Source: a virus. Taken from it: DNA of 64,000 bases. The number at the start of each line of letters is the position of its first letter. Position 1 is the first letter of the stretch. This document shows, piece after piece, positions 1-64,000 of the stretch. The position numbers and the translations under genes were made by a program. The notes beneath the pieces are model-generated. The model had not been told where the DNA came from. It saw only the letters and a program-made list of their open reading frames with translations, and did not search any database. The stretch is taken from the IMG/VR virus record IMGVR_UViG_3300006045_001056, positions 1,912-65,911 of that record; one strand, given 5' to 3'.

Positions 1-419
1 TTAATCAGTTTTTTGTCTTTTTTCGGCAATTCTTTGAATATTTTTAAAAATATGCCGAGTTTTTTTGTTTTTGTTTTATCAGGTTCGCCGTTTATTTTTG
101 AAAAATAATTCTTGTAATCTATAATATCCGGCGTTATGATCATTTCCATATTATTAACTTTATCAGCAATTTTCAGTTCTTTATAAAATAAATTTTTAGC
201 TGTTTTATATAACCAGCCTTCAGGATTTGAATGATTATGAAAATCTAATTGATTCAATTGAGCGGTCCAATATGTATTTTGAACTATATCTTCGGCTAAA
301 TATCTATCGCCAGATGTTAATTTCAACACGTACATTTCTAAATTTTTATATGTATATTCACAAAAATCTGAAAAAACCTTTTTGTTATCTTCTAAATTAT
401 CTTTAAAATTCCAAAACAT
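1..419 (-). CDS. ECF-type RNA polymerase sigma factor (runs off left edge)
   Basis: Manual translation from ATG at 419 (GGAG RBS upstream): MFWNFKD...YLAEDIVQNTYW...NPEGWLYKTAKNLF; sigma-70 region 2 ECF-like motifs. Not in the ORF track because no stop lies in the window. Confidence 0.75.
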   Translation of the reverse strand, partial: MFWNFKDNLEDNKKVFSDFCEYTYKNLEMYVLKLTSGDRYLAEDIVQNTYWTAQLNQLDFHNHSNPEGWLYKTAKNLFYKELKIADKVNNMEMIITPDIIDYKNYFSKINGEPDKTKTKKLGIFLKIFKELPKKDKKLI

Positions 420-680
420 ATTTTTTCTCCTTTTCCTTTTTATTCTTGTTATAATTCTCCTGATTTTTTAAATAATTATTAAAATATATCCGCAAAATTA
501 AACATTTCATTCATAATTATTTCCCAAAATGTTTTATATTATGTGTAAACACTATTATATCATAACAGGAAAAAGATAGCAATATATATAATTAAATATT
601 TTTAAAATTTACAAAATATTATTAATTATCTTAATTATTTCAATTATTTCAATAAAAATTATAAATTTTTAAAATTGCTC

Positions 681-709
681 TTGACATAAAGGCAAGAGAT
701 ATGTATAAT
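681..709 (+). promoter_or_regulatory. Consensus sigma-A promoter upstream of the tRNA locus
   Basis: TTGACA (681-686), 17 nt ending in TG, TATAAT (704-709). Confidence 0.85.
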
Positions 710-746
710 ATATATTAATTATAAAAAAATATATAATAATATTTAT

Positions 747-785
747 GCGAGAGTGGTGGAATTGGCAGACACGCACGTTTGTAGG
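747..785 (+). pseudogene. 5' half of a tRNA-Leu (remnant)
   Basis: GCGAGAGTGGTGGAATTGGCAGACACGCACGTTTG matches the 5' half of the intact tRNA-Leu at 1214; no matching anticodon 3' arm, T-arm or acceptor follows. Confidence 0.7.
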
Positions 786-933
786 GACTTCGGCACGATG
801 ATTAAATTCCTAAGCGATTTTGATAAAGCAGAATACAGTCTTGGAAATCTAAACGATTTCAAAAATAAAAACACAGGGTAAAGATTCGTCAAAAATTTTT
901 CGCCGATTTTAATCGGTCGTAAAACTCCCGATA

Positions 934-1020
934 AAAATGCGGCGAACTTTTTTCTGATAAAAAAACTCCGCCGCATTTTACTGTTTCACCTTTTCCATTT
1001 TCTTACTTTTCTTTTTGCAT
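934..1020 (+). terminator. Hairpin plus pyrimidine tract (terminator/attenuator-like)
   Basis: AAAATGCGGCG (934-944) pairs with CGCCGCATTTT (969-979), followed by a long T/C-rich run. Confidence 0.5.
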
Positions 1021-1213
1021 TATTTTACAAATTCGAGTGTCTCAATATATATTTGTTTTCCCTCTTCAAATTCATTTATATGTTTTGGCAGACTATAATT
1101 TTTAGCACTCGGTTGACATAAATTTCCTCTCGTGAGAAAACAAAATCTTTATATGTGAGAGGGACTAAAAGCCAACTGAAATATCTCCCGTAAAATGGGG
1201 CAAAATTGAATAT

Positions 1214-1298
1214 GCGGTTGTGGTGGAATCGGCATACACGCACGTTTGAGGGGCGTGTCCAGCAATGGGTACGAGTTCAAGTCTCGTCAACCGCACCA
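1214..1298 (+). tRNA. trnL: tRNA-Leu (anticodon GAG)
   Basis: Acceptor GCGGTTG/CAACCGC, anticodon arm CACGT-TTGAGGG-GCGTG, long variable arm, GTTCAAG T-loop, encoded CCA. Confidence 0.97.
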
Positions 1299-1302
1299 AT
1301 AA

Positions 1303-1332
1303 AAAAAACCTTGATTTGGGTCAAGGTTTTTT
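1303..1332 (+). terminator. Rho-independent terminator after tRNA-Leu
   Basis: AAAAAACCTTGA-tttggg-TCAAGGTTTTTT. Confidence 0.85.
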
Positions 1333-1358
1333 GCTTTTTTATAAAAATTTGATACTAT

Positions 1359-1403
1359 AAAATCACCCCTACGGAAACTTAAAATGACCGTAGGGGCGAT
1401 TTT
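1359..1403 (-). terminator. Hairpin downstream of the giant surface-protein gene (probably bidirectional terminator)
   Basis: AAAATCACCCCTACGG ... CCGTAGGGGCGATTTT inverted repeat 13 nt past the stop at 1417. Confidence 0.7.
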
Positions 1404-1416
1404 TATTTATTATGAA

Positions 1417-4400
1417 TTAGACATCATTATCTTCGTCATCGCCGAAAATCTCGAAAAGGAAACGTTTCATTATCATCGCAATTTCTGCGCGGGTAGCCTC
1501 TCCCTGTGGAACTGTTGTGGTTTCGGTGCGACCGACAATCAGACCAACTGCAACTGCCCACTGCATTGCTTCGAGTGCCCAGTCGGAAATCTTGCCGGCA
1601 TCTTCATACTTAGACAAGTCTGCTCGTGCGCTTACATCAAATCCCATTATTTCAGCGTAACGGTAGAATACTGTCACGATCTGTTCACGGGTCAACAGTT
1701 CGCTTCCTTTGAATGTACCATCTGGGAAACCGTTCATCAATCCAGTTTCATATGCCCAGATTATTGCGTCTGAATACCATTCTCCGGCAATAACATCGCT
1801 GAAGGGAATTATTGCATCTTCGCTTACTTCCGGTTCGCCATTTAACCGGTAAAGTATTGTCGCCAGCATATAACGGTTCGTCACATCATGAGGTTTGAAT
1901 GTATTAGTGTTTCCTGAACCTATCATAATTCCCAATTGATTCATAATACGCGCTGCTTCAGCAAACCAGTCATCTTCTTTTACATCGGTATAAGGATTCA
2001 CGTACCCTTCTGCCGACGGTTCGTCACCAAATTTTGCATTACTTAACGGGGTATCTTTGTCGGAAATTTCCTCCAAATCACCAGAATCATCATCGTCAGA
2101 GGTATTATCAGAATCAATGCCTGAACCTGTTTCACCCGTTGTATCGCCATCGGTAGGAGGAGTGTATGGAGGAACATAAGAATCACCTGAACCGCTACTG
2201 GTATTAATCGTATATACAAATGTAGCGACATCGCTGACAATTTCGCCGTCTATTACAGCAACAGCCTTAATTGTTACGCTTTGATTAACTGCTATCGCTC
2301 CGGTGTATAAAATATTATTTATCGTTGGCTCTGTACCGTTAACAGTATAGTAGATTCCTACATTTGCAGCATTAACCGATAATGTTACGCTCTGCGTATT
2401 GGTATATGTTCCCGTTGCTGGATTCGCTGTAATAATATAGTTAATCTTCGTGAAATTCGCTGTTAACATCACGTTGTTGTCCGGCATTGTAAATTCTATT
2501 GATCTCGCCGTATTTTCCGAAAGAGTTATACCGATTGCTGTCCAGCCAGCGAAAGTATAGCCGTTATTCTCTGTTGCAGTGATGCTTACAGGTGTTCCTT
2601 CCGCATAACTTCCACTTGGCATACCTGATACTGTGCCGCCATCGCTTGAATTTATAGTTAATGTGAATATTGTAGGAATTACGGGGTTCACAGTGAAGTT
2701 CACATCAAAACTTGCACTAATTCCATTATCGCCGCTTAATGTTACAGTTACCGTATATGTTCCCTCCGTAAGTTCTGTTTTGGGAACCATATCGAAAGTA
2801 TCAAATTCACCGATAGCAATATCATCAATAGACGTTTTTGAAATTATAAACGCATTGCTGTCCTCACCGTTAAGGGTAATTATCAATTCGCCTGTCGGCT
2901 GATTGCCTGTATTTGTTATTGTGACGGTTTTCGCCGTATTATCTATGAAAGTATAAGCCGACACGTCAAGCGATATGCCATAGAATGGAGTAGGGATATC
3001 TGATGTTATTATAACTGTTGCCATACCGAATTTATTTGTATCTATAGTCGATGTTGCCGTAACTATCAGCGTATTTGCCGTTTCGTCTAAACCCACAGTT
3101 AAAAGACCGATATCAGAAATTGTCGTTTCGTCGCTCTCATTATCCGAAACGCTCCATATTACGGTTTGTTCAGGATTATTTTCGCCTTCAACAGTCGCTC
3201 CGAATTGATGTGTGCCGCCTTGCTGTACCTCAATATCCTGCGGAGACACAATGACGTTTGTGACGATTGCTGAGTCAAGTTCAAAGTTCGCAGTCATTGT
3301 AACTGAGCCTGCAGGCATATTGAATGATACGGAACTTGCAATAATATCAGAAATTGCTACGCCGCTTACAGTCCAATCTTTGAAATGATAACCTATATTT
3401 GCTGTCGCTGTTACGTTCATTTCTGTATTTTCTTCATAAGTGCCGCTTGGAGTTCCTGATATGTTGCCGCCTATGCCAGCCGATACATTAAACTCATATT
3501 TTTGAATATCCGGTACAGTATTCACAGTTAATGTAATAGAGGAGATTGCGGGAGCATTACTTCCATCCGACGGAGTTTCGGGATACGCTATGCCTAACGG
3601 ATTATAGCTTACAGTTAATGTATAAGTCCCTGCTACGAGCGTATCTAAATAACTTGCGCTGAAAATAATTTCATTTTCTGAAACTACATAATCTGTTAAT
3701 TCAATCAATGAATATTCGCCGTTTTTAATATTAGCTATAGTATTGCCGTTCAAATTAATTGTTGCGGATATATTATCTTCTGAGCCTTTTATATAATTAA
3801 TTTTTGTCGTTATTAAGACGCTATCTTCATAAAGCACGATACCTTCAGAATTTATATACGCTACATTATCAGAAGAATCAGACAATTTTACATAGATAAT
3901 ATATTTGTTTTTCGGATTAATGTCAAATGGGCTTGAATAGTCCATCCATTCCGCGTCGAGAGCCTGTATCTGTGCCAGCGTCAATTCCTCATCTGAAAGA
4001 TAATATTGAATTGTCGCGGGATTTCCATTTTTATCGCTGGCTGTAATGGTCACGGTTTGGGTATTCTTGCAGATCAATCCGAATGTTACAGTATTCCAAA
4101 AAGAGTTCCAGTAGTTCGTTTCTATACTTATTTCTCCCGTAGGTGGGGTAACATCTGGTTCGGCGTTCACTACTACGTTGAAATTGTCGGTTTCCGTTAT
4201 ATTATCCTCAGTATAACTGATTATAATAGTTTGTGTACCGATAATGTTAAGAACCGCACCATTTATCGGATTTGATGTAAAATCCGTAACTTCATTATAA
4301 CTGCTGTCGCTATAACTTGCGGTCACGACCATTCCTGTGAGGTCAAGTGCTTCGCCTACAGTATAAACCGTTTTGATTGGCGGTGTTGTCACACTGATAC

Positions 4401-7400
4401 TCTCTAATATTACCGGAATAGCATTTACCGTTATCGTAAAGCTATCGGTTTTCATTATTTCGTTTTCGATGTAGCTTACCGTAACTACTATTATATCTAC
4501 TATATCAAGAATTGTGCCATTTGTCGGTTCTGTCGAGAAGTCCGTAATTATTTTAGTATTTTCGTCACTATATACGGCGGTCACTATCATACCGGACAAG
4601 TCAAGTTCTTCGTCCACAGTATATACTGTTTTATCCGGTAATGTTGTTACAGATATGCTTTCCAGAACAATCGGCAGAGCGTTTACAACCACGGTAAAGC
4701 TGGTTGTTTCTGTTACATCGTTTTCAGTATAACTGACTATTATGGTTTGTGTGCCAATAATATCAAGAATCGTACCATTAACCGGATCAGTAGTATAATC
4801 TGCCACTTCTTCCGAACTTCCGTCGCTATATGCAATAATTACAACTATACCCGTAAGTTCAAGTGGTTCGCCTACGATATATTCCATTTTTTCAGGGAGT
4901 GTTGTTATATTGATTCCCTCTGATATAATCGGACTGGGATTTACTGTGATTGTAAAATCGACCGTTTTTATTATATCGTCTTCCGTATAGCTGACTGTGA
5001 TTGTCTTTATACCAATAGTATCAAGAATATCGCCATCATCAATGCTTGTATTAAAATCTGTTATTTCTTTTTCGCTGCCATCACTATATACAGCAGTTAT
5101 TATTATGCCTGCAAGATCAAAGTTATCTCCTACAATATATTCCATTTTATCAGGCAGAGAAAAAATTATTATATTATCTAATATAATAGGTTCGGGAAGC
5201 ACTTTTAAAGTAATTTCCGTGGTCGCCGGAATATCGTTTTCGTCAGCGTCCACATAATCTACGCCCAATGGATTATAATAGACTGTTAGCGTATATTCAC
5301 CTGTTTCAAGACTTTCAAGGTATTCTGCGTTGAATTTTATTGTACCATCGGAAACAATATAATCCGTTCCGTCCTCAAGCGTGACTTCGCCATTCATAAT
5401 CTTTTGGATTGTGTTGCCGTTGAGCAATACTTCGGCAATCTTATCAAGACCGAAGCCTTTGACAAAATTTATTTCGGTTGTCACCGCTTCGCTGTCGGTA
5501 TATAACACGATACCCGTTGAATTAATATATGTTACGTTTCCGAATTCATCGGTTATCTTAACATAGATTATAATTTTGCTATTCGGATTTATATTGAATG
5601 AATTTTTATAATTTATCCATTCTGTCGTGAATTCATTCAAATCGTCTAATGTCAACTCAGAATCCGAAAGATAATATTGAATCGTTATTTCATCTGTACT
5701 ATCAGAATCTGCGGTTAAAGATACGCTTTTCGTATCTTTATATATTAATCCGAATGTGACGGTATTCCAGAATGTATTCCAGAATGTATTCCAATAATTA
5801 GTTCCTATCACAATTTCCCCTGTTGGCAGGTTTGTAATCGAATCAATAATTTCATACTCAAACAGTCCGCAATTTTCGCAAGTTCTGGTTTTTATGCCTA
5901 CGGTGTTATTTGTTGGCTGAAACTCTGTCACCCATTCACCGAATATATGATTTCCGCAGGGTATCATTTCTTCAAGTTTAAGTAAATCTCCACAGACATC
6001 GCAGAGTATCGCTTTATATCCGACTGTATTCTCAGTCGGGGGAACTATAACAGTCCAATTATCGCTATGGCAGACATGAGGCTCAACCACATCAATTATA
6101 TAGGTATGTATATAGCCTTCGCTATTTTCAATATAGAGAATACCTCCCACACTATTTAAAGGCGTAATTTCAATTATACCAGAACCTTTAAATTCCAAAA
6201 CACCGTCTATATATGTGGCTGTTTCATTATTCGTTGATAATATGAAATCCGTACTTGATGTTGATGCGAAACTTGACATCCTTGAATCGCGTGTTGCGGC
6301 GGGTTCTATCCACGCTCTGCTTGTTGATTCTCCAGTTCCTTTAACATTTAATCGTGCTATATTATCTTCGACGACTTTAATTCTTTTTACAGCGTCTTGA
6401 TATCCTGTTATATCTTTAGCAAACGGAACGCCTAACACATCTCCGCTTATCTCGCCAAAAGAAGCTATTACTAAATCATATATGTATTGTCCAATATTAT
6501 CAACCCCGAAATAACGTGCTCCGACGGGGATTAATTTAATTGTATACGGAATTTCGGTTGTGGAACCGCTTAATGTTGTTACAGCAACATTTGTTACAAC
6601 AAAACGTATCGGAATATTAGCAATCGCAAAACGAATAGAATCATAAATATTAAATTTAGTTTCTTCCCCCTTGCCGAATTCCATATAATCAAGAATGTCT
6701 CTTAATCCCCAAATACCTTCTATTAATTCCCAACTCAAGCCACCACTGTCAACAATGGAAGATAACGAGTCTATCCAACCACCCAAGCTATTCAAAGCAT
6801 TTGCGGCGGCATTAAGCATTTTCAAAGAAGTCATCAAAGTTTCAATATTATCTACCATCCCGATTAGTTTATTAAGTTCATGTTGAATCATTTCGGAATG
6901 GAACATAATATTAGTAGTCATTTCAATTATTATTTTATCGCCCGGTTTAAATTCTTTTGCGCTGGCTGAAGTTCCTGATATTACGTGTTCTTCCGTTACT
7001 ACAGTGCCGTCAGAATAATGCGTTACTTGTCCTTGAAGTGCATAAATCGTATGGCTCACACCGTAAAGGGATTTGTGAGAGACATTTTCGAGTTCAATCC
7101 TAATTGTATAATCTTCTCCTTCAAAAGCGGAATCAGGGATATAGAAAGTCATATGCATCGCACTACCTGCATAAACTTTTATCGGGTCTTGAGCAACATA
7201 TTCATAACTGAATCGTTCGTCGAACGGCATCATTGTACCTTGCAAGGAAGCAGTTACGCTGTAAGTCCCTTCTTTATCACCACGTATATACCAATGAACA
7301 GATTTGCTGCCTCCTTCTTCAATATAATCTATTGTTTGAACGGCACTTTGCGCTCCATAGACCATATCCGCTAATGACAACCCATCTGGTAAAGTAAGTT

Positions 7401-10400
7401 CAGCCACACAATCCTCGATTGTGTCGGTAAGTGAATTATTAATAACGAGTAATTCTGCATCAAACATTTCTTTCAGCCAGCGAACTTCTCCGTAAATAAT
7501 TAAATAGAACCGTTCGGAAACAGGGAATATAGTAACATCAGTACCATCAGATAACCTCCATCCGAATCCGCCGCCGCCGGTTCCTCCGGGGCTATACCCG
7601 CCGTTATACCATAAAACCCCATCACTTCCTCTGCCACCGCCACCATCAGGACCGACACCTCCTAAGAAATCGCCCGTGCCATTAAAGAACGCTATTATAC
7701 TTAACACGTCAATTTCCGCTCTAAACGTGATTTCAACTTGATATCTATAAACATGCTGGTTACCCGGTGCGTTTGGATCAATCCCTGCTGCAATTATTTC
7801 ATCATAAGTCATTTCTCTGACAGTTAATTTTCCTTCTACCATTGGTTTCTCGCTCAAACCAATACGTGGGATTTCTTGAATGCCGGGTTTTATTGTTATT
7901 TTTAATTCACGTACTAAATAACCATTCGCATAAGCTGAGATTGTTAAGTTGCCAACGGGCAACACTTGACTTATTTTACCATTAGAGTCCGTTGATAATG
8001 TACATTCACCATCATTCGGTGTGGAGATAAATATTGATGCTCCACTGATAGGTTCAAGGGTTGTTGCATTTACAACTGTGAAATTAGCTAAACCATATTC
8101 ATTTGTTTGACTTATATCAATAAATATCTGCGGTAAATTTTCAGTTTCTTTTTCTCCGCAAATTTCGCATTCCCTGCTTTTTAATCCATTTGCAAGTACC
8201 GTTGCTTCTTTTTCGGTTGACCATTCACCGAATGTATGTCCCGTTGCTGGAATTATTTCAGATTCAAGTTCAACATTATCTATAATACAATAATTTTTCT
8301 TTAAACCATCTTCTATGCATGTCGCTTCTTTAACTATTATCCAATCGCCCGGCGTATGTCCAAGAGGCTCTAAAACTTCTATATAATTATATCCGCAGAT
8401 TGAACAAGTATTAATTGCAGATCCGCCGCGAGTACACGTTGGAGATGTTTCTATCGTCGTGAAAAATTCGTGATCGTGAGCATCAAGCAGGAAATACGGA
8501 TAACCATTATTTTCTGCCGCGTAGTGAGCCGCTGAACCGGAATAACAATATATTTTTAATTTCGGGCAGTTATTAAAACTATTTGCCGCAATAGATGTGA
8601 CACTATTTGGTATTAATATTGAAGTCAAGTTTATACATGACGCAAACGAATATGAGGAAAGTGTTGTTAATCCATCATTCAATACAATACTTGTTAACCC
8701 TGCACAACCATCAAACGCATTACTACCTATGGTTTTCAATCCTTCATTAAATATAATTAGCCTTAAACCGCTACAACCAGAATAAGCCGAGTTGCCAATA
8801 GATTCCATAGATTCAGGAAATTCTAAGACACTCAGACTTGAACATCCCATAAATGTAGATTGACTTATTGTTTTTAATCCTTCAACCAAATTAATTTCCA
8901 TAAGCCCCGTGCAGTTGGCAAAAGCATTATTACCGATGATAGCGAGTGTACTGGGTAGCACTACCGTCTGCAGGTTCGTACTACCACTAAACGTGTATGC
9001 TGGTATAGCAGTTACACCCTCTGGAACCGTGATACTTGTCAGCTTCGTACAACCATAGAACAATCGCGACACGTAGCCGATCGAACTGCTCACGTAAGTG
9101 TTGGCGACGTTCGTCAGACTACGAGGATAATTAATGCTCGTCAGGTTCGAGCAACCATCGAACACATAATATCCCATCGTCGTCACGCTGTCTGGCAACG
9201 TCAGGCTCACCAGTCCTGTACACCCACTGAATGCATAGTTATTTACCGTAGACAGAGCATTCGGCAGATTTACTGCAGCCAATCTTATGCACCCGTTGAA
9301 TGTGCTGTCGTTTATCGTTGTCAGCGTATTCGGCAGGCTCACCGTCGTCATGCCCGTACAGCCGCTGAACGCGCTGTTTCCCACTATTGTCAATCCCTCG
9401 TTCAAGGTCACTTCGCTCAGACTTGTACAGCCGTTGAATGTACTATTACCTATCGTTCTCAGACTGTTAACGAAATTTATGTTGCTCAACCCCGTGCAAT
9501 TAGCGAAAGCGTTGTTACCGATACTTTCGAGAGTGTTTGGCAAAACCACCGTCTGAAGGCTCGTGTTGCCGCTGAATGTATATGCTGGTATCGCCGTCAC
9601 ATCCTCCGGAACAGTAATGCTCGTCAGATTCGTACAGCCGTAAAATAGCCGAGACACGTAGCCGATCGAACTGCTCACATAGGTGTTGGCTACACTTGTC
9701 AGACTACGAGGATAGTTGATGCTCGTCAGGTTTGAACAGCCGTCGAACACGTAATATCCCATCGTCGTCACGCTGTCTGGCAACGTCAGACTCACCACAC
9801 CTGTACACCCACTGAATGCGTAGTTTCCTATAGTAGTTAATCCTTCATTCATGATCACTTCACGTAGGCTTATACAACCATTGAACATACTATCGTTTAA
9901 TGTTGTCAATGTACTTGGCAGACTCACTGTCGTCATTTCTGTACAGCCATTGAACACATTGTTACCGACTGATGTCAGCCCTTCGTTCAAGAACAATTCA
10001 CGCAAGCTCGTACAACCATTAAAGGCGTTGTTGCCGATGGTAGCGAGGGTACTGGGCAAAACTATCGTTTGTAGGTTCGTGCTGCCGCTGAATGTGTACG
10101 CCGGTGTTGTTGTCACACCCTCTGGTATCGTGATGCTCGTCAGTTTCGTACAGCCATAGAACAGGCGCGACACATAGCCGATTGAACTGCTCACATATGT
10201 ATTGGCGACACTCGTTAAGCTACGGGGGTAGTTGATGCTCGTCAGGTTTGAACAGCCGTCGAACACGTAATATCCCATCGTTGTCACGCTGTCCGGCAAC
10301 GTCAGACTCACCAAACCCGTACAACCGCTGAATGCATAACTTTCTATCGTTGTCAGCGTATTCGGTAGGCTCACCGTTGTCAACCCTGTGCAGCCGCTAA

Positions 10401-13400
10401 AGATGCTGCTCCCTATTGTTTTTACTGTATTCGGCAATTGTACGATTGTCAACGATCTACAATTAGTGAACGCATTGTTGCCAATCGTTTCCAATCCGTC
10501 GTTAAACCCGATATATGACAAGTTCGTACAGCCAGAAAAAACATTGCTTCCCATTATTTCTAACGTACTCGGCAAGACGACGCTTGTCAGAGTTGTTTTG
10601 TTTTGGAATGCGTTGTTGTCGATTGATTGTACTATATATCCGTTGATTTCCTTCGGTATTATTATAACCGTGTCGCTCCCTGTGTACCCCGTAATCGCAC
10701 AATATGTCCCATTGATGATACGGGTTGTAAATGATGAAGTCAGCGTTACCGTTCCATCAACGACCAATTCTACCACAACATCGGGAAGAACATTTCCGTT
10801 GGAAGAAGCGACGCAATTTATTGTATCAATGTTGATTTTGTAAAGCGGGTGATGGAATCTAACTTGATAAGCGTAGCCAACCCGCGCATTTGTACATACC
10901 CATTCACCAGAAGAGTTTGTGTAATATGTTCCGAGTATTTTTCCACTTAATGTATCATACAATGACACAGAAGCTCCACTAACCCCATTATTATTGGTAT
11001 CTACAACTTTTCCTGATACTGTGACACCTTCATAAACCAATGATTCTGTGGAAAATGGAATGCTGTTTGTATTCGCGTATGTTTCAGCATATGTATCTGA
11101 AATACCATGTATCGTAAGCCTTGAGCAATTTAGGAACACATTGTTGCCGATAGTTGCGGCATTTCGGTCAATCCATACTTTCTCCAACCCCGTGCAATTG
11201 GCAAAGGCGTTGTTGCCGATACTGTCGAGCGTGCTGGGCAGAATCACCGTTTGGATGTTTGTACTTCCACTAAATGTGTACATTGGTATAGCTGTCACGC
11301 CCTCTGGCACGACAATATTTGTCAATTTCGTACAACCGTAGAACAATCGCGACGCATAACCGATTGAGCTGCTAACATATGTGTTGGCTACGCTCGTTAA
11401 GCTACGAGGGTAATTGATGCTCGTCAGGTTTGAACAGCCGTCGAACACGTAATATCCCATCGTCGTCACGCTGTCTGGCAACATCAGACTCACCAACCCC
11501 GTACAACCGCTGAATGCGTAGTTACCCATCGTCGTCAATATATTCGGCAGGCTTACTGTCGTCAGTCCCGTACACCCACTGAATGCGCTATCGCTTAGTG
11601 CCATTAGCGTATTCGGCAAACTCACCTTAGTCATGCCCGTACAGCCGCTGAACGCGCTGTTTCCCACCGATGTTAATCCCTCGTTCAAGGTCACTTCGCG
11701 CAGGCTCGTACAGCCGTTGAATGCACTATTACCTATCGTTTTCAAATTGTCCACGAAATTTATATTACCCAATCCCGTGCAATTGGCGAAGGCGTTGTTG
11801 CCTATACTTTCGAGAGTGTTTGGCAAAACCACCGTTTGCAGGCTTGTACTGCCACTGAATGCGTATGCTGGTATCGCCGTCACTCCCTCTGGTACGACGA
11901 TACTTGTCAATTTCGGACAGCCGTAGAATAACCGCGACACGTAGCCGATCGAACTACTCACGTATGTGTTAGTGACGCTCGTCAGACTGCGAGGATAATT
12001 AATGCTCGTCAGGTTTGAACAGCCGTCGAACACGTAATATCCCATCGTCGTCACGCTGTCAGGTAACGTCAGACTCACCAATTCCATGCAACCACTGAAT
12101 GCGTAATTGCCTATAGTTGTTATCATACTCGGCAGGCTTACTGTCGTCAATCTTATGCAGCCACTGAATGTATTGTCGCTTATTGTCATCAGCGTATTCG
12201 GCAAATTCATCATCGTCATTCCAGTACAGCCATTGAAAGCACTATTACCCAACGATGTAAGTCCCTCGTTCAAAGTCACTTCACGCAAACTGGTACAGCC
12301 GTTGAATGCACTGTTGCCTATCGTCCTCAGACTGTCCACGAAATTCACGTTACTCAGCCCCGTGCAATTGGCGAAGGCGTTGTTGCCGATACTGTCGAGC
12401 GTGCTGGGCAGAATCACCGCCTGAAGGTTTGCGCTACCACTGAACGTGTAAGCCGGTATCGCCGTCACTCCCTCTGGTACGATGATACTTGTCAATTTCG
12501 GACAGCCGTAGAATAACCGAGATACATAGCCGATTGAACTGCTCACATATGTATTGGCTACACTCGTCAGGTTACGAGGGTAATTGACATTCGTCAGGTT
12601 CGAGCAGCCATCGAACACATAATATCCCATTGTTGTCACGCTATCGGGTAGTGTCAGGCTTACCAGTTCTGTACACCCGCTGAATGCGTAACTATCTATT
12701 GTTGTAAGTGTATTCGGCAGGCTTACCGTTGTTAACCCTGTGCAGCCGCTAAATATATTGCTTCCTATTGTTTTTACTGTATTCGATAATTGTACCATCG
12801 TCAACGACCTACAATTAGTGAACGCATTGTTGCCAATCGTTTCAAGTCCGTCGTTGAATCCGATATATGACAAGTTTGTACAACCGGAAAATACATTGCT
12901 TCCTATTGTTTCTAATGTATTTGGTAAGACTACGCTTGTCAGGGTTGTTTTATTTTGGAATGCGTTGTTGTCGATTGTCTGCACTATATAACCGTTGATC
13001 GCGTTTGGTATCACAATCACTATGTCGCTCCCCGTGTAACCAGTTATAGCACAGTATGTCCCATTAATGATACGGGTTGTGAATGATGATGGCGATGTTA
13101 CCGCTCCTCCAGCGATTAGTTCTGCTAAAATATCCGGCAATATATTACCATCAGAAGAGGCGACGCAACTTATTGTATCAATGTTAATTTTGTAAAGCGG
13201 GTGATGGAATCTAACTTGATAAGCGTAGCCAACCCGCGCATTCAGGCAAGCCCAAGTACCAGTAGAATCGGTATAATATGTACCGAGTATCTTTCCATTC
13301 AATATATCGTAAAGAGATACTGATACGCCGCTGATTTCGTTGTTATTAGTGTCTATCACTTTCCCTGATATTGTGACACCCTCATATACTAACGGCTCTG

Positions 13401-15531
13401 TGGAAAACGGAATACTATTTATATTTGCATATGTTTCAACGTATGTATCTGAAATACCATGTATCGTAAGCTGTGAACAATTTAGGAACACATTGTTGCC
13501 GATAGTTGCGGCATTTCGGTCAATCCATACTTTTTCCAACCCCGTGCAGTTGGCAAAAGCGTTATTGCCGATGGTAACGAGGGTACTCGGTAGAATCACC
13601 GTTTGCAGATTTGTACTTCCACTGAACGTGTACGCTGGTATCGCCGTCACGTCTTCTGATACCGTGATACTCGTCAGCTTCGTACAGCCGTAAAACAGCC
13701 GCGACGCATAACCGACTGAGCTGCTCACGTATGTATTGGCTACATTCGTCAGGCTACGGGGATAGTTGATGCTCGTAAGGTTCGAGCAGCCGTCAAACAC
13801 GTAATATCCCATCGTCGTCACGCTGTCAGGTAACGTCAGGCTTACCACCCCCGTACAACCGCTAAACGCATAATTGCCTATTGTCAGCAGGACGTTTGGC
13901 AAACTCACTATCGTCAGTCCTGTGCATCCGCTGAATGTGTTGTCGCTTATCGTTGTCAGCGTATTTGGTAGGCTCACCTTAGTCATGCCAGTGCAGCCAT
14001 TGAATGCACCGTTACCGACCGATGCAAGCCCTTCGTTCAAAGTCACTTCACGCAGGCTCGTACAACCATTGAACACATTACTTCCTATCGTCCTCAGACT
14101 GTCCACGAAATTCACGTTACTCAACCCCGTGCAATTGGCGAAAGCGTTGTTGCCGATGGTAGAAATGGTACTGGAGAGAACCACCGTTTGCAAGTTTGTA
14201 CTACCACTGAATGTGTACGCCGGTATCGTTGTCACTTCTTCTGGCACGACTATGTTTGTTAGTTTCGTACAACCGTAGAACAATCGCGACACGTAGCCGA
14301 TCGAACTACTCACGTATGTGTTGGCGACGCTCGTTAGGCTACGAGGATAATTAATGCTCGTAAGGTTCGAGCAACCGTCGAACACGTAATATCCCATCGT
14401 CGTCACGCTGTCAGGTAACGTCAGGCTCACCAGACTCGTACAACCACTGAATGCGTAGTTGCCCACCGTAGTCAACATACTCGGCAGGCTCACTGTTGTC
14501 AACCCTGTGCAACCATTAAATGTGCTGTCGCTTACTGTCATCAGTGTACTCGGTAGGCTCACCTTAGTCATGCCAGTACAGCCATTGAACGCGCTGTTAC
14601 CGACCGATGTAAGCCCTTCGTTTAAGGTCACCTCACGCAAACTGGTACAGCCGTTGAATGCACTGTTGCCTATCGTCCTCAGACTGTCCACGAAATTCAC
14701 GTTACTCAGCCCCGTGCAATTAGCGAAAGCGTTGTTGCCGATGGAATTGAGGGTGCTGGGTAGAACTATTATTTGCAAGTTCGTACTACCGCTGAATGTG
14801 TACGCCGGTATCGCCGTCACATCTTCTGGCACGACGATGTTCGTCAGATTCGTGCAGCCGTAAAACAGCCGCGACACATATCCAATCGAACTACTTACAT
14901 ATGTATTGGCAACGCTCGCCAAGTTGCGAGGGTAATTAATACTCGTCAGGTTTGAGCAACTATCGAACACGTAATATCCCATCATTGTCACGCTGTCAGG
15001 CAATGTCAAACTCACCAATCCTGTACAACCACTGAATGCGTAACTCTCTATCGTTGTAAGTGTGGTTGAAAAAACCATATTTTCTAAATTCGTGCAACCG
15101 GAAAATGCATTGCTTCCTATCGTTTTTATTGTGTTCGACATTTGTACCGTTTCCAACGCCCTACAATCAGCGAACGCATTGCTGCCGATGCTCACCAATC
15201 CGTCGTTGAACCCTATGTATGACAGATTCGAACAACCAGAAAACACGTTGCTACCCATCGTTTCAAGCGTATTCGGCAAAACCACGCTTGTCAGAGTGGT
15301 TTTGCTTTGGAAAGCTCCATTGTCAATTGTCTGCACTATGTACCCATTGACTTCGCTTGGAATCACGATGGCTGTGTCGCTCCCAGTATAACCTGTCACT
15401 GCACAGTATGTTCCGTTTAATATACGGATTGTAAAATCGGAAGTATCTGCAGCCATTACTATTAATCCAACTGGTAAATAAGTAATTAACATCGCCAAAA
15501 TCAACAATAAACTTAACAATTTCTTTTTCAT
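1417..15531 (-). CDS. Giant (4704 aa) BspA/TpLRR (LRR_5) cell-surface protein with carboxypeptidase-regulatory-like, Cys/His-rich, Ig-like, InlB-B-like and C-terminal SLH domains
   Basis: Signal peptide MKKKLLSLLLILAM; many xLPxxLxxIGxxAFxGCxxL repeats; PDKxxYxVGExLDLxG Ig-like repeats; three C-terminal SLH motifs (YTDVKEDDWF, FSDVIAGEWYSDAIIWA, ATRAEIAMIM). Confidence 0.92.
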   Translation of the reverse strand: MKKKLLSLLLILAMLITYLPVGLIVMAADTSDFTIRILNGTYCAVTGYTGSDTAIVIPSEVNGYIVQTIDNGAFQSKTTLTSVVLPNTLETMGSNVFSGCSNLSYIGFNDGLVSIGSNAFADCRALETVQMSNTIKTIGSNAFSGCTNLENMVFSTTLTTIESYAFSGCTGLVSLTLPDSVTMMGYYVFDSCSNLTSINYPRNLASVANTYVSSSIGYVSRLFYGCTNLTNIVVPEDVTAIPAYTFSGSTNLQIIVLPSTLNSIGNNAFANCTGLSNVNFVDSLRTIGNSAFNGCTSLREVTLNEGLTSVGNSAFNGCTGMTKVSLPSTLMTVSDSTFNGCTGLTTVSLPSMLTTVGNYAFSGCTSLVSLTLPDSVTTMGYYVFDGCSNLTSINYPRSLTSVANTYVSSSIGYVSRLFYGCTKLTNIVVPEEVTTIPAYTFSGSTNLQTVVLSSTISTIGNNAFANCTGLSNVNFVDSLRTIGSNVFNGCTSLREVTLNEGLASVGNGAFNGCTGMTKVSLPNTLTTISDNTFSGCTGLTIVSLPNVLLTIGNYAFSGCTGVVSLTLPDSVTTMGYYVFDGCSNLTSINYPRSLTNVANTYVSSSVGYASRLFYGCTKLTSITVSEDVTAIPAYTFSGSTNLQTVILPSTLVTIGNNAFANCTGLEKVWIDRNAATIGNNVFLNCSQLTIHGISDTYVETYANINSIPFSTEPLVYEGVTISGKVIDTNNNEISGVSVSLYDILNGKILGTYYTDSTGTWACLNARVGYAYQVRFHHPLYKINIDTISCVASSDGNILPDILAELIAGGAVTSPSSFTTRIINGTYCAITGYTGSDIVIVIPNAINGYIVQTIDNNAFQNKTTLTSVVLPNTLETIGSNVFSGCTNLSYIGFNDGLETIGNNAFTNCRSLTMVQLSNTVKTIGSNIFSGCTGLTTVSLPNTLTTIDSYAFSGCTELVSLTLPDSVTTMGYYVFDGCSNLTNVNYPRNLTSVANTYVSSSIGYVSRLFYGCPKLTSIIVPEGVTAIPAYTFSGSANLQAVILPSTLDSIGNNAFANCTGLSNVNFVDSLRTIGNSAFNGCTSLREVTLNEGLTSLGNSAFNGCTGMTMMNLPNTLMTISDNTFSGCIRLTTVSLPSMITTIGNYAFSGCMELVSLTLPDSVTTMGYYVFDGCSNLTSINYPRSLTSVTNTYVSSSIGYVSRLFYGCPKLTSIVVPEGVTAIPAYAFSGSTSLQTVVLPNTLESIGNNAFANCTGLGNINFVDNLKTIGNSAFNGCTSLREVTLNEGLTSVGNSAFSGCTGMTKVSLPNTLMALSDSAFSGCTGLTTVSLPNILTTMGNYAFSGCTGLVSLMLPDSVTTMGYYVFDGCSNLTSINYPRSLTSVANTYVSSSIGYASRLFYGCTKLTNIVVPEGVTAIPMYTFSGSTNIQTVILPSTLDSIGNNAFANCTGLEKVWIDRNAATIGNNVFLNCSRLTIHGISDTYAETYANTNSIPFSTESLVYEGVTVSGKVVDTNNNGVSGASVSLYDTLSGKILGTYYTNSSGEWVCTNARVGYAYQVRFHHPLYKINIDTINCVASSNGNVLPDVVVELVVDGTVTLTSSFTTRIINGTYCAITGYTGSDTVIIIPKEINGYIVQSIDNNAFQNKTTLTSVVLPSTLEIMGSNVFSGCTNLSYIGFNDGLETIGNNAFTNCRSLTIVQLPNTVKTIGSSIFSGCTGLTTVSLPNTLTTIESYAFSGCTGLVSLTLPDSVTTMGYYVFDGCSNLTSINYPRSLTSVANTYVSSSIGYVSRLFYGCTKLTSITIPEGVTTTPAYTFSGSTNLQTIVLPSTLATIGNNAFNGCTSLRELFLNEGLTSVGNNVFNGCTEMTTVSLPSTLTTLNDSMFNGCISLREVIMNEGLTTIGNYAFSGCTGVVSLTLPDSVTTMGYYVFDGCSNLTSINYPRSLTSVANTYVSSSIGYVSRLFYGCTNLTSITVPEDVTAIPAYTFSGNTSLQTVVLPNTLESIGNNAFANCTGLSNINFVNSLRTIGNSTFNGCTSLSEVTLNEGLTIVGNSAFSGCTGMTTVSLPNTLTTINDSTFNGCIRLAAVNLPNALSTVNNYAFSGCTGLVSLTLPDSVTTMGYYVFDGCSNLTSINYPRSLTNVANTYVSSSIGYVSRLFYGCTKLTSITVPEGVTAIPAYTFSGSTNLQTVVLPSTLAIIGNNAFANCTGLMEINLVEGLKTISQSTFMGCSSLSVLEFPESMESIGNSAYSGCSGLRLIIFNEGLKTIGSNAFDGCAGLTSIVLNDGLTTLSSYSFASCINLTSILIPNSVTSIAANSFNNCPKLKIYCYSGSAAHYAAENNGYPYFLLDAHDHEFFTTIETSPTCTRGGSAINTCSICGYNYIEVLEPLGHTPGDWIIVKEATCIEDGLKKNYCIIDNVELESEIIPATGHTFGEWSTEKEATVLANGLKSRECEICGEKETENLPQIFIDISQTNEYGLANFTVVNATTLEPISGASIFISTPNDGECTLSTDSNGKISQVLPVGNLTISAYANGYLVRELKITIKPGIQEIPRIGLSEKPMVEGKLTVREMTYDEIIAAGIDPNAPGNQHVYRYQVEITFRAEIDVLSIIAFFNGTGDFLGGVGPDGGGGRGSDGVLWYNGGYSPGGTGGGGFGWRLSDGTDVTIFPVSERFYLIIYGEVRWLKEMFDAELLVINNSLTDTIEDCVAELTLPDGLSLADMVYGAQSAVQTIDYIEEGGSKSVHWYIRGDKEGTYSVTASLQGTMMPFDERFSYEYVAQDPIKVYAGSAMHMTFYIPDSAFEGEDYTIRIELENVSHKSLYGVSHTIYALQGQVTHYSDGTVVTEEHVISGTSASAKEFKPGDKIIIEMTTNIMFHSEMIQHELNKLIGMVDNIETLMTSLKMLNAAANALNSLGGWIDSLSSIVDSGGLSWELIEGIWGLRDILDYMEFGKGEETKFNIYDSIRFAIANIPIRFVVTNVAVTTLSGSTTEIPYTIKLIPVGARYFGVDNIGQYIYDLVIASFGEISGDVLGVPFAKDITGYQDAVKRIKVVEDNIARLNVKGTGESTSRAWIEPAATRDSRMSSFASTSSTDFILSTNNETATYIDGVLEFKGSGIIEITPLNSVGGILYIENSEGYIHTYIIDVVEPHVCHSDNWTVIVPPTENTVGYKAILCDVCGDLLKLEEMIPCGNHIFGEWVTEFQPTNNTVGIKTRTCENCGLFEYEIIDSITNLPTGEIVIGTNYWNTFWNTFWNTVTFGLIYKDTKSVSLTADSDSTDEITIQYYLSDSELTLDDLNEFTTEWINYKNSFNINPNSKIIIYVKITDEFGNVTYINSTGIVLYTDSEAVTTEINFVKGFGLDKIAEVLLNGNTIQKIMNGEVTLEDGTDYIVSDGTIKFNAEYLESLETGEYTLTVYYNPLGVDYVDADENDIPATTEITLKVLPEPIILDNIIIFSLPDKMEYIVGDNFDLAGIIITAVYSDGSEKEITDFNTSIDDGDILDTIGIKTITVSYTEDDIIKTVDFTITVNPSPIISEGINITTLPEKMEYIVGEPLELTGIVVIIAYSDGSSEEVADYTTDPVNGTILDIIGTQTIIVSYTENDVTETTSFTVVVNALPIVLESISVTTLPDKTVYTVDEELDLSGMIVTAVYSDENTKIITDFSTEPTNGTILDIVDIIVVTVSYIENEIMKTDSFTITVNAIPVILESISVTTPPIKTVYTVGEALDLTGMVVTASYSDSSYNEVTDFTSNPINGAVLNIIGTQTIIISYTEDNITETDNFNVVVNAEPDVTPPTGEISIETNYWNSFWNTVTFGLICKNTQTVTITASDKNGNPATIQYYLSDEELTLAQIQALDAEWMDYSSPFDINPKNKYIIYVKLSDSSDNVAYINSEGIVLYEDSVLITTKINYIKGSEDNISATINLNGNTIANIKNGEYSLIELTDYVVSENEIIFSASYLDTLVAGTYTLTVSYNPLGIAYPETPSDGSNAPAISSITLTVNTVPDIQKYEFNVSAGIGGNISGTPSGTYEENTEMNVTATANIGYHFKDWTVSGVAISDIIASSVSFNMPAGSVTMTANFELDSAIVTNVIVSPQDIEVQQGGTHQFGATVEGENNPEQTVIWSVSDNESDETTISDIGLLTVGLDETANTLIVTATSTIDTNKFGMATVIITSDIPTPFYGISLDVSAYTFIDNTAKTVTITNTGNQPTGELIITLNGEDSNAFIISKTSIDDIAIGEFDTFDMVPKTELTEGTYTVTVTLSGDNGISASFDVNFTVNPVIPTIFTLTINSSDGGTVSGMPSGSYAEGTPVSITATENNGYTFAGWTAIGITLSENTARSIEFTMPDNNVMLTANFTKINYIITANPATGTYTNTQSVTLSVNAANVGIYYTVNGTEPTINNILYTGAIAVNQSVTIKAVAVIDGEIVSDVATFVYTINTSSGSGDSYVPPYTPPTDGDTTGETGSGIDSDNTSDDDDSGDLEEISDKDTPLSNAKFGDEPSAEGYVNPYTDVKEDDWFAEAARIMNQLGIMIGSGNTNTFKPHDVTNRYMLATILYRLNGEPEVSEDAIIPFSDVIAGEWYSDAIIWAYETGLMNGFPDGTFKGSELLTREQIVTVFYRYAEIMGFDVSARADLSKYEDAGKISDWALEAMQWAVAVGLIVGRTETTTVPQGEATRAEIAMIMKRFLFEIFGDDEDNDV
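8500..15440 (-). repeat. Nested tandem repeats: three 2352-bp blocks, each with three ~585-bp LRR units
   Basis: Marker (g/a)taatatcccat (MGYYVFD) at 14971, 14386, 13801 | 12619, 12034, 11449 | 10267, 9751, 9166. Spacing is 585 bp (one 516-bp exception); block period is 2352 bp. Outer limits approximate. Confidence 0.9.
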
Positions 15532-15745
15532 ACTTACAATATTTAACCTTTCAATAAAATAGTTTACATTTTTATAATATTTTAAACATTATAATTATAC
15601 ATTATATTTTGAAGAAATGCAATACTTTTTTCAAAAAAAATTACCCTAATTGTTAAATTCAATATACCCTGTTAGTTCATATATATTTACCCTATAAATT
15701 AATTTAACAAAATAGTTTTTAGATTTAAAATATAATCAAAGGGGT

Positions 15746-16072
15746 GTGATTATGGATTTAGATTTTAAAATTATAGGGCAACGGATACGCAGTCAACGTG
15801 AATTTTTAGGGTACACGCGGGAACAGTTTTCTGAGTTGATAGATAAAACTCCCAAATTTTGTTCTGATATTGAGTTGGGTGTTAAAGGTATGTCATTGCA
15901 AACATTAAATTTGATATGCGATAAATTAAAATTATCGGCTGATTACATATTATATGGAGTTACATCGGATAAAGAAAATAATCCAATCTACAAAATGTTA
16001 TCAGCATGCCCTGAACACAAAAGAAAATATGCCGAGCAGATATTAAAAAATTTTTTACAGGCATTAGATTAA
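15746..16072 (+). CDS. XRE-family HTH regulator (ImmR-like)
   Basis: IGQRIRSQREFLGYTREQFSELID...CSDIELG HTH_3 pattern; divergent from the LRR gene. Confidence 0.85.
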   Translation: MIMDLDFKIIGQRIRSQREFLGYTREQFSELIDKTPKFCSDIELGVKGMSLQTLNLICDKLKLSADYILYGVTSDKENNPIYKMLSACPEHKRKYAEQILKNFLQALD

Positions 16073-16120
16073 ATTTACAAATATATTGTTGAAAACTCTG
16101 TAAAAGAACCCACAAAAATG

Positions 16121-16149
16121 TTGAAAAAATAACGTCCATATGATATAAT
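16121..16149 (+). promoter_or_regulatory. sigma-A promoter for the ImmA-like gene
   Basis: TTGAAA-17 nt-TATAAT. Confidence 0.65.
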
Positions 16150-16192
16150 AAACCGGAACAAAAATATTTTTGAACAACGGAGTGTATTTTAG

Positions 16193-18028
16193 ATGGCGTT
16201 AAAAGGAAAAAATGAACTGGAACGGTTTACGGATAAATGCGGATATAATAATATTTGGGCAGCACTCAAAGAGTGGATTAAAGATTCCTCGGACAAACTT
16301 GAAATTGACGGCAACGATATCATTCTTGATGATATAGATATAAAATTTACCCGTAATCTACAAGTCGACGGCTGCTGCTTTACATATGACGCAGTGATTG
16401 AGGCAGATATAGCCTATACGGATTTATATCGCGAACTTCAGAGTAAATCACAATGGTTTATGATGCGTTGCGCCGCCGAAGTAGACGATACATTAAAATT
16501 ATTTGAAGTCTCAAATGTTAAGATTTACGAGAAAATTCCAACACTTAAAAGTAATGTCACAGATAATTTTGTCCCCGTAATTTCTAAAGCACAAATGGAC
16601 GACGAAGCCCGCGCATTTCTCCGCAAGTATTGCCCGAAAGCACTATTGGAGCCAACAAAAGTGCCGATTCGTGAGATTGCCGCCGAAATGGGGCTGGAAC
16701 TCAAATTCGGATATATTTTGAGCGAGGATTTCAGCTATTTCGGACAAATCTCATTCTCTGACACGAAAACCCGCGTATATGATCTGGAATCCGGCAAATC
16801 CCGTGAATTGGATGTGACTCGCGGAACGGTTCTCATTGACCCGGAAGTTTTTTGGGAACGCTCTTTGGGATGCGAAGATTTTACAATTACCCACGAAGTA
16901 GTGCATTGGGAAAAACACAGGCTTTTCGCCGATATAAAGAGGCTTCTTCACCGTAATTATTACAATGCGCACCGATGCCCAAAACCTACCTATATTCATT
17001 GGAACAGCGACAGCACATGGTCGGATGAAGAATGGCTGGAGTGGCATGCAAACGGTATCGGCGCGCGGATTCTCATGCCGAAAGAAACAGTTGCGGCGAA
17101 AATTAAAGAATTAAAAGAAAATTTTTCTTATGAACTTTTGATAGATAAAACCGAATTTTTCGTTGTGTTGATTGATGAACTCGCTACATTTTATGGCACA
17201 TCCCGACTGACGGCAAAATACCGGTTGAAAGAGTTAGGATATAAAGCCGTGGAAAATATCCAACTCCACGAATATGATTATCAAGCGTACACACATGAGA
17301 TAGACGAATATAAAGCATTTTACGAAATATGCGAAAGCCCCGAATTACATATGCTGGTCAGTATGGGTATGTTTGCATATGCAGACAGGCATTTTGTAAT
17401 TAACCATGAAAAATGTGTCTCAGTTGATGAAGACGGAATCCCTCACTTAACAGACTTCGCATGGGCGAATCTTGAAAAATGCACCATTAAGTTTTCCAAT
17501 GTACGTATAAATATTAAGGAAAGCAACCGACTGTTCAGCGATATATTATATCGCGGCAAAACATATGAGACCTTTCAGAAATATAACAGCAATGACAACG
17601 AGGCGGCATTTGAATTCGCGCGGGAACTTGCGGCAGATTATCAGGTAAAAGCGCCGGAGCGGGAGAAATTGAATATCACTTTTTCTCAGCGCGTGAGACA
17701 AATCATTGAGGCGAAAAATATAAATGAGATGCGTTTTCAAGAGCGTACAAAACTGTCAAAAGCCACATTTTATAGGCTTCAAAGCGAGAAAGACAAACAA
17801 TCATTCGACACAATCCTTGCTTTTTGCGCGGGATTGGATTTGGATATTTTTCTAACACAAGAGTTGCTCGGAAAAGCGGGGTTATCTTTCAACGGAGGAA
17901 TGGCGCATAACGCATACATGCTGGCAATAACACAATTTCCCGGTAAGTCCATAGATGTGCGGAATGAATTCCTTTCCAACCTTGATATTAAAGGCGTTAA
18001 ACCTTTGGGAGAAGATTTATCTAAATAA
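16193..18028 (+). CDS. ImmA/IrrE-family zinc metallopeptidase with C-terminal XRE-like HTH
   Basis: FTITHEVVHW (HExxH) and downstream EWHANGIGARILMP; C-terminal RTKLSKATFYRL...FCAGLDL HTH-like region. Confidence 0.85.
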   Translation: MALKGKNELERFTDKCGYNNIWAALKEWIKDSSDKLEIDGNDIILDDIDIKFTRNLQVDGCCFTYDAVIEADIAYTDLYRELQSKSQWFMMRCAAEVDDTLKLFEVSNVKIYEKIPTLKSNVTDNFVPVISKAQMDDEARAFLRKYCPKALLEPTKVPIREIAAEMGLELKFGYILSEDFSYFGQISFSDTKTRVYDLESGKSRELDVTRGTVLIDPEVFWERSLGCEDFTITHEVVHWEKHRLFADIKRLLHRNYYNAHRCPKPTYIHWNSDSTWSDEEWLEWHANGIGARILMPKETVAAKIKELKENFSYELLIDKTEFFVVLIDELATFYGTSRLTAKYRLKELGYKAVENIQLHEYDYQAYTHEIDEYKAFYEICESPELHMLVSMGMFAYADRHFVINHEKCVSVDEDGIPHLTDFAWANLEKCTIKFSNVRINIKESNRLFSDILYRGKTYETFQKYNSNDNEAAFEFARELAADYQVKAPEREKLNITFSQRVRQIIEAKNINEMRFQERTKLSKATFYRLQSEKDKQSFDTILAFCAGLDLDIFLTQELLGKAGLSFNGGMAHNAYMLAITQFPGKSIDVRNEFLSNLDIKGVKPLGEDLSK

Positions 18029-18045
18029 GATACTTAATCATATAT

Positions 18046-18083
18046 AAGAGTACCAAAAAAATACGGTACTCTTATTTTTTTTT
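18046..18083 (+). terminator. Terminator after the ImmA-like gene
   Basis: AAGAGTACC...GGTACTCTT followed by a T run. Confidence 0.75.
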
Positions 18084-18102
18084 GCATAATTTTAAAATTT
18101 AG

Positions 18103-18177
18103 TCTCACACCGTGAGACTAAAAATTATCACCAAACCCGCGCAATTACACGATTATGTTTTATCTCAATTCCTGAGA
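18103..18177. promoter_or_regulatory. Twin palindromic operator-like sites TCTCA-N5-TGAGA
   Basis: Copies at 18103-18117 (inside a longer palindrome TTTAGTCTCAC-acc-GTGAGACTAAA) and 18163-18177, exactly 60 bp apart. Confidence 0.6.
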
Positions 18178-18287
18178 CAACGTATAAACCCGCATTATCG
18201 CGGTTTTTTTGTATTTCACGGAAAGAGACGATTTAACGGACAGTAATCAGTATACTTAGAGTTAAAGAAAATACAATGAGGAAAAAG

Positions 18288-18455
18288 GTGAAAAAAATTA
18301 GGAAAATTGAAAATCTTGACCATAAACGCGTCTGCGATATCAGTACCGACTCTAAAATAATCGAAATACGGAAAAAAGACTGTATAACAAGGATTAAAGC
18401 AAACTCTGACGGAACATTGAAAATTACCCATGAACGCATTAACCCGGCAACATAA
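18288..18455 (+). CDS. Small 55-aa hypothetical protein (not in ORF track)
   Basis: GAGG RBS then GTG; MKKIRKIENLDHKRVCDISTDSKIIEIRKKDCITRIKANSDGTLKITHERINPAT. Confidence 0.65.
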   Translation: MKKIRKIENLDHKRVCDISTDSKIIEIRKKDCITRIKANSDGTLKITHERINPAT

Positions 18456-18466
18456 CCATCATACAG

Positions 18467-18572
18467 AAATCCGCCAGAACGCGAGACGGCAGAGCGGAAC
18501 TCCCGGTATAAGGGAGTTTCACCTGCCGTCTTTTTTTGTTTTTGCGGATTTTTTTGCGGCTTCGGCGGATTT
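18467..18572 (+). ncRNA. Structured leader/attenuator candidate upstream of the phage sigma factor
   Basis: AGACGGCAG/CTGCCGTCT stem enclosing a GAACTCCC/GGGAGTTT hairpin, then T7; outer AATCCGC can pair with GCGGATT at 18544 or 18565. Confidence 0.5.
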
Positions 18573-18602
18573 CAAAAATTTGAAATTCAAAGGAGTCAAA
18601 CA

Positions 18603-19085
18603 ATGCCAAAATTCAGAACACCGAAAAACAACCGCCCCACCTACATTTACCGCGACGCTTACGGGAGGAAAATCGCGGAACTGCGTCCGGGCGAAAACGG
18701 CGTAACCGAAGCGTATATCAACGCTCTCCACAGAGCGGACGACGACGAACAGAACGCCGCAAAAAAAGACAGTTATTACGGGGTATTTCACTATGAGCAA
18801 ATAAATGACGACGGTGAAGATTTTTCCGACGAAAAGCAACCTGATTTAGCCGATTATGCCGCCGACCCCGAAACGCAGTTTTTTGAAGCGTTGGAAACCG
18901 CCGAGCGGTCTGGCGCAATCAAAGCCGCTTGGGACAGCCTGCAACCGCAACAGCGCGACCTAATTTTAAAGAAACTGCTTAAACGCACGAACGTGAGTAT
19001 AGCCGACGAAGAAGGCGTTTCGGAAGCGGCTGTCAGAAACCGTCTCGCAAAAATCCAAAAGAAATTTGAAGAATTTCTAAAATAG
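18603..19085 (+). CDS. Phage sigma-70 region-4-like transcription factor
   Basis: AWDSLQPQQRDLI...SIADEEGVSEAAVRNRLAKI region-4 HTH. Confidence 0.8.
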   Translation: MPKFRTPKNNRPTYIYRDAYGRKIAELRPGENGVTEAYINALHRADDDEQNAAKKDSYYGVFHYEQINDDGEDFSDEKQPDLADYAADPETQFFEALETAERSGAIKAAWDSLQPQQRDLILKKLLKRTNVSIADEEGVSEAAVRNRLAKIQKKFEEFLK

Positions 19086-19159
19086 AGGGTTCGATTCGGC
19101 TTGTTTTTTCGGGGTAACGTAGAGGGAGATATACAAGCCCTCGGAAAGGAGCGAAAAAA

Positions 19160-19408
19160 ATGAGCCTCAAGCACAAAATTTGTATCAGCGTGAGCCGCCC
19201 GAATAACGAAACTTCTGAAATTATAAAGAGCGGCTCGCGCACGATACGAAGCAAACTATTAAAATTCCTGTTCGGAGAAAAAGTCGGAGTGTTAATCCTA
19301 ACGCCGGGCAGGACGGTAGAAACCGTGGAAATACGCGAAGTACCGGAAAGGGGTGACGACGGTGACGAAAACGCCGAACCAACGGCAATACCCACCGATG
19401 CCGGTTAA
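19160..19408 (+). CDS. Phage hypothetical protein
   Basis: Strong GAAAGGAG RBS; first gene of the replication operon. Confidence 0.7.
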   Translation: MSLKHKICISVSRPNNETSEIIKSGSRTIRSKLLKFLFGEKVGVLILTPGRTVETVEIREVPERGDDGDENAEPTAIPTDAG

Positions 19409-20836
19409 GGCGACGCCGTATAAACACCAGCGCGAGGCGTTTGAACTCGCCTGCAGATTGTTCGGTTTATCGGAAGGTGGTGACGCCCAATCCTCCATTA
19501 AGAGCCAAGGCGTGGCTCTCTTAATGGAGATGTAGCCATAGGAACGGGAAAAACCATCACGAGTATCGCCGTAGCGGGAGCGTTGTATCTATCAGAGAAA
19601 ATCCGGCGTATCCTTGTCGTCGCTCCGCTCTCCATCCTTGGCGTGTGGGAAGAGGAATTCGCTAAGTTCGCGGACTTTGATTATACCCTTGCCGTTTTAT
19701 CCGGCGTTGGCGCAAAAAAATCTGATACTCTTCGACATATGGACGGAACTCCCTTGCAGGTAGCCGTGGTAAATTACGAATCGGCATGGCGGTTAGAAAA
19801 TGATATTCTCGCATGGAATCCTGATCTTGTAATCGCCGATGAAGGACATAAAATAAAAACCTACAATATCTCCGCGTCAAAAGCCATGCACCGTATCGGC
19901 GCGAGAGCAACGTACCGTCTGCTGCTCACCGGCACCGTTATCACCAATAAAGCCATCGATGTGTTCAGCCAGTATAAATTCCTGAATCCGGCGATATTCG
20001 GCAACAGCTTTTATTCATTCAGGAATCGTTATTTCGACATGGTCGGTTACGGGAATCATACGCCGGTATTGAAACAATCTATGGAACAGGAATTAATGAA
20101 GCGACTCCACAGCATCGCGTTCCGGGCGACAAAAGCAGAGTGCCTCGACCTGCCAGAAACAACGGATATCATACGGTACGCGGAACTTGAACCGGCTGCC
20201 GCAAAAGTGTACCGCAATTTGGTGAAGGACAGTTATGCTGAACTTTCTAAAGGCGAAGTGACGGTAACAAATGTTTTGACGCGCCTGCTCCGGTTGTCGC
20301 AGCTTACGGGCGGATTCATCGGAGACGACGAAGGAAACACACCGGTTCGTATCAGCACGGCGAAACAAAACGCTCTGGAGGATATTATTGAAGAAGTTAT
20401 GCAGGAAGGCAAAAAACTGGTTATCATCGCCCGTTTTGTGCCGGAGATTATGGCTATCTGCAAACTGCTGGAAAAACGCGGCATCGGTTATTCCCGCATC
20501 ATGGGCGGCGTTAAAGACCGCGACGAACAGGTTTCGGCGTTCCAGAACAATCCGGATATACAGGTTTTTGTCGGGCAGATTGCCACGGCGGGACTCGGCA
20601 TCACGCTCACCGCCGCCGGCACGATGGTTTTCTATTCGATGGATTACAACATGAGTAATTTTGAGCAGGCAAAAGCGCGTATCCACCGCGTCGGTCAGAA
20701 AGAAAACTGCGCATATATTTACCTGACAGCCAAAGGCACAGTCGACGAAAAGATACTCAAAGTGTTACAAAATAAGGCAGACTTGGCGAAAACGCTGATA
20801 GATGATTACCGGCAAGGTCTGAACCCATTCCAATGA
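19362..20836 (+). CDS. SNF2-family helicase interrupted at Walker A (stop at 19533 plus -1 frame change); pseudogene or recoded
   Basis: N-part ...PYKHQREAF...GVALLMEM*; the other frame continues GTGKTITSIA...IADEGH...LTGT...QAKARIHRVGQ. Removing TAGCCATA (19533-19540) restores MEMGTGKT. Confidence 0.85.
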
Positions 20837-20853
20837 AAGGAGTCATTTATTTT

Positions 20854-21282
20854 ATGGAAGAATTATTTATCCTCGCGGACAACCTCCGCGAACTGCGCGA
20901 GGAAAGAGACGCACAAACGGCAATTCTCAAAGATATCAATACCGAAATCGACTCGGCTGAATACAACCTTTCGGAAGCGATGGCGGCAGCCGAATGCTCC
21001 AATTTCACTCGCGGCGACAAGCAGTTCATTCTTACCGCTACCACGCGCTGGTCAGCCGAAACAGAGCGTAAAGACGAGTTATACGCCGTACTCAAAGAAA
21101 ACGGATACGACTATCTGTTTACGGTGAACACGCAGACACTCGGTTCTTTTATCCGCGAACAAGTCGGCGAAACGGCGGACGAGAACGGCGAACCCCGCGT
21201 TCCCGGCTGGCTGTCGGGGCTTGTCAAAAGCTACGACGACGTTGGAATCACAATGAAATCAACAACAAAAAAATCAAAATAA
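20854..21282 (+). CDS. Phage hypothetical protein (N-terminal coiled coil)
   Basis: ORF with RBS inside the replication operon; ATG at 20854 preferred. Confidence 0.75.
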   Translation: MEELFILADNLRELREERDAQTAILKDINTEIDSAEYNLSEAMAAAECSNFTRGDKQFILTATTRWSAETERKDELYAVLKENGYDYLFTVNTQTLGSFIREQVGETADENGEPRVPGWLSGLVKSYDDVGITMKSTTKKSK

Positions 21283-21300
21283 TACGGAGGATACTGCAAT

Positions 21301-22077
21301 ATGGCAAAAAAAGAAAATACCGCGCTCACAGCGCAGAACAATGGTTTCAACACCCTCGCAAACATAGATTTTTCGCAAATGGTCAGCGACGAACTTGACG
21401 GATTGGATATCGGTTTCGAGCGTATAAAGATTCCATCGGGCGGCGCGACGATGTTTGAACTGCCGTCGGAGGGCGACGCCGCCGAAACGGTCAGGGAATT
21501 TTCAGGGGTTATTCTGTTCCATCATACTTTGAACGCATATTACAAAACCAAATACACAGGCGGATCCAACCCGCCGGACTGCGGCAGCTTCGACGGCGTT
21601 ACCGGCGAAGGCGACCCCGGCGGCAACTGCAAAGCCTGTCCGTTTAATCAGTTCGGAAGCGGCGAAAACGGCGCGAAAGCCTGTAAAAATAAACGGCGCA
21701 TATATATCCTGCGCGAAGGCGAGGTTTTCCCCCTCCTGCTCTCGCTTCCGACGGGCAGCCTTAAACCGTTTACAAAATATCTTAAAGCGCAGCTTTCCAA
21801 AGGACGCAAGACGAATTCCATCGTCACGCGGTTTTCCCTGAAGAAAGTAATCAACAATACCGGCATCGCTTATTCGCAGGCGAATTTCGCGGCGGACAGA
21901 CTGCTCACACCCGAAGAATACACGCTGGTCGAGCCGATGAGCGGTCAGGTCAAGAGTTACGCGGCGAGAATCGGATTTGAAACGGATATTGTTTCCGATG
22001 AGGACACCGGTATTTATGTCGACCATGAAACAGGCGAAGTCATCGAGCCGCTGGTCGGAGGTAACCGAAATGTATAG
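21301..22077 (+). CDS. Phage ssDNA-binding/annealing-type replication protein (putative)
   Basis: GGAGG RBS; RIKIPSGGATMFE, Cys cluster CxxCP, acidic C-tail; immediately before polA. Confidence 0.6.
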   Translation: MAKKENTALTAQNNGFNTLANIDFSQMVSDELDGLDIGFERIKIPSGGATMFELPSEGDAAETVREFSGVILFHHTLNAYYKTKYTGGSNPPDCGSFDGVTGEGDPGGNCKACPFNQFGSGENGAKACKNKRRIYILREGEVFPLLLSLPTGSLKPFTKYLKAQLSKGRKTNSIVTRFSLKKVINNTGIAYSQANFAADRLLTPEEYTLVEPMSGQVKSYAARIGFETDIVSDEDTGIYVDHETGEVIEPLVGGNRNV

Positions 22078-23980
22078 GCTGGTAACCGATATCGGAGGGG
22101 TACGCGAGTACCTCTCCGGCGCAAAAATCATCGCGTTCGACTTCGAGACCGCTCCCGGCGAACCGTACCGGCACGAAGAAAAAGCGGCGCTCGATCCGCA
22201 TAAATCTCATATAGCCGGGGTCAGTTTTTCGGTTTCCGAAGAAAGCGGGATATATGTCCCTATCGCCCATCAAATCGGCGAAAACGCTGATAAAACCGAA
22301 ATTATGGCGTTTCTCGCTGAATTCGCCGTCGATGTTAATATTATAAAAGTGGCGCATAATCTGGCGTTTGAATCTATGTTTTTGTATAAAAACGGCATTG
22401 TGATTAAAGAGCCGGTATATGACACAATTTGCGCGGCGCAGTTATCGTTAAAAAGCCATACGGTATTTCGCGCCCTTGCCGACAGCGGCTTGAAAACCCT
22501 TGCGCCAGAACTTTTGAACGCGACGCTTCCTACTTTCGGCGAGGTAGTGGACGGGCGGTTGTTTGACGAACTTGACCCGCAGGACACAGGAACAATCTGC
22601 TACGCCTGTGCCGACGCCGATTATACCCTGCGGCTGTATCATCTTTTTAATAACTGGTTTGACCGTTTCCTGCCGAAACACCGCTATATTACAGAGCAAA
22701 TCGAATCGCCCGCAGCCGTGTATGTCGGACTGATGAAGTATAACGGCATACAAGTGGACAGCGAACTTATGAAACGGAAAGCCGCCGAGTGCGAAAAACG
22801 GCTCGCAGAATTGCGTGAAGAAATAGCCTTTATTATAGGGGATATAAATATCGGAGCGAATGCCAGTACAAGCGCGTTCAAAAATTATTTGTATAAAGAA
22901 CTCGGTTTGCCTGTATTGAAAACGACGGCGAAATATCAGGAAGCGGCAGATGAAGAGTGTTTCGTTTTCCTTAAAGAATGGTGCCGCGGCAACCGTCCCG
23001 AATTGGAAAAGCTGATGGAGCTTGTTATTGATTACCGGACGCTCGGAAAAGTGTACGGCACATATATCGAGGGTTATTTGAAACACATAAACGATTCTAC
23101 CGGGCGCATTCATCCGCAATTATTACAGCTTGGAGCGGACAGCGGACGGTTCTCCTGCCGTCAGCCGAATATACAGAACCAAAAATCCGGCAGCATTGAC
23201 GGAATCAACGTCCGCGACTTCATCATCGCGTCTGAAGGGAACAGCCTCGTCGAATTCGACTACAGCCAGATAGAGGCGCGGCTTGCGGCATACCTTTCAC
23301 GCGACGAACGGCTTTTGAATGTTTACAGTTCAGGAGACGACCTTCACGCCATGACCACCGCCGCCGTGTTCAAAATTCCGTTCGCGGAAGCGGCGGACAG
23401 GAAAAACCCCGATTACAAGCGCCGCCGTACCGTCGCCAAGACCACGTTCTTCGGGTTTCTGTACGGTATTTACGCTAAATCGCTGCAACGTAATTTAAAA
23501 TTGGACGCCGGTATAAACGCAGATATTGACGAGTGCAAGGCGTTTCTCGGCAACCTTGCCGCGTCCTATCCCACATTAACGGAATGGCAAAAAGATGCTA
23601 TCGCCGAATGCCGCGAACACAGATATGCCGAAACCGTTCTTGGGCGGCGGAGATACCTGCCGGATATCCGCTCCGATAATTTTTTGAAACAGGGCAGTGC
23701 CGAACGCGCCGCGCTCAATCACGGAGTACAGGGATTGGCGGCGGATTTATTGAAATTGTCAATGGTTCGGCTGATTGCGGTATTGCCGCCCGACGTCCGC
23801 CCTGTGTTTACCGTGCATGACAGCCTTGTATTCGAGTGTCCGGACGGTAAAGCCGGGGAAACCGTTCTGTTGATTAAAAGCATAATGGAGATACCGCCGC
23901 CGGTTACAGGGTTTGATATTCCGATAGCCGCCGAAGCGGGCGTAGGTAAAAGTTACGGAAAAATGGAGGAACTAATATAA
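22070..23980 (+). CDS. Family A DNA polymerase with 3'-5' exonuclease
   Basis: Exo I AFDFET; motif A FDYSQIEARL; motif B KTTFFGFLYG; motif C TVHDS. Start reassigned to ATG 22070 after GGAGG. Confidence 0.95.
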   Translation: MYRLVTDIGGVREYLSGAKIIAFDFETAPGEPYRHEEKAALDPHKSHIAGVSFSVSEESGIYVPIAHQIGENADKTEIMAFLAEFAVDVNIIKVAHNLAFESMFLYKNGIVIKEPVYDTICAAQLSLKSHTVFRALADSGLKTLAPELLNATLPTFGEVVDGRLFDELDPQDTGTICYACADADYTLRLYHLFNNWFDRFLPKHRYITEQIESPAAVYVGLMKYNGIQVDSELMKRKAAECEKRLAELREEIAFIIGDINIGANASTSAFKNYLYKELGLPVLKTTAKYQEAADEECFVFLKEWCRGNRPELEKLMELVIDYRTLGKVYGTYIEGYLKHINDSTGRIHPQLLQLGADSGRFSCRQPNIQNQKSGSIDGINVRDFIIASEGNSLVEFDYSQIEARLAAYLSRDERLLNVYSSGDDLHAMTTAAVFKIPFAEAADRKNPDYKRRRTVAKTTFFGFLYGIYAKSLQRNLKLDAGINADIDECKAFLGNLAASYPTLTEWQKDAIAECREHRYAETVLGRRRYLPDIRSDNFLKQGSAERAALNHGVQGLAADLLKLSMVRLIAVLPPDVRPVFTVHDSLVFECPDGKAGETVLLIKSIMEIPPPVTGFDIPIAAEAGVGKSYGKMEELI

Positions 23981-24423
23981 TGGATATATGTAAATTTAAC
24001 AGCGAGGGCTATTACGACCCGACCGCTTATGAGGCGCTGCTGGCAGTCGAGCGCGAAGCCAAAAAGAAACCGTACCGACCGCTGGTATTTATCTGCTCCC
24101 CGCTTGCGGGGGACATTGAGAATAATATCGCAAACGCCCGGCGGTACTCAAAGTTTGCCATGGAACAGGGTATGATACCATTCGCGCCCCATCTCCTATT
24201 CCCGCAGTTTATGGACGACGGCGACAAAGAACAGCGCAGCCTCGGCATATTTTTCGGACTGGTGATGATGGGCAAGTGCGACGATATGTGGGTATTTGGC
24301 GACCCGCCGTCTTGCGGCATGAAGTTGGAAATCGCAAAGGCGCGGAAACGCGGTATACATATACGATATTTTAATGAAAATTGTCAGGAAAGGTCGGGTG
24401 ATAATATTGGATATACCTCTTGA
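23980..24423 (+). CDS. DUF4406-like (nucleoside deoxyribosyltransferase-fold) phage protein
   Basis: VFICSPLAGD...PFAPHLLFPQF...CDDMWVFG...GMKLEI pattern. Confidence 0.7.
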   Translation: MDICKFNSEGYYDPTAYEALLAVEREAKKKPYRPLVFICSPLAGDIENNIANARRYSKFAMEQGMIPFAPHLLFPQFMDDGDKEQRSLGIFFGLVMMGKCDDMWVFGDPPSCGMKLEIAKARKRGIHIRYFNENCQERSGDNIGYTS

Positions 24424-26932
24424 AGAATTTTTGCGTCCGTTCTTTGATCCCGCCGAGGATGTGCATATCCGCGTGTTCGACGACCGCAAGACGGGAACGT
24501 TCAAAGGCGCAAAATTATGCTGCGAGGCGGGTAAAATCGGTACGCTGACCGACACCCTCCGCAAACACAACGCGCAGAATCGCGGTATATTTTTCGTGGT
24601 CAACTACGGCGGCGACAGCGACGCGGAGATTACCCGTATCAACGCCGTGTTCGTGGAAAATGACAGCCTTTCTATTGACGAGCAAATACGGCAGTTGGAA
24701 GAATTTTCGCTACCGCCGTCGCTGATGGTAAAGACAGCGAAGTCGGTTCACGCTTACTGGCTCGTTAAGGATGCGCCGGTTTCGGATTTCCGAAGATTAC
24801 AAAAAAAATTAATCGCTCAATTTAACGGCGACGCTTCGTGCGTCAACGAGAGCCGTGTACTTCGTTTGCCGGGCTTTAATCACTGCAAAAACGAACCGGT
24901 CATGGTGGAGTGCGTGAAGTTCTCTCCTGAACTCCGTTATACTATGGCGGAGCTTGAGACGGTGCTGCCGCAAATCGCCGAAGAACCGGATAACGTGAAT
25001 AATAGTGCGCTCCCTGTAGAAAAAGGCAACCGGCGAGGGTTGGCTCTGGTCGGCAAACGGTGTGACTTTATTCAATATTGCAAAGATAACGCCGCCGCAC
25101 TCCCCGAAAATTTGTGGTACGCGATGATTAGCAACCTTGCGGTGTTCGAGGACGGCGACAAGGAAATTCATGCGCTGTCAAAACCCTATCCAAACTATAA
25201 TTATAATGAAGCACAGTCTAAAATATCGCATTTTTTAGAGAGCGGCACGAAACCCATGACCTGCGCCAAAATATCCGAGTACAGCTATAAATGCCCGAAA
25301 TTTGATAATGGCGGCTGCGACTGCAAATCCCCCGCCGCTCTGTGTTACAAGCCCATGACGGCAGACGAAATTTTGATTATTTTGAATTCTTTTGATATTC
25401 CCGCCTCCGCGATTGAAAAAATCAAAATAATCAAAAATTTTATACAGGATTATTTATACAACATCGAGCCGGTCATAGCAGAAACGATTATAAATTACAA
25501 TATAAAAACACAATTTAATTTTAAGGCAAATGACATTTTGCCGTTAATAAAACTGCATCGCGAGGTGTATAAAAAGTACGCAGACAGCAAGGAAATGAAG
25601 CGTGAAACGGAATTTGACGAACTGCCGGAGTGGTATGAAGTCACAGGCAAAGGCGGCGTGAAGTTCATTGCGGGGCTGCTCGCAGACCATATGGCAAACA
25701 ACGTCTTCGCTATTTATACCGCAGGAAGTCATTACTTTTATGAGCATGGCGTTTACGTTCAAAAGGACGATATCGAGGCATGGGCGGCAGTGCGCTCGTT
25801 CATGATTTCCCGTTATACGAAATCCAACGATATAACCGATGCGGCAAATCAATGGCGTATGCTGACTCAGCGCAATGTACGCGAAATCAACGCAAACCCG
25901 TATATCATCAATCTCAAAAACGGTCTGTATGATTTAAATTCAAATGAATTCCGTCCGCATGACTCGAATTACCTGTCAACGGTGCAACTGCAAGCGAATT
26001 ATAACCCAAGCGCAAAATGCCCGCAGTTCCTTGATTTTCTATCCGGTATATTGCCGGAAAGCGAAATACCGCTCATACAGGAGATGTTCGGTTATTTGTT
26101 GATACCAGTAAATAAGGCGCAAAAATCGTTTGTGCTTGTAGGCGCGGCAAACGCAGGGAAAAGCACTCTGCTCTCTATTGCCCAGACCGTACTGCTCGGT
26201 ATAGAAAACGTGTCCAATATTCCGTGGCAGTCGCTGAACGACCGATTCAAGACGGCTGAACTGTTCGGCAAACTGGCTAATATTTTCGCGGACTTGCCGT
26301 CAAAAAACATTGAGGACGCTGGATTTTTCAAGACCATAACGGGCGAGGATTATATCATCGCGGAACGCAAAAATAAAGACCCGTTCAGCTTTCAGCCGTA
26401 TGCGAGATTATTATTCTCTTGTAACGAAATACCGAAAAATTATGCCGACCGCTCCGATGGCTTCTACCGCAGGCTCATTATTATCCGTTTCGATAAATCC
26501 GTGCCTGCCGAAAAACGCGACCCAAGCCTCAAAAACCGTGTCTCCTGCGAACGCGACGGTATTTTCACATGGGCACTGGACGGACTGCGCCGTCTTACCG
26601 CCAACAATTACCGCTTCAGCGAAACTGCGCGTACAGGCGAAGAATTACGGCGTTACAAAGTCGAAAGCAATTCTGCGCTGATGTTTCTTGAGGAATGCTG
26701 TGAAATCGGCAACGGTACTGTAGTGCGCGAAGAACTATTTGAAAGATACTGCGATTATTGCCGCAGAAACGGCTTGAAATCCTCATCGCAGACGAAATTC
26801 AACAAAGAAGTGGAACAAGCCGACTCGCGCATCGAAAAAGACCGTGACGGCGTTGCACGGCGGGCGGTATGGAAAGGTCTGCGGTTATCTGACACGGAAA
26901 GACACGATTTTGACGAACTTCCGACAGACTAA
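24398..26932 (+). CDS. P4-family primase-helicase (RepB-like primase plus D5/SF3 helicase)
   Basis: SVHAYW, RVLRLPGFNH primase motifs; Walker A GAANAGKS; LFGKLAN, FSCNEIP SF3 motifs. GTG start after GGAAAGG. Confidence 0.92.
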   Translation: MIILDIPLEEFLRPFFDPAEDVHIRVFDDRKTGTFKGAKLCCEAGKIGTLTDTLRKHNAQNRGIFFVVNYGGDSDAEITRINAVFVENDSLSIDEQIRQLEEFSLPPSLMVKTAKSVHAYWLVKDAPVSDFRRLQKKLIAQFNGDASCVNESRVLRLPGFNHCKNEPVMVECVKFSPELRYTMAELETVLPQIAEEPDNVNNSALPVEKGNRRGLALVGKRCDFIQYCKDNAAALPENLWYAMISNLAVFEDGDKEIHALSKPYPNYNYNEAQSKISHFLESGTKPMTCAKISEYSYKCPKFDNGGCDCKSPAALCYKPMTADEILIILNSFDIPASAIEKIKIIKNFIQDYLYNIEPVIAETIINYNIKTQFNFKANDILPLIKLHREVYKKYADSKEMKRETEFDELPEWYEVTGKGGVKFIAGLLADHMANNVFAIYTAGSHYFYEHGVYVQKDDIEAWAAVRSFMISRYTKSNDITDAANQWRMLTQRNVREINANPYIINLKNGLYDLNSNEFRPHDSNYLSTVQLQANYNPSAKCPQFLDFLSGILPESEIPLIQEMFGYLLIPVNKAQKSFVLVGAANAGKSTLLSIAQTVLLGIENVSNIPWQSLNDRFKTAELFGKLANIFADLPSKNIEDAGFFKTITGEDYIIAERKNKDPFSFQPYARLLFSCNEIPKNYADRSDGFYRRLIIIRFDKSVPAEKRDPSLKNRVSCERDGIFTWALDGLRRLTANNYRFSETARTGEELRRYKVESNSALMFLEECCEIGNGTVVREELFERYCDYCRRNGLKSSSQTKFNKEVEQADSRIEKDRDGVARRAVWKGLRLSDTERHDFDELPTD

Positions 26933-27073
26933 AATCCCCATTATATCATGCTTTGACACGGCTGACACGGTTTTCTGTATTTCTTGCGTAGAACCACAGC
27001 GGTAAGGAGATATATACGTTAAAACTGAAAATATATAAAAATATATGCAAAAAAATACCGTGTCAATCGTGTC
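26891..27073. repeat. Candidate phage replication origin (convergent GACACG iterons around an AT-rich core)
   Basis: GACACG(G) at 26891, 26901, 26955, 26964; inverse (C)CGTGTC at 27058 and 27068; AT-rich tract between. Confidence 0.55.
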
Positions 27074-27100
27074 GGGTATGTCAAAGGAGTATGTTTTAAA

Positions 27101-27385
27101 ATGGGTGAAAAAGATATAATAACCGCGATACTGCGGTATTTAAAGACCGTTTCCGGCTGTTTCGCGTGGAAAACCCACGGCGGTATGTACGGAACGGCGG
27201 GTTTGCCGGATATCATTTGTTGTATAAATGGCAGGTTTGTTGCGCTGGAAGTAAAAACGCCCGCAGGCAAACTCACAAAGCTACAGGAAATAACGATACA
27301 AAAAATCAATGCCGCAAAAGGGAAAGCCTACAAAGTCACGTCGCTTCAGGAAGTCAGGGAAATAATACAAAATCTTAATTCTTGA
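27101..27385 (+). CDS. VRR-NUC domain nuclease
   Basis: GLPDII...FVALEVKTPAGKLTKLQ. Confidence 0.9.
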   Translation: MGEKDIITAILRYLKTVSGCFAWKTHGGMYGTAGLPDIICCINGRFVALEVKTPAGKLTKLQEITIQKINAAKGKAYKVTSLQEVREIIQNLNS

Positions 27386-27400
27386 AACGGAGGAACTTTT

Positions 27401-27640
27401 ATGTATATAAATTGTTTTGCGTATAATGCCGAAAAAGGCTGTCAAATCCTGAAAACCGAAAGCGGGTGCGGTTATAGCTGCCCTTTCTACAAAAACAGGG
27501 AGGAGTTGGAAGCCGGACGGATGAAGAGCAATAAGAGGCTGGCTTCATTGCCTGATGAGCGCCAGCGGTACATTGCCGAAACTTATCACGGCGGAAAACG
27601 GTCATGGCTGGAAACCGCGCAGAAGGCGGTGAGCGTATGA
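27401..27640 (+). CDS. Small Cys-rich phage protein
   Basis: GGAGG RBS; four Cys in the N-terminal half. Confidence 0.65.
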   Translation: MYINCFAYNAEKGCQILKTESGCGYSCPFYKNREELEAGRMKSNKRLASLPDERQRYIAETYHGGKRSWLETAQKAVSV

Positions 27641-28086
27641 TAGCTTGGAAATATATCAACAAGAATTCTGCGGTAATTGCCGCTATCCGCGACTACCGCA
27701 ATATGCTGTTTATCATCAGCAACACTTCGGAAGAAATAAAAGAAGCGTACGATAAAATGACCGCGCCCCGCACAGCCAACCTTACCGGCGTTCCGTCCGG
27801 ACTCAACCCCAAAGCCGGCGAAGATAAACTGGCGGAGCAGCTTGATAAACTGGATTTGCTTCGTGAGCGGTATCGTGCCGCCGTCGAATATATGGCGTGG
27901 TTTGACCCGGCATGGTTAAACATGACAGATAACGAACGGTATATACTGACAGAATTTTATATGGGTAATAATCAGAAGTCCGGTGCGACCTACCGTCTCA
28001 TGGCTGAACTAAATTACAGCGAAAGTCATGTAGAAAGGCTGCGGTCAAATGCTCTTAACCGCCTGCGGACACTCCTGTACGGATAA
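27637..28086 (+). CDS. Late transcriptional activator (RinA/ArpU-like, putative)
   Basis: C-terminal HTH-like AELNYSESHVERLRSNAL; last gene before the packaging operon. Confidence 0.6.
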   Translation: MIAWKYINKNSAVIAAIRDYRNMLFIISNTSEEIKEAYDKMTAPRTANLTGVPSGLNPKAGEDKLAEQLDKLDLLRERYRAAVEYMAWFDPAWLNMTDNERYILTEFYMGNNQKSGATYRLMAELNYSESHVERLRSNALNRLRTLLYG

Positions 28087-28089
28087 AAG

Positions 28090-28134
28090 ATGAGGGAATT
28101 ATGAGGGAGTGTTTGCTAAAATATATGGTACAAT
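28090..28134 (+). promoter_or_regulatory. Activator-dependent late promoter candidate
   Basis: ATGAGGGA direct repeats at 28090 and 28101 (11-bp period); extended -10 TGGTACAAT with no good -35. Confidence 0.5.
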
Positions 28135-28221
28135 AATATTGTTAAAATATATACACAGCCATAGAGCCTTTGGAGCAGTCCGCTCCGGGGGCTTTGCGTT
28201 TTATATAGGGGGCTGATTTTT

Positions 28222-28581
28222 TTGCCATACAAACCGAAGAAACCGTGCGCTTTCCACGGCTGCCGTGAACTGACGGCAAACCGATACTGCGACGCCCATG
28301 CCAAACAGGAGACCAAACGATACAACAAATACGACCGTGATTCTGGCAGTAATAAAAGGTACGGCAGGACGTGGAAACGTATCCGTGACCGATATATCGC
28401 TGCACACCCGCTATGCGAAAAATGCGGGGAATCAGGTAAACTGACCCCCGCCGATGAAATTCATCATATAAAACCGCTTTCCAAAAGCGGAACTCACGCT
28501 GCGGATAACCTGATGAGTTTGTGTAAACCATGCCACTCCGAGATTACCGCGCGTAACGGCGACCGATGGAATCGTAAATAA
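28222..28581 (+). CDS. HNH endonuclease (cos-packaging accessory)
   Basis: HPLCEKC...EIHHIKP...NLMSLCKPCH. Confidence 0.92.
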   Translation: MPYKPKKPCAFHGCRELTANRYCDAHAKQETKRYNKYDRDSGSNKRYGRTWKRIRDRYIAAHPLCEKCGESGKLTPADEIHHIKPLSKSGTHAADNLMSLCKPCHSEITARNGDRWNRK

Positions 28582-28998
28582 TTACGCTGAATAAAACTGT
28601 TCTAAAAACGCCTGCGGTGATATTGCCGGAACCGGCGATCCTATAAAATCATCCAAATTACGGGTAATTATATAATCAAGTTTATATCGTTTACTCCCGA
28701 AAGCAAGCAGCGCGTCTTCATAATCATTTATACTGGAATCAAGCGCGTTCTTAACGTCAGTAACGGTAACGTCCATCACTTTTAAATTGTCGGTCAGCTT
28801 TTTAAGGATTTCTTTCACGAATTCGCTGGTTTTACCAAACCGCCGCATCACAAAAAAAATGTCGGTGGTCTGGTTTGTAGTTATATGCCCTGTTAATTGT
28901 CCGGGACAAAGCCGGAGAACTTCGTCAGAAAATTCAAAATGAGGTTCGCGTTTCATAAACACATCAAGTATGATGTTTGTGTCAATCAAGACTTTCAT
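28582..28998 (-). CDS. PIN-domain (VapC-like) toxin
   Basis: MKVLIDTNIILD...DYEDAL...IITRNLDDF; start reassigned to 28998. Confidence 0.9.
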   Translation of the reverse strand: MKVLIDTNIILDVFMKREPHFEFSDEVLRLCPGQLTGHITTNQTTDIFFVMRRFGKTSEFVKEILKKLTDNLKVMDVTVTDVKNALDSSINDYEDALLAFGSKRYKLDYIITRNLDDFIGSPVPAISPQAFLEQFYSA

Positions 28999-29221
28999 AT
29001 TTTTTTGCCAGCCTTTCCGCTTTAAATTGTTTGATGTCGATATCTTCGCCATCCCATGGAACGATACCAATCAGTTCATCCACCCAGCTTTCCTTTGACT
29101 TGGGTGCGGTTAGTACGGCAATGTTCGTACCATTTTTGGTAATGTGGATTTCTTCGCGTCGGGCAAGCGAGAGGTATTTGCCGAGATTTGCTTTGAAGTC
29201 GGTTGCTGTGATTTGCATCAT
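28982..29221 (-). CDS. Phd/YefM-family antitoxin
   Basis: MMQITATDFKANLGKYL...IHITKNG; GAAAGGAG RBS; overlaps the toxin start. Confidence 0.88.
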   Translation of the reverse strand: MMQITATDFKANLGKYLSLARREEIHITKNGTNIAVLTAPKSKESWVDELIGIVPWDGEDIDIKQFKAERLAKKYESLD

Positions 29222-29254
29222 GATAAAAAACTCCTTTCGTTTGATACTATTTAT

Positions 29255-29283
29255 ATTATACTCAAATCGGACGAAAATGTCAA
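29255..29283 (-). promoter_or_regulatory. Consensus sigma-A promoter of the TA operon
   Basis: Minus strand TTGACA-17 nt-TATAAT. Confidence 0.85.
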
Positions 29284-29319
29284 GAGCAAATAATATATCG
29301 GACGGTAGAAAGTAGGGGT

Positions 29320-29400
29320 GATTACATCTCCACAACTTTCCAGTAGGACAGCGGGTGCGGCGTTTCGCGTGAATTTCCCCCTTTATCAAAAATTTTTCGG
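29320..29400 (+). other. Candidate cos/packaging site
   Basis: GC-rich GACAGCGGGTGCGGCGTTTCGCGTG directly upstream of terS, the usual cos position in HNH-containing HK97-like phages (inference). Confidence 0.4.
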
Positions 29401-29406
29401 CTGGAG

Positions 29407-29949
29407 GTGATTGTCATGCCGAGCGGCGGTAAGCGTCCGGGGGCTGGGAGACCGAGAAAACCCCTCACAGCGCGGATAGAAGAAGGAATCGGCACAGTCA
29501 GCCACAGGAAGCCCAAGGTTCTGGAGTTCCCGGAAAATAATCAAAATTCAAAAATTCAAAATAATCAAAAATCAAAACTGCCGACGTTTCTCGAAATGTC
29601 GAGTAAGGAAGGCAGCGACGATTTGCCATCCGCGATGGCGATATACGAACAGACGCTCGATTGGGTTATAGGCACGGGCTGTGAGAAGTTCGTGCCGGTA
29701 CAGCTTATTGAGGATTTCGCGTTCACACGGCGAAGTTATATCGAATGCGAGTACATGAATAAAAAATTAGGTCGCGTAGTACAGGGCGGCAAAATATCGC
29801 CATATGTTAAATCCGCGCTCGAATATATGAAACAGACAACGGCGTTCTACCGCGAGATATGGTCGATAGTAGCGCAAAATTCAACAACTGATTTCAACGG
29901 GAACGGCAGTAATGCTTTTCTCGAAATGTTAAAAAACAGAGGATTTTAG
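29407..29949 (+). CDS. terS: Terminase small subunit (P27-like)
   Basis: N-terminal GGKRPGAGRPRKP, later ISPYV; GGAGG RBS. Confidence 0.8.
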   Translation: MIVMPSGGKRPGAGRPRKPLTARIEEGIGTVSHRKPKVLEFPENNQNSKIQNNQKSKLPTFLEMSSKEGSDDLPSAMAIYEQTLDWVIGTGCEKFVPVQLIEDFAFTRRSYIECEYMNKKLGRVVQGGKISPYVKSALEYMKQTTAFYREIWSIVAQNSTTDFNGNGSNAFLEMLKNRGF

Positions 29950-29952
29950 AAT

Positions 29953-31194
29953 ATGCAATCAACAGAGAGATTTGAAAAAGTTAATATAGACCGGCTCGTG
30001 CCGTATGTGCGGAATGCCCGGACTCACAGCAAAGAACAAATATTACAGCTTCGCTCATCATTACGGGAATTCGGATTTGTTAATCCGGTCATAGTGGATA
30101 AAGACTATAACATCATTGCGGGTCACGGTCGTATAATAGCGGCGAAAGCAGAGGGACTGACTGAAGTCCCGTGCGTATTCGTGGAGCATCTGACCGAGGC
30201 GCAGAAAAAAGCATATATCCTTGCGGACAATCGGCTCGCCATGAATGCCGGTTGGGACGACGAATTATTGACTCTTGAATTTACAGACCTAAAAGACCTC
30301 GGCTTTGATGTCGAACTGACCGGTTTTGATACAAAAGAAATAGAAAAGTTATTCGCTGCCGGAAACGGCGACGCGCAGGAAGACGAATTTGACGTCGACG
30401 CGGAACTCGATAAACCTATGTTTTCAAAACTTGGAGATATATGGACGCTCGGTCGGCATCGCGTTATATGCGGCGACAGCACAAAAGCTGATATATACGG
30501 TACACTTATGCAAGGTAAGCAGGCAAATCTTATCGTGACCGATCCGCCGTATGGCATAGATTACCAAGGCACGGCGGGAAAAATCAAAAATGACAAATTT
30601 AATACCGACGAAAAGTTTTATGATTTTTTATTCGCTGCGTTTAAAAATATGGAATCCGCTCTTGCCAGCGATGGCGCGGCTTATGTTTTTCATGCTGACA
30701 GCAAAGGGCTAACATTCCGAAAAGCATTTGACGATGCAGGTTTCAAGTTGTCCGGTGCGTGTATATGGGTTAAAAACACATTCACGCTCGGTCGGAGCGA
30801 TTATCAATGGTGTCACGAACCTTGCCTGTATGGTTGGAAAAAGTCGGGTAAACATATATGGTACGGCGACAGAAAGCAGTCCACCATTTGGAACTGCGAC
30901 AAACCGTCGCGTTCAGAGAAACATCCGACCATGAAACCCGTGCCGTTGTTGGCAATACCAATTACAAACTCCACGCAGACAAACGGCATCGTGCTTGAAC
31001 CGTTCGGCGGTTCGGGAAGTACCCTCATTTGTTGCGAGCAGCTTGGGCGTATATGTTATGTTATTGAGTTAGACGAAAAATTTGTGGATGTTATTGTGAA
31101 CAGATATATAGAAACCATCGGAAACGCTGACGGCGTCTTTTTGGAACGCGGCGGCGCAACTATTCCTTATTCGGAGGTGGCAGCCGATGGATAA
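29953..31194 (+). CDS. ParB-like N-terminal domain plus N4/N6 DNA methyltransferase
   Basis: ParB: RNARTHS...IIAGHGR...LADNRL; MTase: TDPPY, HPTMKP, EPFGGSGSTL. Confidence 0.92.
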   Translation: MQSTERFEKVNIDRLVPYVRNARTHSKEQILQLRSSLREFGFVNPVIVDKDYNIIAGHGRIIAAKAEGLTEVPCVFVEHLTEAQKKAYILADNRLAMNAGWDDELLTLEFTDLKDLGFDVELTGFDTKEIEKLFAAGNGDAQEDEFDVDAELDKPMFSKLGDIWTLGRHRVICGDSTKADIYGTLMQGKQANLIVTDPPYGIDYQGTAGKIKNDKFNTDEKFYDFLFAAFKNMESALASDGAAYVFHADSKGLTFRKAFDDAGFKLSGACIWVKNTFTLGRSDYQWCHEPCLYGWKKSGKHIWYGDRKQSTIWNCDKPSRSEKHPTMKPVPLLAIPITNSTQTNGIVLEPFGGSGSTLICCEQLGRICYVIELDEKFVDVIVNRYIETIGNADGVFLERGGATIPYSEVAADG

Positions 31195-33193
31195 AAAATT
31201 AACGCTTGGTTCGCTTTTCGACGGGAGCGGAGGTTTCCCACTCGGCGGGCTGCTCTGCGGTATAGAACCGCTTTGGGCTTCGGAAGTTGAACCGTTCCCG
31301 ATTCGTGTCACGACAAAACGGCTGTCGAACGTAAAACATTACGGCGATATAAATAAAATAGACGGCGCAACAGTCCCGCCCGTGGATATCATCACGGCGG
31401 GTTTTTGCTGTCAGGATTTATCGGTGGCGGGCAATCGCGCCGGACTCCATGGCGAAAGGTCGGGGCTGTTTTTTCAGGTGATACGCATCATAAAAGAAAT
31501 GCGGGTTGCTACAAATAACAAATACCCGACATTCGCCGTTTTGGAAAACGTGCCGGGTATGTATTCGAGTAATAATGGTTTGGATTTTTTGGAGGTACTC
31601 AATGAACTCATCAAAATCAAAAACGAAACCCTGTCAGTATATCTGCCTGAAAATGGCAAATGGTCAACGGCGGGCGAGGTCGTGGGAGACGGTTTCTCAG
31701 TCGGCTGGCGGACGCTTGACGCTCAATTTTGGGGAGTCGCCCAGAGACGCCGCCGTTGTTACATTGTCGTCGATTTTACAGGCGAACGCGCCGGGGAAAT
31801 ACTATTTGACGAGTCGCGCCTGCGAAGGAATCCTCCGCAGAGCGGCTTCGCGCGGCAAGCAACTGCCGGAGATTCTGCGGCTGGCGTTGGAAGCGCAGTC
31901 AATGTGCTGAACGATCAGGGCGGTTCATTCATGGATATATCCGAAGAGGTAACTGGTACGCTGCGGTCGCAGGAACACGGGCATCAGCCGATAGTGTTTG
32001 AACCCGGCATTACCGCCCGTCTCGGACGCAAAGGAAGCATAAATATTTCTTCCACGCTTCGCGCAGATATGGGCGATAATCAGACGGCGGTCGCTATCCC
32101 CATAAACACGCAAGTCGGACTCCGAAACCACAAGGACGGGGACGGCACAGGGCTTGGCGTTGGTGAAGATGGGGATTCAGCTTACACCATTCAAGCCGGG
32201 CATTCCCATGCCGTAGCGATAGAAAACCGTCCGCAGGATAGCCGCGTGAAAATAAATGAGGACGGCGTTGTTCAAACTCTCGACGCCCGAATGGGTATGG
32301 GCGGCGGGAACGTACCGCTCGTAATGAATGAACGGCAATACGCTCTGACGGTCGGCGAGGATGTTGCGAATACCCTCACCGGCACGGATTTCAAAGGAAC
32401 TCAATGCGTGTTCGAGCCGAAAACTCTAAAAATTAGGTGTGGTCAGGGAAAAGGTGGAAAGGGGGCGTTGGTGCAGGATAATATGTCTGCAACGCTGTCT
32501 ACAAGTAACGACCAGACCGTATTTGTTCCGAAAGTTTATGGTATATGTTCAAAAAACAGTAATTCCATGAAATCGGCGAATCCGCATAGCGGGATTTACG
32601 AAGCGGAAACGGCACGAACGCTCGATACAACAATACCCGACCCGAACAAGAACGCGGGCGGCATGGCAGTAGTATCGGTGCAGGGCTCTATGATAGGTCG
32701 AAAGCCGGAAAACGGTCCCCAAGGGAGCGGCATTGGCGATGATGTCAGTTTTACCTTAACCGAAGCTGACAGACACAGCATCGCTTATTCGATGACGTGC
32801 GGAAGTTACACGCAAGTCTGCGAAGAAAAATCTCCGACATTAATGAGCCGGGATTATAAGGATGCGCCTGTTGTCGTATCAAAAAACCAATATATTGTCC
32901 GTAGGCTCACTCCGATTGAATGCGCTCTTTTACAAGGATTCCCACCCGATTGGTGTTCGGGACTTGAAACATCCGAACCGACCGATGAGGATATATCGTT
33001 CTGGTCGGAGATTTGGGAAACGCATCGTAATATAACAGGTACTTCAAATAAACCGAAAAGCCGCAATCAGATAATCAAGTGGCTGAAAAACCCACACAGC
33101 GATTCTGCTGAATACAAAATGTGGGGTAACGGAGTCGCGCTGCCCTGCGTGATTTTTGTCCTTGACGGGATTGTGAAACAAGCGGAATTATAG
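31187..33193 (+). CDS. DNA cytosine-5 methyltransferase with an expanded multi-module variable region
   Basis: SLFDGSGG, GFCCQDLS (motif IV variant), ENVPG, QRRRR, RRLTPIEC, MWGNGV. Confidence 0.92.
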   Translation: MDKKLTLGSLFDGSGGFPLGGLLCGIEPLWASEVEPFPIRVTTKRLSNVKHYGDINKIDGATVPPVDIITAGFCCQDLSVAGNRAGLHGERSGLFFQVIRIIKEMRVATNNKYPTFAVLENVPGMYSSNNGLDFLEVLNELIKIKNETLSVYLPENGKWSTAGEVVGDGFSVGWRTLDAQFWGVAQRRRRCYIVVDFTGERAGEILFDESRLRRNPPQSGFARQATAGDSAAGVGSAVNVLNDQGGSFMDISEEVTGTLRSQEHGHQPIVFEPGITARLGRKGSINISSTLRADMGDNQTAVAIPINTQVGLRNHKDGDGTGLGVGEDGDSAYTIQAGHSHAVAIENRPQDSRVKINEDGVVQTLDARMGMGGGNVPLVMNERQYALTVGEDVANTLTGTDFKGTQCVFEPKTLKIRCGQGKGGKGALVQDNMSATLSTSNDQTVFVPKVYGICSKNSNSMKSANPHSGIYEAETARTLDTTIPDPNKNAGGMAVVSVQGSMIGRKPENGPQGSGIGDDVSFTLTEADRHSIAYSMTCGSYTQVCEEKSPTLMSRDYKDAPVVVSKNQYIVRRLTPIECALLQGFPPDWCSGLETSEPTDEDISFWSEIWETHRNITGTSNKPKSRNQIIKWLKNPHSDSAEYKMWGNGVALPCVIFVLDGIVKQAEL

Positions 33194-33204
33194 AGTATTT
33201 GGTT

Positions 33205-34161
33205 TTATTTTGAATCTATTTTACCAATACATTTAACTTCAATTAAAAATTCATCATCTGATATGTCGCTTTTCGCTAATTCTAAAATCCATTTATTTTC
33301 CGGGAATTCAGCCCATAGGTTCATTTTATCAGAAAATGCACTAATTCCCATACCCCATGGAATATCATGTTCTTGAATGTCGTTTTTTTTATCGTCTAAT
33401 ACATTAATTGAATCAGATATTTCTTGTTTATTTGGAAATGTATCGCCATCTTTTAAAATAGAATGTTCTGTACATTTAAATATACTTTGTTTTTCAAATA
33501 ATAATAACGCGTGACGCCAATTTAACAATTCATATTCGGCGTTATATTCTAAGTCAGGAATAAATAAATATGGATTTTTTGTCAAACAATGTCCATATTC
33601 ATAGTAATTATCGTTTTCTTTTTCTAATAATTCATTGAATATTTTCGTAAATTCTTTCTTTGATTTATCTATATACTCTTTGAAAATTTTTATTAAAGTT
33701 TTAAAGTTTGAGATGAATCTATCAATGGCGATTAAACATGAAAACCCCAATAATATCCCTTCCGCTTCAGATTTAATCAAATCAACATCTTTAATAGCAT
33801 TACTTATAACCAAATACATATATACAGCAAAACAAAAACATTTTACTATATACGGTATCATAAGATAAAATTTATCGCCTTTCATATCATCGTAAAAGAA
33901 TTCTCTGATTATTTTTATTTTTAATAATAATGGGAGTATTAATTCTGGAAATACAATAAGAAGAATTGAGATTTCAAGTATTACATAAAAAATATATTTA
34001 TCTGGATTTGATATTACTTGGGTTTGTAACTTCAATAAAGGAAGTGTCGAAATCATACAATAACACAATACTACAATATAAAAAATTATGTAATTTCGCA
34101 CTCTGACTTTTTTTGTTTTATTAGGCTCTAAATCGTTTTTTTTATTCATATAATTCACCAT
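33205..34161 (-). CDS. Hypothetical membrane protein (about 4 TM plus soluble C-domain), AT-rich moron
   Basis: Four hydrophobic segments in the N-half; opposite strand; own TTGACT-17-TATATT promoter near 34215-34245. Confidence 0.75.
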   Translation of the reverse strand: MVNYMNKKNDLEPNKTKKVRVRNYIIFYIVVLCYCMISTLPLLKLQTQVISNPDKYIFYVILEISILLIVFPELILPLLLKIKIIREFFYDDMKGDKFYLMIPYIVKCFCFAVYMYLVISNAIKDVDLIKSEAEGILLGFSCLIAIDRFISNFKTLIKIFKEYIDKSKKEFTKIFNELLEKENDNYYEYGHCLTKNPYLFIPDLEYNAEYELLNWRHALLLFEKQSIFKCTEHSILKDGDTFPNKQEISDSINVLDDKKNDIQEHDIPWGMGISAFSDKMNLWAEFPENKWILELAKSDISDDEFLIEVKCIGKIDSK

Positions 34162-34455
34162 TTTTTATATATCTGTAAATCAAGTATCATTTATATAATA
34201 CATTCAATATATGCATAAATATAACATAAAAAATATTTTCAGTCAAGATATTTCAAATAATTCAACGAATTAGCCGACTATAAATTATTAATGTTGCCAT
34301 TGTCTAATATATACGGCTCTATACTGTTATTTTCCTTGATATTTGGTACATTTATTATGCGTAAATGCCTTGCTATTATTATGTTTTTATGGCAATATGT
34401 GATTAGCAGAAGGCACAAAGCCTACGCAAAATCAAACAAAAACGGAGGGAAAAAC

Positions 34456-35289
34456 ATGAAAATCAATTACAATGTAACTGGCAGCGAACGCAAATCATTA
34501 GTGGCTGCAATTACCCAAGAATTAAACACCCCAAGTAAATACCTCGGCGCACCGACATTCGCTTACGAAGTCGGCGGTTACCATATCGACAAAAACGGTA
34601 CGCTCACGGGAGAGGAGGACAACCCCGGACTGGTCGCAGACCTTTGCGGGCTACACAGTTTCACAGCAGTCAGCGAAGAATATGATGAACCGACCGAAAC
34701 GACGGAAACCCCTGCTTTTGAGAATTTACATATGACCGAACGTGAGGAATTGGGGCTTGGGCAGGAACGCCGCGACCCCATCGGAGAGAACGGAATGCAG
34801 GCGGGCGATGTTCCCGACCCCGACGCCAATGACAGCAACAAGCTGACGATTGAAATTCCATTGGACGGTTTCAACGATAAATCGATAGAAAATCTCGGAG
34901 AAATCGTAGCCAGTAAAAATCGGCTCATAAAAAAAGCACTCGGCACAAATAGTCTGCGGATTGATACGACCGACGATAAATTGCTATTCCCATGGTTTAC
35001 CTTAACGGGTACAGATGGCGAAGTAGAGGCTTATTCCGCTTTTGTCAGCCTGCTCTGCAAAACGGCGAAAGAGAAAAAGCACATCACGGCAAAAGAAAAA
35101 GATGTCGGGGACAATCCAAAATACGCAATGCGGTGCTTTCTGCTGAGTTTGGGCTTTATCGGCGACGAATACAAAACGGCACGGAAAATCCTGCTTTCCA
35201 ACCTTGAGGGAAATTCAAGCTGGGGCAGTAACGAAGCCTACACCGCAATGCAGGAACAGCGTCGTAAGACGGCAACTGAATCTGAATAA
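34456..35289 (+). CDS. Phage 'virulence-related' hypothetical protein
   Basis: MKINYNVTGSERKSLV...NPKYAMRCFLLSLGFIGDEYK; GGAGG RBS. Confidence 0.75.
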   Translation: MKINYNVTGSERKSLVAAITQELNTPSKYLGAPTFAYEVGGYHIDKNGTLTGEEDNPGLVADLCGLHSFTAVSEEYDEPTETTETPAFENLHMTEREELGLGQERRDPIGENGMQAGDVPDPDANDSNKLTIEIPLDGFNDKSIENLGEIVASKNRLIKKALGTNSLRIDTTDDKLLFPWFTLTGTDGEVEAYSAFVSLLCKTAKEKKHITAKEKDVGDNPKYAMRCFLLSLGFIGDEYKTARKILLSNLEGNSSWGSNEAYTAMQEQRRKTATESE

Positions 35290-35431
35290 TCGGCAATTTA
35301 TGTACACACATAGTTATCAATATATATCGCATAATTGACTTGCTATTCCCGTTTTTTTATGGCAATATGGTACTAACGAAAAAGGGAGAAAACCCCTGTA
35401 AAACCAAGAAAAAACGAGGAGAAAAAGAAAA

Positions 35432-36334
35432 ATGTTCAACAGTAGATTTGGCATAGAAGTAGAGTTCACAGGGATAACGAGGACACAGGCGGCGAGGGTT
35501 GTTGCCGATTACCTTAACGGAACGGTCAGCGCGACACACGATTATTACGATACGCAAAAGGTCGCCGCTCCGGACGGCAGGGTTTGGAAAATCATGTCCG
35601 ACGCAAGCGTCAAATCCCAAAGGAAAGACCACGGCAGGACAATCGACGCAGGCAGCGAATACAAGGTTGAACTGGTCAGCCCGATACTTACCTACCGCGA
35701 TGACATAGACACCCTGCAGGAACTTATCCGCAGGCTGCGGAAAGCGGGCGGTTTCGCCAACAGCAGTTCGGGGATTCACATACACCTCGACGGCGCGAAC
35801 CACACTCCGAAAAGCATCAAAAACTTCATAAACATCATCGCAAGCAAAAACGACCTTTTTTACAAGGCACTCCAAATTGAGCCGGACAGAATGCGGTTTT
35901 GCAAAAAGATGGACAGTTATTTGGTAGAGCGAATGAACCAACGCAGACCGCAAACCCTGTCGCAGATAGAAAACATTTGGTACGAGGGATACAACGGAAG
36001 CCGCAATCAGCATTACCACGACAGCCGATACCATTTTCTGAACCTGCACAGCTTTTTCGGCGGCAACCATACGGTCGAACTTCGAGGCTTCAACAGCGAA
36101 CTCCACGCAGGAAAGATACGGTCGTACATAGTCCTCGCATTGGCGCTCAACCAACAAGCGTTGACACAAAAGAGTGCGTCAGCGCGAAAACCGCAGACCG
36201 ACAATGAAAAATTCGCCATGAGGACGTACCTGAACCGAGTCGGATTCATCGGAGAGGAGTTCAAAAACTGCCGCGAACACCTCTGCAAGCACCTTTCAGG
36301 GTCGGCGGCATGGCGTTACCGGACAACCGTTTAA
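35432..36334 (+). CDS. Amidoligase_2-family (COOH-NH2 ligase) protein
   Basis: FGIEVEF, VELVSP, GIHIH, SRYHFLNL, TVELRGFN. Confidence 0.9.
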   Translation: MFNSRFGIEVEFTGITRTQAARVVADYLNGTVSATHDYYDTQKVAAPDGRVWKIMSDASVKSQRKDHGRTIDAGSEYKVELVSPILTYRDDIDTLQELIRRLRKAGGFANSSSGIHIHLDGANHTPKSIKNFINIIASKNDLFYKALQIEPDRMRFCKKMDSYLVERMNQRRPQTLSQIENIWYEGYNGSRNQHYHDSRYHFLNLHSFFGGNHTVELRGFNSELHAGKIRSYIVLALALNQQALTQKSASARKPQTDNEKFAMRTYLNRVGFIGEEFKNCREHLCKHLSGSAAWRYRTTV

Positions 36335-36372
36335 CGGTAATACAATTATATAACATAAGGAGAAGAAAAATC

Positions 36373-36813
36373 ATGAACGGCGAAAACAAAATTTATGTGG
36401 CATACGGCAGCAACCTCAATTTAGAGCAAATGAAATTCCGCTGCCCATACGCAACGGTAATCGGCGGCGGTACGCTGCCGGATTATCAGCTTTTATTCAG
36501 AGGAGGCGACGGCGGTTCTGTGGCAACCGTAGAGCCGAAAAAAGACGGCAGCGTACCCGTGCTGCTTTGGGAGATAACCCCGCGAGACGAACAATCGCTT
36601 GACCGCTACGAGGGTTATCCGCATCTTTACCGCAAAGAAACGGTCGAGGTTCAATACGGCGAAAAATTAGTCGAAGCTATGGTGTATATCATGAACGGGA
36701 ACAGACCGCTTGGTACGCCAAGCGAATATTATTTGAACGCCATTTTGGAAGGATACGAGTCTGCGGATTTCGACAAGGAAGTATTGGAACAGGCTGTACG
36801 GAATTCAAAATAA
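36373..36813 (+). CDS. Gamma-glutamylcyclotransferase (AIG2-like)
   Basis: YVAYGSNLN...LDRYEGYP...PSEYY. Confidence 0.92.
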   Translation: MNGENKIYVAYGSNLNLEQMKFRCPYATVIGGGTLPDYQLLFRGGDGGSVATVEPKKDGSVPVLLWEITPRDEQSLDRYEGYPHLYRKETVEVQYGEKLVEAMVYIMNGNRPLGTPSEYYLNAILEGYESADFDKEVLEQAVRNSK

Positions 36814-36831
36814 CATTAAAATAACCGTCAT

Positions 36832-36859
36832 AAAAAGGGCTTCGCCGAAGCTCTTTTTT
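36832..36859 (+). terminator. Terminator after GGCT
   Basis: AAAAAGGGCTTC-gcc-GAAGCTCTTTTTT. Confidence 0.8.
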
Positions 36860-36995
36860 CGTTAAAAAATGTACACACATAAGTATCAATATATAGCGTA
36901 TAATTGACTTGCTATACTCCGCAGCCTATGGTAATATGTAATCAGCGGAAGGGAAAAATCCCCGCAAAACCATATGAAAACGGAGGATTCACGAA

Positions 36996-37403
36996 ATGAA
37001 AAGAACAGAGGAAATCAAAAACCAATTAGCGTACATCGAAACCCGCAAAGTCCGCGCCCTTAAACATTACGAGGAGACAATCGCTAAAATAGACCAAGAG
37101 GCGGCAGACCTTCAAGCCGAACTCGAAAACATCAAAATCGCCGAAAAAATCGCCCGCAATACCCCCAAAACGATAGGCGCGTTTACACAGACAAACGAAA
37201 AAATCACAATTACTTTCGGCGGCTGGGACGGTCGGAGCTACAATGGCGAAGGCGTTAACTTGAGGATATGGACAAACAAACATTACCCGGATAAAAGATT
37301 TGTAAAATCCAGTCACTACGGCGGAGTATTCCATGAAGTATTAGACGATAAACACGAAAAAAGCGGTTTAACCGAAGTGACATATTTTGCGGACTGCAAA
37401 TAA
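36996..37403 (+). CDS. Hypothetical protein with its own promoter copy
   Basis: GGAGG RBS; N-terminal coiled coil; no recognised domain. Confidence 0.75.
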   Translation: MKRTEEIKNQLAYIETRKVRALKHYEETIAKIDQEAADLQAELENIKIAEKIARNTPKTIGAFTQTNEKITITFGGWDGRSYNGEGVNLRIWTNKHYPDKRFVKSSHYGGVFHEVLDDKHEKSGLTEVTYFADCK

Positions 37404-37515
37404 TAACCGAATATTACATCGAAAATACCGAGAACTGCCCGAAAGGGTTGTATCTCGTAGATATAGATTTCATAAGACTTTTTATAGGTCTTTTTTTATT
37501 TTATGGGAGTTTCCA

Positions 37516-39126
37516 ATGAGCAGTTATATTTATACTCCGACAAAATTAATGCTGCCGACAAGCCGTTACGATGCGCGGCGAGCCGACTTTGCGGTAAATT
37601 TCATTCAGATGCTCAGACACACCACGGGTGAATGGTATGGGAAACCGTTCCGGCTCATGCCTTGGCAAGAGCAGATTGTGCGCGATATTTTCGGCATAGT
37701 CGGCGGGGACGGTTACCGTCAGTTCCGCACGGCTTATGTAGAAGTCGGCAAAAAAAACGGCAAGTCCGAACTGGCTGCCGCCATCGCCCTATATCTTTTG
37801 TTCGCGGACGGCGAAGCGGGAGCGGAGGTGTACTCCTGCGCCGCCGACATCAATCAGGCGAGCATCGTTTTCAATACCGCCAAGGCAATGGTTGAGCAAT
37901 GCGGGGATTTGGCAAGGCTGTCAAAACTCGTGCCATCTACCAAGCGGATCATATTCCCGCATACAAATAGTTTTTATAGAGTTTTATCTTCCGAAACAAA
38001 ATCAAAACAAGGATTCAATGTGTCGGGACTCATATTTGATGAATTATTCGCGCAGCAAACCCGCGAGTTGTTTGACACCATGACGAAATACACGGGCGAT
38101 GCCAGACGGCAGCCGCTATATTTTTTAATCACAACAGCCGGTCGTGATAGAACGTCCATTTGTTATGAAATACACCAAAAGGCAAAAGCGGTACTGGACG
38201 GCTCGAAAGTTGACTCCTCGTTCTACCCCGCCGTGTTCGGCATCGAAGAAGGCGACGACTGGAACGACGAATCCGTATGGCGGCGGGTGAACCCGTCCAT
38301 CGACGTGACGATACCTTTTGAAACCGTGCAAGCCGCCTATGAACAGGCGAAACAAAATCCTGCCGAAGAGATGCACTTCCGTCAGTTTCGTTTAAACGAA
38401 TGGTGTAATGCTGATGTCCGGTGGATACCTATGGAGAAATGGGACGCTTGCGGCGAGGATTTCGACCCCGATGATTTCAAAGGGCGCGACTGTTACGCCG
38501 GACTGGATTTATCTTCGACGGGCGACCTTACGGCTCTGATGTTAGTGTTCCCCCCGAACGGCGATGATGATAAATACACCGTCCTGCCGTTTTTTTGGCT
38601 GCCAGAAAATGCTGTCGACCTGCGTACACGGCGCGACCATGTGCCGTATGCCGTTTGGCGCAAGACTGGCGTAATCAACACAACCGAGGGCGATGTGGTT
38701 GATTACGATTATATCGTTTCTTTTATAGAGGAACTCGTTGCGGATTTCCGAATCCGCGAAATTGCCTACGACCGCTGGGGCGCGGAGAAGATACGCCGCG
38801 ACCTTGAGGAACTTGGAGCGGAGCGTGGATTTACCGTATTCCCGTTCGGTCAGGGGTTTGCGAGCATGGCTGCCCCGACCCGCGACCTCATGCAGCTTGT
38901 TCAGGAAGGCAAGCTGCGTCACGGCAAACACCCTGTCCTCGACTGGAATATGGGTAACGTAGTCGCCGAGACCGACGCTCATCTTAATGTGAAAATGTCA
39001 AAGAAAAAATCCACGGAGAAAATCGACGGCGCGGTCGCTTTCGTCATGGGACTTGCCCGCGCGATGATGCAGAGCGGCAGTACGACGGTGTCTGTTTATG
39101 ACGAGAGAGGGTTGCTATTTGTATAA
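37516..39126 (+). CDS. terL: Terminase large subunit
   Basis: VGKKNGKS Walker A, LIFDE Walker B, GLDLS, KIDGAVA; start reassigned to ATG 37516. Confidence 0.95.
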   Translation: MSSYIYTPTKLMLPTSRYDARRADFAVNFIQMLRHTTGEWYGKPFRLMPWQEQIVRDIFGIVGGDGYRQFRTAYVEVGKKNGKSELAAAIALYLLFADGEAGAEVYSCAADINQASIVFNTAKAMVEQCGDLARLSKLVPSTKRIIFPHTNSFYRVLSSETKSKQGFNVSGLIFDELFAQQTRELFDTMTKYTGDARRQPLYFLITTAGRDRTSICYEIHQKAKAVLDGSKVDSSFYPAVFGIEEGDDWNDESVWRRVNPSIDVTIPFETVQAAYEQAKQNPAEEMHFRQFRLNEWCNADVRWIPMEKWDACGEDFDPDDFKGRDCYAGLDLSSTGDLTALMLVFPPNGDDDKYTVLPFFWLPENAVDLRTRRDHVPYAVWRKTGVINTTEGDVVDYDYIVSFIEELVADFRIREIAYDRWGAEKIRRDLEELGAERGFTVFPFGQGFASMAAPTRDLMQLVQEGKLRHGKHPVLDWNMGNVVAETDAHLNVKMSKKKSTEKIDGAVAFVMGLARAMMQSGSTTVSVYDERGLLFV

Positions 39127-39194
39127 ATGTTCATAATTTTATGCTATGATTATTACAGCCTAATTAACGATATAAATATATTGGAGGGAAAGAA

Positions 39195-40373
39195 ATGTTA
39201 TATCTTTTCAATTCAGGTTATTGGCAAAACCATATCAATAATTTGTTGAATACTCTTCATTTTCCCAAGGGAGTAATCAATGTTTATCAATACAAAACGG
39301 ATGATCCGAGTTATTCCATATCACAAAATGCAATTAACGCTCGTGTCGGAACAAAAGTGCTTATTAATTATATAGATCGACTCAGTTCTCCTGAATTTTG
39401 TTATTACCCAATGCGTTACGGGAAATTAGTTAAATGTGAGAAAAACAATACAAATATATATTTCCATATCGAACTATGCGATTATTGTAATGCACAGGAT
39501 ATAAACGATTTTAATAATAATTTTTCTTCATCCTTTGATAATACTCTTTTCAAAAATAAAGATAACTCTGTAATAATGCCTGTTGAAAACCAACAAACAG
39601 AAGGTTGTTTAGCATTTTGCGAAAATACTTATGATTTGAAGATAATGAATTTATTATCTTCAGACCATAACTCATGGAAAGAAACAGTAGAGCAGTTGTC
39701 TAACTGTGAATTGTTCAAAAATAATTTCCCCATTTTTACAAAAGTAAAGATACTAAATGCCAAGGATAAGGAAGTTTCGATTAAAAGAAAAAACTTGAAA
39801 AACAATTTTATTTTAAGAGTTGGTAATACCTATAATTTTAAAACTACTTATTATTTACCATATATTAATCAAAATATTAAATTTAAAGCTTACATCAATA
39901 CTGCGAGTAATCCCGATGTCTTTCTTAAGAAAGAAGATTCAAAATTATTTGGTGCAGCAACAGGTGACGAAAACTTTTCTTGTAACATTAGCAAAGAAGT
40001 TAAAAATTGTATTGTAGATATTAAATATGAAGCCAAGATCGGCGACGCAAAAGATGATAAAAATACGCAACTTCTAATTGCAAACAAACCAATTCCGATT
40101 ATTACGAAATCAAAATGTTCAAAATGGTGGAAAGTAATATTATTTGCAGTATTATTTGCAATATCTTCATTTATTTTAAGTGTGCAGGTTGATAATATAA
40201 TTGAAGAAGTAAAAATTTTAAATACTGCTGGCGATCCAGTACCAATGCAATTAAATATATTTTATCAAATAGCACGTATACTTGATTCTTTTAAATATAT
40301 TTATCAAGTTATTTTTAGTATAGTGTCGTCATTATCTTTGTTCTTTTTGGTAAAAATATATGGAAAAGATTAA
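39195..40373 (+). CDS. Unknown 392-aa protein with two C-terminal TM helices (AT-rich moron)
   Basis: GGAGG RBS; hydrophobic WWKVILFAVLFAISSFILSV and YIYQVIFSIVSSLSLFFLV. Confidence 0.8.
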   Translation: MLYLFNSGYWQNHINNLLNTLHFPKGVINVYQYKTDDPSYSISQNAINARVGTKVLINYIDRLSSPEFCYYPMRYGKLVKCEKNNTNIYFHIELCDYCNAQDINDFNNNFSSSFDNTLFKNKDNSVIMPVENQQTEGCLAFCENTYDLKIMNLLSSDHNSWKETVEQLSNCELFKNNFPIFTKVKILNAKDKEVSIKRKNLKNNFILRVGNTYNFKTTYYLPYINQNIKFKAYINTASNPDVFLKKEDSKLFGAATGDENFSCNISKEVKNCIVDIKYEAKIGDAKDDKNTQLLIANKPIPIITKSKCSKWWKVILFAVLFAISSFILSVQVDNIIEEVKILNTAGDPVPMQLNIFYQIARILDSFKYIYQVIFSIVSSLSLFFLVKIYGKD

Positions 40374-41064
40374 CGATGGAATTGTGTCCATTAATAAAAC
40401 GGAAGCTGAAGTTTTCTATAAAAAGTATGAGCATTTAGGGAATTGTGGATTAGGTGTTTGGCATTATGGATATTATGTGGATGGTGTATTACTATCTGTT
40501 GTATCTTTCGGAACAGCAAATTTCAATCCCAAGCGTTCTTTCATTGGGAAAATAGCCGCCGCTCATAATGTGAAAATAATACAACTTACGCGCGGGGGAA
40601 CTTTATACGATGCTCCAAGCAATACTCCAAGCAAAGTAATAGCACTCGTGTTAAAGGCTATAATGAAGCGATTTGGAAATACAATTATTATTGCTTATTC
40701 AGACACGAAATTTTATGAAGTCGGAACAATATATCAAGCATCAAATTTCTTATATCTTGGATGCACCAATCCTAAAAATCAATCGAATTATATAGTGAAT
40801 GGAAAACAATACACGGGGTGGACAATAAGAAAAAAATACGGAACAAGAAATATGTCTACCCTTGTTAATGAATTGGAATTAAATATAAAAAAAATAACTT
40901 TGTCAGAAAAACATCAATATGTATATATTAATACTTCACCGCTTATTAAAAAAAGTATAAAAAATTGTCTTAATTATAAAATTAAAGCATATCCCAAAAG
41001 GGATGTGTTACAAATAGGTAGTATGTTAGATTACCACAAAAGTATTGGGCTGCGTAAAAATTGA
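40360..41064 (+). CDS. Mom-like GNAT-fold DNA modification protein
   Basis: LTRGG...APSNTPSK...IIAYSD...GTIYQASNFLYLG resembles the Mu Mom family signature; overlaps the upstream gene by 14 nt. Confidence 0.7.
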   Translation: MEKINDGIVSINKTEAEVFYKKYEHLGNCGLGVWHYGYYVDGVLLSVVSFGTANFNPKRSFIGKIAAAHNVKIIQLTRGGTLYDAPSNTPSKVIALVLKAIMKRFGNTIIIAYSDTKFYEVGTIYQASNFLYLGCTNPKNQSNYIVNGKQYTGWTIRKKYGTRNMSTLVNELELNIKKITLSEKHQYVYINTSPLIKKSIKNCLNYKIKAYPKRDVLQIGSMLDYHKSIGLRKN

Positions 41065-41102
41065 ATATTATAAAAGCACTTTTTCAAAATTAAAATATTA
41101 TT

Positions 41103-41131
41103 AAAAGCATCGTTTTCGACGGTGCTTTTTT
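41103..41131 (+). terminator. Terminator ending the terL-portal moron
   Basis: AAAAGCATCGT-tttcg-ACGGTGCTTTTTT. Confidence 0.8.
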
Positions 41132-41160
41132 CATATCCATTTTACGGAGGAAACGCAACT

Positions 41161-42399
41161 ATGAGCATATTTTCAGGGCTTTTCCGTTCCCGCGACAAAC
41201 CCAAAAACAAAGTCGGCGGCGGATTTTCATTCTTCTTCGGCGGCACATCGTCCGGAAAGGCGGTCAACGAGCGCACAGCCATGCAGACCACGGCGGTGTA
41301 CGCCTGTGTCCGAATACTCGCTGAATCCATCGCGGGACTGCCACTTCACATATATAAATACAAGAGCGACGGCGGCAACGAAAAAGCTGTCAGTCACCCG
41401 CTATATCATACGCTCCATGACGAGCCGAATCCGGAGATGACTTCGTTTGTGTTCAGGGAAACACTGATGAGCCATCTTCTTTTGTGGGGTAACGCATATG
41501 CACAAATCATCCGCGACGGGCGAGGTAAAGTATTATCGCTTTTTCCCCTGCTGCCGAATATGGTGGAAGTTGACCGCTCCGCGAACGGGGAGATATTTTA
41601 TACATACAAGCGCGGAGCAGACGAAAACGAAAAAGTCACATTGCGCCGCGACGAAGTGCTACACATACCCGGACTCGGTTTCGACGGACTTGTCGGCTAT
41701 TCACCGATAGCCATGGCAAAAAACGCCGTCGGTATGGCTATTGCCACCGAGGAGTACGGCGCGTCATTTTTCGCCAACGGCGCGAATCCGGGCGGCGTAC
41801 TGGAACATCCAAATGTAGTCAAAGACATACAGCGCGTTAAAGATTCGTGGAATACCGCATACCAAGGCAGTAAAAACGCTCACCGCGTCGCAATCCTTGA
41901 AGAGGGCATGAAATTCCATCAAATCGGTATTCCACCCGAACAGGCGCAGTTCTTGGAAACGCGGAAGTTTCAAATCAATGAAATCGCCCGTATCTTTCGA
42001 GTTCCACCGCACATGGTCGGCGACCTCGAAAAATCGAGTTTCAGCAACATAGAACAGCAGTCGCTGGAATTTGTTAAATATACGCTCGACCCGTGGGTAG
42101 TGCGGTGGGAACAGGCTCTACAGCAATCACTTATGCTACCCTCGGAAAAAGGCGCGTATTTTGTGCGGTTCAACCTTGACGGACTGCTGCGCGGCGATTA
42201 CGCCAGCCGAATGACTGGTTATTCCACCGCCCGTCAGAACGGCTGGATGAGCGCGAACGACATAAGGGAGTTAGAGAACATGAACCGTATTCCGGCAGAG
42301 GAAGGCGGCGACTTATATCTCGTAAACGGCAATATGCTGCCGCTTAAGGACGCGGGGGCTTTTGCGAATAAAAATCAGAAGGAGGAAGATACAATATGA
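41161..42399 (+). CDS. HK97-family portal protein
   Basis: AVYACVRILAE, LLWGNAY, GLVGYSPI, FRVPPHMVGDL, SNIEQQSL. Confidence 0.96.
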   Translation: MSIFSGLFRSRDKPKNKVGGGFSFFFGGTSSGKAVNERTAMQTTAVYACVRILAESIAGLPLHIYKYKSDGGNEKAVSHPLYHTLHDEPNPEMTSFVFRETLMSHLLLWGNAYAQIIRDGRGKVLSLFPLLPNMVEVDRSANGEIFYTYKRGADENEKVTLRRDEVLHIPGLGFDGLVGYSPIAMAKNAVGMAIATEEYGASFFANGANPGGVLEHPNVVKDIQRVKDSWNTAYQGSKNAHRVAILEEGMKFHQIGIPPEQAQFLETRKFQINEIARIFRVPPHMVGDLEKSSFSNIEQQSLEFVKYTLDPWVVRWEQALQQSLMLPSEKGAYFVRFNLDGLLRGDYASRMTGYSTARQNGWMSANDIRELENMNRIPAEEGGDLYLVNGNMLPLKDAGAFANKNQKEEDTI

Positions 42400-43097
42400 A
42401 AAAATTCTGGAATTGGGTACATAACGAAAACGATGAACGCACCCTATATTTAGACGGCGTGATATCGGAAGAAACATGGTGGGGCGATGAGGTCACTCCA
42501 AAAATGTTCAAAGATGAATTGCTCTCCGGCTCCGGCAACATCACCGTATGGATAAACTCACCCGGCGGAGATGTGTTCGCGGCGGCGCAAATATATAATA
42601 TGCTGATGGACTACGCCGGACAAGTCACTGTAAAAATCGATGGTCTTGCGGCAAGTGCCGCTTCGGTCATCGCCATGGCTGGTGGTGAAGTATATATGTC
42701 GCCGGTGAGCATGATGATGATACATAATCCGGCAACCATCGCTTGGGGTGATTCGGAGGAGATGCGCCGCGCTAAAGATATGCTGGATGAGGTCAAGGAG
42801 AGCATTATTAACGCTTACGAATTGAAAACCAGTATGTCGCGCACAAAACTCGCCCGTATGATGGACGACGAGTCGTGGATGAACGCCCGTAAAGCGGTGG
42901 AGTTAGGCTTCGCTGACAAAATCATGTTCACAGAGGAGGAAATCGAACCGCAGGACAACAATCAAGGCTTCATATTCAGCCGTATGGCTGTGACAAATTC
43001 GTTAATCAGTAAATTTCCAAAACCCAAAGAAACCGAAAAACCCGCAGGCACACCGATTGAGTCGCTTGATAAGCGGCTTTCTTTAATTTCGCATTAA
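42396..43097 (+). CDS. ClpP-type head maturation protease
   Basis: INSPGGDVF, LAASAASVI, MMIHNP, GFAD. Confidence 0.93.
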   Translation: MKKFWNWVHNENDERTLYLDGVISEETWWGDEVTPKMFKDELLSGSGNITVWINSPGGDVFAAAQIYNMLMDYAGQVTVKIDGLAASAASVIAMAGGEVYMSPVSMMMIHNPATIAWGDSEEMRRAKDMLDEVKESIINAYELKTSMSRTKLARMMDDESWMNARKAVELGFADKIMFTEEEIEPQDNNQGFIFSRMAVTNSLISKFPKPKETEKPAGTPIESLDKRLSLISH

Positions 43098-43135
43098 ATT
43101 AAAAATATATATAAAAATTTTGGAGGATATATAAA

Positions 43136-44326
43136 ATGATAAAAATACTTGAACTGCGCGAAAAACGCGCAAAAGCATGGGATACGGCAAAAGCATTCCT
43201 TGACAGCAAACGCAGCGACGATGGGATTTTATCCGCAGAAGATACCGCAACATACGAGAAAATGGAGTCCGAAGTCGTGGCTCTCGGCAAGGAAATCGAC
43301 CGCTTGGAGCGTCAGGCTACAATCGACGCCGAACTCTCCAAGCCTACCAGTAATCCCATCACCAACAAACCCACTACCGGTGACGGAGAGGAAAAGACCG
43401 GCAGGGCGACCGCCGAATACAAAAAGGCGTTCTGGAACGCCATGCGTACAAAAACGCCCCATTCCGAAGTGTTAAATTCTCTCAGTATCGGAACTGACAG
43501 CGACGGCGGTTATCTTGTCCCTGACGAATTCGAGCGAATCCTTGTAGCGGCTCTGGAAGACGAGAATATTCTTCGTACCCTCGCCCATGTCATCACATCA
43601 TCGTCCGGCGAAAAGAAAATCCCCGTCGTGGCAAGCAACGGTACGGCAAGCTGGGTTGACGAGGGCGACGCTATCCCCGAATCGGACGATACTTTCGGTC
43701 AGGTCAACCTCGGCGCGCACAAATTGGCTACAATGCTCAAAATTTCAGAGGAACTCTTGAACGACAGCGCGTTCAATTTGGAACAATACGCCGCGAAAGA
43801 GTTCGGGCGCAGAATCGGCAGAGCCGAAGAAGAAGCGTTCATTGGCGGCGACGGCACAGGTAAACCTACCGGATTCCTGAACTCAGCGCAGCTTGGCATC
43901 ACCACCGCAGGCGCGAATATATCGCTGGACGAGATGATTGACTTATATCACAGTCTGCGTGAACCCTACCGCCGTAAAGCCGTGTTCATCGTAAACGACT
44001 TGACGGTCAAGGCTATCCGCAAGTTGAAAGATACCACAGGGCAGTACCTGTGGCAGCCGTCTTTGATTGCGAACACACCCGATACCATCTTAGGCAGACC
44101 TGTGAAAACAAGCAGTTTCATGCCTGTAATCGAAGCGGCAAAAAAAGTCGTCGCGTTCGGCGATTTTTCGTATTATTGGATTGCCGACCGTCAGGGCAGG
44201 GCGTTCAAACGTCTCAATGAATTGTACGCCGCCAACGGTCAGGTAGGTTTCCTCGGCTCGTAGCGCGTGGACGGCAAACTGATTCTGCCGGAAGCGGTCA
44301 AAATTTTACAGATGAAATCTGCGTAA
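43136..44326 (+). CDS. HK97-fold major capsid protein with an in-frame TAG at 44261-44263
   Basis: DGGYLVPDEF, FGDFSYY; after the TAG the frame continues RVDGKLILPEAVKILQMKSA to TAA at 44324-44326. Confidence 0.93.
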
Positions 44327-44346
44327 TGAAGGGAGGTACGGCGGTA

Positions 44347-44667
44347 ATGGCTGTTACGGTTAAAATGAAGTCCCTGCTTCAAAAAGTCAAGGCTAACCTC
44401 ATATTACAGCATGACGAAGACGATGAATTGCTTCTCGGTTATATTACCGCCGCCGTTGATTACGCCGAAACCTATCAAAAACACAAATACGGTCGTAAAA
44501 AGCTGCCGCCTACCACCGAGCAAGCCGTGATAATGCTGTCGAGTCATTTCTACGAGAGCAGGGACGGTTCGACGGCGGGCTTTTTCACCGATTATGCCAG
44601 CGCGGTAGCGAATGTATGGCAAACAGTCAACCGGCTTTTGGCTATGGAGAAGAGGTGGGAAGTGTGA
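44347..44667 (+). CDS. Head-tail connector (gp6-like)
   Basis: VKANLILQHDEDD...AVIMLSSHFYESRD; GGAGGT RBS. Confidence 0.88.
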   Translation: MAVTVKMKSLLQKVKANLILQHDEDDELLLGYITAAVDYAETYQKHKYGRKKLPPTTEQAVIMLSSHFYESRDGSTAGFFTDYASAVANVWQTVNRLLAMEKRWEV

Positions 44668-44999
44668 GCCTCGGCAAAATGAACACTTTTATTGACATCG
44701 TTTCAACCGCTCCGACCAAGGACACAGAAGGTTTCGTTACCAACGGCGACAATATCCTCGCTTCAGTTCGCGCATATATGGAGGAACGGCGCGGCAACGA
44801 GAAATGGGCGAATATGGCGGCGTTTTCAACGGCGACCGCTCTGTTCCGTTTCCGTAAGATACCGGGATTGACTATTGATACCTCGCTATATATTATTTGT
44901 TCTAATGAGCGTTACCGTATTATGAGTGTCGAGGACGTTCGCGGGCGTGGGTTGTACGTTGAGGTTTTTACTGAGAAAGTTATTCCATCGAAGAAATAA
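44664..44999 (+). CDS. Head-tail adaptor/closure protein
   Basis: MSLGKMNTFI...FRFRKIP...YVEV; synteny. Confidence 0.82.
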   Translation: MSLGKMNTFIDIVSTAPTKDTEGFVTNGDNILASVRAYMEERRGNEKWANMAAFSTATALFRFRKIPGLTIDTSLYIICSNERYRIMSVEDVRGRGLYVEVFTEKVIPSKK

Positions 45000-45002
45000 A
45001 GG

Positions 45003-45031
45003 TTGACAATACGGCGGTTATATGGTAAAAT
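45003..45031 (+). promoter_or_regulatory. sigma-A promoter of the VOC moron
   Basis: TTGACA-17 nt-TAAAAT with TG upstream of -10. Confidence 0.8.
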
Positions 45032-45127
45032 TGGCATAAAGAAAAAGTGCGACTGGTATTTTTATTTTCTTCGCTGTCGTTGCTCTGTGTATCAGCGCGG
45101 AAAGTTTATATTATCGGAGGTTGCATT

Positions 45128-45487
45128 ATGAGTCAATTAACTGTGCAAATTTTTTCATCAGATTTACTCGAAACATTTGAACATTATAGAAAAGCATTTA
45201 ACGCTACTCAAATTTCTCTTGCGCGGGGTTCTGAAAATGAACCAATCCATCTTGTAATGGATATATTGGAAAATCATATAGCTATCGCGCCACTTGCACC
45301 TCATGAAATAACAAAAGGCAATGTAACTGTTATCTGCTTAGGCTTTCAAGATAAAGATACATTGATGACGGCTTACAATGTATTAAAAGAAGGCGGACAG
45401 TCAGATGGGTTAAAAGAATTGCCGTGGAGTCCATTACAAGGTTATGTAACCGATAAATATGGTGTTGTTTGGTGTATCGGATTATAA
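45128..45487 (+). CDS. VOC/glyoxalase (PhnB-like) protein, moron
   Basis: C-terminal PWSPLQGYVTDKYGVVWCI; GGAGG RBS. Confidence 0.82.
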   Translation: MSQLTVQIFSSDLLETFEHYRKAFNATQISLARGSENEPIHLVMDILENHIAIAPLAPHEITKGNVTVICLGFQDKDTLMTAYNVLKEGGQSDGLKELPWSPLQGYVTDKYGVVWCIGL

Positions 45488-45629
45488 GCACTTCCGACGC
45501 AACGTCGTAAAAAACACAACACCGTAATAACATATATTATCAACTAAAAAATAAAACAACATACCGAAACGCTCCCGATTATATCGGGGGCGTTCTTTAT
45601 ACACAAAACAATGAAGGGACGGTACGCTG

Positions 45630-46061
45630 ATGGCAGCTATACAGATAAAAATGCCGGACGATTTCCTGATACAAATCTCGCGGCTCGCTGACAAGACCGA
45701 CGAAATTGTACCAAAGGTGCTGGAAGCGGGCGGCGAGGTTGTACTGGCGAAAATCAAAAGCAATCTCCAGTCGGTTATCGGCAAAAACACAAAAGTACAG
45801 TCCCGTTCCACGGGAGAACTGGTACGTTCTATCGGTATGACAAAGGCTCGTATGGACAGGAACGGCAATTGGGACATAAAGATTGGCTTCGCAGAGCCGA
45901 GGGACGGCGGCAATTCCAACGCGAAAATCGCCAACATACTCGAATACGGCAGGCACGGACAACCGGCGAAACCGTTTCTGAAACCGGCAAAATCCGCGTC
46001 GAAACAACCGTGTATTGACGCTATGAAAGCGAAACTGACGGAGGAGATTAATAAAAAATGA
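45630..46061 (+). CDS. HK97 gp10-like tail-completion protein
   Basis: ILEYGRHGQPAKPFLKPA. Confidence 0.88.
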   Translation: MAAIQIKMPDDFLIQISRLADKTDEIVPKVLEAGGEVVLAKIKSNLQSVIGKNTKVQSRSTGELVRSIGMTKARMDRNGNWDIKIGFAEPRDGGNSNAKIANILEYGRHGQPAKPFLKPAKSASKQPCIDAMKAKLTEEINKK

Positions 46062-46411
46062 GTATATTAAAAGAACTGAACGCAATATTGGACACGGTCG
46101 GCATCTCTGTGGAGACAGGCGTGTTCTCCGGCAAAGCCCCGGACGAGTACGCGGTCATAACTCCGATGGGTGATAATTTCGGCGGTTACGCCGATAACGC
46201 GCCGCAGTATGAAATACAGGAAGCGCGTATATCGCTGTATTCCAAAGACAACTATCAGAAACGCAAAAACCAAATCGTGAAGTCACTCCTCGCCGCGGGT
46301 ATAACGGTGACAGACCGCCGTTACATCGGTCACGAGGACGATACAGGCTACCACCACTACGCCGTTGACGCGGCAAAAGAATATTTTTTATCGGAAGGAG
46401 ACGAAGTATAA
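46058..46411 (+). CDS. Tail terminator-like protein
   Basis: Synteny; GHEDDTGYHH motif. Confidence 0.7.
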   Translation: MSILKELNAILDTVGISVETGVFSGKAPDEYAVITPMGDNFGGYADNAPQYEIQEARISLYSKDNYQKRKNQIVKSLLAAGITVTDRRYIGHEDDTGYHHYAVDAAKEYFLSEGDEV

Positions 46412-46993
46412 ATGGCACAAATTGGATTGAAATATCTCATATGCGCGCCCGTCACCGAAACAAATAATGATGTTTCCTACTCGGATGGGTTGGTGATGTC
46501 ATACGCAATCAAAACAGATTTATCAATCGAGATAAATGATGTCAAACTCTACGGCGACGACAGGATTGTTGAGGCGATTAAGGAGTTTAAGTCGGGAAAA
46601 CTGACGCTCAACGGAGATCATTTGGAGTATGAAGTTTTATCGCTTATCTTGGGACATAAAGTCGAAACTATCAATCCCGGTAACGGCAAAAAAATGACGG
46701 CAAAAGGCGATGACGACGGCAAGCCCGTGGGCGTCGGGTTTTATTCCACTACGGTCAAGGACGGCAAGCGCAGGTTCAGGGCTATATGGCTCCGCAAAGT
46801 AAAGTTCGGAGTCCCGAACGAGTCGCTCGAAACGAAGGGCGATAGTATCAATTTCCAAACACCAAGTCTGGAAGGCACGATACAGACGGACATTTTGGGA
46901 CTGTGGAAAGAGGAAACCACATTTGAAAAAGAATCCGACGCCAAAGCGTGGCTTAACGAGCAGGCGGATATTGACGATGGGGGTAACGGATAA
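46412..46993 (+). CDS. Major tail protein (phi13-like)
   Basis: AQIGLKY...LYGDD...ETKGDSINFQTP. Confidence 0.88.
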   Translation: MAQIGLKYLICAPVTETNNDVSYSDGLVMSYAIKTDLSIEINDVKLYGDDRIVEAIKEFKSGKLTLNGDHLEYEVLSLILGHKVETINPGNGKKMTAKGDDDGKPVGVGFYSTTVKDGKRRFRAIWLRKVKFGVPNESLETKGDSINFQTPSLEGTIQTDILGLWKEETTFEKESDAKAWLNEQADIDDGGNG

Positions 46994-47570
46994 TGAACGA
47001 TAACGACAGAACCGCCGCCATATCCATCGGCGGCACGGACTACGAACTGGTGCTGACCACGAAAGCTACAAAAGAGATAGCAAAAAAATACGGCGGATTG
47101 TCCGACCTCGGCGATAAGCTGATGAAGCCCGAAAACTTTGAACTTGCCCTCGATGAAATTGTATGGCTGATTACGCTGTTGGCTAACCAGAGCATTTTGA
47201 TTCACAATCTGAAAAACAAGGACTCCCCGAAACCGCTCCTGACCGACGACGAGGTTGAACTTCTGACTTCGCCGCTGGAACTGGCGGCGTATAAGGACGC
47301 AATCGTAGAGGCGATGTTCAAAGGCACGAAACGTAATATAGAGAGCGAGGAAGATTCAAAAAACGTGATAGCCGGGTAATAAGCGATGAAGAGTTGTTTA
47401 CCCGGCTATTATATTACGGAACGGTACATTTGAACCGTTCCGAAGAGGCGACATGGCTGACGCCGCTCGGACTGCTGCTGGATTTGTGGGAGTGCCACAG
47501 GCAGTTTTTGGGCATCGCGAAACCGGACAGGGAGTGCGACATTGACGATGTAATTCCTGAGGGAATATGA
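46993..47570 (+). CDS. Tail assembly chaperone pair (G at 46993-47379; GT via -1 frameshift to 47570)
   Basis: Slippery A-AAA-AAC at 47358-47364; the -1 frame stays open (DEELFTRLLYYG...DDVIPEGI) to TGA 47568-47570. Confidence 0.85.
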
Positions 47571-47573
47571 AAA

Positions 47574-48827
47574 TTAAATCATCCATGCAGGAACAAACCA
47601 ATTCTTTCTGTCCACCGGCAGTAAATCATTAGCCATGCAAACCACAGTACCATTGCCTATTTCTATTTTGTACTGCTCAAGTTCGCCGAAGCGTTCCGGT
47701 TCGGTCACAGGGTTAAGAGCTTTAAAATTCTTTACCGATTCGGTGCCGGGAGACGCCGCTTTTTTTATTTCGATTGGATATAATGTGCCACTCTCGTAAA
47801 TCAAAATGTCGATTTCACGTTTTTCCTTGTCGCGGTAATAGTACAGCGGCGGTTCTTTTCCCGCGTTGATGTAACTCTTGTATATCTCGGAGAACACCCA
47901 ACTTTCAAAGAAGGCGCCGGACATAGCGCCGCGTTCCAGTATCTCGGCGTTTCCCCACTTCAAAAGATAAGCGCAAAGCCCCGTGTCCAAAAAGTGCATC
48001 AACGGCATTTTCGTGGCGCGTTTCAACACGTTATTGTGATAAGGTCGTACTAAGGCGACAAGCCCCGACGATACCAAAATCGACAGCCAGCTTTTGGCTG
48101 TGGGAGGACTGATTCCCGCGTCCTTGGCTATTTCCTCATACACGATAGGTTTTGCGGTACGCGCCGCGACAATTATCATGAAGTTATGAAATGCCGTCTC
48201 ATCGGCGACTTGGGATAAGTCTTTTATGTCCCTTTGCAGATAAGTGTTCATATAGGAACGGTAAAAATCGTCTAAATCGGGAATATCCTCAGTATAAAGC
48301 GCGGGGAAAGCGCCGCGGAATATTCTTTCATATATCTCGTTTATTCCCATCTTTTTCACTGTGTTTAATCTTGACATCAGGCGTTCGGGGGATGTTGTAA
48401 ACGGTTCGGACTGTATGCCGGCGATTTCGCTTGCCGAAAGCCCAAGCAAGTTGACTATACCAACCCGTCCCGCAAGGGATTCGCTGACGTTCTTCATCAT
48501 GTGGAACGCCTGCGAACCGGTCAGCCAGAAATCACCTTTTTTGCCTGAAGTGTCAACGCTCATCTTGACATAAGGCAGAATGCCGGGGGCGTATTGGATT
48601 TCGTCGATTAATACCGGCGGCGGGAAACGCTGCATAAACAAAGCAGGGTCGCTCCTCGCCATATGGCGGATATCCGGGTCGTCAAGCGTTACATACTTAC
48701 GCGAGTTATCCGCGAGCCGCTTAAGCAACGTGGTTTTCCCGACTTGGCGCGGTCCCGTGACTAACAGCGCGGGAAATGTCTTTGATATTTTCAGGATTGA
48801 ATTTTCAATAGCTCGGTTGATATACAT
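47574..48827 (-). CDS. AAA+ ATPase with DUF4143-type C-terminus, moron
   Basis: GPRQVGKTT, IDEIQ, LTGS, EIDIL...PIEIK; own TTGACA-17-TATAAT promoter at 48867-48895 (minus strand). Confidence 0.9.
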   Translation of the reverse strand: MYINRAIENSILKISKTFPALLVTGPRQVGKTTLLKRLADNSRKYVTLDDPDIRHMARSDPALFMQRFPPPVLIDEIQYAPGILPYVKMSVDTSGKKGDFWLTGSQAFHMMKNVSESLAGRVGIVNLLGLSASEIAGIQSEPFTTSPERLMSRLNTVKKMGINEIYERIFRGAFPALYTEDIPDLDDFYRSYMNTYLQRDIKDLSQVADETAFHNFMIIVAARTAKPIVYEEIAKDAGISPPTAKSWLSILVSSGLVALVRPYHNNVLKRATKMPLMHFLDTGLCAYLLKWGNAEILERGAMSGAFFESWVFSEIYKSYINAGKEPPLYYYRDKEKREIDILIYESGTLYPIEIKKAASPGTESVKNFKALNPVTEPERFGELEQYKIEIGNGTVVCMANDLLPVDRKNWFVPAWMI

Positions 48828-48935
48828 GGCGCACCTCTTTTTTTGACTATTCTAAAACATAACTTTATTATAGTCAATTTTTCGAGTTTTGTCAAGTCAA
48901 TCAGGCAATTTTTTTTAGAAGGGAACGGATGTTTT

Positions 48936-51900
48936 ATGGCAGAAAACTCGAAATTCGGATTGAAGATTGGCGTCGAAGGCGAAAAAGAATTCAAGAACGC
49001 TCTCTCGGAAATAAACCAGTCGTTCAAGGTTCTCGGCAGCGAAATGCAGCTTGTGTCTTCGCAGTTTGACAAAAACGACAAGTCCGTCGAGGCTGTCACC
49101 GCCCGGAATAAAGCCCTCAATAAAGAAATCGACACCCAGAAAGATAAAGTCTCCGTGCTGGAAAAAGCCCTCGCCAACTCCGCCGAGTCGTTCGGCGAAA
49201 ACGACAAACGGACGCAGAACTGGCAGATACAGCTTAACAAGGCGCAGGCTGAACTGAACGGCATGGAGCGGGAACTCGGCGAAAACGAAAAAGCCCTCTC
49301 CGGAGTCGGCGGCGAGATGAAGGATACCGGCAAAGAGGCGGGGAAACTCGGAGACGAATTCGGCGACACGGGCGAAACCGCCGACGAAGCGGGCGGCAAG
49401 TTCGAAAAACTCGGCGATGTAGTCAAAGGTATCGGCATAGCGGTCGGAGCGGCGATGGCGGCAATCGGCGCGGCTACGGTCGCGGCGGGCAAGGCGCTGT
49501 ACGATATGGCGAACGACGCGGCTGCCGCGGGCGACCGCGTAGATAAAGCGTCGCAGAAACTCGGTCTGTCCGCCGAAGCCTATCAGGAATGGGATTATGT
49601 CCTGTCACAGAACGGCGCGTCTATCGACAGTCTCGGAGCGGGCATGAAAACCCTGCAAAAGACGATGGACGGTCTGACCGAGGACGGAGATAAGGCTTCC
49701 GAGTCGTTCAAGAAAATCGGCATAAATTTCGACGATATAAAAGATAAATCGCCGGAGGAAGCCTTCGATATGACCGTTAAGGCGTTACAGAATATGCCGC
49801 CCGGAGCGGAGAAGTCCGCCGCCGCAATGAAACTGCTCGGAAAACAGGGCATGGAACTCATGCCTCTGCTGAACCAAACCGCCGACAGTACCGACGCTCT
49901 GAAACAGAAAGCGAACGACCTCGGCATGGTCATGTCGGGCGACGCCGTGGGCGCGTCGGCGGCTTTCACCGATTCTATGGACACCCTTCAGCGTACATTT
50001 ACAGGCATGAAAAACTCAATCGGCGCGGAACTGCTGCCGGGAATGACGATGGTAATCGACGGGTTTGTCGGCATCATATCTGGGAGCGACGGAGCGGCGG
50101 CTTCGATTGAGGAGGGGGTAAAATTCATCATCGCCCAGATAGGCGAAATGCTGCCTCGAATGCTTGAGTTGTTCACGTCAATCGTGACGGTAATCTCAAG
50201 CATCGCACCGGAACTCATATCCGCGCTGATTACGGGCATTACGGAAAATATACCCGTGCTTGTCACCGCAGCCGGAGGGCTGATTAACGCTCTGCTGGAC
50301 AGTATAGTCGCGGCAATACCCGCTCTGACCGGGGCAGCCGTACAGATAATTGTCATGATAGGCACATCGCTGATTGCGGAAGCTCCGCGTCTGCTTGAAG
50401 CCGCCGCCGCGATTGTCAGCAATCTTGCCAAAGGGCTCGGCAACGCCGTCCCTATCCTGAAACCCATAATGACGGTTATCTCCGGCTTGATGACCGCGTT
50501 ACAGAAACTCACTCCGTTTATTCTGGCGGCAGCGGCGGCATTCGGAACGTTTCAGATAGTGATGACAATCGCCAACGCCATCAAAGCGATGACAGCAGCA
50601 ACCTCCGCGCAGTCAATAGCAACGGCGGCTCACACCGTGGTAATGACCGTATGGTCAACGGTCACCGGAGTAGCGACAGGGGTGATGGCGGCGTTCAACG
50701 CGATGATGGCGGCAAATCCCATCGGGCTTGTCGTGGCGGCTATTGCCGCTCTGGTCGTGGGAGTGATTGCGCTCATCGGCTGGCTTAACCGCGAGACTGA
50801 GGAGCAGAAAGCCCTGAAAAAGAGTACCGAGGATTTGGTGGAAGCCAACGAAAAACTCATAGAATCCACCAGTGAGAGCGCCGCGGCTTACGAAGATAAA
50901 ATAAAGGGTATGCAGTACGAAGCGGAGGCAGCCGAAAGCCTTGCCGACAGGATAGCTGAACTCGCGGCGGTGGAAGATAAATCCACAGAGCAGAAAGAGC
51001 GTTTAGCGGCTTATGTCGATATGCTCAACGAAGCTATGGGTGAGTCTATCGTCCAGTACGACATGGAAAACGACGCCATGAGCCGTAATGTTGACGAAAT
51101 CTACAATATCCTCACCGCCCGTCAGGAGGAAGCGAAAGCCCAAGCCGCCCGCGAACGCGCGGTCGAGATCGCGAAAGAGCAGATGGCGGTTGAGGATCAG
51201 TTGGTGCAGATAGAAAAACAGCGCGAGGCTCTGGCTGAGGCTCTTGCCGACGGTGTATACAAAAAAGGTGAAAAAGACAAAAAGTATAAAGAAGTCGTAG
51301 ATATGCTGAACAAATCCGAATCGGAACTTGTTGAGCGTCAGTCCGAGCTTGCGGACAGTTTCGAGAGTACGACGAAAGTAGTGGCGGAGAGCGCGGCGAA
51401 ACAGGCTGAGGCAAACGCCGCCATCATAGAAAGCGCGGAGGAAGTCGTGGACGCTATGACCGAGGCGTACAAAACGCAGGAGGAAATAGCGCAGAAACGT
51501 GCGGAGGTTGAAAAAGAGTTGACCGACGCGATGATTATAGAGGCGAACGCACAGGGACTCACGCTTGACGAGTACAAGAAGAAATTACAGGAAATGCAAA
51601 AAGACGAAGAGGAAATCATCAAGCAGCGGGAAAAGACCCTCGAAAGCTACACCAAATCCGCCACGGAGATGTTCAAACAAATATCCGAAACTTCTGATGT
51701 GAGCGTGACCGAAATGACTACAAACCTTGAGCATAACCAGAGAGTCATCGGCGAATGGGCTGAAAACATAGCGGTTCTGGCTGAGATGGGCATTGACGAG
51801 GGACTGCTCCAAAAGTTAGAGGACGCGGGACCCGAATCAGCGGGCTTGGTGAAAACGCTGGTGAACTCCTCAGAAGAGGAACTGGAAAAACTGAGCGACA

Positions 51901-52532
51901 CGTTCGCCAACGGCTCGAAAGTGGCGACCGACGCGTTACTCACGCAGCTTGGTATGCCGAACGTGACCAACTCCGGCTCAGACATGGTTGACAAAATCGC
52001 CGGCGGCGTTGATAACAATAACTCGCTGACGAAATCTACGGAAAAACTCATAACGACAGCGAAGTCAACGGCTGCTGATTCCGTCATTAAAAACGATTTC
52101 ATTTCGGTTGGCGAATCTATCGTGGACGGCGTATGGCAGGGCTTCTCGAATAAGGAAGCCACATTCAGGAGTCAGGTATTGACGTTTTTCAAAAAAATAG
52201 TGGGCGACGTAAAATCAGAATTGGGGATTCAATCGCCATCGACTGTATTCGCCGAAGTAGGTAAAAACATGGCTCTGGGCGTTGGCGTCGGTTTCGGCGA
52301 CCAGATGAATAAAGTTGCCGACGATATGCAGAACGCCATACCGATGGATTTGGATATGCCCGATTTTGATATATTCGGCGGAGTGGCTGACAGCCGTAAA
52401 AATAGCCCCGGCACAAACGCTCCCGTATATATTTATACAACGGTGGAACTTGACAAAAAAGCTGTGGGACACAGCGTAACGCCTGTTGTTTCGCAGGATT
52501 TGGCGTTCGCCGCGAGAGGGGGTAGGTTCTGA
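48936..52532 (+). CDS. Tape measure protein
   Basis: FGLKIGVEGEKEFK start, Ala-rich helical repeats, AANPIGLVVAAI, IQSPSTVF. Confidence 0.93.
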   Translation: MAENSKFGLKIGVEGEKEFKNALSEINQSFKVLGSEMQLVSSQFDKNDKSVEAVTARNKALNKEIDTQKDKVSVLEKALANSAESFGENDKRTQNWQIQLNKAQAELNGMERELGENEKALSGVGGEMKDTGKEAGKLGDEFGDTGETADEAGGKFEKLGDVVKGIGIAVGAAMAAIGAATVAAGKALYDMANDAAAAGDRVDKASQKLGLSAEAYQEWDYVLSQNGASIDSLGAGMKTLQKTMDGLTEDGDKASESFKKIGINFDDIKDKSPEEAFDMTVKALQNMPPGAEKSAAAMKLLGKQGMELMPLLNQTADSTDALKQKANDLGMVMSGDAVGASAAFTDSMDTLQRTFTGMKNSIGAELLPGMTMVIDGFVGIISGSDGAAASIEEGVKFIIAQIGEMLPRMLELFTSIVTVISSIAPELISALITGITENIPVLVTAAGGLINALLDSIVAAIPALTGAAVQIIVMIGTSLIAEAPRLLEAAAAIVSNLAKGLGNAVPILKPIMTVISGLMTALQKLTPFILAAAAAFGTFQIVMTIANAIKAMTAATSAQSIATAAHTVVMTVWSTVTGVATGVMAAFNAMMAANPIGLVVAAIAALVVGVIALIGWLNRETEEQKALKKSTEDLVEANEKLIESTSESAAAYEDKIKGMQYEAEAAESLADRIAELAAVEDKSTEQKERLAAYVDMLNEAMGESIVQYDMENDAMSRNVDEIYNILTARQEEAKAQAARERAVEIAKEQMAVEDQLVQIEKQREALAEALADGVYKKGEKDKKYKEVVDMLNKSESELVERQSELADSFESTTKVVAESAAKQAEANAAIIESAEEVVDAMTEAYKTQEEIAQKRAEVEKELTDAMIIEANAQGLTLDEYKKKLQEMQKDEEEIIKQREKTLESYTKSATEMFKQISETSDVSVTEMTTNLEHNQRVIGEWAENIAVLAEMGIDEGLLQKLEDAGPESAGLVKTLVNSSEEELEKLSDTFANGSKVATDALLTQLGMPNVTNSGSDMVDKIAGGVDNNNSLTKSTEKLITTAKSTAADSVIKNDFISVGESIVDGVWQGFSNKEATFRSQVLTFFKKIVGDVKSELGIQSPSTVFAEVGKNMALGVGVGFGDQMNKVADDMQNAIPMDLDMPDFDIFGGVADSRKNSPGTNAPVYIYTTVELDKKAVGHSVTPVVSQDLAFAARGGRF

Positions 52533-52675
52533 AAATTTATTGTGAATTATGTTATGGAAATATTGATATATGATGGGTTTTGTGGTAATATTAAGATCAA
52601 GTATTTTAATTAGGCGGTATCTAAAGAAATAATGCAATACAAATATTTTGAACACGCCAAGGGAAGTAGGTATGC

Positions 52676-53545
52676 ATGGCACAACCAAAAAACAAACTCG
52701 GAAAAAACATAAGAGATTTACGAAAAGCTCATGGCGAAACGCAAGAAGAACTCGGAAGAGCCATTAATGTTGAACATAACACTATTTCTATGTATGAGAG
52801 TGGCGAACGGGAGCCAGCACTACAAACATTACAAGCAATAGCATCCCATTATGGTTATCCGTTAGACCAACTTATCAGAGATGATTTTTCAGAATTAGAT
52901 TTTTCAAAAATTGCTCTTACTTGGGAAAACATAGTGGCAATGATTGAAGTAATATGCCCTTTATTAGTTTCAGACAAAGCATTGAAAGACCCTCATTTTG
53001 CAAAAGGTTACGAATATACACGCAAGATTGTTGATGGTTTCCAAACCCCTGAAAACGTAGTAATGCGAAGTATATTTGAAAGAGCCATAGAAGAATATTC
53101 TGAATCATTAGAGAAGTCAGAAACAATGGAATCCGCTGTAAATATTCTATGGTTAATTTATATATTATACACATTACTTCCTGATGAACATTCTATAAAA
53201 GTGGGAAAAGCTATATTATACGGCAAAGCCTATGGAAAAGAGTTTGTAAAAAATTATTTTCTTAAGAATAGTGAAAATGTAAATAAAGAAGAGGAAACAA
53301 ATAAAAAGCTATATGCCCGCGACATGAGTGAATGCATATTAGCGTGTATAGAAATTTTGAAAAGTTCTCCGGAATACAATCATATTGCAGATTATTATTT
53401 AGCGCTTAGATATATTATCGGCGTGGTAGATACAGATTATGGGCAGGAAATAAATACAATAATCGGAATGGAAATTATGTTGTCTTATTTGTCGCTGGGT
53501 AATCCATATGCTTTTGCCTATATAGAAAAAGCACTATTTTTATAA
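52676..53545 (+). CDS. XRE HTH regulator with a helical C-terminal domain, moron
   Basis: IRDLRKAHGETQEELG...ISMYESGEREP. Confidence 0.85.
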   Translation: MAQPKNKLGKNIRDLRKAHGETQEELGRAINVEHNTISMYESGEREPALQTLQAIASHYGYPLDQLIRDDFSELDFSKIALTWENIVAMIEVICPLLVSDKALKDPHFAKGYEYTRKIVDGFQTPENVVMRSIFERAIEEYSESLEKSETMESAVNILWLIYILYTLLPDEHSIKVGKAILYGKAYGKEFVKNYFLKNSENVNKEEETNKKLYARDMSECILACIEILKSSPEYNHIADYYLALRYIIGVVDTDYGQEINTIIGMEIMLSYLSLGNPYAFAYIEKALFL

Positions 53546-53636
53546 AAAAACTGTAATTTCACACTTTGTGAACTTCAATCTAAGAATTTTACTCTATAAT
53601 GGTGCTATATAATAAAAGCCATATATAAACAGGAGG

Positions 53637-54044
53637 TTGAAGAACATGAGTGAAGAAAACAAGAGACTCTATGATAGAGTTAAAGAAAAAGTCAAGGAAC
53701 ATAAAACCGAAATAATAATCGCAGGCATTACTGTTGCCACAATAGTGGGAGTTGTATTGCTTACAGAAAACTGGGATGTAATAAAAAAGCAGGTCTTAAT
53801 AAGCGATGTAAAAAATAGCATTATAAAAAATAAAAGCATTCCCTCTTTAACTCCTACACCTATCAATATTAACATCACAAACAATGTGCCTGTTGAGAAA
53901 CCTGTTGATGTAAGTAAGCATCTTCGAAATCTTCCAATGGGGTGGAACGCATCACTTGAGAAAATTAAATCCGCTTTAGAGCATGGATTTACATTGACAG
54001 AGAATCAAACATGGGTCGATAATTATACGAAAATGTGTGCATGA
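53637..54044 (+). CDS. Hypothetical single-TM protein
   Basis: GGAGG RBS; IIIAGITVATIVGVVLL segment. Confidence 0.7.
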   Translation: MKNMSEENKRLYDRVKEKVKEHKTEIIIAGITVATIVGVVLLTENWDVIKKQVLISDVKNSIIKNKSIPSLTPTPININITNNVPVEKPVDVSKHLRNLPMGWNASLEKIKSALEHGFTLTENQTWVDNYTKMCA

Positions 54045-54059
54045 ATTGGAGGGAGAAAT

Positions 54060-54245
54060 ATGGGAAAAAACAAATTACCGGCTGTAGATTTTTGTAAAAT
54101 TTTAGATGATTTTGGAGAAGAAGCTGCAAGAGATACATTGAATGATGTTAATGAAGGAAGGATAAAAGTTGAGACACTCCAAAAGTATTTATACGATAAA
54201 AATGAAACCAGAGATGAATATGCCGAAAGAATTAAAAAAGAGTAA
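54060..54245 (+). CDS. Small hypothetical protein
   Basis: GGAGG RBS; 61 aa, charged. Confidence 0.65.
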   Translation: MGKNKLPAVDFCKILDDFGEEAARDTLNDVNEGRIKVETLQKYLYDKNETRDEYAERIKKE

Positions 54246-54310
54246 GAAAAAGTAATAATTAATTACACAAAATAAACATTTTAGTTAGTACAAAAATTTT
54301 ATATAAAATC

Positions 54311-54337
54311 AAAGCATCGTTTCGACGGTGCTTTTTT
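54311..54337 (+). terminator. Terminator ending the TMP-Dit moron (near-identical to 41103-41131)
   Basis: AAAGCATCGT-ttcg-ACGGTGCTTTTTT. Confidence 0.8.
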
Positions 54338-54369
54338 CATGCCTATTTATATATTGAGGTAACAAATCT

Positions 54370-55044
54370 ATGAACGTAACTATCAATTCTGAACCGCTTA
54401 CGCTTTCGGATTATATGGCGACATATCTGAATCATAAATATATCCCCTCCGCGCTTGACATAAAGAATTTCTGGGCTGACAAATCCTTAACGCCGTTATA
54501 CTTCGATACTGAACGGAAATACGACGAGTTGGAAATACAAGTCATGTTCAAGGATGCCGCGTTTACCGATATATCGGCGTTCAGCGAAAAGCTGAAGCGG
54601 TGCGAAATCCAAATCGACCACGCTTTTACTGCGGACAGGATATTTGATTGTATATTGAAAAATACGGAACTGGAAAAAGTATCACAAAAAATTTATACCG
54701 TGACATATACATTCGATTGTTTTGTTTTCGGCAAAACGCATGAAATTACGGTGGGTGATTCAATATTTATTCATAGCTCGAAAGAAACCGAAGCGGTCAT
54801 AACGATAGAAAACACAACGGCGTCGGTTATTTCTGTCGCGGGTATTACCGGTTTTACTGTAAAAAATCTCGCCGCCGGTGAGATTATCGTCATTGACGGC
54901 ATAAAAAAGATCGTGACCGCTAACGGTGTACACGCTTTTGACCGAGTGGAATTTTTCAGCTTTCCGAGGTTCAAGCCCGGTAATAACGATATAAGAGTCA
55001 CAGGAAACGCGGAGATAACGATAATGTACAGGGAACGGTGGTGA
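54370..55044 (+). CDS. Distal tail protein (Dit-like)
   Basis: Synteny after TMP; IVIDGIKK...FPRFKPGNNDI C-terminus. Confidence 0.75.
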   Translation: MNVTINSEPLTLSDYMATYLNHKYIPSALDIKNFWADKSLTPLYFDTERKYDELEIQVMFKDAAFTDISAFSEKLKRCEIQIDHAFTADRIFDCILKNTELEKVSQKIYTVTYTFDCFVFGKTHEITVGDSIFIHSSKETEAVITIENTTASVISVAGITGFTVKNLAAGEIIVIDGIKKIVTANGVHAFDRVEFFSFPRFKPGNNDIRVTGNAEITIMYRERW

Positions 55045-55051
55045 TTGAGAC

Positions 55052-58000
55052 TTGGCGATGATTTATCTTAAAAATATAGGCTATCTGGACGATGTGCAGA
55101 ATTTGCACACCGTTGAGGTCTACAACAACGGCGAATATGAATTGAATTTCAACATACCAACCGACCACAAACTTTACCGTAATATCTGCGAAGAAATGGG
55201 ACTGGTGTACGACGGACAGGACTATGTCATAAAAAGCATTGATGAACAAAATGACATAGCGGTTATATCCTGCCGCATTGACATTGACGCATTACAGGCA
55301 AACGCCGTGACAAATTACCGTGAGGAAAACCAACACCTATATACCCTCATGAATTTCGCTCTCACGAGTACAGGCTGGTCGTACATCGGCGCGGACAGGG
55401 TTTCCATTCGCCGTACCGTCGAACTTGAGGGCGGCAATACCCTCGACCTGCTACGGAAAGCGCAGGAAGTATATAGATGCGTATTCTGGTATGATACGGC
55501 GAAAAAGGAAATAACGGTATTTCCGTTGGACGGTTTCGAGTACAAAGGCGTATATTTTACCGACGAACTAAACACCGGCAAGCCGCTCCTTCGCGGCGAC
55601 AGTTTCGATTTCTGCACACGCCTTATACCCATCGGTGCGGAGGGGCTGAAAATCGACGATATAAACGGCGGTAAAAGCTATGTTGAGAACTTCGGCTATT
55701 CGTCAAAAATCATCACGAAAGTATGGAAAGACGAGCGTTATACTGACGTGCAGTCACTCAAGGACGACGCTATCGAAAAGTTGAAAGTTCTCTCTAACCC
55801 GAACCGCACATATTCGCTGGACGTTATCGACCTCGCTGCGGTTAATTCCGAATACAGCCATCTTTCTTTTAACGTCGGCGACAAAGTTATGCTCGTTGAC
55901 CGCAGCCGTAATGTCAAAGTCGAACATCAGGTTGCGCGGCTTATCACATACCCCGACAACCCGCAGAATAACAAAGCGGAATTGTCCGCGACGGCGAAAG
56001 GGTTTGAGAGCGTCTTACAAAATCTGACCGGAATGATAGACGGCACAAAAGTCGTAATAGATATACAAGGCAGACGAATATCGCAACTGACACTTGATAT
56101 AGAGGCATTTACGCTTGAGTTGGCAAACTACTATACACGCGGCGAAACCGAGATTTATGTCGGCTCGCAGATAAAAGCCGAAGCATCGCGCATCGATTTA
56201 ATCGTCAGCGAACAAACGTCGCGGATTAATGACTTATCGGGTGAAATCGAAACCGTGGGTCATAATATTTCGGAACTTTCCTTGACTGTCGGCGGTTTCG
56301 ACACACGCATCACTAATGCTGAAGGTCAGGTCTCCACTCTTTCGCAGACCGTAGGCGGTTTTGATATGAGAATAACAAATCTGTATTCGCTCGTGGACGG
56401 TTTCGACGCGCAGATTACCGAAGCCAAAGAAGCCGCAGTATCGTTATCTACGGAAGCGTTCAACGTCACTCTGCAAAATTATTCGACTACCACGCAAATC
56501 AATACCGCCATTACCAATCAGGCAAACGCTACGCTGACATTGGCGCAGGATAGTTTTTCGGTTTCGTTACAGAGCTATTCGACCACCACGGAAATGAACG
56601 GCACAATAAATTCTTCGGCTAATACGGTAAAAACTGAGTTAAGGTCGGAAATACAACAAAAAATAGACAGCTTGACCTTATCGGTTTCAAACGGCTCAAC
56701 GAGTTCAACGCTGTCTTTGAAGTCGGGTTCGACAACCCTGTCAAGCGCAAATATAACTTTTACCGGGTTTGTGACTTTCACGAGTCTGTCATCTGCAGGG
56801 CAGACGACGATAAACGGCGGGAATTTAACGACGAACAGCGTCACAGCCGATAAGATTTATGTCACTACTTTAGCCTCTATCAGTACGGATATCGGAAACG
56901 TGACAGCCGGAAGTATTCCCGCAGGCTTAATTGCGTCGGGAACACTGGCTGACGCAAGATTATCGACAAACGTAGTATTACTGAATAACGCTCAAACAGT
57001 AACCGGCAATAAAACCTTTTCAGGTACGACGTCAATCGGGGCTCTATCTCTTACGGGTATAACTACAATATCGGGGAATATCTCCGCAGGCTCACAGACG
57101 GTAACCCCCGAGCAGCTTGGGTATGTGTCCGGCGTTACGTCGAATATTCAGACGCAATTAAACGAAAAACAGGCGTCGTTACCGTCAGGCGGCAATTCAG
57201 GCAACTGGCTGCGCGGCGATTTGACTTGGCAAACACACCCTGCCGCGACTATAACGCAAATTCAATTAAGCAACAGCGTACAAAACTATATTTATACGTC
57301 AAACACTATAAACTTTGGTACTTCATCATCAACAAATATTTCAATATCAGGAAACCGTATAACGCCAAACGGGACAAACAGTATCATCGGGACCGGGTCG
57401 GCGAGATTCAATGAATCGTATATAGCGAGTATGTACACATCGGCTGTATACGGAGGAACAGGCGGAGGTACTTCGTATGGAAATTTGACAATAGCAGCCG
57501 GTACGCTGTCATTATACGCAAACAGTATACCCGGCGGAGGTTTTGTGCTGGGTACGGCTTCATCGAGAGTGGCGACAATTTATGTAAACTTTATTGAAAT
57601 GGCAAGCACCCTGTCGGGCGGTACAGGCGTCAGTTTGGGAACATCAACAACGCGAATCGGCAACGGATATTTCACAAATCTTAACGTAACTAATTTTACG
57701 GTTTCAAGCCTCGGAACGTCATCGGGTTTTATTGCGAACGCCTATGTCACGACGTATAACGGCGGCACTTCCGTAACGGTCGGCACATCAACGACAAGAG
57801 TGGCTAACGGGTATTTTACAAATTTGAACGTAACTACACTAACCGTTACGACTATTTCCGGCGTGACGAACCTCGGTTCATCTTCGTCGCGTATCACAAA
57901 CGGTTATTTTACGTCGCTTTTCGCAACGAACCTTGGCAGTACCTCTGTTGTCGGAACCGGTCTGTATGTTACGGGCATATTCGGCGGCAATACGACGACC

Positions 58001-58165
58001 GCTTCAATACGATTAGGCGCGGCGCAACTCGGTTTTTACGGCGTAACTCCGATTTCAAGACAAACCGGGTGGACGAATCTATCAAATACCGCTTGGAGTA
58101 CAGCTGAAAGAGACAGAATAAACGCTATTACAACATTTTTACGAACAATAGGATTAACAACATGA
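55052..58165 (+). CDS. Tail endopeptidase/Tal-like protein with long fibre extension
   Basis: N-terminal TRLIPIG...ENFGY...VGDKV prophage-tail pattern, coiled coils, Ser/Thr/Gly-rich C-terminal repeats. Confidence 0.85.
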   Translation: MAMIYLKNIGYLDDVQNLHTVEVYNNGEYELNFNIPTDHKLYRNICEEMGLVYDGQDYVIKSIDEQNDIAVISCRIDIDALQANAVTNYREENQHLYTLMNFALTSTGWSYIGADRVSIRRTVELEGGNTLDLLRKAQEVYRCVFWYDTAKKEITVFPLDGFEYKGVYFTDELNTGKPLLRGDSFDFCTRLIPIGAEGLKIDDINGGKSYVENFGYSSKIITKVWKDERYTDVQSLKDDAIEKLKVLSNPNRTYSLDVIDLAAVNSEYSHLSFNVGDKVMLVDRSRNVKVEHQVARLITYPDNPQNNKAELSATAKGFESVLQNLTGMIDGTKVVIDIQGRRISQLTLDIEAFTLELANYYTRGETEIYVGSQIKAEASRIDLIVSEQTSRINDLSGEIETVGHNISELSLTVGGFDTRITNAEGQVSTLSQTVGGFDMRITNLYSLVDGFDAQITEAKEAAVSLSTEAFNVTLQNYSTTTQINTAITNQANATLTLAQDSFSVSLQSYSTTTEMNGTINSSANTVKTELRSEIQQKIDSLTLSVSNGSTSSTLSLKSGSTTLSSANITFTGFVTFTSLSSAGQTTINGGNLTTNSVTADKIYVTTLASISTDIGNVTAGSIPAGLIASGTLADARLSTNVVLLNNAQTVTGNKTFSGTTSIGALSLTGITTISGNISAGSQTVTPEQLGYVSGVTSNIQTQLNEKQASLPSGGNSGNWLRGDLTWQTHPAATITQIQLSNSVQNYIYTSNTINFGTSSSTNISISGNRITPNGTNSIIGTGSARFNESYIASMYTSAVYGGTGGGTSYGNLTIAAGTLSLYANSIPGGGFVLGTASSRVATIYVNFIEMASTLSGGTGVSLGTSTTRIGNGYFTNLNVTNFTVSSLGTSSGFIANAYVTTYNGGTSVTVGTSTTRVANGYFTNLNVTTLTVTTISGVTNLGSSSSRITNGYFTSLFATNLGSTSVVGTGLYVTGIFGGNTTTASIRLGAAQLGFYGVTPISRQTGWTNLSNTAWSTAERDRINAITTFLRTIGLTT

Positions 58166-58364
58166 TATATGATAAAATACTGCGCGTCTGTTACGCGGTT
58201 ATAGTAGTCTCGATGCTCGTGTTATAATTGCGTTGTTTTTGCTGGTCGGTAATCTCGAACAGCAAATAGAGGACTTGTCTCCGACGAGAGAACCAAAACT
58301 GATACCCATTCCTCCCGTGGAGGAAAACGATACAAATTATATATTTATATATGCGGAGGAAAAT

Positions 58365-58727
58365 ATGAAATTATATGAAATAATCAACGCAACCCCGGCG
58401 TTAAATAAACTGGGTAATTCCAACATGAAAATGACGGAAGCGTACAGACTGCAAAAATTATTAGCCGCGTTGCAGGTAGAAATTGACTTCTACAACAAAC
58501 ATCACATGGAACTGATAGAAGCGAACGGACAGATAAAAGACGACGGGACATTTACTATTGATAAAGAAAACCAGAGTGATTTTGGGAAATCCATGACCGA
58601 GCTTGCTCAGACCGACGTAGAGCCGGCGTTTACACAAATGCAAATAGCGATAAGTGAAAACATAGAAATATCGGCGAACGACATCGGGGCTCTGCTGCCG
58701 TTCGTGGAATTTACGGAGGAGGAATAA
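58365..58727 (+). CDS. Phage hypothetical protein
   Basis: GGAGG RBS before ATG 58365. Confidence 0.7.
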   Translation: MKLYEIINATPALNKLGNSNMKMTEAYRLQKLLAALQVEIDFYNKHHMELIEANGQIKDDGTFTIDKENQSDFGKSMTELAQTDVEPAFTQMQIAISENIEISANDIGALLPFVEFTEEE

Positions 58728-58731
58728 CCCT

Positions 58732-59046
58732 ATGGCTGAAAACAAAAAAATCACGCTCGAACTGGCGGACGGCACAAAATTTGAAATAGAATCATTCAAC
58801 GGAAACGACAACTATGAGGTTGACACAGACAATATATTTTTTATCATACCGATAAAAAACAAAATAACGGGCGACCTTGTAAAGAAGATTACACCTGAAA
58901 ACATGGCGCGTATTTCCGTGCTGGCGGATAGCAAGGTAATAGACGAAATCGAGGGTTACTCAAAGTTACTTTCCGTTGATAAGGCTATCGACTGCTACAG
59001 GCAGACCATAACGGTACGCGCCGCAATGACTCAGGCAGCGGAATAA
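58732..59046 (+). CDS. Phage hypothetical protein
   Basis: GGAGG RBS; within the tail operon. Confidence 0.7.
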   Translation: MAENKKITLELADGTKFEIESFNGNDNYEVDTDNIFFIIPIKNKITGDLVKKITPENMARISVLADSKVIDEIEGYSKLLSVDKAIDCYRQTITVRAAMTQAAE

Positions 59047-59076
59047 GATTTTTGTAAAAGAGGGAGGCGCGGCTGT

Positions 59077-59595
59077 ATGGATAAAAATGATTTGATTTTA
59101 AACTTTAATGTAAAGGGACAATTAATCTATTATCAGGAGAAAAACAAAGCGGCGGCGGACAGCATGAAATATCTGTACGCCAAGTTCAGTTTCAGCCGCG
59201 AGTGGGATATATCGCCGAAATACGCCCTGTTTTACGGCTCTGATAAAACCTCTTTACCTATCGAGGTACAGCTTGAAAATGACGGCTGTTACGTCCCGCA
59301 GGAAGTAATAAAGCCGCCTCGCTTTTATGTTTCTGTGTACTGCGCAAACGCGGTCAAACGCATTACAACCGAAAAACAGGCGGTTTCTGTTCTGGCGGGC
59401 GGATATGCCGGAGATACCGCGCAATCTTTACCATCGCAGGGTAATACTATCTCCATACATACCCCGGCAGACGAAACCAAGATAACGCAGTTCAGGAATA
59501 ACGGCGGCGTCGCCGAATTTACATCGGACGGGACAGACTGGCAGCAATTAAAAGGTGTCAGCGACATAGGCAGATTGGATATGATTGATTTTTAA
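59077..59595 (+). CDS. BppU-like baseplate/fibre-attachment protein (putative)
   Basis: YAKFSFSREW...CYVPQEV...RITT pattern; position. Confidence 0.5.
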   Translation: MDKNDLILNFNVKGQLIYYQEKNKAAADSMKYLYAKFSFSREWDISPKYALFYGSDKTSLPIEVQLENDGCYVPQEVIKPPRFYVSVYCANAVKRITTEKQAVSVLAGGYAGDTAQSLPSQGNTISIHTPADETKITQFRNNGGVAEFTSDGTDWQQLKGVSDIGRLDMIDF

Positions 59596-59612
59596 ACGGA
59601 GGAATTTATTAT

Positions 59613-60233
59613 ATGGCAACAGAATTTAAAATTTACAGGCAGACCGGAGCGGAAACGCAACCGGCAGCAATAGTGTACGGCAATATAGTTATACTGAAAA
59701 ACGGCTCGTTCTGGACGGTTAACGAACTGAACCAAATGGTGAAAATCGGTCCATTTGACGACGCGGCATTGTTACAGCACTTGGGGGACGCTGTCATACA
59801 CGTTACCCAGCAGGACAAAGACAGATGGGACAGCGTGGAAATGGCTAAGGTATTCGATACGGTTTCCGAAATGGAGACATGGCTCGAAAACGCTGAAAAT
59901 ACGGCGAATCTCCCGATTGGGTTTAACTTTTTCATACGCGACCCGGACGTACCCGACTACTGGTGGGACGGCGAAGAGCCTGTCGAGGCGGCAACCGCAA
60001 AAGTCGATTTGACGGAATACTTAAAAACGGCTAACGCGGTGGATATGTTTGTGGCGAAGGAGACCGGCAAACGCCTGATGACAGATGCGGAGGGGACAAA
60101 ACTTTCGGGGATAGCTACCGGAGCGCAGGTAAACGTACTGGAATCTATAAAGGTAAACGGCACGGCGTTAACGCCTGATGGAAGCAAAGCGGTTGACATA
60201 ACCATACCGACTCTGGAGATAATCGATTTTTAA
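59613..60233 (+). CDS. Tail fibre-like protein
   Basis: HVTQQDKDRWD, KLSGIATGAQVNVLESIKVNG fibre-type motifs. Confidence 0.6.
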   Translation: MATEFKIYRQTGAETQPAAIVYGNIVILKNGSFWTVNELNQMVKIGPFDDAALLQHLGDAVIHVTQQDKDRWDSVEMAKVFDTVSEMETWLENAENTANLPIGFNFFIRDPDVPDYWWDGEEPVEAATAKVDLTEYLKTANAVDMFVAKETGKRLMTDAEGTKLSGIATGAQVNVLESIKVNGTALTPDGSKAVDITIPTLEIIDF

Positions 60234-60245
60234 TGGGGTGGGAGT

Positions 60246-60734
60246 ATGAAGATATATGTTTCGTCTGTAGATGGGGCTTTACCGCAAAACCCGCAAAAAC
60301 CATACATAATTTTAGACAAAATGGGTACGGTGAGGGTACTTGCCACAGACATGATAAAAGTTCAGTTTGAGGATATATCAAAAGACGGCGAAGACGGTAT
60401 GGTCATTCCTGTGATGTCTGAGCTTAACAATCTTGAGAATGTTGAAATCCGGGTGGGAAAAGCTCAGGTAAACGCGGCAGGGTATAAGCAGGTTAAATTC
60501 CTGACCCCTTTTACCGATATTCCTGTAGTGACGGCAAACGCGGCGGGGTTGTATTTTGTTGATATAACGAATATTACCGTTACAGGTTTTCAGTACAGGA
60601 CGATAGGGCTTTCGGTAAATACGGGAAGCCAAAGCGCGTCAAATACGCAATCGACAGTCGTGACATCCGCGTCAATGGCTGACGTTGCGAATATCCCGAT
60701 AAACTATATCGCCGTCTCAAACAAGGGGGTGTAG
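60246..60734 (+). CDS. Tail fibre/receptor-binding accessory (H-type lectin/gp53-like C-terminus, putative)
   Basis: VKFLTPFTDIPVVTA...ITVTGF...INYIAV. Confidence 0.5.
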   Translation: MKIYVSSVDGALPQNPQKPYIILDKMGTVRVLATDMIKVQFEDISKDGEDGMVIPVMSELNNLENVEIRVGKAQVNAAGYKQVKFLTPFTDIPVVTANAAGLYFVDITNITVTGFQYRTIGLSVNTGSQSASNTQSTVVTSASMADVANIPINYIAVSNKGV

Positions 60735-60739
60735 CACAA

Positions 60740-61474
60740 ATGGCGAGTAATAAAGACTATTTATTCTATACCGCGCTGTTAAAAAGCAATTCGGTAAAAG
60801 GCGCGAACGCTCTGGAGGGTATGCTGCTAAACAAAGGGCAGGCGAATGAATTAATGGCGAATGACGCCGCCATGACCGTTATATTTGAGCCGATGACGAC
60901 GGGCGGAGCGAGGTATCTGCCGGATATTTTCTTCAGGGGGAATTACAGGGTAGGTAAAGGCTTACAGACATATCTTCGCGCCATTGACAGCGCGTTCGAT
61001 CCGTCGGACTACATGGGCGGACTCAGCACGACTGACAATTTATGCGCGGACGCAAACGCCATGGCTCTGATAGCGGGCAGGCTGGACGCGCTGAAAGCAA
61101 TGCTGAAATCCCCGTATGCCGCGTCAAGGGTGGTCGCGTCGGCAACGGCGAAAAACGCTCTGTTCAACAGCCCTCTCAAAACAACAGTGAGCGTCGTCGT
61201 CGATTACAGCGCGACAAATAACTGGACGCGGCGGACAAATCTGGGGACGCTGGCGTGGATTGCGACCGCAAGGCATACGCTGTCTGCCGGGTCGGGGAAC
61301 TATGTGATGAGAACGGCGGCGGATTTAGGCGCGAACGCTTCGGCGTCGAGAGCCAACACTTACAATACGGATTACAGGATAGACAGGCTTATATCTAACG
61401 CCGAAAACGCCGTATCCAACGTAGGGTTCGCGGTCAGCCCCATCACGCAGCAAGTCATAATAATAGAACCATAA
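60740..61474 (+). CDS. Phage hypothetical protein
   Basis: ORF with RBS in the tail-lysis operon. Confidence 0.7.
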   Translation: MASNKDYLFYTALLKSNSVKGANALEGMLLNKGQANELMANDAAMTVIFEPMTTGGARYLPDIFFRGNYRVGKGLQTYLRAIDSAFDPSDYMGGLSTTDNLCADANAMALIAGRLDALKAMLKSPYAASRVVASATAKNALFNSPLKTTVSVVVDYSATNNWTRRTNLGTLAWIATARHTLSAGSGNYVMRTAADLGANASASRANTYNTDYRIDRLISNAENAVSNVGFAVSPITQQVIIIEP

Positions 61475-61499
61475 ATTATATTCAGGGAGGGAAACGTCT

Positions 61500-62147
61500 A
61501 TGGAAGACATGGCAAAAATGATTACGACCTACGGACTGGCGGTGATAATCTCCTCGCTTGTCCTGTACTTCGCGGTCAGATTCATCAACATATTTTTAAA
61601 GGATTTCGAGCAAAAGCGAAACATACGCAAGCATGACGAACTGGCAATGCTGCGAAACCAGATAAGCGCGACTATCAACGCTTTACTGGAGAGAACCGCG
61701 CTGCGTACCAACGCCGACAGAGTATATGTGTTCGAGTTCCATAATGGGAATACCGCGCTGGGCGGTTTGCCGTTTATGAAAATGACAAACACATACGAAG
61801 CTCTCAATGGCACGGCAAAATCGGAGATGCACAAGCGGGCTGATATGCCGTTTCAGTTGTTCCAGCCGTTTGTCGACGCGATATACGGAGAGGATTATCT
61901 CGTCATGGACGTGAACAGCCGGACGGATAAATACTCCGCGTTTGTCTATGAAACGCTGGTGGAGCGGAACATATCAGTCACGGTACGGGTAAAAATCGCG
62001 GACATCAGCAAACGGATTATTGGCTATTTCGGCATCGACTACTGCAATGGCAATCCTGTCAGCGAGGCGAAAGTCGAGGAGAGCGTAAAAATAGCGCAGG
62101 ATGTTGCGATTGAACTCGGCGCGTTATTATCTGTAAACAAAAAGTAA
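61500..62147 (+). CDS. Holin-like single-TM protein
   Basis: N-terminal TM (YGLAVIISSLVLYFAV) immediately before the lysin. Confidence 0.5.
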   Translation: MEDMAKMITTYGLAVIISSLVLYFAVRFINIFLKDFEQKRNIRKHDELAMLRNQISATINALLERTALRTNADRVYVFEFHNGNTALGGLPFMKMTNTYEALNGTAKSEMHKRADMPFQLFQPFVDAIYGEDYLVMDVNSRTDKYSAFVYETLVERNISVTVRVKIADISKRIIGYFGIDYCNGNPVSEAKVEESVKIAQDVAIELGALLSVNKK

Positions 62148-62164
62148 AGGAACGGTGATTTTAA

Positions 62165-63391
62165 GTGAAACAGGCGCAGAAAGATTTTATCGCCGGAGTC
62201 GGCGCGTTGGCGGTGGCGGACATGGCAAAGAGCGGTATACTCGCGTCGCTCACCATAGCTCAGGCGATATTGGAAAGCGGTTGGGGTATGTCGGCTCTGG
62301 CAACAAAGGCAAACGCGCTGTTCGGCATCAAGGCTGACTCCCGATGGAACGGGCGTGTGTATAACACAACAACTAAAGAATGTTATGACGGCGTGTTCAC
62401 CACAGTGGACGCGCTTTTTCGTTCTTACGATAGCTGGGAGCATTCGCTTGCCGACCACTCATTGTTTCTGACCGGCTCTGCTCGGTACGCTGCGGTGGTC
62501 GGCGAAACGGATTACAAAACGGCATGTACTGCAATCAAGGCGGCAGGGTATGCCACTGCCCCGGATTACGCCGAAAAACTTATACAAATCATAGAAACAT
62601 ACAGTCTGACGGATTTCGATACCGTCAGCGGAAATGGAGAACATAAAATGAATCTGAAAAAACTCATACTTACAAACAACGCCTGCTACAAATATGGCAA
62701 AACCATCACTGTCAAAGGAATCATGGTGCATAGCACGGGCGCGAATAATCCGAATCTGAAACGCTATGTCGGACCCGACGACGGTCTGCTCGGCAAAAAC
62801 CAGTACAACAATCATTGGAATCAAGATACCCCAGACGGTAGAAAGGTATGCGTACACGCTTTTATCGGTAAGCTCGCGGACGGTTCTATCGCCACATACC
62901 AGACGCTTCCGTGGAATATGGAGGGGTGGCACGGCGGCAGCGGGACTAAAGGCAGAGTGAACGACACGCATATCGGTTTTGAAATCTGCGAGGACGGGTT
63001 GACCGACGCGGTATATTTCAACGCCGTATACAGGGAAGCGACTGAATTATGCGCTTACCTTTGTATAATGTATAACCTCGACCCGATGGCTGATGGAGTT
63101 ATAATCGGGCATTATGAGGGATACAAGCGCGGTATTGCCACAAACCACGCCGACCCCGGACATTGGTTTCCGAAACACGGCAAGTCGATGGACACATTCC
63201 GCGCCGACGTTAAGAAGTTACTGACGGCAAATGAACCGCAGACCCCTGCCGCACCCGCTCCGTCATCGACTGCGCCGAAACCCCTGTACCGCGTTCAAGT
63301 TGGCGCGTATTCGGTCAAAGCGAACGCCGACGCTATGCTCGCCAAAATCAAAGCGGCGGGATTTACGGATGCTTTTATCAAAGCGGAGTAA
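62165..63391 (+). CDS. Endolysin: GH73 glucosaminidase + amidase_2 + SPOR domain
   Basis: AQAILESGWG...NALFGIKA...GYATAPDY; IMVHST...HIGFEICE...HADP; YRVQVGAY. Confidence 0.92.
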   Translation: MKQAQKDFIAGVGALAVADMAKSGILASLTIAQAILESGWGMSALATKANALFGIKADSRWNGRVYNTTTKECYDGVFTTVDALFRSYDSWEHSLADHSLFLTGSARYAAVVGETDYKTACTAIKAAGYATAPDYAEKLIQIIETYSLTDFDTVSGNGEHKMNLKKLILTNNACYKYGKTITVKGIMVHSTGANNPNLKRYVGPDDGLLGKNQYNNHWNQDTPDGRKVCVHAFIGKLADGSIATYQTLPWNMEGWHGGSGTKGRVNDTHIGFEICEDGLTDAVYFNAVYREATELCAYLCIMYNLDPMADGVIIGHYEGYKRGIATNHADPGHWFPKHGKSMDTFRADVKKLLTANEPQTPAAPAPSSTAPKPLYRVQVGAYSVKANADAMLAKIKAAGFTDAFIKAE

Positions 63392-63482
63392 TACTTAATC
63401 ATACAAATAAACTGCGGTCACGCCTGTTATATCGACGACCGATTTGAGAGGGAAACGCGCCATTACAAAAAAGTAAGAGCGC

Positions 63483-63525
63483 AAGGGTGCAAGGGTGTAA
63501 AATGTTTTATATATTTGCACCCTTT
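63483..63525 (-). terminator. Inverted repeat between the convergent lysin and XRE genes
   Basis: AAGGGTGCAA ... TTGCACCCTT. Confidence 0.55.
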
Positions 63526-63874
63526 ATTCCTGAAATAACGCAAATTGGATTTTTGCGGTACGAAGAATTTCAAGCAAAGCGTGTGATTCTTTGGGAGTGC
63601 AATCGCTTAATAAGAATAAAATTTCTGCTGTTATCTCGTTATTTTCATCTCCATAAAAAAGCGTGCAAAGCGAAATATCAAGAGCGCAAGCGATACGGTA
63701 ATATGTATCAATTTTTGCAGCCTTATTTCCGTTTTCCAGCATACTGAGAAAGTTTCGGGATACCCCGGCTGCTTCTGATAACGCTTCCTGCGATAATTTT
63801 CGACCAATCCTTTCTTTGTAAATTTGTGAGCCGATCCATCGGTTCAATTCTGCCTGATTCATTTTTCTCATCAT
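63524..63874 (-). CDS. XRE-family HTH regulator
   Basis: RKLSQEALSEAAGVSRNFLSMLENG; GAGG RBS. Confidence 0.85.
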   Translation of the reverse strand: MMRKMNQAELNRWIGSQIYKERIGRKLSQEALSEAAGVSRNFLSMLENGNKAAKIDTYYRIACALDISLCTLFYGDENNEITAEILFLLSDCTPKESHALLEILRTAKIQFALFQE

Positions 63875-64000
63875 TTTGTAAACCTCTGTTTATCATAATT
63901 TTTAACCGTTAGTTTGCAGTATTTCGGTTAAAATAATGATAAAATAGTAGGTAATTGAATTCAATAAAATTTAATTAATATGTAAGTGAGACGTAAAAGA

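Follow-up and report, generated by a model that had tools for sequence, protein, structure and literature searches.

A stop-first 8-nt gap in the Walker A codons of a prophage SNF2 helicase gene: a probable remnant of an HNH homing-endonuclease cassette and a candidate site of ribosome hopping

Introduction

To our knowledge, programmed translational bypass was for decades represented by essentially one case, that of T4 gene 60, to which only direct homologues and a few candidates have since been added. Much shorter hops have reportedly been obtained at stop codons in the E. coli test constructs of Weiss and colleagues from 1987, where the peptidyl-tRNA is said to leave the codon before the stop and to re-pair +5 or +6 downstream, yielding one polypeptide.

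The bypass of gene 60 spans 50 nt and belongs to the T4 mobA/gene 39-gene 60 cassette, as set out in the preprint by Manning and Atkins (bioRxiv 10.1101/2022.08.31.505936; Bonocora et al. 2011, cited therein). In this element, the bypass insert blocks self-cleavage by MobA, and a decay series has been described in which the endonuclease is pseudogenised and then lost in some phages while the bypass is kept (bioRxiv 10.1101/2022.08.31.505936). The 5′ stem-loop of gene 60 is discussed in a further preprint as a forward driver that acts by re-forming behind the ribosome (bioRxiv 10.1101/2024.12.09.627546). For the terminase gene of the Streptomyces phage phiHau3, a 10-nt and a 7-nt bypass triggered by UUA have been proposed with mass-spectrometry support (PMC10732093). 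Genes split by endonucleases are also known in the form of fractured genes, whose parts are put back together through split inteins (Dassa et al. 2009, PMC2677866).

Here we analyse a prophage gene for an SNF2-family helicase that is broken in its Walker A codons by 8 nt beginning with a stop codon. It lies in a 64,000-nucleotide stretch of viral DNA (IMG/VR record IMGVR_UViG_3300006045_001056, positions 1,912 to 65,911), which is referred to as the window throughout. A literature search found no paper on endonuclease-linked gaps in SNF2 Walker A codons.

Results

The interrupted helicase gene

The gene is part of a prophage replication module composed of a sigma-like gene, the SNF2 gene, DUF7307, a family A DNA polymerase and a D5-type primase, and this module contains a single SNF2 helicase. 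The downstream frame of the gene carries SNF2-rel_dom (PF00176, 1.7e-29), ResIII and Helicase_C (PF00271, 2.1e-12) domains and matches phrog_62, annotated as “DNA helicase”. Its motifs I, II and VI read GTGKT, DEGH and QAKARIHRVGQ, which identifies the product as an SNF2-family (SF2) DNA helicase. A blastn search for similar phage DNA in INPHARED and an Rfam scan of positions 19000–20000 each returned zero matches, and the helicase is absent from two other genomes of the same family and genus.

At the interruption, the sequence reads CTC TTA ATG GAG ATG, followed by TAG CC ATA and then by GGA ACG GGA AAA ACC from position 19541 (Table 1). The upstream frame is open at 19353–19535 and ends in ..SQGVALLMEM*; the downstream frame, reached by a shift of +2, is open at 19502–20836, and its conserved part opens with GTGKT. 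The true start of the helicase may be the ATG at 19398.

A preliminary description of this DNA had placed an 8-nt insert in Walker A between MEM and GTGKT, and the local sequence together with about 100 homologues bears this out. Its observation that removal of TAGCCATA restores MEM-GTGKT holds as well, LLMEM-GTGKT being the motif found in about 100 homologues, and the two halves of the gene are otherwise intact in the open frames given above, as it had proposed. The near-cognate ATA that it had noted directly before GGA is present at 19538–40.

Table 1. Features of the interrupted helicase gene, in window coordinates
Feature	Position	Strand	Description
Upstream helicase part	19353..19532	+	N-terminal region with the PYKHQ motif and the β1 strand GVALLMEM, putative take-off codon last; placed by alignment to the N-termini of full-length homologues
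SD-like element GAAGGTGGTGAC	19473..19484	+	Codons E-G-G-D; sole surviving copy of the cassette direct repeat
5′ RNA hairpin	19493..19529	+	Predicted from folding, comparison with naive alleles and covariation
Putative take-off codon ATG	19530..19532	+	Last Met of LLMEM
8-nt coding gap TAGCCATA	19533..19540	+	TAG stop at 19533–35, spacer CC, putative landing codon ATA at 19538–40
Downstream helicase part	19541..20836	+	Opens with the resume codon GGA (Walker A GTGKT) and runs through the stop codon; 431 codons; motifs II–VI intact

Stop-first inserts recur at the same junction

Among the best 120 homologous protein clusters (~77–85% identity), the full-length ones (470–490 aa, ~80–85% identity) nearly all carry an unbroken ..ALLMEM-GTGKT. 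About one quarter of the homologous gene calls either begin precisely at the junction or shortly behind it, or differ entirely in their N-terminus. For comparison at the DNA level, loci from genomes, metagenomes and viral contigs were fetched for such N-terminally odd homologues and for others; further loci came from a pattern search of viral contigs and from a sample of 399 Clostridia genomes. The latter sample contained the helicase in 14 genomes, with an interruption in five of the six that showed at least 70% identity. Among the protein-seeded loci, the junction is unbroken in 74 and interrupted at this position in 14, not counting the window.

At least 21 distinct inserts, with lengths of 4, 5, 6, 7, 8, 9 or 10 nt, occupy this junction in related (pro)phage SNF2 genes. 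In all 21, a TAG, TGA or TAA stop comes first, and the sense codon immediately preceding it is that for Glu (GAR), for Met (ATG) or for the motif's first Gly (GGN). The insert length is divisible by three in eight of the 21, near the chance value of one third, which indicates that frame does not matter. A stop-free in-frame insert was found at none of about 90 protein-seeded loci. Two relatives are aberrant: L079 has a 7-nt insert without a stop (..AAA CCC G GGC), and in L181 the stop is lost and the downstream frame has decayed.

The window's own insert, TAGCCATA, recurs in identical form at the same junction in L002/L143 (JGI 3300010049) and L154 (IMG/VR 3300048598); the insert of L138 is TAGCCGGATA. 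The helicases of L002/L143 and L154 share 77–83% amino acid identity with that of the window. Synonymous sites among the window, L002 and L154 are saturated (pS 0.69–0.79), the third positions beside the insert differ, and identity around the 8 nt is no higher than in the rest of the gene. A local co-conversion tract was ruled out as the cause of the identical 8 nt, since no block of raised identity surrounds the insert.

An assembly or sequencing artefact, raised in the preliminary description as an assembly error, has a negligible probability: other samples, assembled independently, contain the same 8 nt, and related inserts occur in dozens of contigs, including that of an isolate genome (L175, GCA_000747665.1). 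The same description had left a choice between hopping or another form of recoding and a one-off inactivating lesion. A one-off lesion is refuted by the many diverged homologues that have an identical or similar stop-first insert at this junction and flanking frames that are intact and under selection. The comparative evidence argues for recoding.

Matched codons on both sides of the gap

In all 21 variants, the codon directly before the resume codon matches the last sense codon before the insert at two adjacent positions (at least two of three bases), and it is also the first downstream triplet to do so (21/21). We refer to these as the putative landing and take-off codons. The take-off and landing pairs are GAG with GAG, GAA with GAC, ATG with ATA, ATC, TTG or CTG, GGT with GGC, GGT or GGA, GGC with GGC, and GGA with GGA, and the predicted hop would restore exactly MEMGTGKT in every variant. 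In many variants the two codons are cognate for one tRNA (GGT with GGC, GGC with GGC, GGA with GGA, GAG with GAG); the ATG and ATA of the window match in two of three bases only. With AUG as the take-off codon, landing codons are near-cognate only (ATA, ATC, TTG, CTG) and never ATG. The two-base match could stem in part from the origin of the insert, through microhomology, rather than from selection. The likeness to gene 60-type hopping that the preliminary description had seen in the window extends to the whole set: in 21/21 variants a stop directly follows the putative take-off codon, and the resume codon is directly preceded by a near-cognate one. The covarying 5′ hairpin described below adds support. 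As a separate observation, the landing codons ATA, ATC, TTG and CTG are also usable as weak start codons.

Termination followed by reinitiation would read the same codons in another way. According to this explanation, the N-part (~45–60 aa, ending in LLMEM) and the C-part would be made separately, with a restart on the adjacent AUA, and would assemble non-covalently, as the pieces of T4 gp39 and gp60 do. Wherever the take-off codon is GAR or ATG, the codon before GGN is indeed always a possible start (ATG, TTG, CTG, ATA or ATC), and in the window GGAG lies 8 nt upstream of AUA, a workable Shine-Dalgarno distance. However, AUA is a very poor start codon in bacteria, and neither the 9-nt in-frame variants nor the 10-nt variant of L164 has a start codon between the stop and GTGKT. 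Since, moreover, TAG, TAA and TGA are all represented among these 9-nt variants, they are accounted for neither by reinitiation nor by a single specific suppressor. In addition, two genomes from different families (G068 and G372) have AGC (Ser) as the landing codon where Walker A needs Gly, and their downstream frame of 440 codons is intact. Reinitiation at this AGC would yield STGKT and destroy Walker A; the Gly would have to come from the take-off codon GGC, with AGC not decoded, and on this sequence comparison hopping would be the only explanation of the Ser landing codon.

Frameshifting (−1 or +2 here, +1 elsewhere) or readthrough of the stop would instead add one to three residues between MEM and GTGKT. 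In principle the in-frame variants could be read through, and the CCC-G site of L079 makes +1 slippage conceivable there. Against this, frameshifting would need a separate mechanism for each gap length, and the ATG-TAG of the window offers no slippery site; readthrough would have to operate at three different stop codons. In either case the extra residues would fall between β1 and the P-loop, where about 90 intact homologous genes have a constant length. We consider this explanation highly improbable.

Other candidates were discarded. Stop-codon reassignment does not account for the locus, because reading TAG as sense gives no GTGKT in the upstream frame, all three stops occur in relatives, and the only tRNA of the window is Leu-GAG. 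A tiny intron or excision at the DNA level was dropped, as nothing in the data supports either, and we know of no mechanism that excises 4–10 nt. A fractured gene with a split intein was likewise rejected: only 8 nt (a 15–17-codon leader in relatives) lie between conserved residues, and no intein domain is among the Pfam hits.

A covarying hairpin precedes the take-off codon

The RNA directly upstream of the gap is predicted to form a hairpin, which in the window consists of an outer helix (19493–19500 with 19522–19529) and an inner helix (19501–19507 with 19513–19519). The L-L-M-E codons supply its 3′ arm, the last base of which directly precedes the take-off codon. In every gap allele the 3′ arm corresponds to the L-L-M-E-(M) codons and ends 0–2 nt before take-off, and the position of the hairpin moves with the take-off codon across the three take-off codons. 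As regards a possible nascent-peptide signal, the gap alleles have extra leader residues in common (x-I-S-x-x-x-G), but the sequence encoding these also provides the 5′ arm of the hairpin. Pairing is stronger in gap alleles than in naive alleles, which lack the gap (mean −14.8 versus −9.8 kcal/mol; Mann–Whitney p=1.5e-5, a value inflated by kinship), and the hairpin is weak in alleles with the endonuclease described below but without the gap. The gap itself, at 4–10 nt, is too short for a hairpin to form within it.

RNAalifold applied to a MAFFT alignment of all 30 gap alleles returned no structure; in that alignment the 5′ arms are misaligned across classes. The covariation test was based on an alignment of the AUG take-off alleles only, in which one named helix was counted. 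In these ten alleles, 90% of cells are paired, compared with 41–47% in slid controls, and none of 500 shuffles reaches the observed covariation score. The pair 17–53, which lies opposite the synonymous third base of the Glu codon, is CG in five sequences and UA in the other five. Reinitiation would leave this covarying hairpin without a role.

The gap is the end of a homing-endonuclease cassette in relatives

In 17 loci, the helicase gene contains an HNH_3 ORF of 150–200 aa immediately 5′ of the junction. Its product combines zinc-finger motifs with an HNH_3 domain (PF13392, E-values between 4e-10 and 1.5e-14) and matches HNH endonuclease PHROGs; a sequence search of the PDB with the endonuclease gave nothing but a zinc-finger match. 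The cassette has a regular order. The N-part of the helicase (..PYKHQ..FGL) is followed by an SD-like element, RRGGNGGNGRN, that serves the ATG of the endonuclease, and by the endonuclease gene itself; then come a second SD-like copy with an ATG, a leader of 15–17 codons, the stop-first insert of 4–10 nt, and finally GTGKT with the rest of the helicase. The leader re-encodes the β1 strand, for example as M-N-I-S-S-K-G-A-A-L-L-M-E-M-(G), and the changes within its ..G-x-A-L-L-M-E-M are synonymous and preserve the peptide, also in alleles in which this would otherwise exist as a separate 16-mer.

The right end of the cassette was located in the allele of a Thermoanaerobacterium saccharolyticum isolate (L175, GCA_000747665.1), in which the endonuclease is already frameshifted. 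This allele and the naive alleles closest to it have nearly the same flanks; what it has in addition is a cassette of ~560 nt whose right end is the insert itself. In a more distant lineage (L102, L103, L105 and L086), the endonuclease is present without the gap, and the C-piece begins at an ATG of its own and continues across the junction.

The SD-like repeat distinguishes the allele classes. L173, L167 and L136 have two copies, at about −621 and −71; gap alleles that have no endonuclease have a single one, located between −62 and −67; and naive alleles have none. The window keeps one such repeat (at −67, the place of the downstream repeat), the extended leader and the gap, whereas naive alleles lack all three; the extended leader of the window reads ..EGGDAQSSIKSQG.. 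/ ..EGGDAQSSIKSQGVALLMEM, as against ..GGDALSQGVAYLMEM in naive alleles. With the queries used, tblastn of the window and a search of its 91%-complete genome found no HNH endonuclease of the cassette family, so the gap would have no present protective role there.

On this comparative basis, the 8 nt appear to be the retained 3′ end of an HNH_3 cassette that invaded the SNF2 gene just upstream of the Walker A codons, and membership of such a cassette is the point that was missing from the preliminary description. We read the window allele as a derivative that lost the endonuclease and not as a full member of a MobA-like cassette. The loss probably occurred by recombination between the two SD-like repeats, an event that would have re-fused the N-part to the leader while keeping the gap and the hairpin. 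By analogy with MobA, the insert probably breaks the target of the endonuclease in highly conserved Walker A DNA and so protects the carrier. We are highly confident that the gap is conserved and derived from the cassette, and not a random lesion.

The cassette also bears on reinitiation. In cassette-bearing relatives the helicase is already split, and the C-piece has its own SD and ATG, a point in favour of this explanation. Under reinitiation, though, the endonuclease-bearing alleles would need a free β1 peptide of 15–17 aa, and yet G-A-L-L-M-E-M is conserved in them through synonymous changes. Taken with the start-less variants, the Ser landing codons and the hairpin, this makes separate synthesis of the two parts an unlikely explanation.

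Both halves of the gene are under selection

The downstream frame is of full length in more than 30 gap alleles. The dN/dS between the window and L002 is 0.06, and close pairs with a common gap give 0.14 (L003/L004) and 0.11 (L157/L159); the overall range of 0.06–0.15 for gap alleles is similar to the 0.06–0.10 of naive pairs. Large clades of the helicase tree consist almost only of gap alleles, and these clades show dS above 1.5 with dN/dS of 0.07–0.15. Gap alleles and naive ones are also intermingled on the tree, which is the distribution that a homing element should give. Some gap alleles may be recent acquisitions, and their intact frames are weak evidence alone. The features of a pseudogene are absent, in that there are no further stops, dN/dS stays at 0.06–0.15, and the insert is constant across saturated synonymous divergence.

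These data have to be weighed against the idea that the gap is a non-functional scar, in which case the helicase would be inactivated, either as a dead remnant after endonuclease invasion or as one tolerated for past immunity, with no full-length protein made and the prophage defective. The window's genome contains no endonuclease that would make the gap useful now, L181 demonstrates that gap alleles can decay, and the interleaving on the tree allows that some gaps are recent. The window allele itself, however, has an intact upstream frame and an intact downstream frame of 431 codons at the low dN/dS given above, and its 8 nt are identical in three lineages at saturated synonymous divergence. 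Endonuclease-less alleles keep the hairpin by compensatory changes, whole clades of gap alleles have remained under purifying values of dN/dS over dS above 1.5, and the affected gene is the only SNF2 helicase of the prophage replication module. We regard a scar as improbable, marginally more so than reinitiation.

Discussion

We propose that the 8-nt gap is hopped over to give a full-length helicase, a reading to which we assign a probability of roughly 0.6 and which draws on comparison among homologous loci. The most likely route would take ribosomes from AUG to AUA (+8). A ribosome with peptidyl-tRNA(Met) on AUG 19530 would meet UAG in its A site, and the upstream hairpin, which has to be open while the take-off codon occupies the P site, could re-form behind the ribosome and would favour forward movement. 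The tRNA would then unpair and re-pair 8 nt downstream on AUA 19538, and decoding would resume at GGA 19541; the product would be a complete helicase in which ...LLMEM-GTGKT... is unbroken. In E. coli, hops at stop codons that are not programmed occur at ~1% or less, and the efficiency of the hop at this locus could accordingly be low.

For the wider set of loci we lean, by a little, towards the view that stop-first gaps of 4–10 nt, derived from HNH cassettes and kept after loss of the endonuclease, would form a large natural family of efficient short-range hops that are driven by the hairpin and tolerate near-cognate landing. If true, this would be a second class of programmed bypass, mechanistically simpler and far more widespread than that of T4 gene 60. 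The gap variants number at least 21, comprise three take-off codons and would require hops of +4 to +10. They are in effect natural mutants of the stop, the length, the landing codon and the 5′ hairpin, and with them the rules of tRNA take-off and landing become directly testable.

The association with the endonuclease has consequences of its own. If our reading is correct, selfish endonucleases would routinely carry bypass signals and thereby break their own target sites without loss of the host protein. The loci would provide a second, independent case of a homing endonuclease that travels with an untranslated insert in its presumed target codons, which suggests a general strategy of selfish elements. 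Gene callers and annotators treat such helicases as truncated or frameshifted or as having a wrong start, as in the T. saccharolyticum record, and many “broken” phage replication genes may be functional.

The closest described system is the T4 mobA/gene 39-60 cassette. In both, an HNH homing endonuclease splits a conserved replication gene, and a stop-first, presumably untranslated insert lies nearby downstream in highly conserved codons. Take-off and landing codons, putative in the SNF2 loci, are matched in both, and both have a 5′ stem-loop, loss of the endonuclease with retention of the gap in some lineages, and repeated independent insertions at one site. The two differ in the host gene, which is an SNF2 helicase interrupted at Walker A here and a topoisomerase in T4, and in the hosts, which are prophages of Clostridia and relatives here and T4-like myoviruses there. 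The endonuclease of the present cassette is of the HNH_3 family with a zinc-finger N-terminus. Its gap measures 4–10 nt as compared with ~50 nt and so contains neither a take-off hairpin nor an internal SD, and its landing codons are often near-cognate only. For the SNF2 loci, the bypass is inferred from sequence comparison and the protection by the gap from the analogy with MobA.

The terminase gene of phiHau3 resembles the present loci in the short, frame-breaking inserts of 7–10 nt at conserved junctions of an essential phage gene, and in a proposed mechanism with a slow-to-decode A-site codon, a landing codon adjoining the resume codon, and an upstream structure and SD-like sequences as stimulators (PMC10732093). 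However, the bypass of phiHau3 is triggered by UUA, a rare codon linked to the bldA tRNA and to the developmental state of the host, and not by a stop codon as here; that system is also without a homing endonuclease and confined to a few phages. Fractured genes share with the SNF2 loci a free-standing homing-endonuclease gene that divides a conserved gene, often one of replication, into two ORFs (PMC2677866). In contrast to them, the SNF2 loci have no intein halves or protein splicing, and the gene in the window is split by 8 nt and not by an ORF. Finally, the stop-hopping of Weiss and colleagues (1987) was reportedly of low efficiency and took place in artificial constructs, whereas the gaps described here are natural, conserved sites accompanied by a covarying hairpin.

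Variation among gap-bearing helicase genes

The cassette, an HNH_3 homing-endonuclease gene within the SNF2 helicase gene, carries at its 3' end the gap, typically a stop-first insert between the MEM and GTGKT (Walker A) codons. The allele of locus L079, located on a short contig, departs from this pattern in that the take-off ATG is followed by a 7-nt insert (AAACCCG) that contains no stop codon. Despite this stop-less insert, the hairpin ending at the take-off codon is very strong in L079. Judging from its sequence, a +1 slip at CCC-G would lead to two added residues. In the decayed member L181 the endonuclease is retained, the TAG of its TAGCCGGATA-like gap has changed, so that it now reads CCAGCCGGATA, and stops interrupt the downstream helicase frame. 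This locus shows an example of true pseudogenisation among gap-bearing helicase genes.

We also observed that the homologous protein P0056, otherwise intact, reads MEMGTDKT, with an aspartate replacing the second Walker A glycine; the allele may be inactive, or the substitution may stem from a sequencing error.

A related HNH gene also divides the helicase in a more distant lineage (L102, L103, L105, and L086; 53% identity), with the junction near 2504 or 1229. Neither gap nor hairpin was identified at this junction in the four loci. The C-piece of this lineage has its own ATG start (M-P-V-S-K-S-V-A-I-L-A-E-M-GTGKT).

Genomic neighbourhood and the isolate allele

The LAGLIDADG_2-like ORF of L002, the closest gap-bearing relative, is a second homing-endonuclease-type gene of the same replication module. 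The window itself contains a single 4704-codon ORF and a tRNA-Leu(GAG) gene outside the helicase locus (table).

Coordinates of the gap-family alleles and other genes
Feature	Location	Strand	Remarks
LAGLIDADG_2-like ORF	L002:10359-10964		directly 3' of DNA polymerase gene
4704-codon ORF	window 1417-15531	-	upstream of prophage region
tRNA-Leu(GAG) gene	window 1214-1298		adjoins 4704-codon ORF
Cassette, 5-nt gap (GAA TAG AC ATG)	L175:2339-4377		T. saccharolyticum GCA_000747665.1, BBKT01000033.1
Gap allele, 7-nt insert	L079:820-880
Decayed family member	L181 (G228:C58:1-3783)

The L175 allele originates from a cultured isolate, and its endonuclease gene is disrupted, being spread over several frames. 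The deposited "DEAD/DEAH box helicase" of this locus comprises 458 residues and starts in the wrong frame (MINVKRKRF..), an artefact that arises because the gap misleads annotation. This T. saccharolyticum strain represents an experimentally usable system.

What the first reader, a model, noticed from the sequence alone, without database searches (positions are those of the whole stretch)
39195..41131. Unknown 2-TM protein coupled to a Mom-like DNA-modifying enzyme: candidate new modification/defence cassette
Seen: an AT-rich two-gene cassette sits between terL and portal, with a 14-nt gene overlap and its own terminator. Gene 2 carries IIAYSD...GTIYQASNFLYLG. Gene 1 has ~300 aa of unrecognised soluble domain plus two C-terminal TM helices. 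Established: phage Mu Mom (GNAT fold) hypermodifies adenine to block restriction and is a tightly controlled late gene; sensor-plus-2TM architectures are typical membrane effectors of abortive defence. Inference: a lysogen-expressed system in which the Mom-like enzyme marks self DNA (or makes a signal) and the membrane protein kills or excludes on unmarked invaders. I know of no described system with this pairing.
Basis: partly seen in the sequence, partly recalled or inferred. Interest (0 to 1): 0.75.

Follow-up and report, generated by a model that had tools for sequence, protein, structure and literature searches.

The report
Mom-like enzyme with membrane reader partner
An AT-rich insert between the terminase and portal genes of a termite-gut prophage carries a gene pair that stays together across bacterial phyla and is unstudied: a Mom-type adenine-modifying enzyme and a membrane-anchored protein with a "modified-base reader" fold, whose relatives also sit in RADAR-like anti-phage loci.

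Summary
Gene 1 is 39195-40373 (392 aa). Gene 2 is 40360-41064 (234 aa) and overlaps it by 14 nt. The cassette has GC about 0.27-0.35 against about 0.5 in the flanks, ends in a hairpin terminator, and lies between TerL and portal.

Gene 2 is a Pfam Mom-family protein. It keeps four of Mu Mom's five key residues and the DNA-binding insertion.

Gene 1 is not an orphan. It belongs to a fast-evolving family with no Pfam model (201 representative clusters). A confident model shows a PUA-like (EVE/YTH/ASCH-type) N-domain, an Ig-like domain and a two-helix membrane hairpin.

The pairing is close to obligate:
- 14 of 14 genome loci and 27 of 27 evaluable metagenome loci of this Mom subfamily carry gene 1 next door, in either gene order.
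- 56 of 57 evaluable viral Moms are solo.

Two distant gene 1 relatives sit instead beside RADAR-type adenosine deaminases.

My best reading is a mobile two-gene conflict module, probably anti-phage, carried here as a moron at a variable prophage site. The mechanism is inferred, not shown. An anti-restriction role stays a serious rival.

I found no published description.

The parts
39183..39188 (+). Shine-Dalgarno GGAGGG, 6 nt upstream of the gene 1 ATG
   Evidence: Read directly from the sequence.
39195..40373 (+). Gene 1: 392-aa membrane-anchored protein of an unnamed family (PUA-like domain, Ig-like domain, 2-TM hairpin)
   Evidence: ORF. No Pfam, PHROG or PADLOC match. 201 representative clusters at E<=1e-3. 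AF2 model pLDDT 91.9, pTM 0.88.
39195..39704 (+). Gene 1 residues 1-170: PUA-like (EVE/YTH/ASCH-type) beta-barrel domain, the most conserved part of the protein
39714..40118 (+). Gene 1 residues 174-308: Ig-like beta-sandwich (macroglobulin MG / Wzt-CBD-like)
40119..40370 (+). Gene 1 residues 309-392: helical hairpin with two hydrophobic helices (314-332, 372-390). Predicted N-in/C-in, because the K-rich stretch TKSKCSKWWK precedes TM1
   Evidence: Hydropathy. Model helices 309-345 and 351-389. 125 of 126 full-length family representatives have a C-terminal hydrophobic helix.
40360..41064 (+). Gene 2: 234-aa Mom-family GNAT-fold enzyme (the paired subfamily)
   Evidence: Pfam PF25680 at 81.6 bits (cut-off 27.1) and phrog_1384. 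Profile matches the Mu Mom structure 8bv8 at E 1.2e-6. R78, D115 and Y125 are invariant and S91 is S in 59 of 62, with T in the other 3.
40360..40373 (+). 14-nt overlap of the gene 1 stop with the gene 2 start (translational coupling likely)
   Evidence: The same 14-nt overlap occurs in L242. Gaps of 3 nt or small overlaps occur in other loci.
41103..41131 (+). Intrinsic-terminator-like hairpin plus U run, just before the portal gene
   Evidence: -13.2 kcal/mol, z -5.6, 0 of 200 shuffles fold as well.

Best explanation
The cassette is a horizontally mobile two-gene conflict module. It is most likely an anti-phage (abortive-infection or exclusion type) system, carried here as a moron in a variable slot of the prophage.

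Shown:
- Gene 2 is a Mom-family enzyme. It retains the residues that Mu Mom needs to transfer glycine from Gly-tRNA onto N6 of adenine in dsDNA, and it retains the DNA-binding insertion.
- Gene 1 is a cytoplasm-facing PUA-like (EVE-type) domain joined through an Ig-like domain to a two-helix membrane hairpin.
- The two genes are inherited together across at least five phyla, in either order, with no third conserved gene.
- The same membrane-protein family also accompanies RADAR-type adenosine deaminases.

Inferred:
- The enzyme alters adenine at position 6, in DNA or possibly in a nucleotide, when infection is sensed.
- The PUA-like domain of gene 1 binds that altered adenine, or the nucleic acid that carries it.
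- Gene 1 passes this on to the membrane hairpin, which oligomerises or permeabilises the membrane, much as the 2-TM effectors of Pycsar/CBASS or RADAR's RdrD are thought to do.
- The reverse wiring, in which gene 1 is the infection sensor that controls the enzyme, is not excluded.
For: - Linkage. 14/14 genome loci carry the pair. In metagenome contigs there are 27 pairs, 0 solos with adequate flanks, and 10 loci too near a contig edge. Both gene orders occur (27 g1>mom, 10 mom>g1). The divergences of the two genes correlate (Mantel r 0.49, 0 of 2000 permutations). Six further gene-1-centred look-ups all found Mom adjacent.
- Contrast with phage Moms. 56 of 57 evaluable IMG/VR Moms are solo and score <=118 bits on the subfamily profile, against 270-365 bits for most paired copies. 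In 50,697 phage genomes there are 210 Mom hits but no gene 1.
- Enzyme competence. The equivalents of R111, S124, D149 and Y159 are conserved, and the insertion carries invariant W154, R157, K158 and R163.
- Reader fold, found by three routes. Conservation is concentrated in this domain, with an aromatic-rich set of residues plus D61 and R74.
- RADAR link. P0212 overlaps the end of an RdrB-like deaminase gene by 4 nt. P0258 shares a locus with RdrA-like and RdrB-like genes. Both are full-length family members in a leave-out HMM (E 4e-69 and 2e-77).
- Mobility. The cassette is AT-rich. The family was found in 0 of 400 other genomes of the own phylum and 0 of 400 sampled from the phylum of the Nitrosovibrio hit, yet it occurs in Bacillota, Bacteroidota, Acidobacteriota, Planctomycetota and Pseudomonadota.
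- Moron slot. In 76 sibling viral contigs TerL and portal abut in about 45. About 31 carry low-GC inserts that encode Fic, HATPase_c_3, AAA_14-DUF4143, a transposase or unknown proteins.
Against: - There is no functional data of any kind.
- There is no expression evidence: no RNA run holds the locus and no promoter was found.
- PADLOC has no model that matches either protein.
- Neighbours of the pair are mostly ordinary or mobile-element genes, with only a few defence hits among 118.
- The only demonstrated role of a Mom enzyme is anti-restriction. This prophage already carries two DNA methyltransferases, and one relative sits beside a C5 methylase in a conjugative element. That context fits DNA self-protection.
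- The conserved N-domain residues are the same in the Mom-linked and the RADAR-linked members. That argues against a pocket tuned to one specific product.
- The RADAR association rests on two gene families only.
Confidence: 0.4

Rival explanations
1. Anti-restriction module of mobile elements. The Mom-like enzyme hypermodifies the element's own DNA, as Mu Mom does, to escape host restriction. Gene 1 is an accessory that regulates, localises or limits this otherwise toxic activity, taking the place that Com-type control has in Mu.
For: - Anti-restriction is the only experimentally shown role of the family (PMC13219725).
- The catalytic and DNA-binding residues are conserved.
- The window prophage also carries a ParB_N-N6/N4 methylase and a C5 methylase.
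- The closest gene 1 relative lies in a conjugative element next to a C5 methylase and a giant SNF2/methylase-type protein.
- Another copy lies in a mobilisable element.
Against: - Anti-restriction Moms of phages are solo (56 of 57 evaluable), and Mu Mom needs no partner in vitro. An obligate 380-aa membrane partner is therefore unexplained.
- The paired subfamily is almost absent from viral collections.
- Several pairs sit between housekeeping genes with no mobile-element signature.
- Gene 1 relatives serve RADAR-like defence loci.
Confidence: 0.25
2. Restriction-modification-like logic. Mom marks self DNA, and the membrane protein acts against cells or DNA that lack the mark.
For: - Mom domains fused to restriction-endonuclease domains have been reported in jumbo phages and read as modification plus restriction (PMC7824862).
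- The strict two-gene linkage fits a poison-and-antidote arrangement.
Against: - PUA-like EVE, YTH and SRA-type readers recognise modified bases, which is the opposite polarity to what this logic needs.
- Gene 1 has no nuclease domain.
- The same family partners a nucleotide deaminase that marks no DNA.
Confidence: 0.15
3. Toxin-antitoxin or DarTG-like pair. The Mom-like enzyme is a toxin that aminoacylates adenine in DNA, or drains charged tRNA. Gene 1 is its antidote, by sequestration or by erasing the N6-acyl intermediate through its PUA-like domain. ASCH proteins are known N4-acylcytosine amidohydrolases. Infection would release the toxin.
For: - The genes overlap and are co-inherited.
- GNAT toxins and GNAT-EVE plus ASCH modules are an established, computationally predicted theme (PMC7641849).
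- Mom chemistry passes through an N6-glycyl amide intermediate.
- From my own knowledge, uncontrolled Mom expression is toxic to E. coli, which is why mom is so tightly regulated.
Against: - A 380-aa membrane protein is an unusual antitoxin.
- No ASCH catalytic motif or Pfam ASCH match was found.
- Gene order is not fixed.
Confidence: 0.1
4. The target is not a nucleic acid. The Mom-like aminoacyl-tRNA transferase is recruited to the membrane by gene 1 and aminoacylates a lipid or envelope precursor, in the manner of MprF or FemX. The PUA-like domain would hold the tRNA.
For: - Other tRNA-dependent transferases of the fold act on lipids and peptidoglycan precursors (discussion of PMC13219725).
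- From my own knowledge, classical PUA domains bind tRNA acceptor stems.
- The partner is membrane-anchored.
Against: - The Mom-specific HTH-like insertion, which is implicated in DNA binding, is present with invariant basic residues.
- The patchy, rare and mobile distribution is unlike envelope housekeeping.
- The RADAR link points to adenine chemistry.
Confidence: 0.05

Closest known systems
Phage Mu Mom (PF25680; PDB 8bv8; Gly-tRNA(Gly)-dependent N6-carbamoylmethyl-adenine modification of dsDNA)
   Same: Gene 2 matches the family model well above its cut-off. It keeps the equivalents of R111, S124, D149 and Y159 and the HTH-like insertion.
   Different: It is only distantly related: the profile E-value to Mu Mom is 1.2e-6, and identity to any phage Mom is <=33%. 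It belongs to a separate subfamily that is almost always paired with gene 1 and is nearly absent from viral collections. There is no com-like gene. The R151 equivalent is variable (K117 here).
(PIN)-GNAT-EVE + ASCH modules
   Same: A GNAT-fold writer is coupled to PUA-like reader domains in mobile, prophage-borne, predicted conflict modules that have not been tested experimentally.
   Different: The GNAT here is of the Mom family. No PADLOC model matches either protein.
RADAR (RdrA ATPase + RdrB adenosine deaminase, with optional membrane protein RdrD)
   Same: An adenine-modifying enzyme is accompanied by an auxiliary membrane protein. Two gene 1 relatives occupy this place beside RdrB-like genes.
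   Different: The window has no RdrA or RdrB. The partner is a tRNA-dependent transferase, not a deaminase. The gene 1 relatives do not match any PADLOC Rdr model.
Modification-dependent (type IV) restriction enzymes with PUA-like readers (VcaM4I 6yex; McrB-type N-domains; HNH_2 proteins)
   Same: The gene 1 N-domain has the same fold class.
   Different: The effector is a membrane hairpin, not a nuclease or GTPase.
2-TM effectors of signalling defence systems (Pycsar PycTM, CBASS TM effectors)
   Same: The architecture is a cytoplasmic ligand-binding domain followed by a short C-terminal TM module, encoded next to an enzyme. This comparison rests on my own knowledge.
   Different: There is no cyclase. 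The sensor fold is PUA-like rather than cNMP-binding or SAVED. No signal molecule is known.

Membership tests
Mom family (Pfam PF25680) | Match to the family profile above the curated cut-off | tested here: met
   81.6 bits against a cut-off of 27.1, E 8e-23, covering 7-202 of 202 profile positions. phrog_1384 at E 3.6e-27.
Mom family (Pfam PF25680) | Residues needed for Mu Mom activity: R111, S124, D149, Y159 | tested here: met
   Profile alignment to 8bv8 (native number = chain number + 9). The equivalents are R78, S91, D115 and Y125. Across 62 subfamily members R, D and Y are invariant and S is 59 S / 3 T.
Mom family (Pfam PF25680) | Essential R151 | tested here: inconclusive
   It aligns to K117 in a variable column (K 24, R 6, E 6, others). 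The alignment is uncertain in this stretch.
Mom family (Pfam PF25680) | Mom-specific HTH-like insertion (Mu residues about 175-209) | tested here: met
   The aligned stretch is present at residues about 140-175 and carries invariant W154, R157, K158 and R163.
Mom family (Pfam PF25680) | Gly-tRNA-dependent N6 modification of adenine in dsDNA | not testable with these tools
   This needs nucleoside LC-MS or an in vitro assay.
PUA-like superfamily (EVE / YTH / ASCH readers) | PUA-like beta-barrel fold | tested here: met
- The Atlas shape search gives EVE, HNH_2, McrB-type and Lon-N clusters, TM 0.51-0.57 for the domain alone.
PUA-like superfamily (EVE / YTH / ASCH readers) | Sequence membership in the Pfam EVE, ASCH or YTH families | tested here: not met
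   None of the 126 family members matches these models at E<=0.1. hhalign against small EVE and ASCH alignments gave nothing, but the EVE-versus-ASCH control failed as well.
PUA-like superfamily (EVE / YTH / ASCH readers) | Binding of a modified base | not testable with these tools
   There is only indirect support: the conserved residues F5, Y13 (H in this copy), Y33, D61, R74 and W161 all lie in this domain.
RADAR accessory proteins (RdrC/RdrD) | Match to PADLOC Rdr models, and a locus with RdrA plus RdrB | tested here: not met
   Neither the window's gene 1 nor its RADAR-linked relatives match any PADLOC model. The window has no RdrA or RdrB.
GNAT-EVE + ASCH module (PDC-M11) | Match to the PADLOC models of the system | tested here: not met
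   No PADLOC hit at E<=1 for either protein.

The most novel reading that the evidence does not exclude
The gene 1 family is a general membrane effector or sensor that reads adenine altered at position 6. It is shared between two otherwise unrelated enzymes: Mom-type tRNA-dependent transferases and RADAR-type deaminases. The Mom pair would then be a new abortive-infection system, in which an aminoacyl-tRNA-dependent nucleobase modification serves as the immune signal or weapon.
Probability: 0.25. Interest if true: 0.9.

Novelty: new variant of a known kind. Interest (0 to 1): 0.72.

Why it matters
- Mom was for decades a single-phage curiosity. Its chemistry, a charged tRNA used as donor to modify DNA, was solved only in 2026.
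- This locus shows that a separate, mostly non-viral Mom subfamily exists. It is locked to a membrane protein with a modified-base-reader fold, and that protein's family also accompanies RADAR-type deaminases.
- If the pair is a defence system, it would add a new enzymatic principle to bacterial immunity. It would also give a handle on the unexplained membrane accessories of RADAR.
- If it is an anti-restriction device, it would show that Mom activity can be regulated from the membrane.
- Either way, the pair is a compact two-gene system (1,870 nt) that can be tested directly in laboratory strains.

Tried and rejected
- The word-based homologue search for gene 1 found only the protein itself. 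This is a sensitivity limit, not true orphan status: the exhaustive search found 201 clusters.
- The single-sequence AF2 model was useless (pLDDT 43).
- Foldseek against PDB, Swiss-Prot and AFDB clusters saw mainly the Ig-like domain and the family's own members.
- hhalign of the N-domain against small EVE and ASCH alignments gave probabilities of about 1%. The EVE-versus-ASCH positive control failed too, so the test had no power.
- Complex prediction for gene 1 (residues 1-310) with gene 2 gave no verdict.
- The search for related loci with the gene 1 alignment failed because the family has no stretch conserved enough.
- Random genome samples (2 x 400 genomes) found no further copies.
- No RNA holder was listed among the sequencing runs. 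The only full holders are two termite-gut metagenome runs that may be the source of the window.
- Plasmid collection: no gene 1 match.
- No conserved third gene was found among 118 neighbours.
- A 748-aa AFDB protein with a gene-1-like soluble part could not be fetched.
- The Iyer et al. 2009 paper on Mom contexts is not held.
Full report
**Observation.** Gene 1 is 39195-40373 (392 aa). Gene 2 is 40360-41064 (234 aa) and overlaps gene 1 by 14 nt. A GGAGGG site precedes gene 1. GC falls to 0.26-0.35 inside the cassette, against about 0.5 on both sides. The flanking genes are a large terminase and a portal protein. A hairpin followed by a U run at 41103-41131 folds far better than shuffled sequence. 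I found no promoter in the 68-nt spacer after terL, and the prophage's own repeated promoter motif is absent there. Whether the cassette is transcribed on its own is therefore open.

**Gene 2.** It matches the Pfam Mom family at 81.6 bits, against a cut-off of 27.1. Mu Mom now has a solved structure and a known mechanism: glycine is transferred from Gly-tRNA(Gly) to N6 of adenine in dsDNA, followed by an on-base rearrangement (PMC13219725). A profile of 62 relatives of gene 2 finds that structure (8bv8) at E 1.2e-6. The numbering offset follows from the S124A mutation in the crystallised protein. With it, R111, S124, D149 and Y159 correspond to R78, S91, D115 and Y125. R78, D115 and Y125 are invariant and S91 is S in 59 of 62 sequences, with T in the rest. 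The Mom-specific HTH-like insertion is present and carries invariant W154, R157, K158 and R163. The R151 equivalent is variable. Gene 2 is therefore very probably an active enzyme of the Mom type. Its substrate and donor have not been tested.

**Gene 1.** The word-based search found only the protein itself. The exhaustive HMMER search found 201 representative clusters, mostly 350-400 aa and 20-30% identical. None has a Pfam family. With an alignment of 126 of them, AlphaFold2 gave a confident model (pLDDT 91.9, pTM 0.88). The model has three parts.
- Residues 174-308 form an Ig-like sandwich.
- Residues 309-392 form a helical hairpin with two hydrophobic helices. A lysine-rich stretch before the first helix puts the N-terminal domains in the cytoplasm.

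Conservation is concentrated in the N-domain (F5, Y13, P24, Y33, D61, P72, R74, G137, W161, F181). The window copy has H at position 13.

**Linkage.**
- Starting from Mom, all 14 loci of this subfamily found in species-representative genomes carry a gene 1 relative directly adjacent on the same strand. These genomes are Eubacteriales, Acutalibacteraceae, Christensenellaceae, Bacteroidota, Acidobacteriota, Pirellulales, a deltaproteobacterium, Nitrosovibrio and Legionellales.
- In metagenome contigs there are 27 pairs, no solo copy with adequate flanks, and 10 loci too close to a contig end.
- Both gene orders occur.
- The pairwise divergences of the two genes correlate (Mantel r 0.49). This shows co-inheritance, not physical contact.
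- Starting from gene 1, six further look-ups found Mom next door.
- The one clear exception is a solo Mom beside a fragmented type I restriction gene.
- By contrast, the 80 best Mom relatives in IMG/VR are at most 37% identical to gene 2. Of these, 56 of 57 evaluable ones lack gene 1. The 50,697 phage genomes hold 210 Mom matches and no gene 1.
- The paired Moms thus form a distinct, mainly cellular or mobile-element subfamily.
- No third gene is conserved. Neighbours include recombinases, transposases, a few defence genes and many ordinary genes.
- The module is rare: 0 of 400 other genomes in each of two phyla.

**An unexpected link.** Two distant but full-length members of the gene 1 family have a different partner. 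Both are confirmed in a leave-out HMM (E 4e-69 and 2e-77). One overlaps by 4 nt the end of an adenosine deaminase that matches PADLOC RdrB. The other lies in an operon-like row with RdrA-like and RdrB-like genes. RADAR converts (d)ATP to (d)ITP on infection, and some RADAR loci carry an auxiliary membrane protein, RdrD (PMC9994260, PMC11482910). The same membrane family therefore accompanies two unrelated enzymes that both act on position 6 of adenine, and one of those belongs to a validated defence system.

**Genomic setting.** The window comes from a termite-gut metagenome assembly. In 76 related viral contigs (portal 70-81% identical), TerL and portal abut in about 45. About 31 carry low-GC inserts of 0.3-3.8 kb that encode Fic, HATPase_c_3, AAA_14-DUF4143, a transposase or unknown proteins. 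The cassette thus sits in a moron hotspot. The prophage also encodes a ParB_N-N6/N4 methylase and a C5 methylase.

**Interpretation.** The conserved two-gene module is solid. Its function is inferred. I favour a defence or exclusion system (0.4) for four reasons: the sensor-plus-2-TM architecture, the RADAR link, the contrast with solo phage Moms, and the moron setting. An anti-restriction role with gene 1 as regulator (0.25) is supported by the family's known function and by the methylase-rich contexts. Restriction-modification-like logic, a DarTG-like toxin-antitoxin pair and a non-nucleic-acid target are less likely. The complex prediction gave no verdict.

**Novelty.** My searches of the paper library, Pfam, PHROGs and PADLOC found no description of this pairing. 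The nearest described idea is the GNAT-EVE plus ASCH module (PMC7641849). That note is not independent evidence.

Noticed in passing
L024:3-2023; L239:5864-15176 (also L240, L241): RADAR-like loci (RdrA-like ATPase, RdrB-like adenosine deaminase) that carry a full-length gene 1 family member in place of the known accessory. In L239 there is also a 339-aa coiled-coil protein, a 40-aa ORF and a TPR protein.
   Followed up: partly
L143-L222 (TerL-portal junctions of related viral contigs): The TerL-portal junction is a cargo hotspot. About 31 of 76 relatives carry low-GC inserts of 0.3-3.8 kb, encoding Fic/DOC, HATPase_c_3, AAA_14-DUF4143, a DDE transposase, DUF1413 or several unknown proteins (for example the three-gene insert L189:2230-5937).
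   Followed up: partly
window 29953-33193: Two adjacent DNA methyltransferase genes in the prophage: a ParB_N-N6/N4 methylase (413 aa) and a 668-aa C5 methylase. The Pfam match of the C5 methylase covers only its N-terminal 144 residues.
   Followed up: partly
window 35432-36813: Amidoligase_2 and GGACT/AIG2-like (gamma-glutamyl cyclotransferase) genes lie just upstream of the packaging genes. Each region follows a copy of the repeated promoter motif TTGCTA-N17-YAATAT (34370, 35340, 36909).
   Followed up: partly
window 1417-15531 (- strand): A single ORF of 4704 aa lies outside the prophage late region. I did not examine it.
   Followed up: no
L001:6001-6693 and L002: This is the only solo member of the paired Mom subfamily (58% identical to gene 2). 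It is transcribed divergently from a fragmented type I restriction R-like gene set, next to DUF3800 and a serine recombinase.
   Followed up: no
L237/L238:6098-10099: The closest gene 1 relative (31% identical) lies in a conjugative element, in the order Mom>gene 1. It sits between a 2160-2503-aa MutS_I/Eco57I/SNF2 helicase-type protein and a C5 DNA methylase, followed by Bro-N, a relaxase and a T4SS coupling protein.
   Followed up: partly
L023:279-1805 (P0207): A 508-aa variant of gene 1 has four extra N-terminal hydrophobic helices ahead of the PUA-like domain. It is still followed by Mom.
   Followed up: no
AFDB cluster hit A0A7X6P253: In a 748-aa uncharacterised protein, residues 9-292 match the soluble part of gene 1 (E 4e-14). 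The remaining ~450 residues may be a different C-terminal module. I could not fetch it.
   Followed up: no
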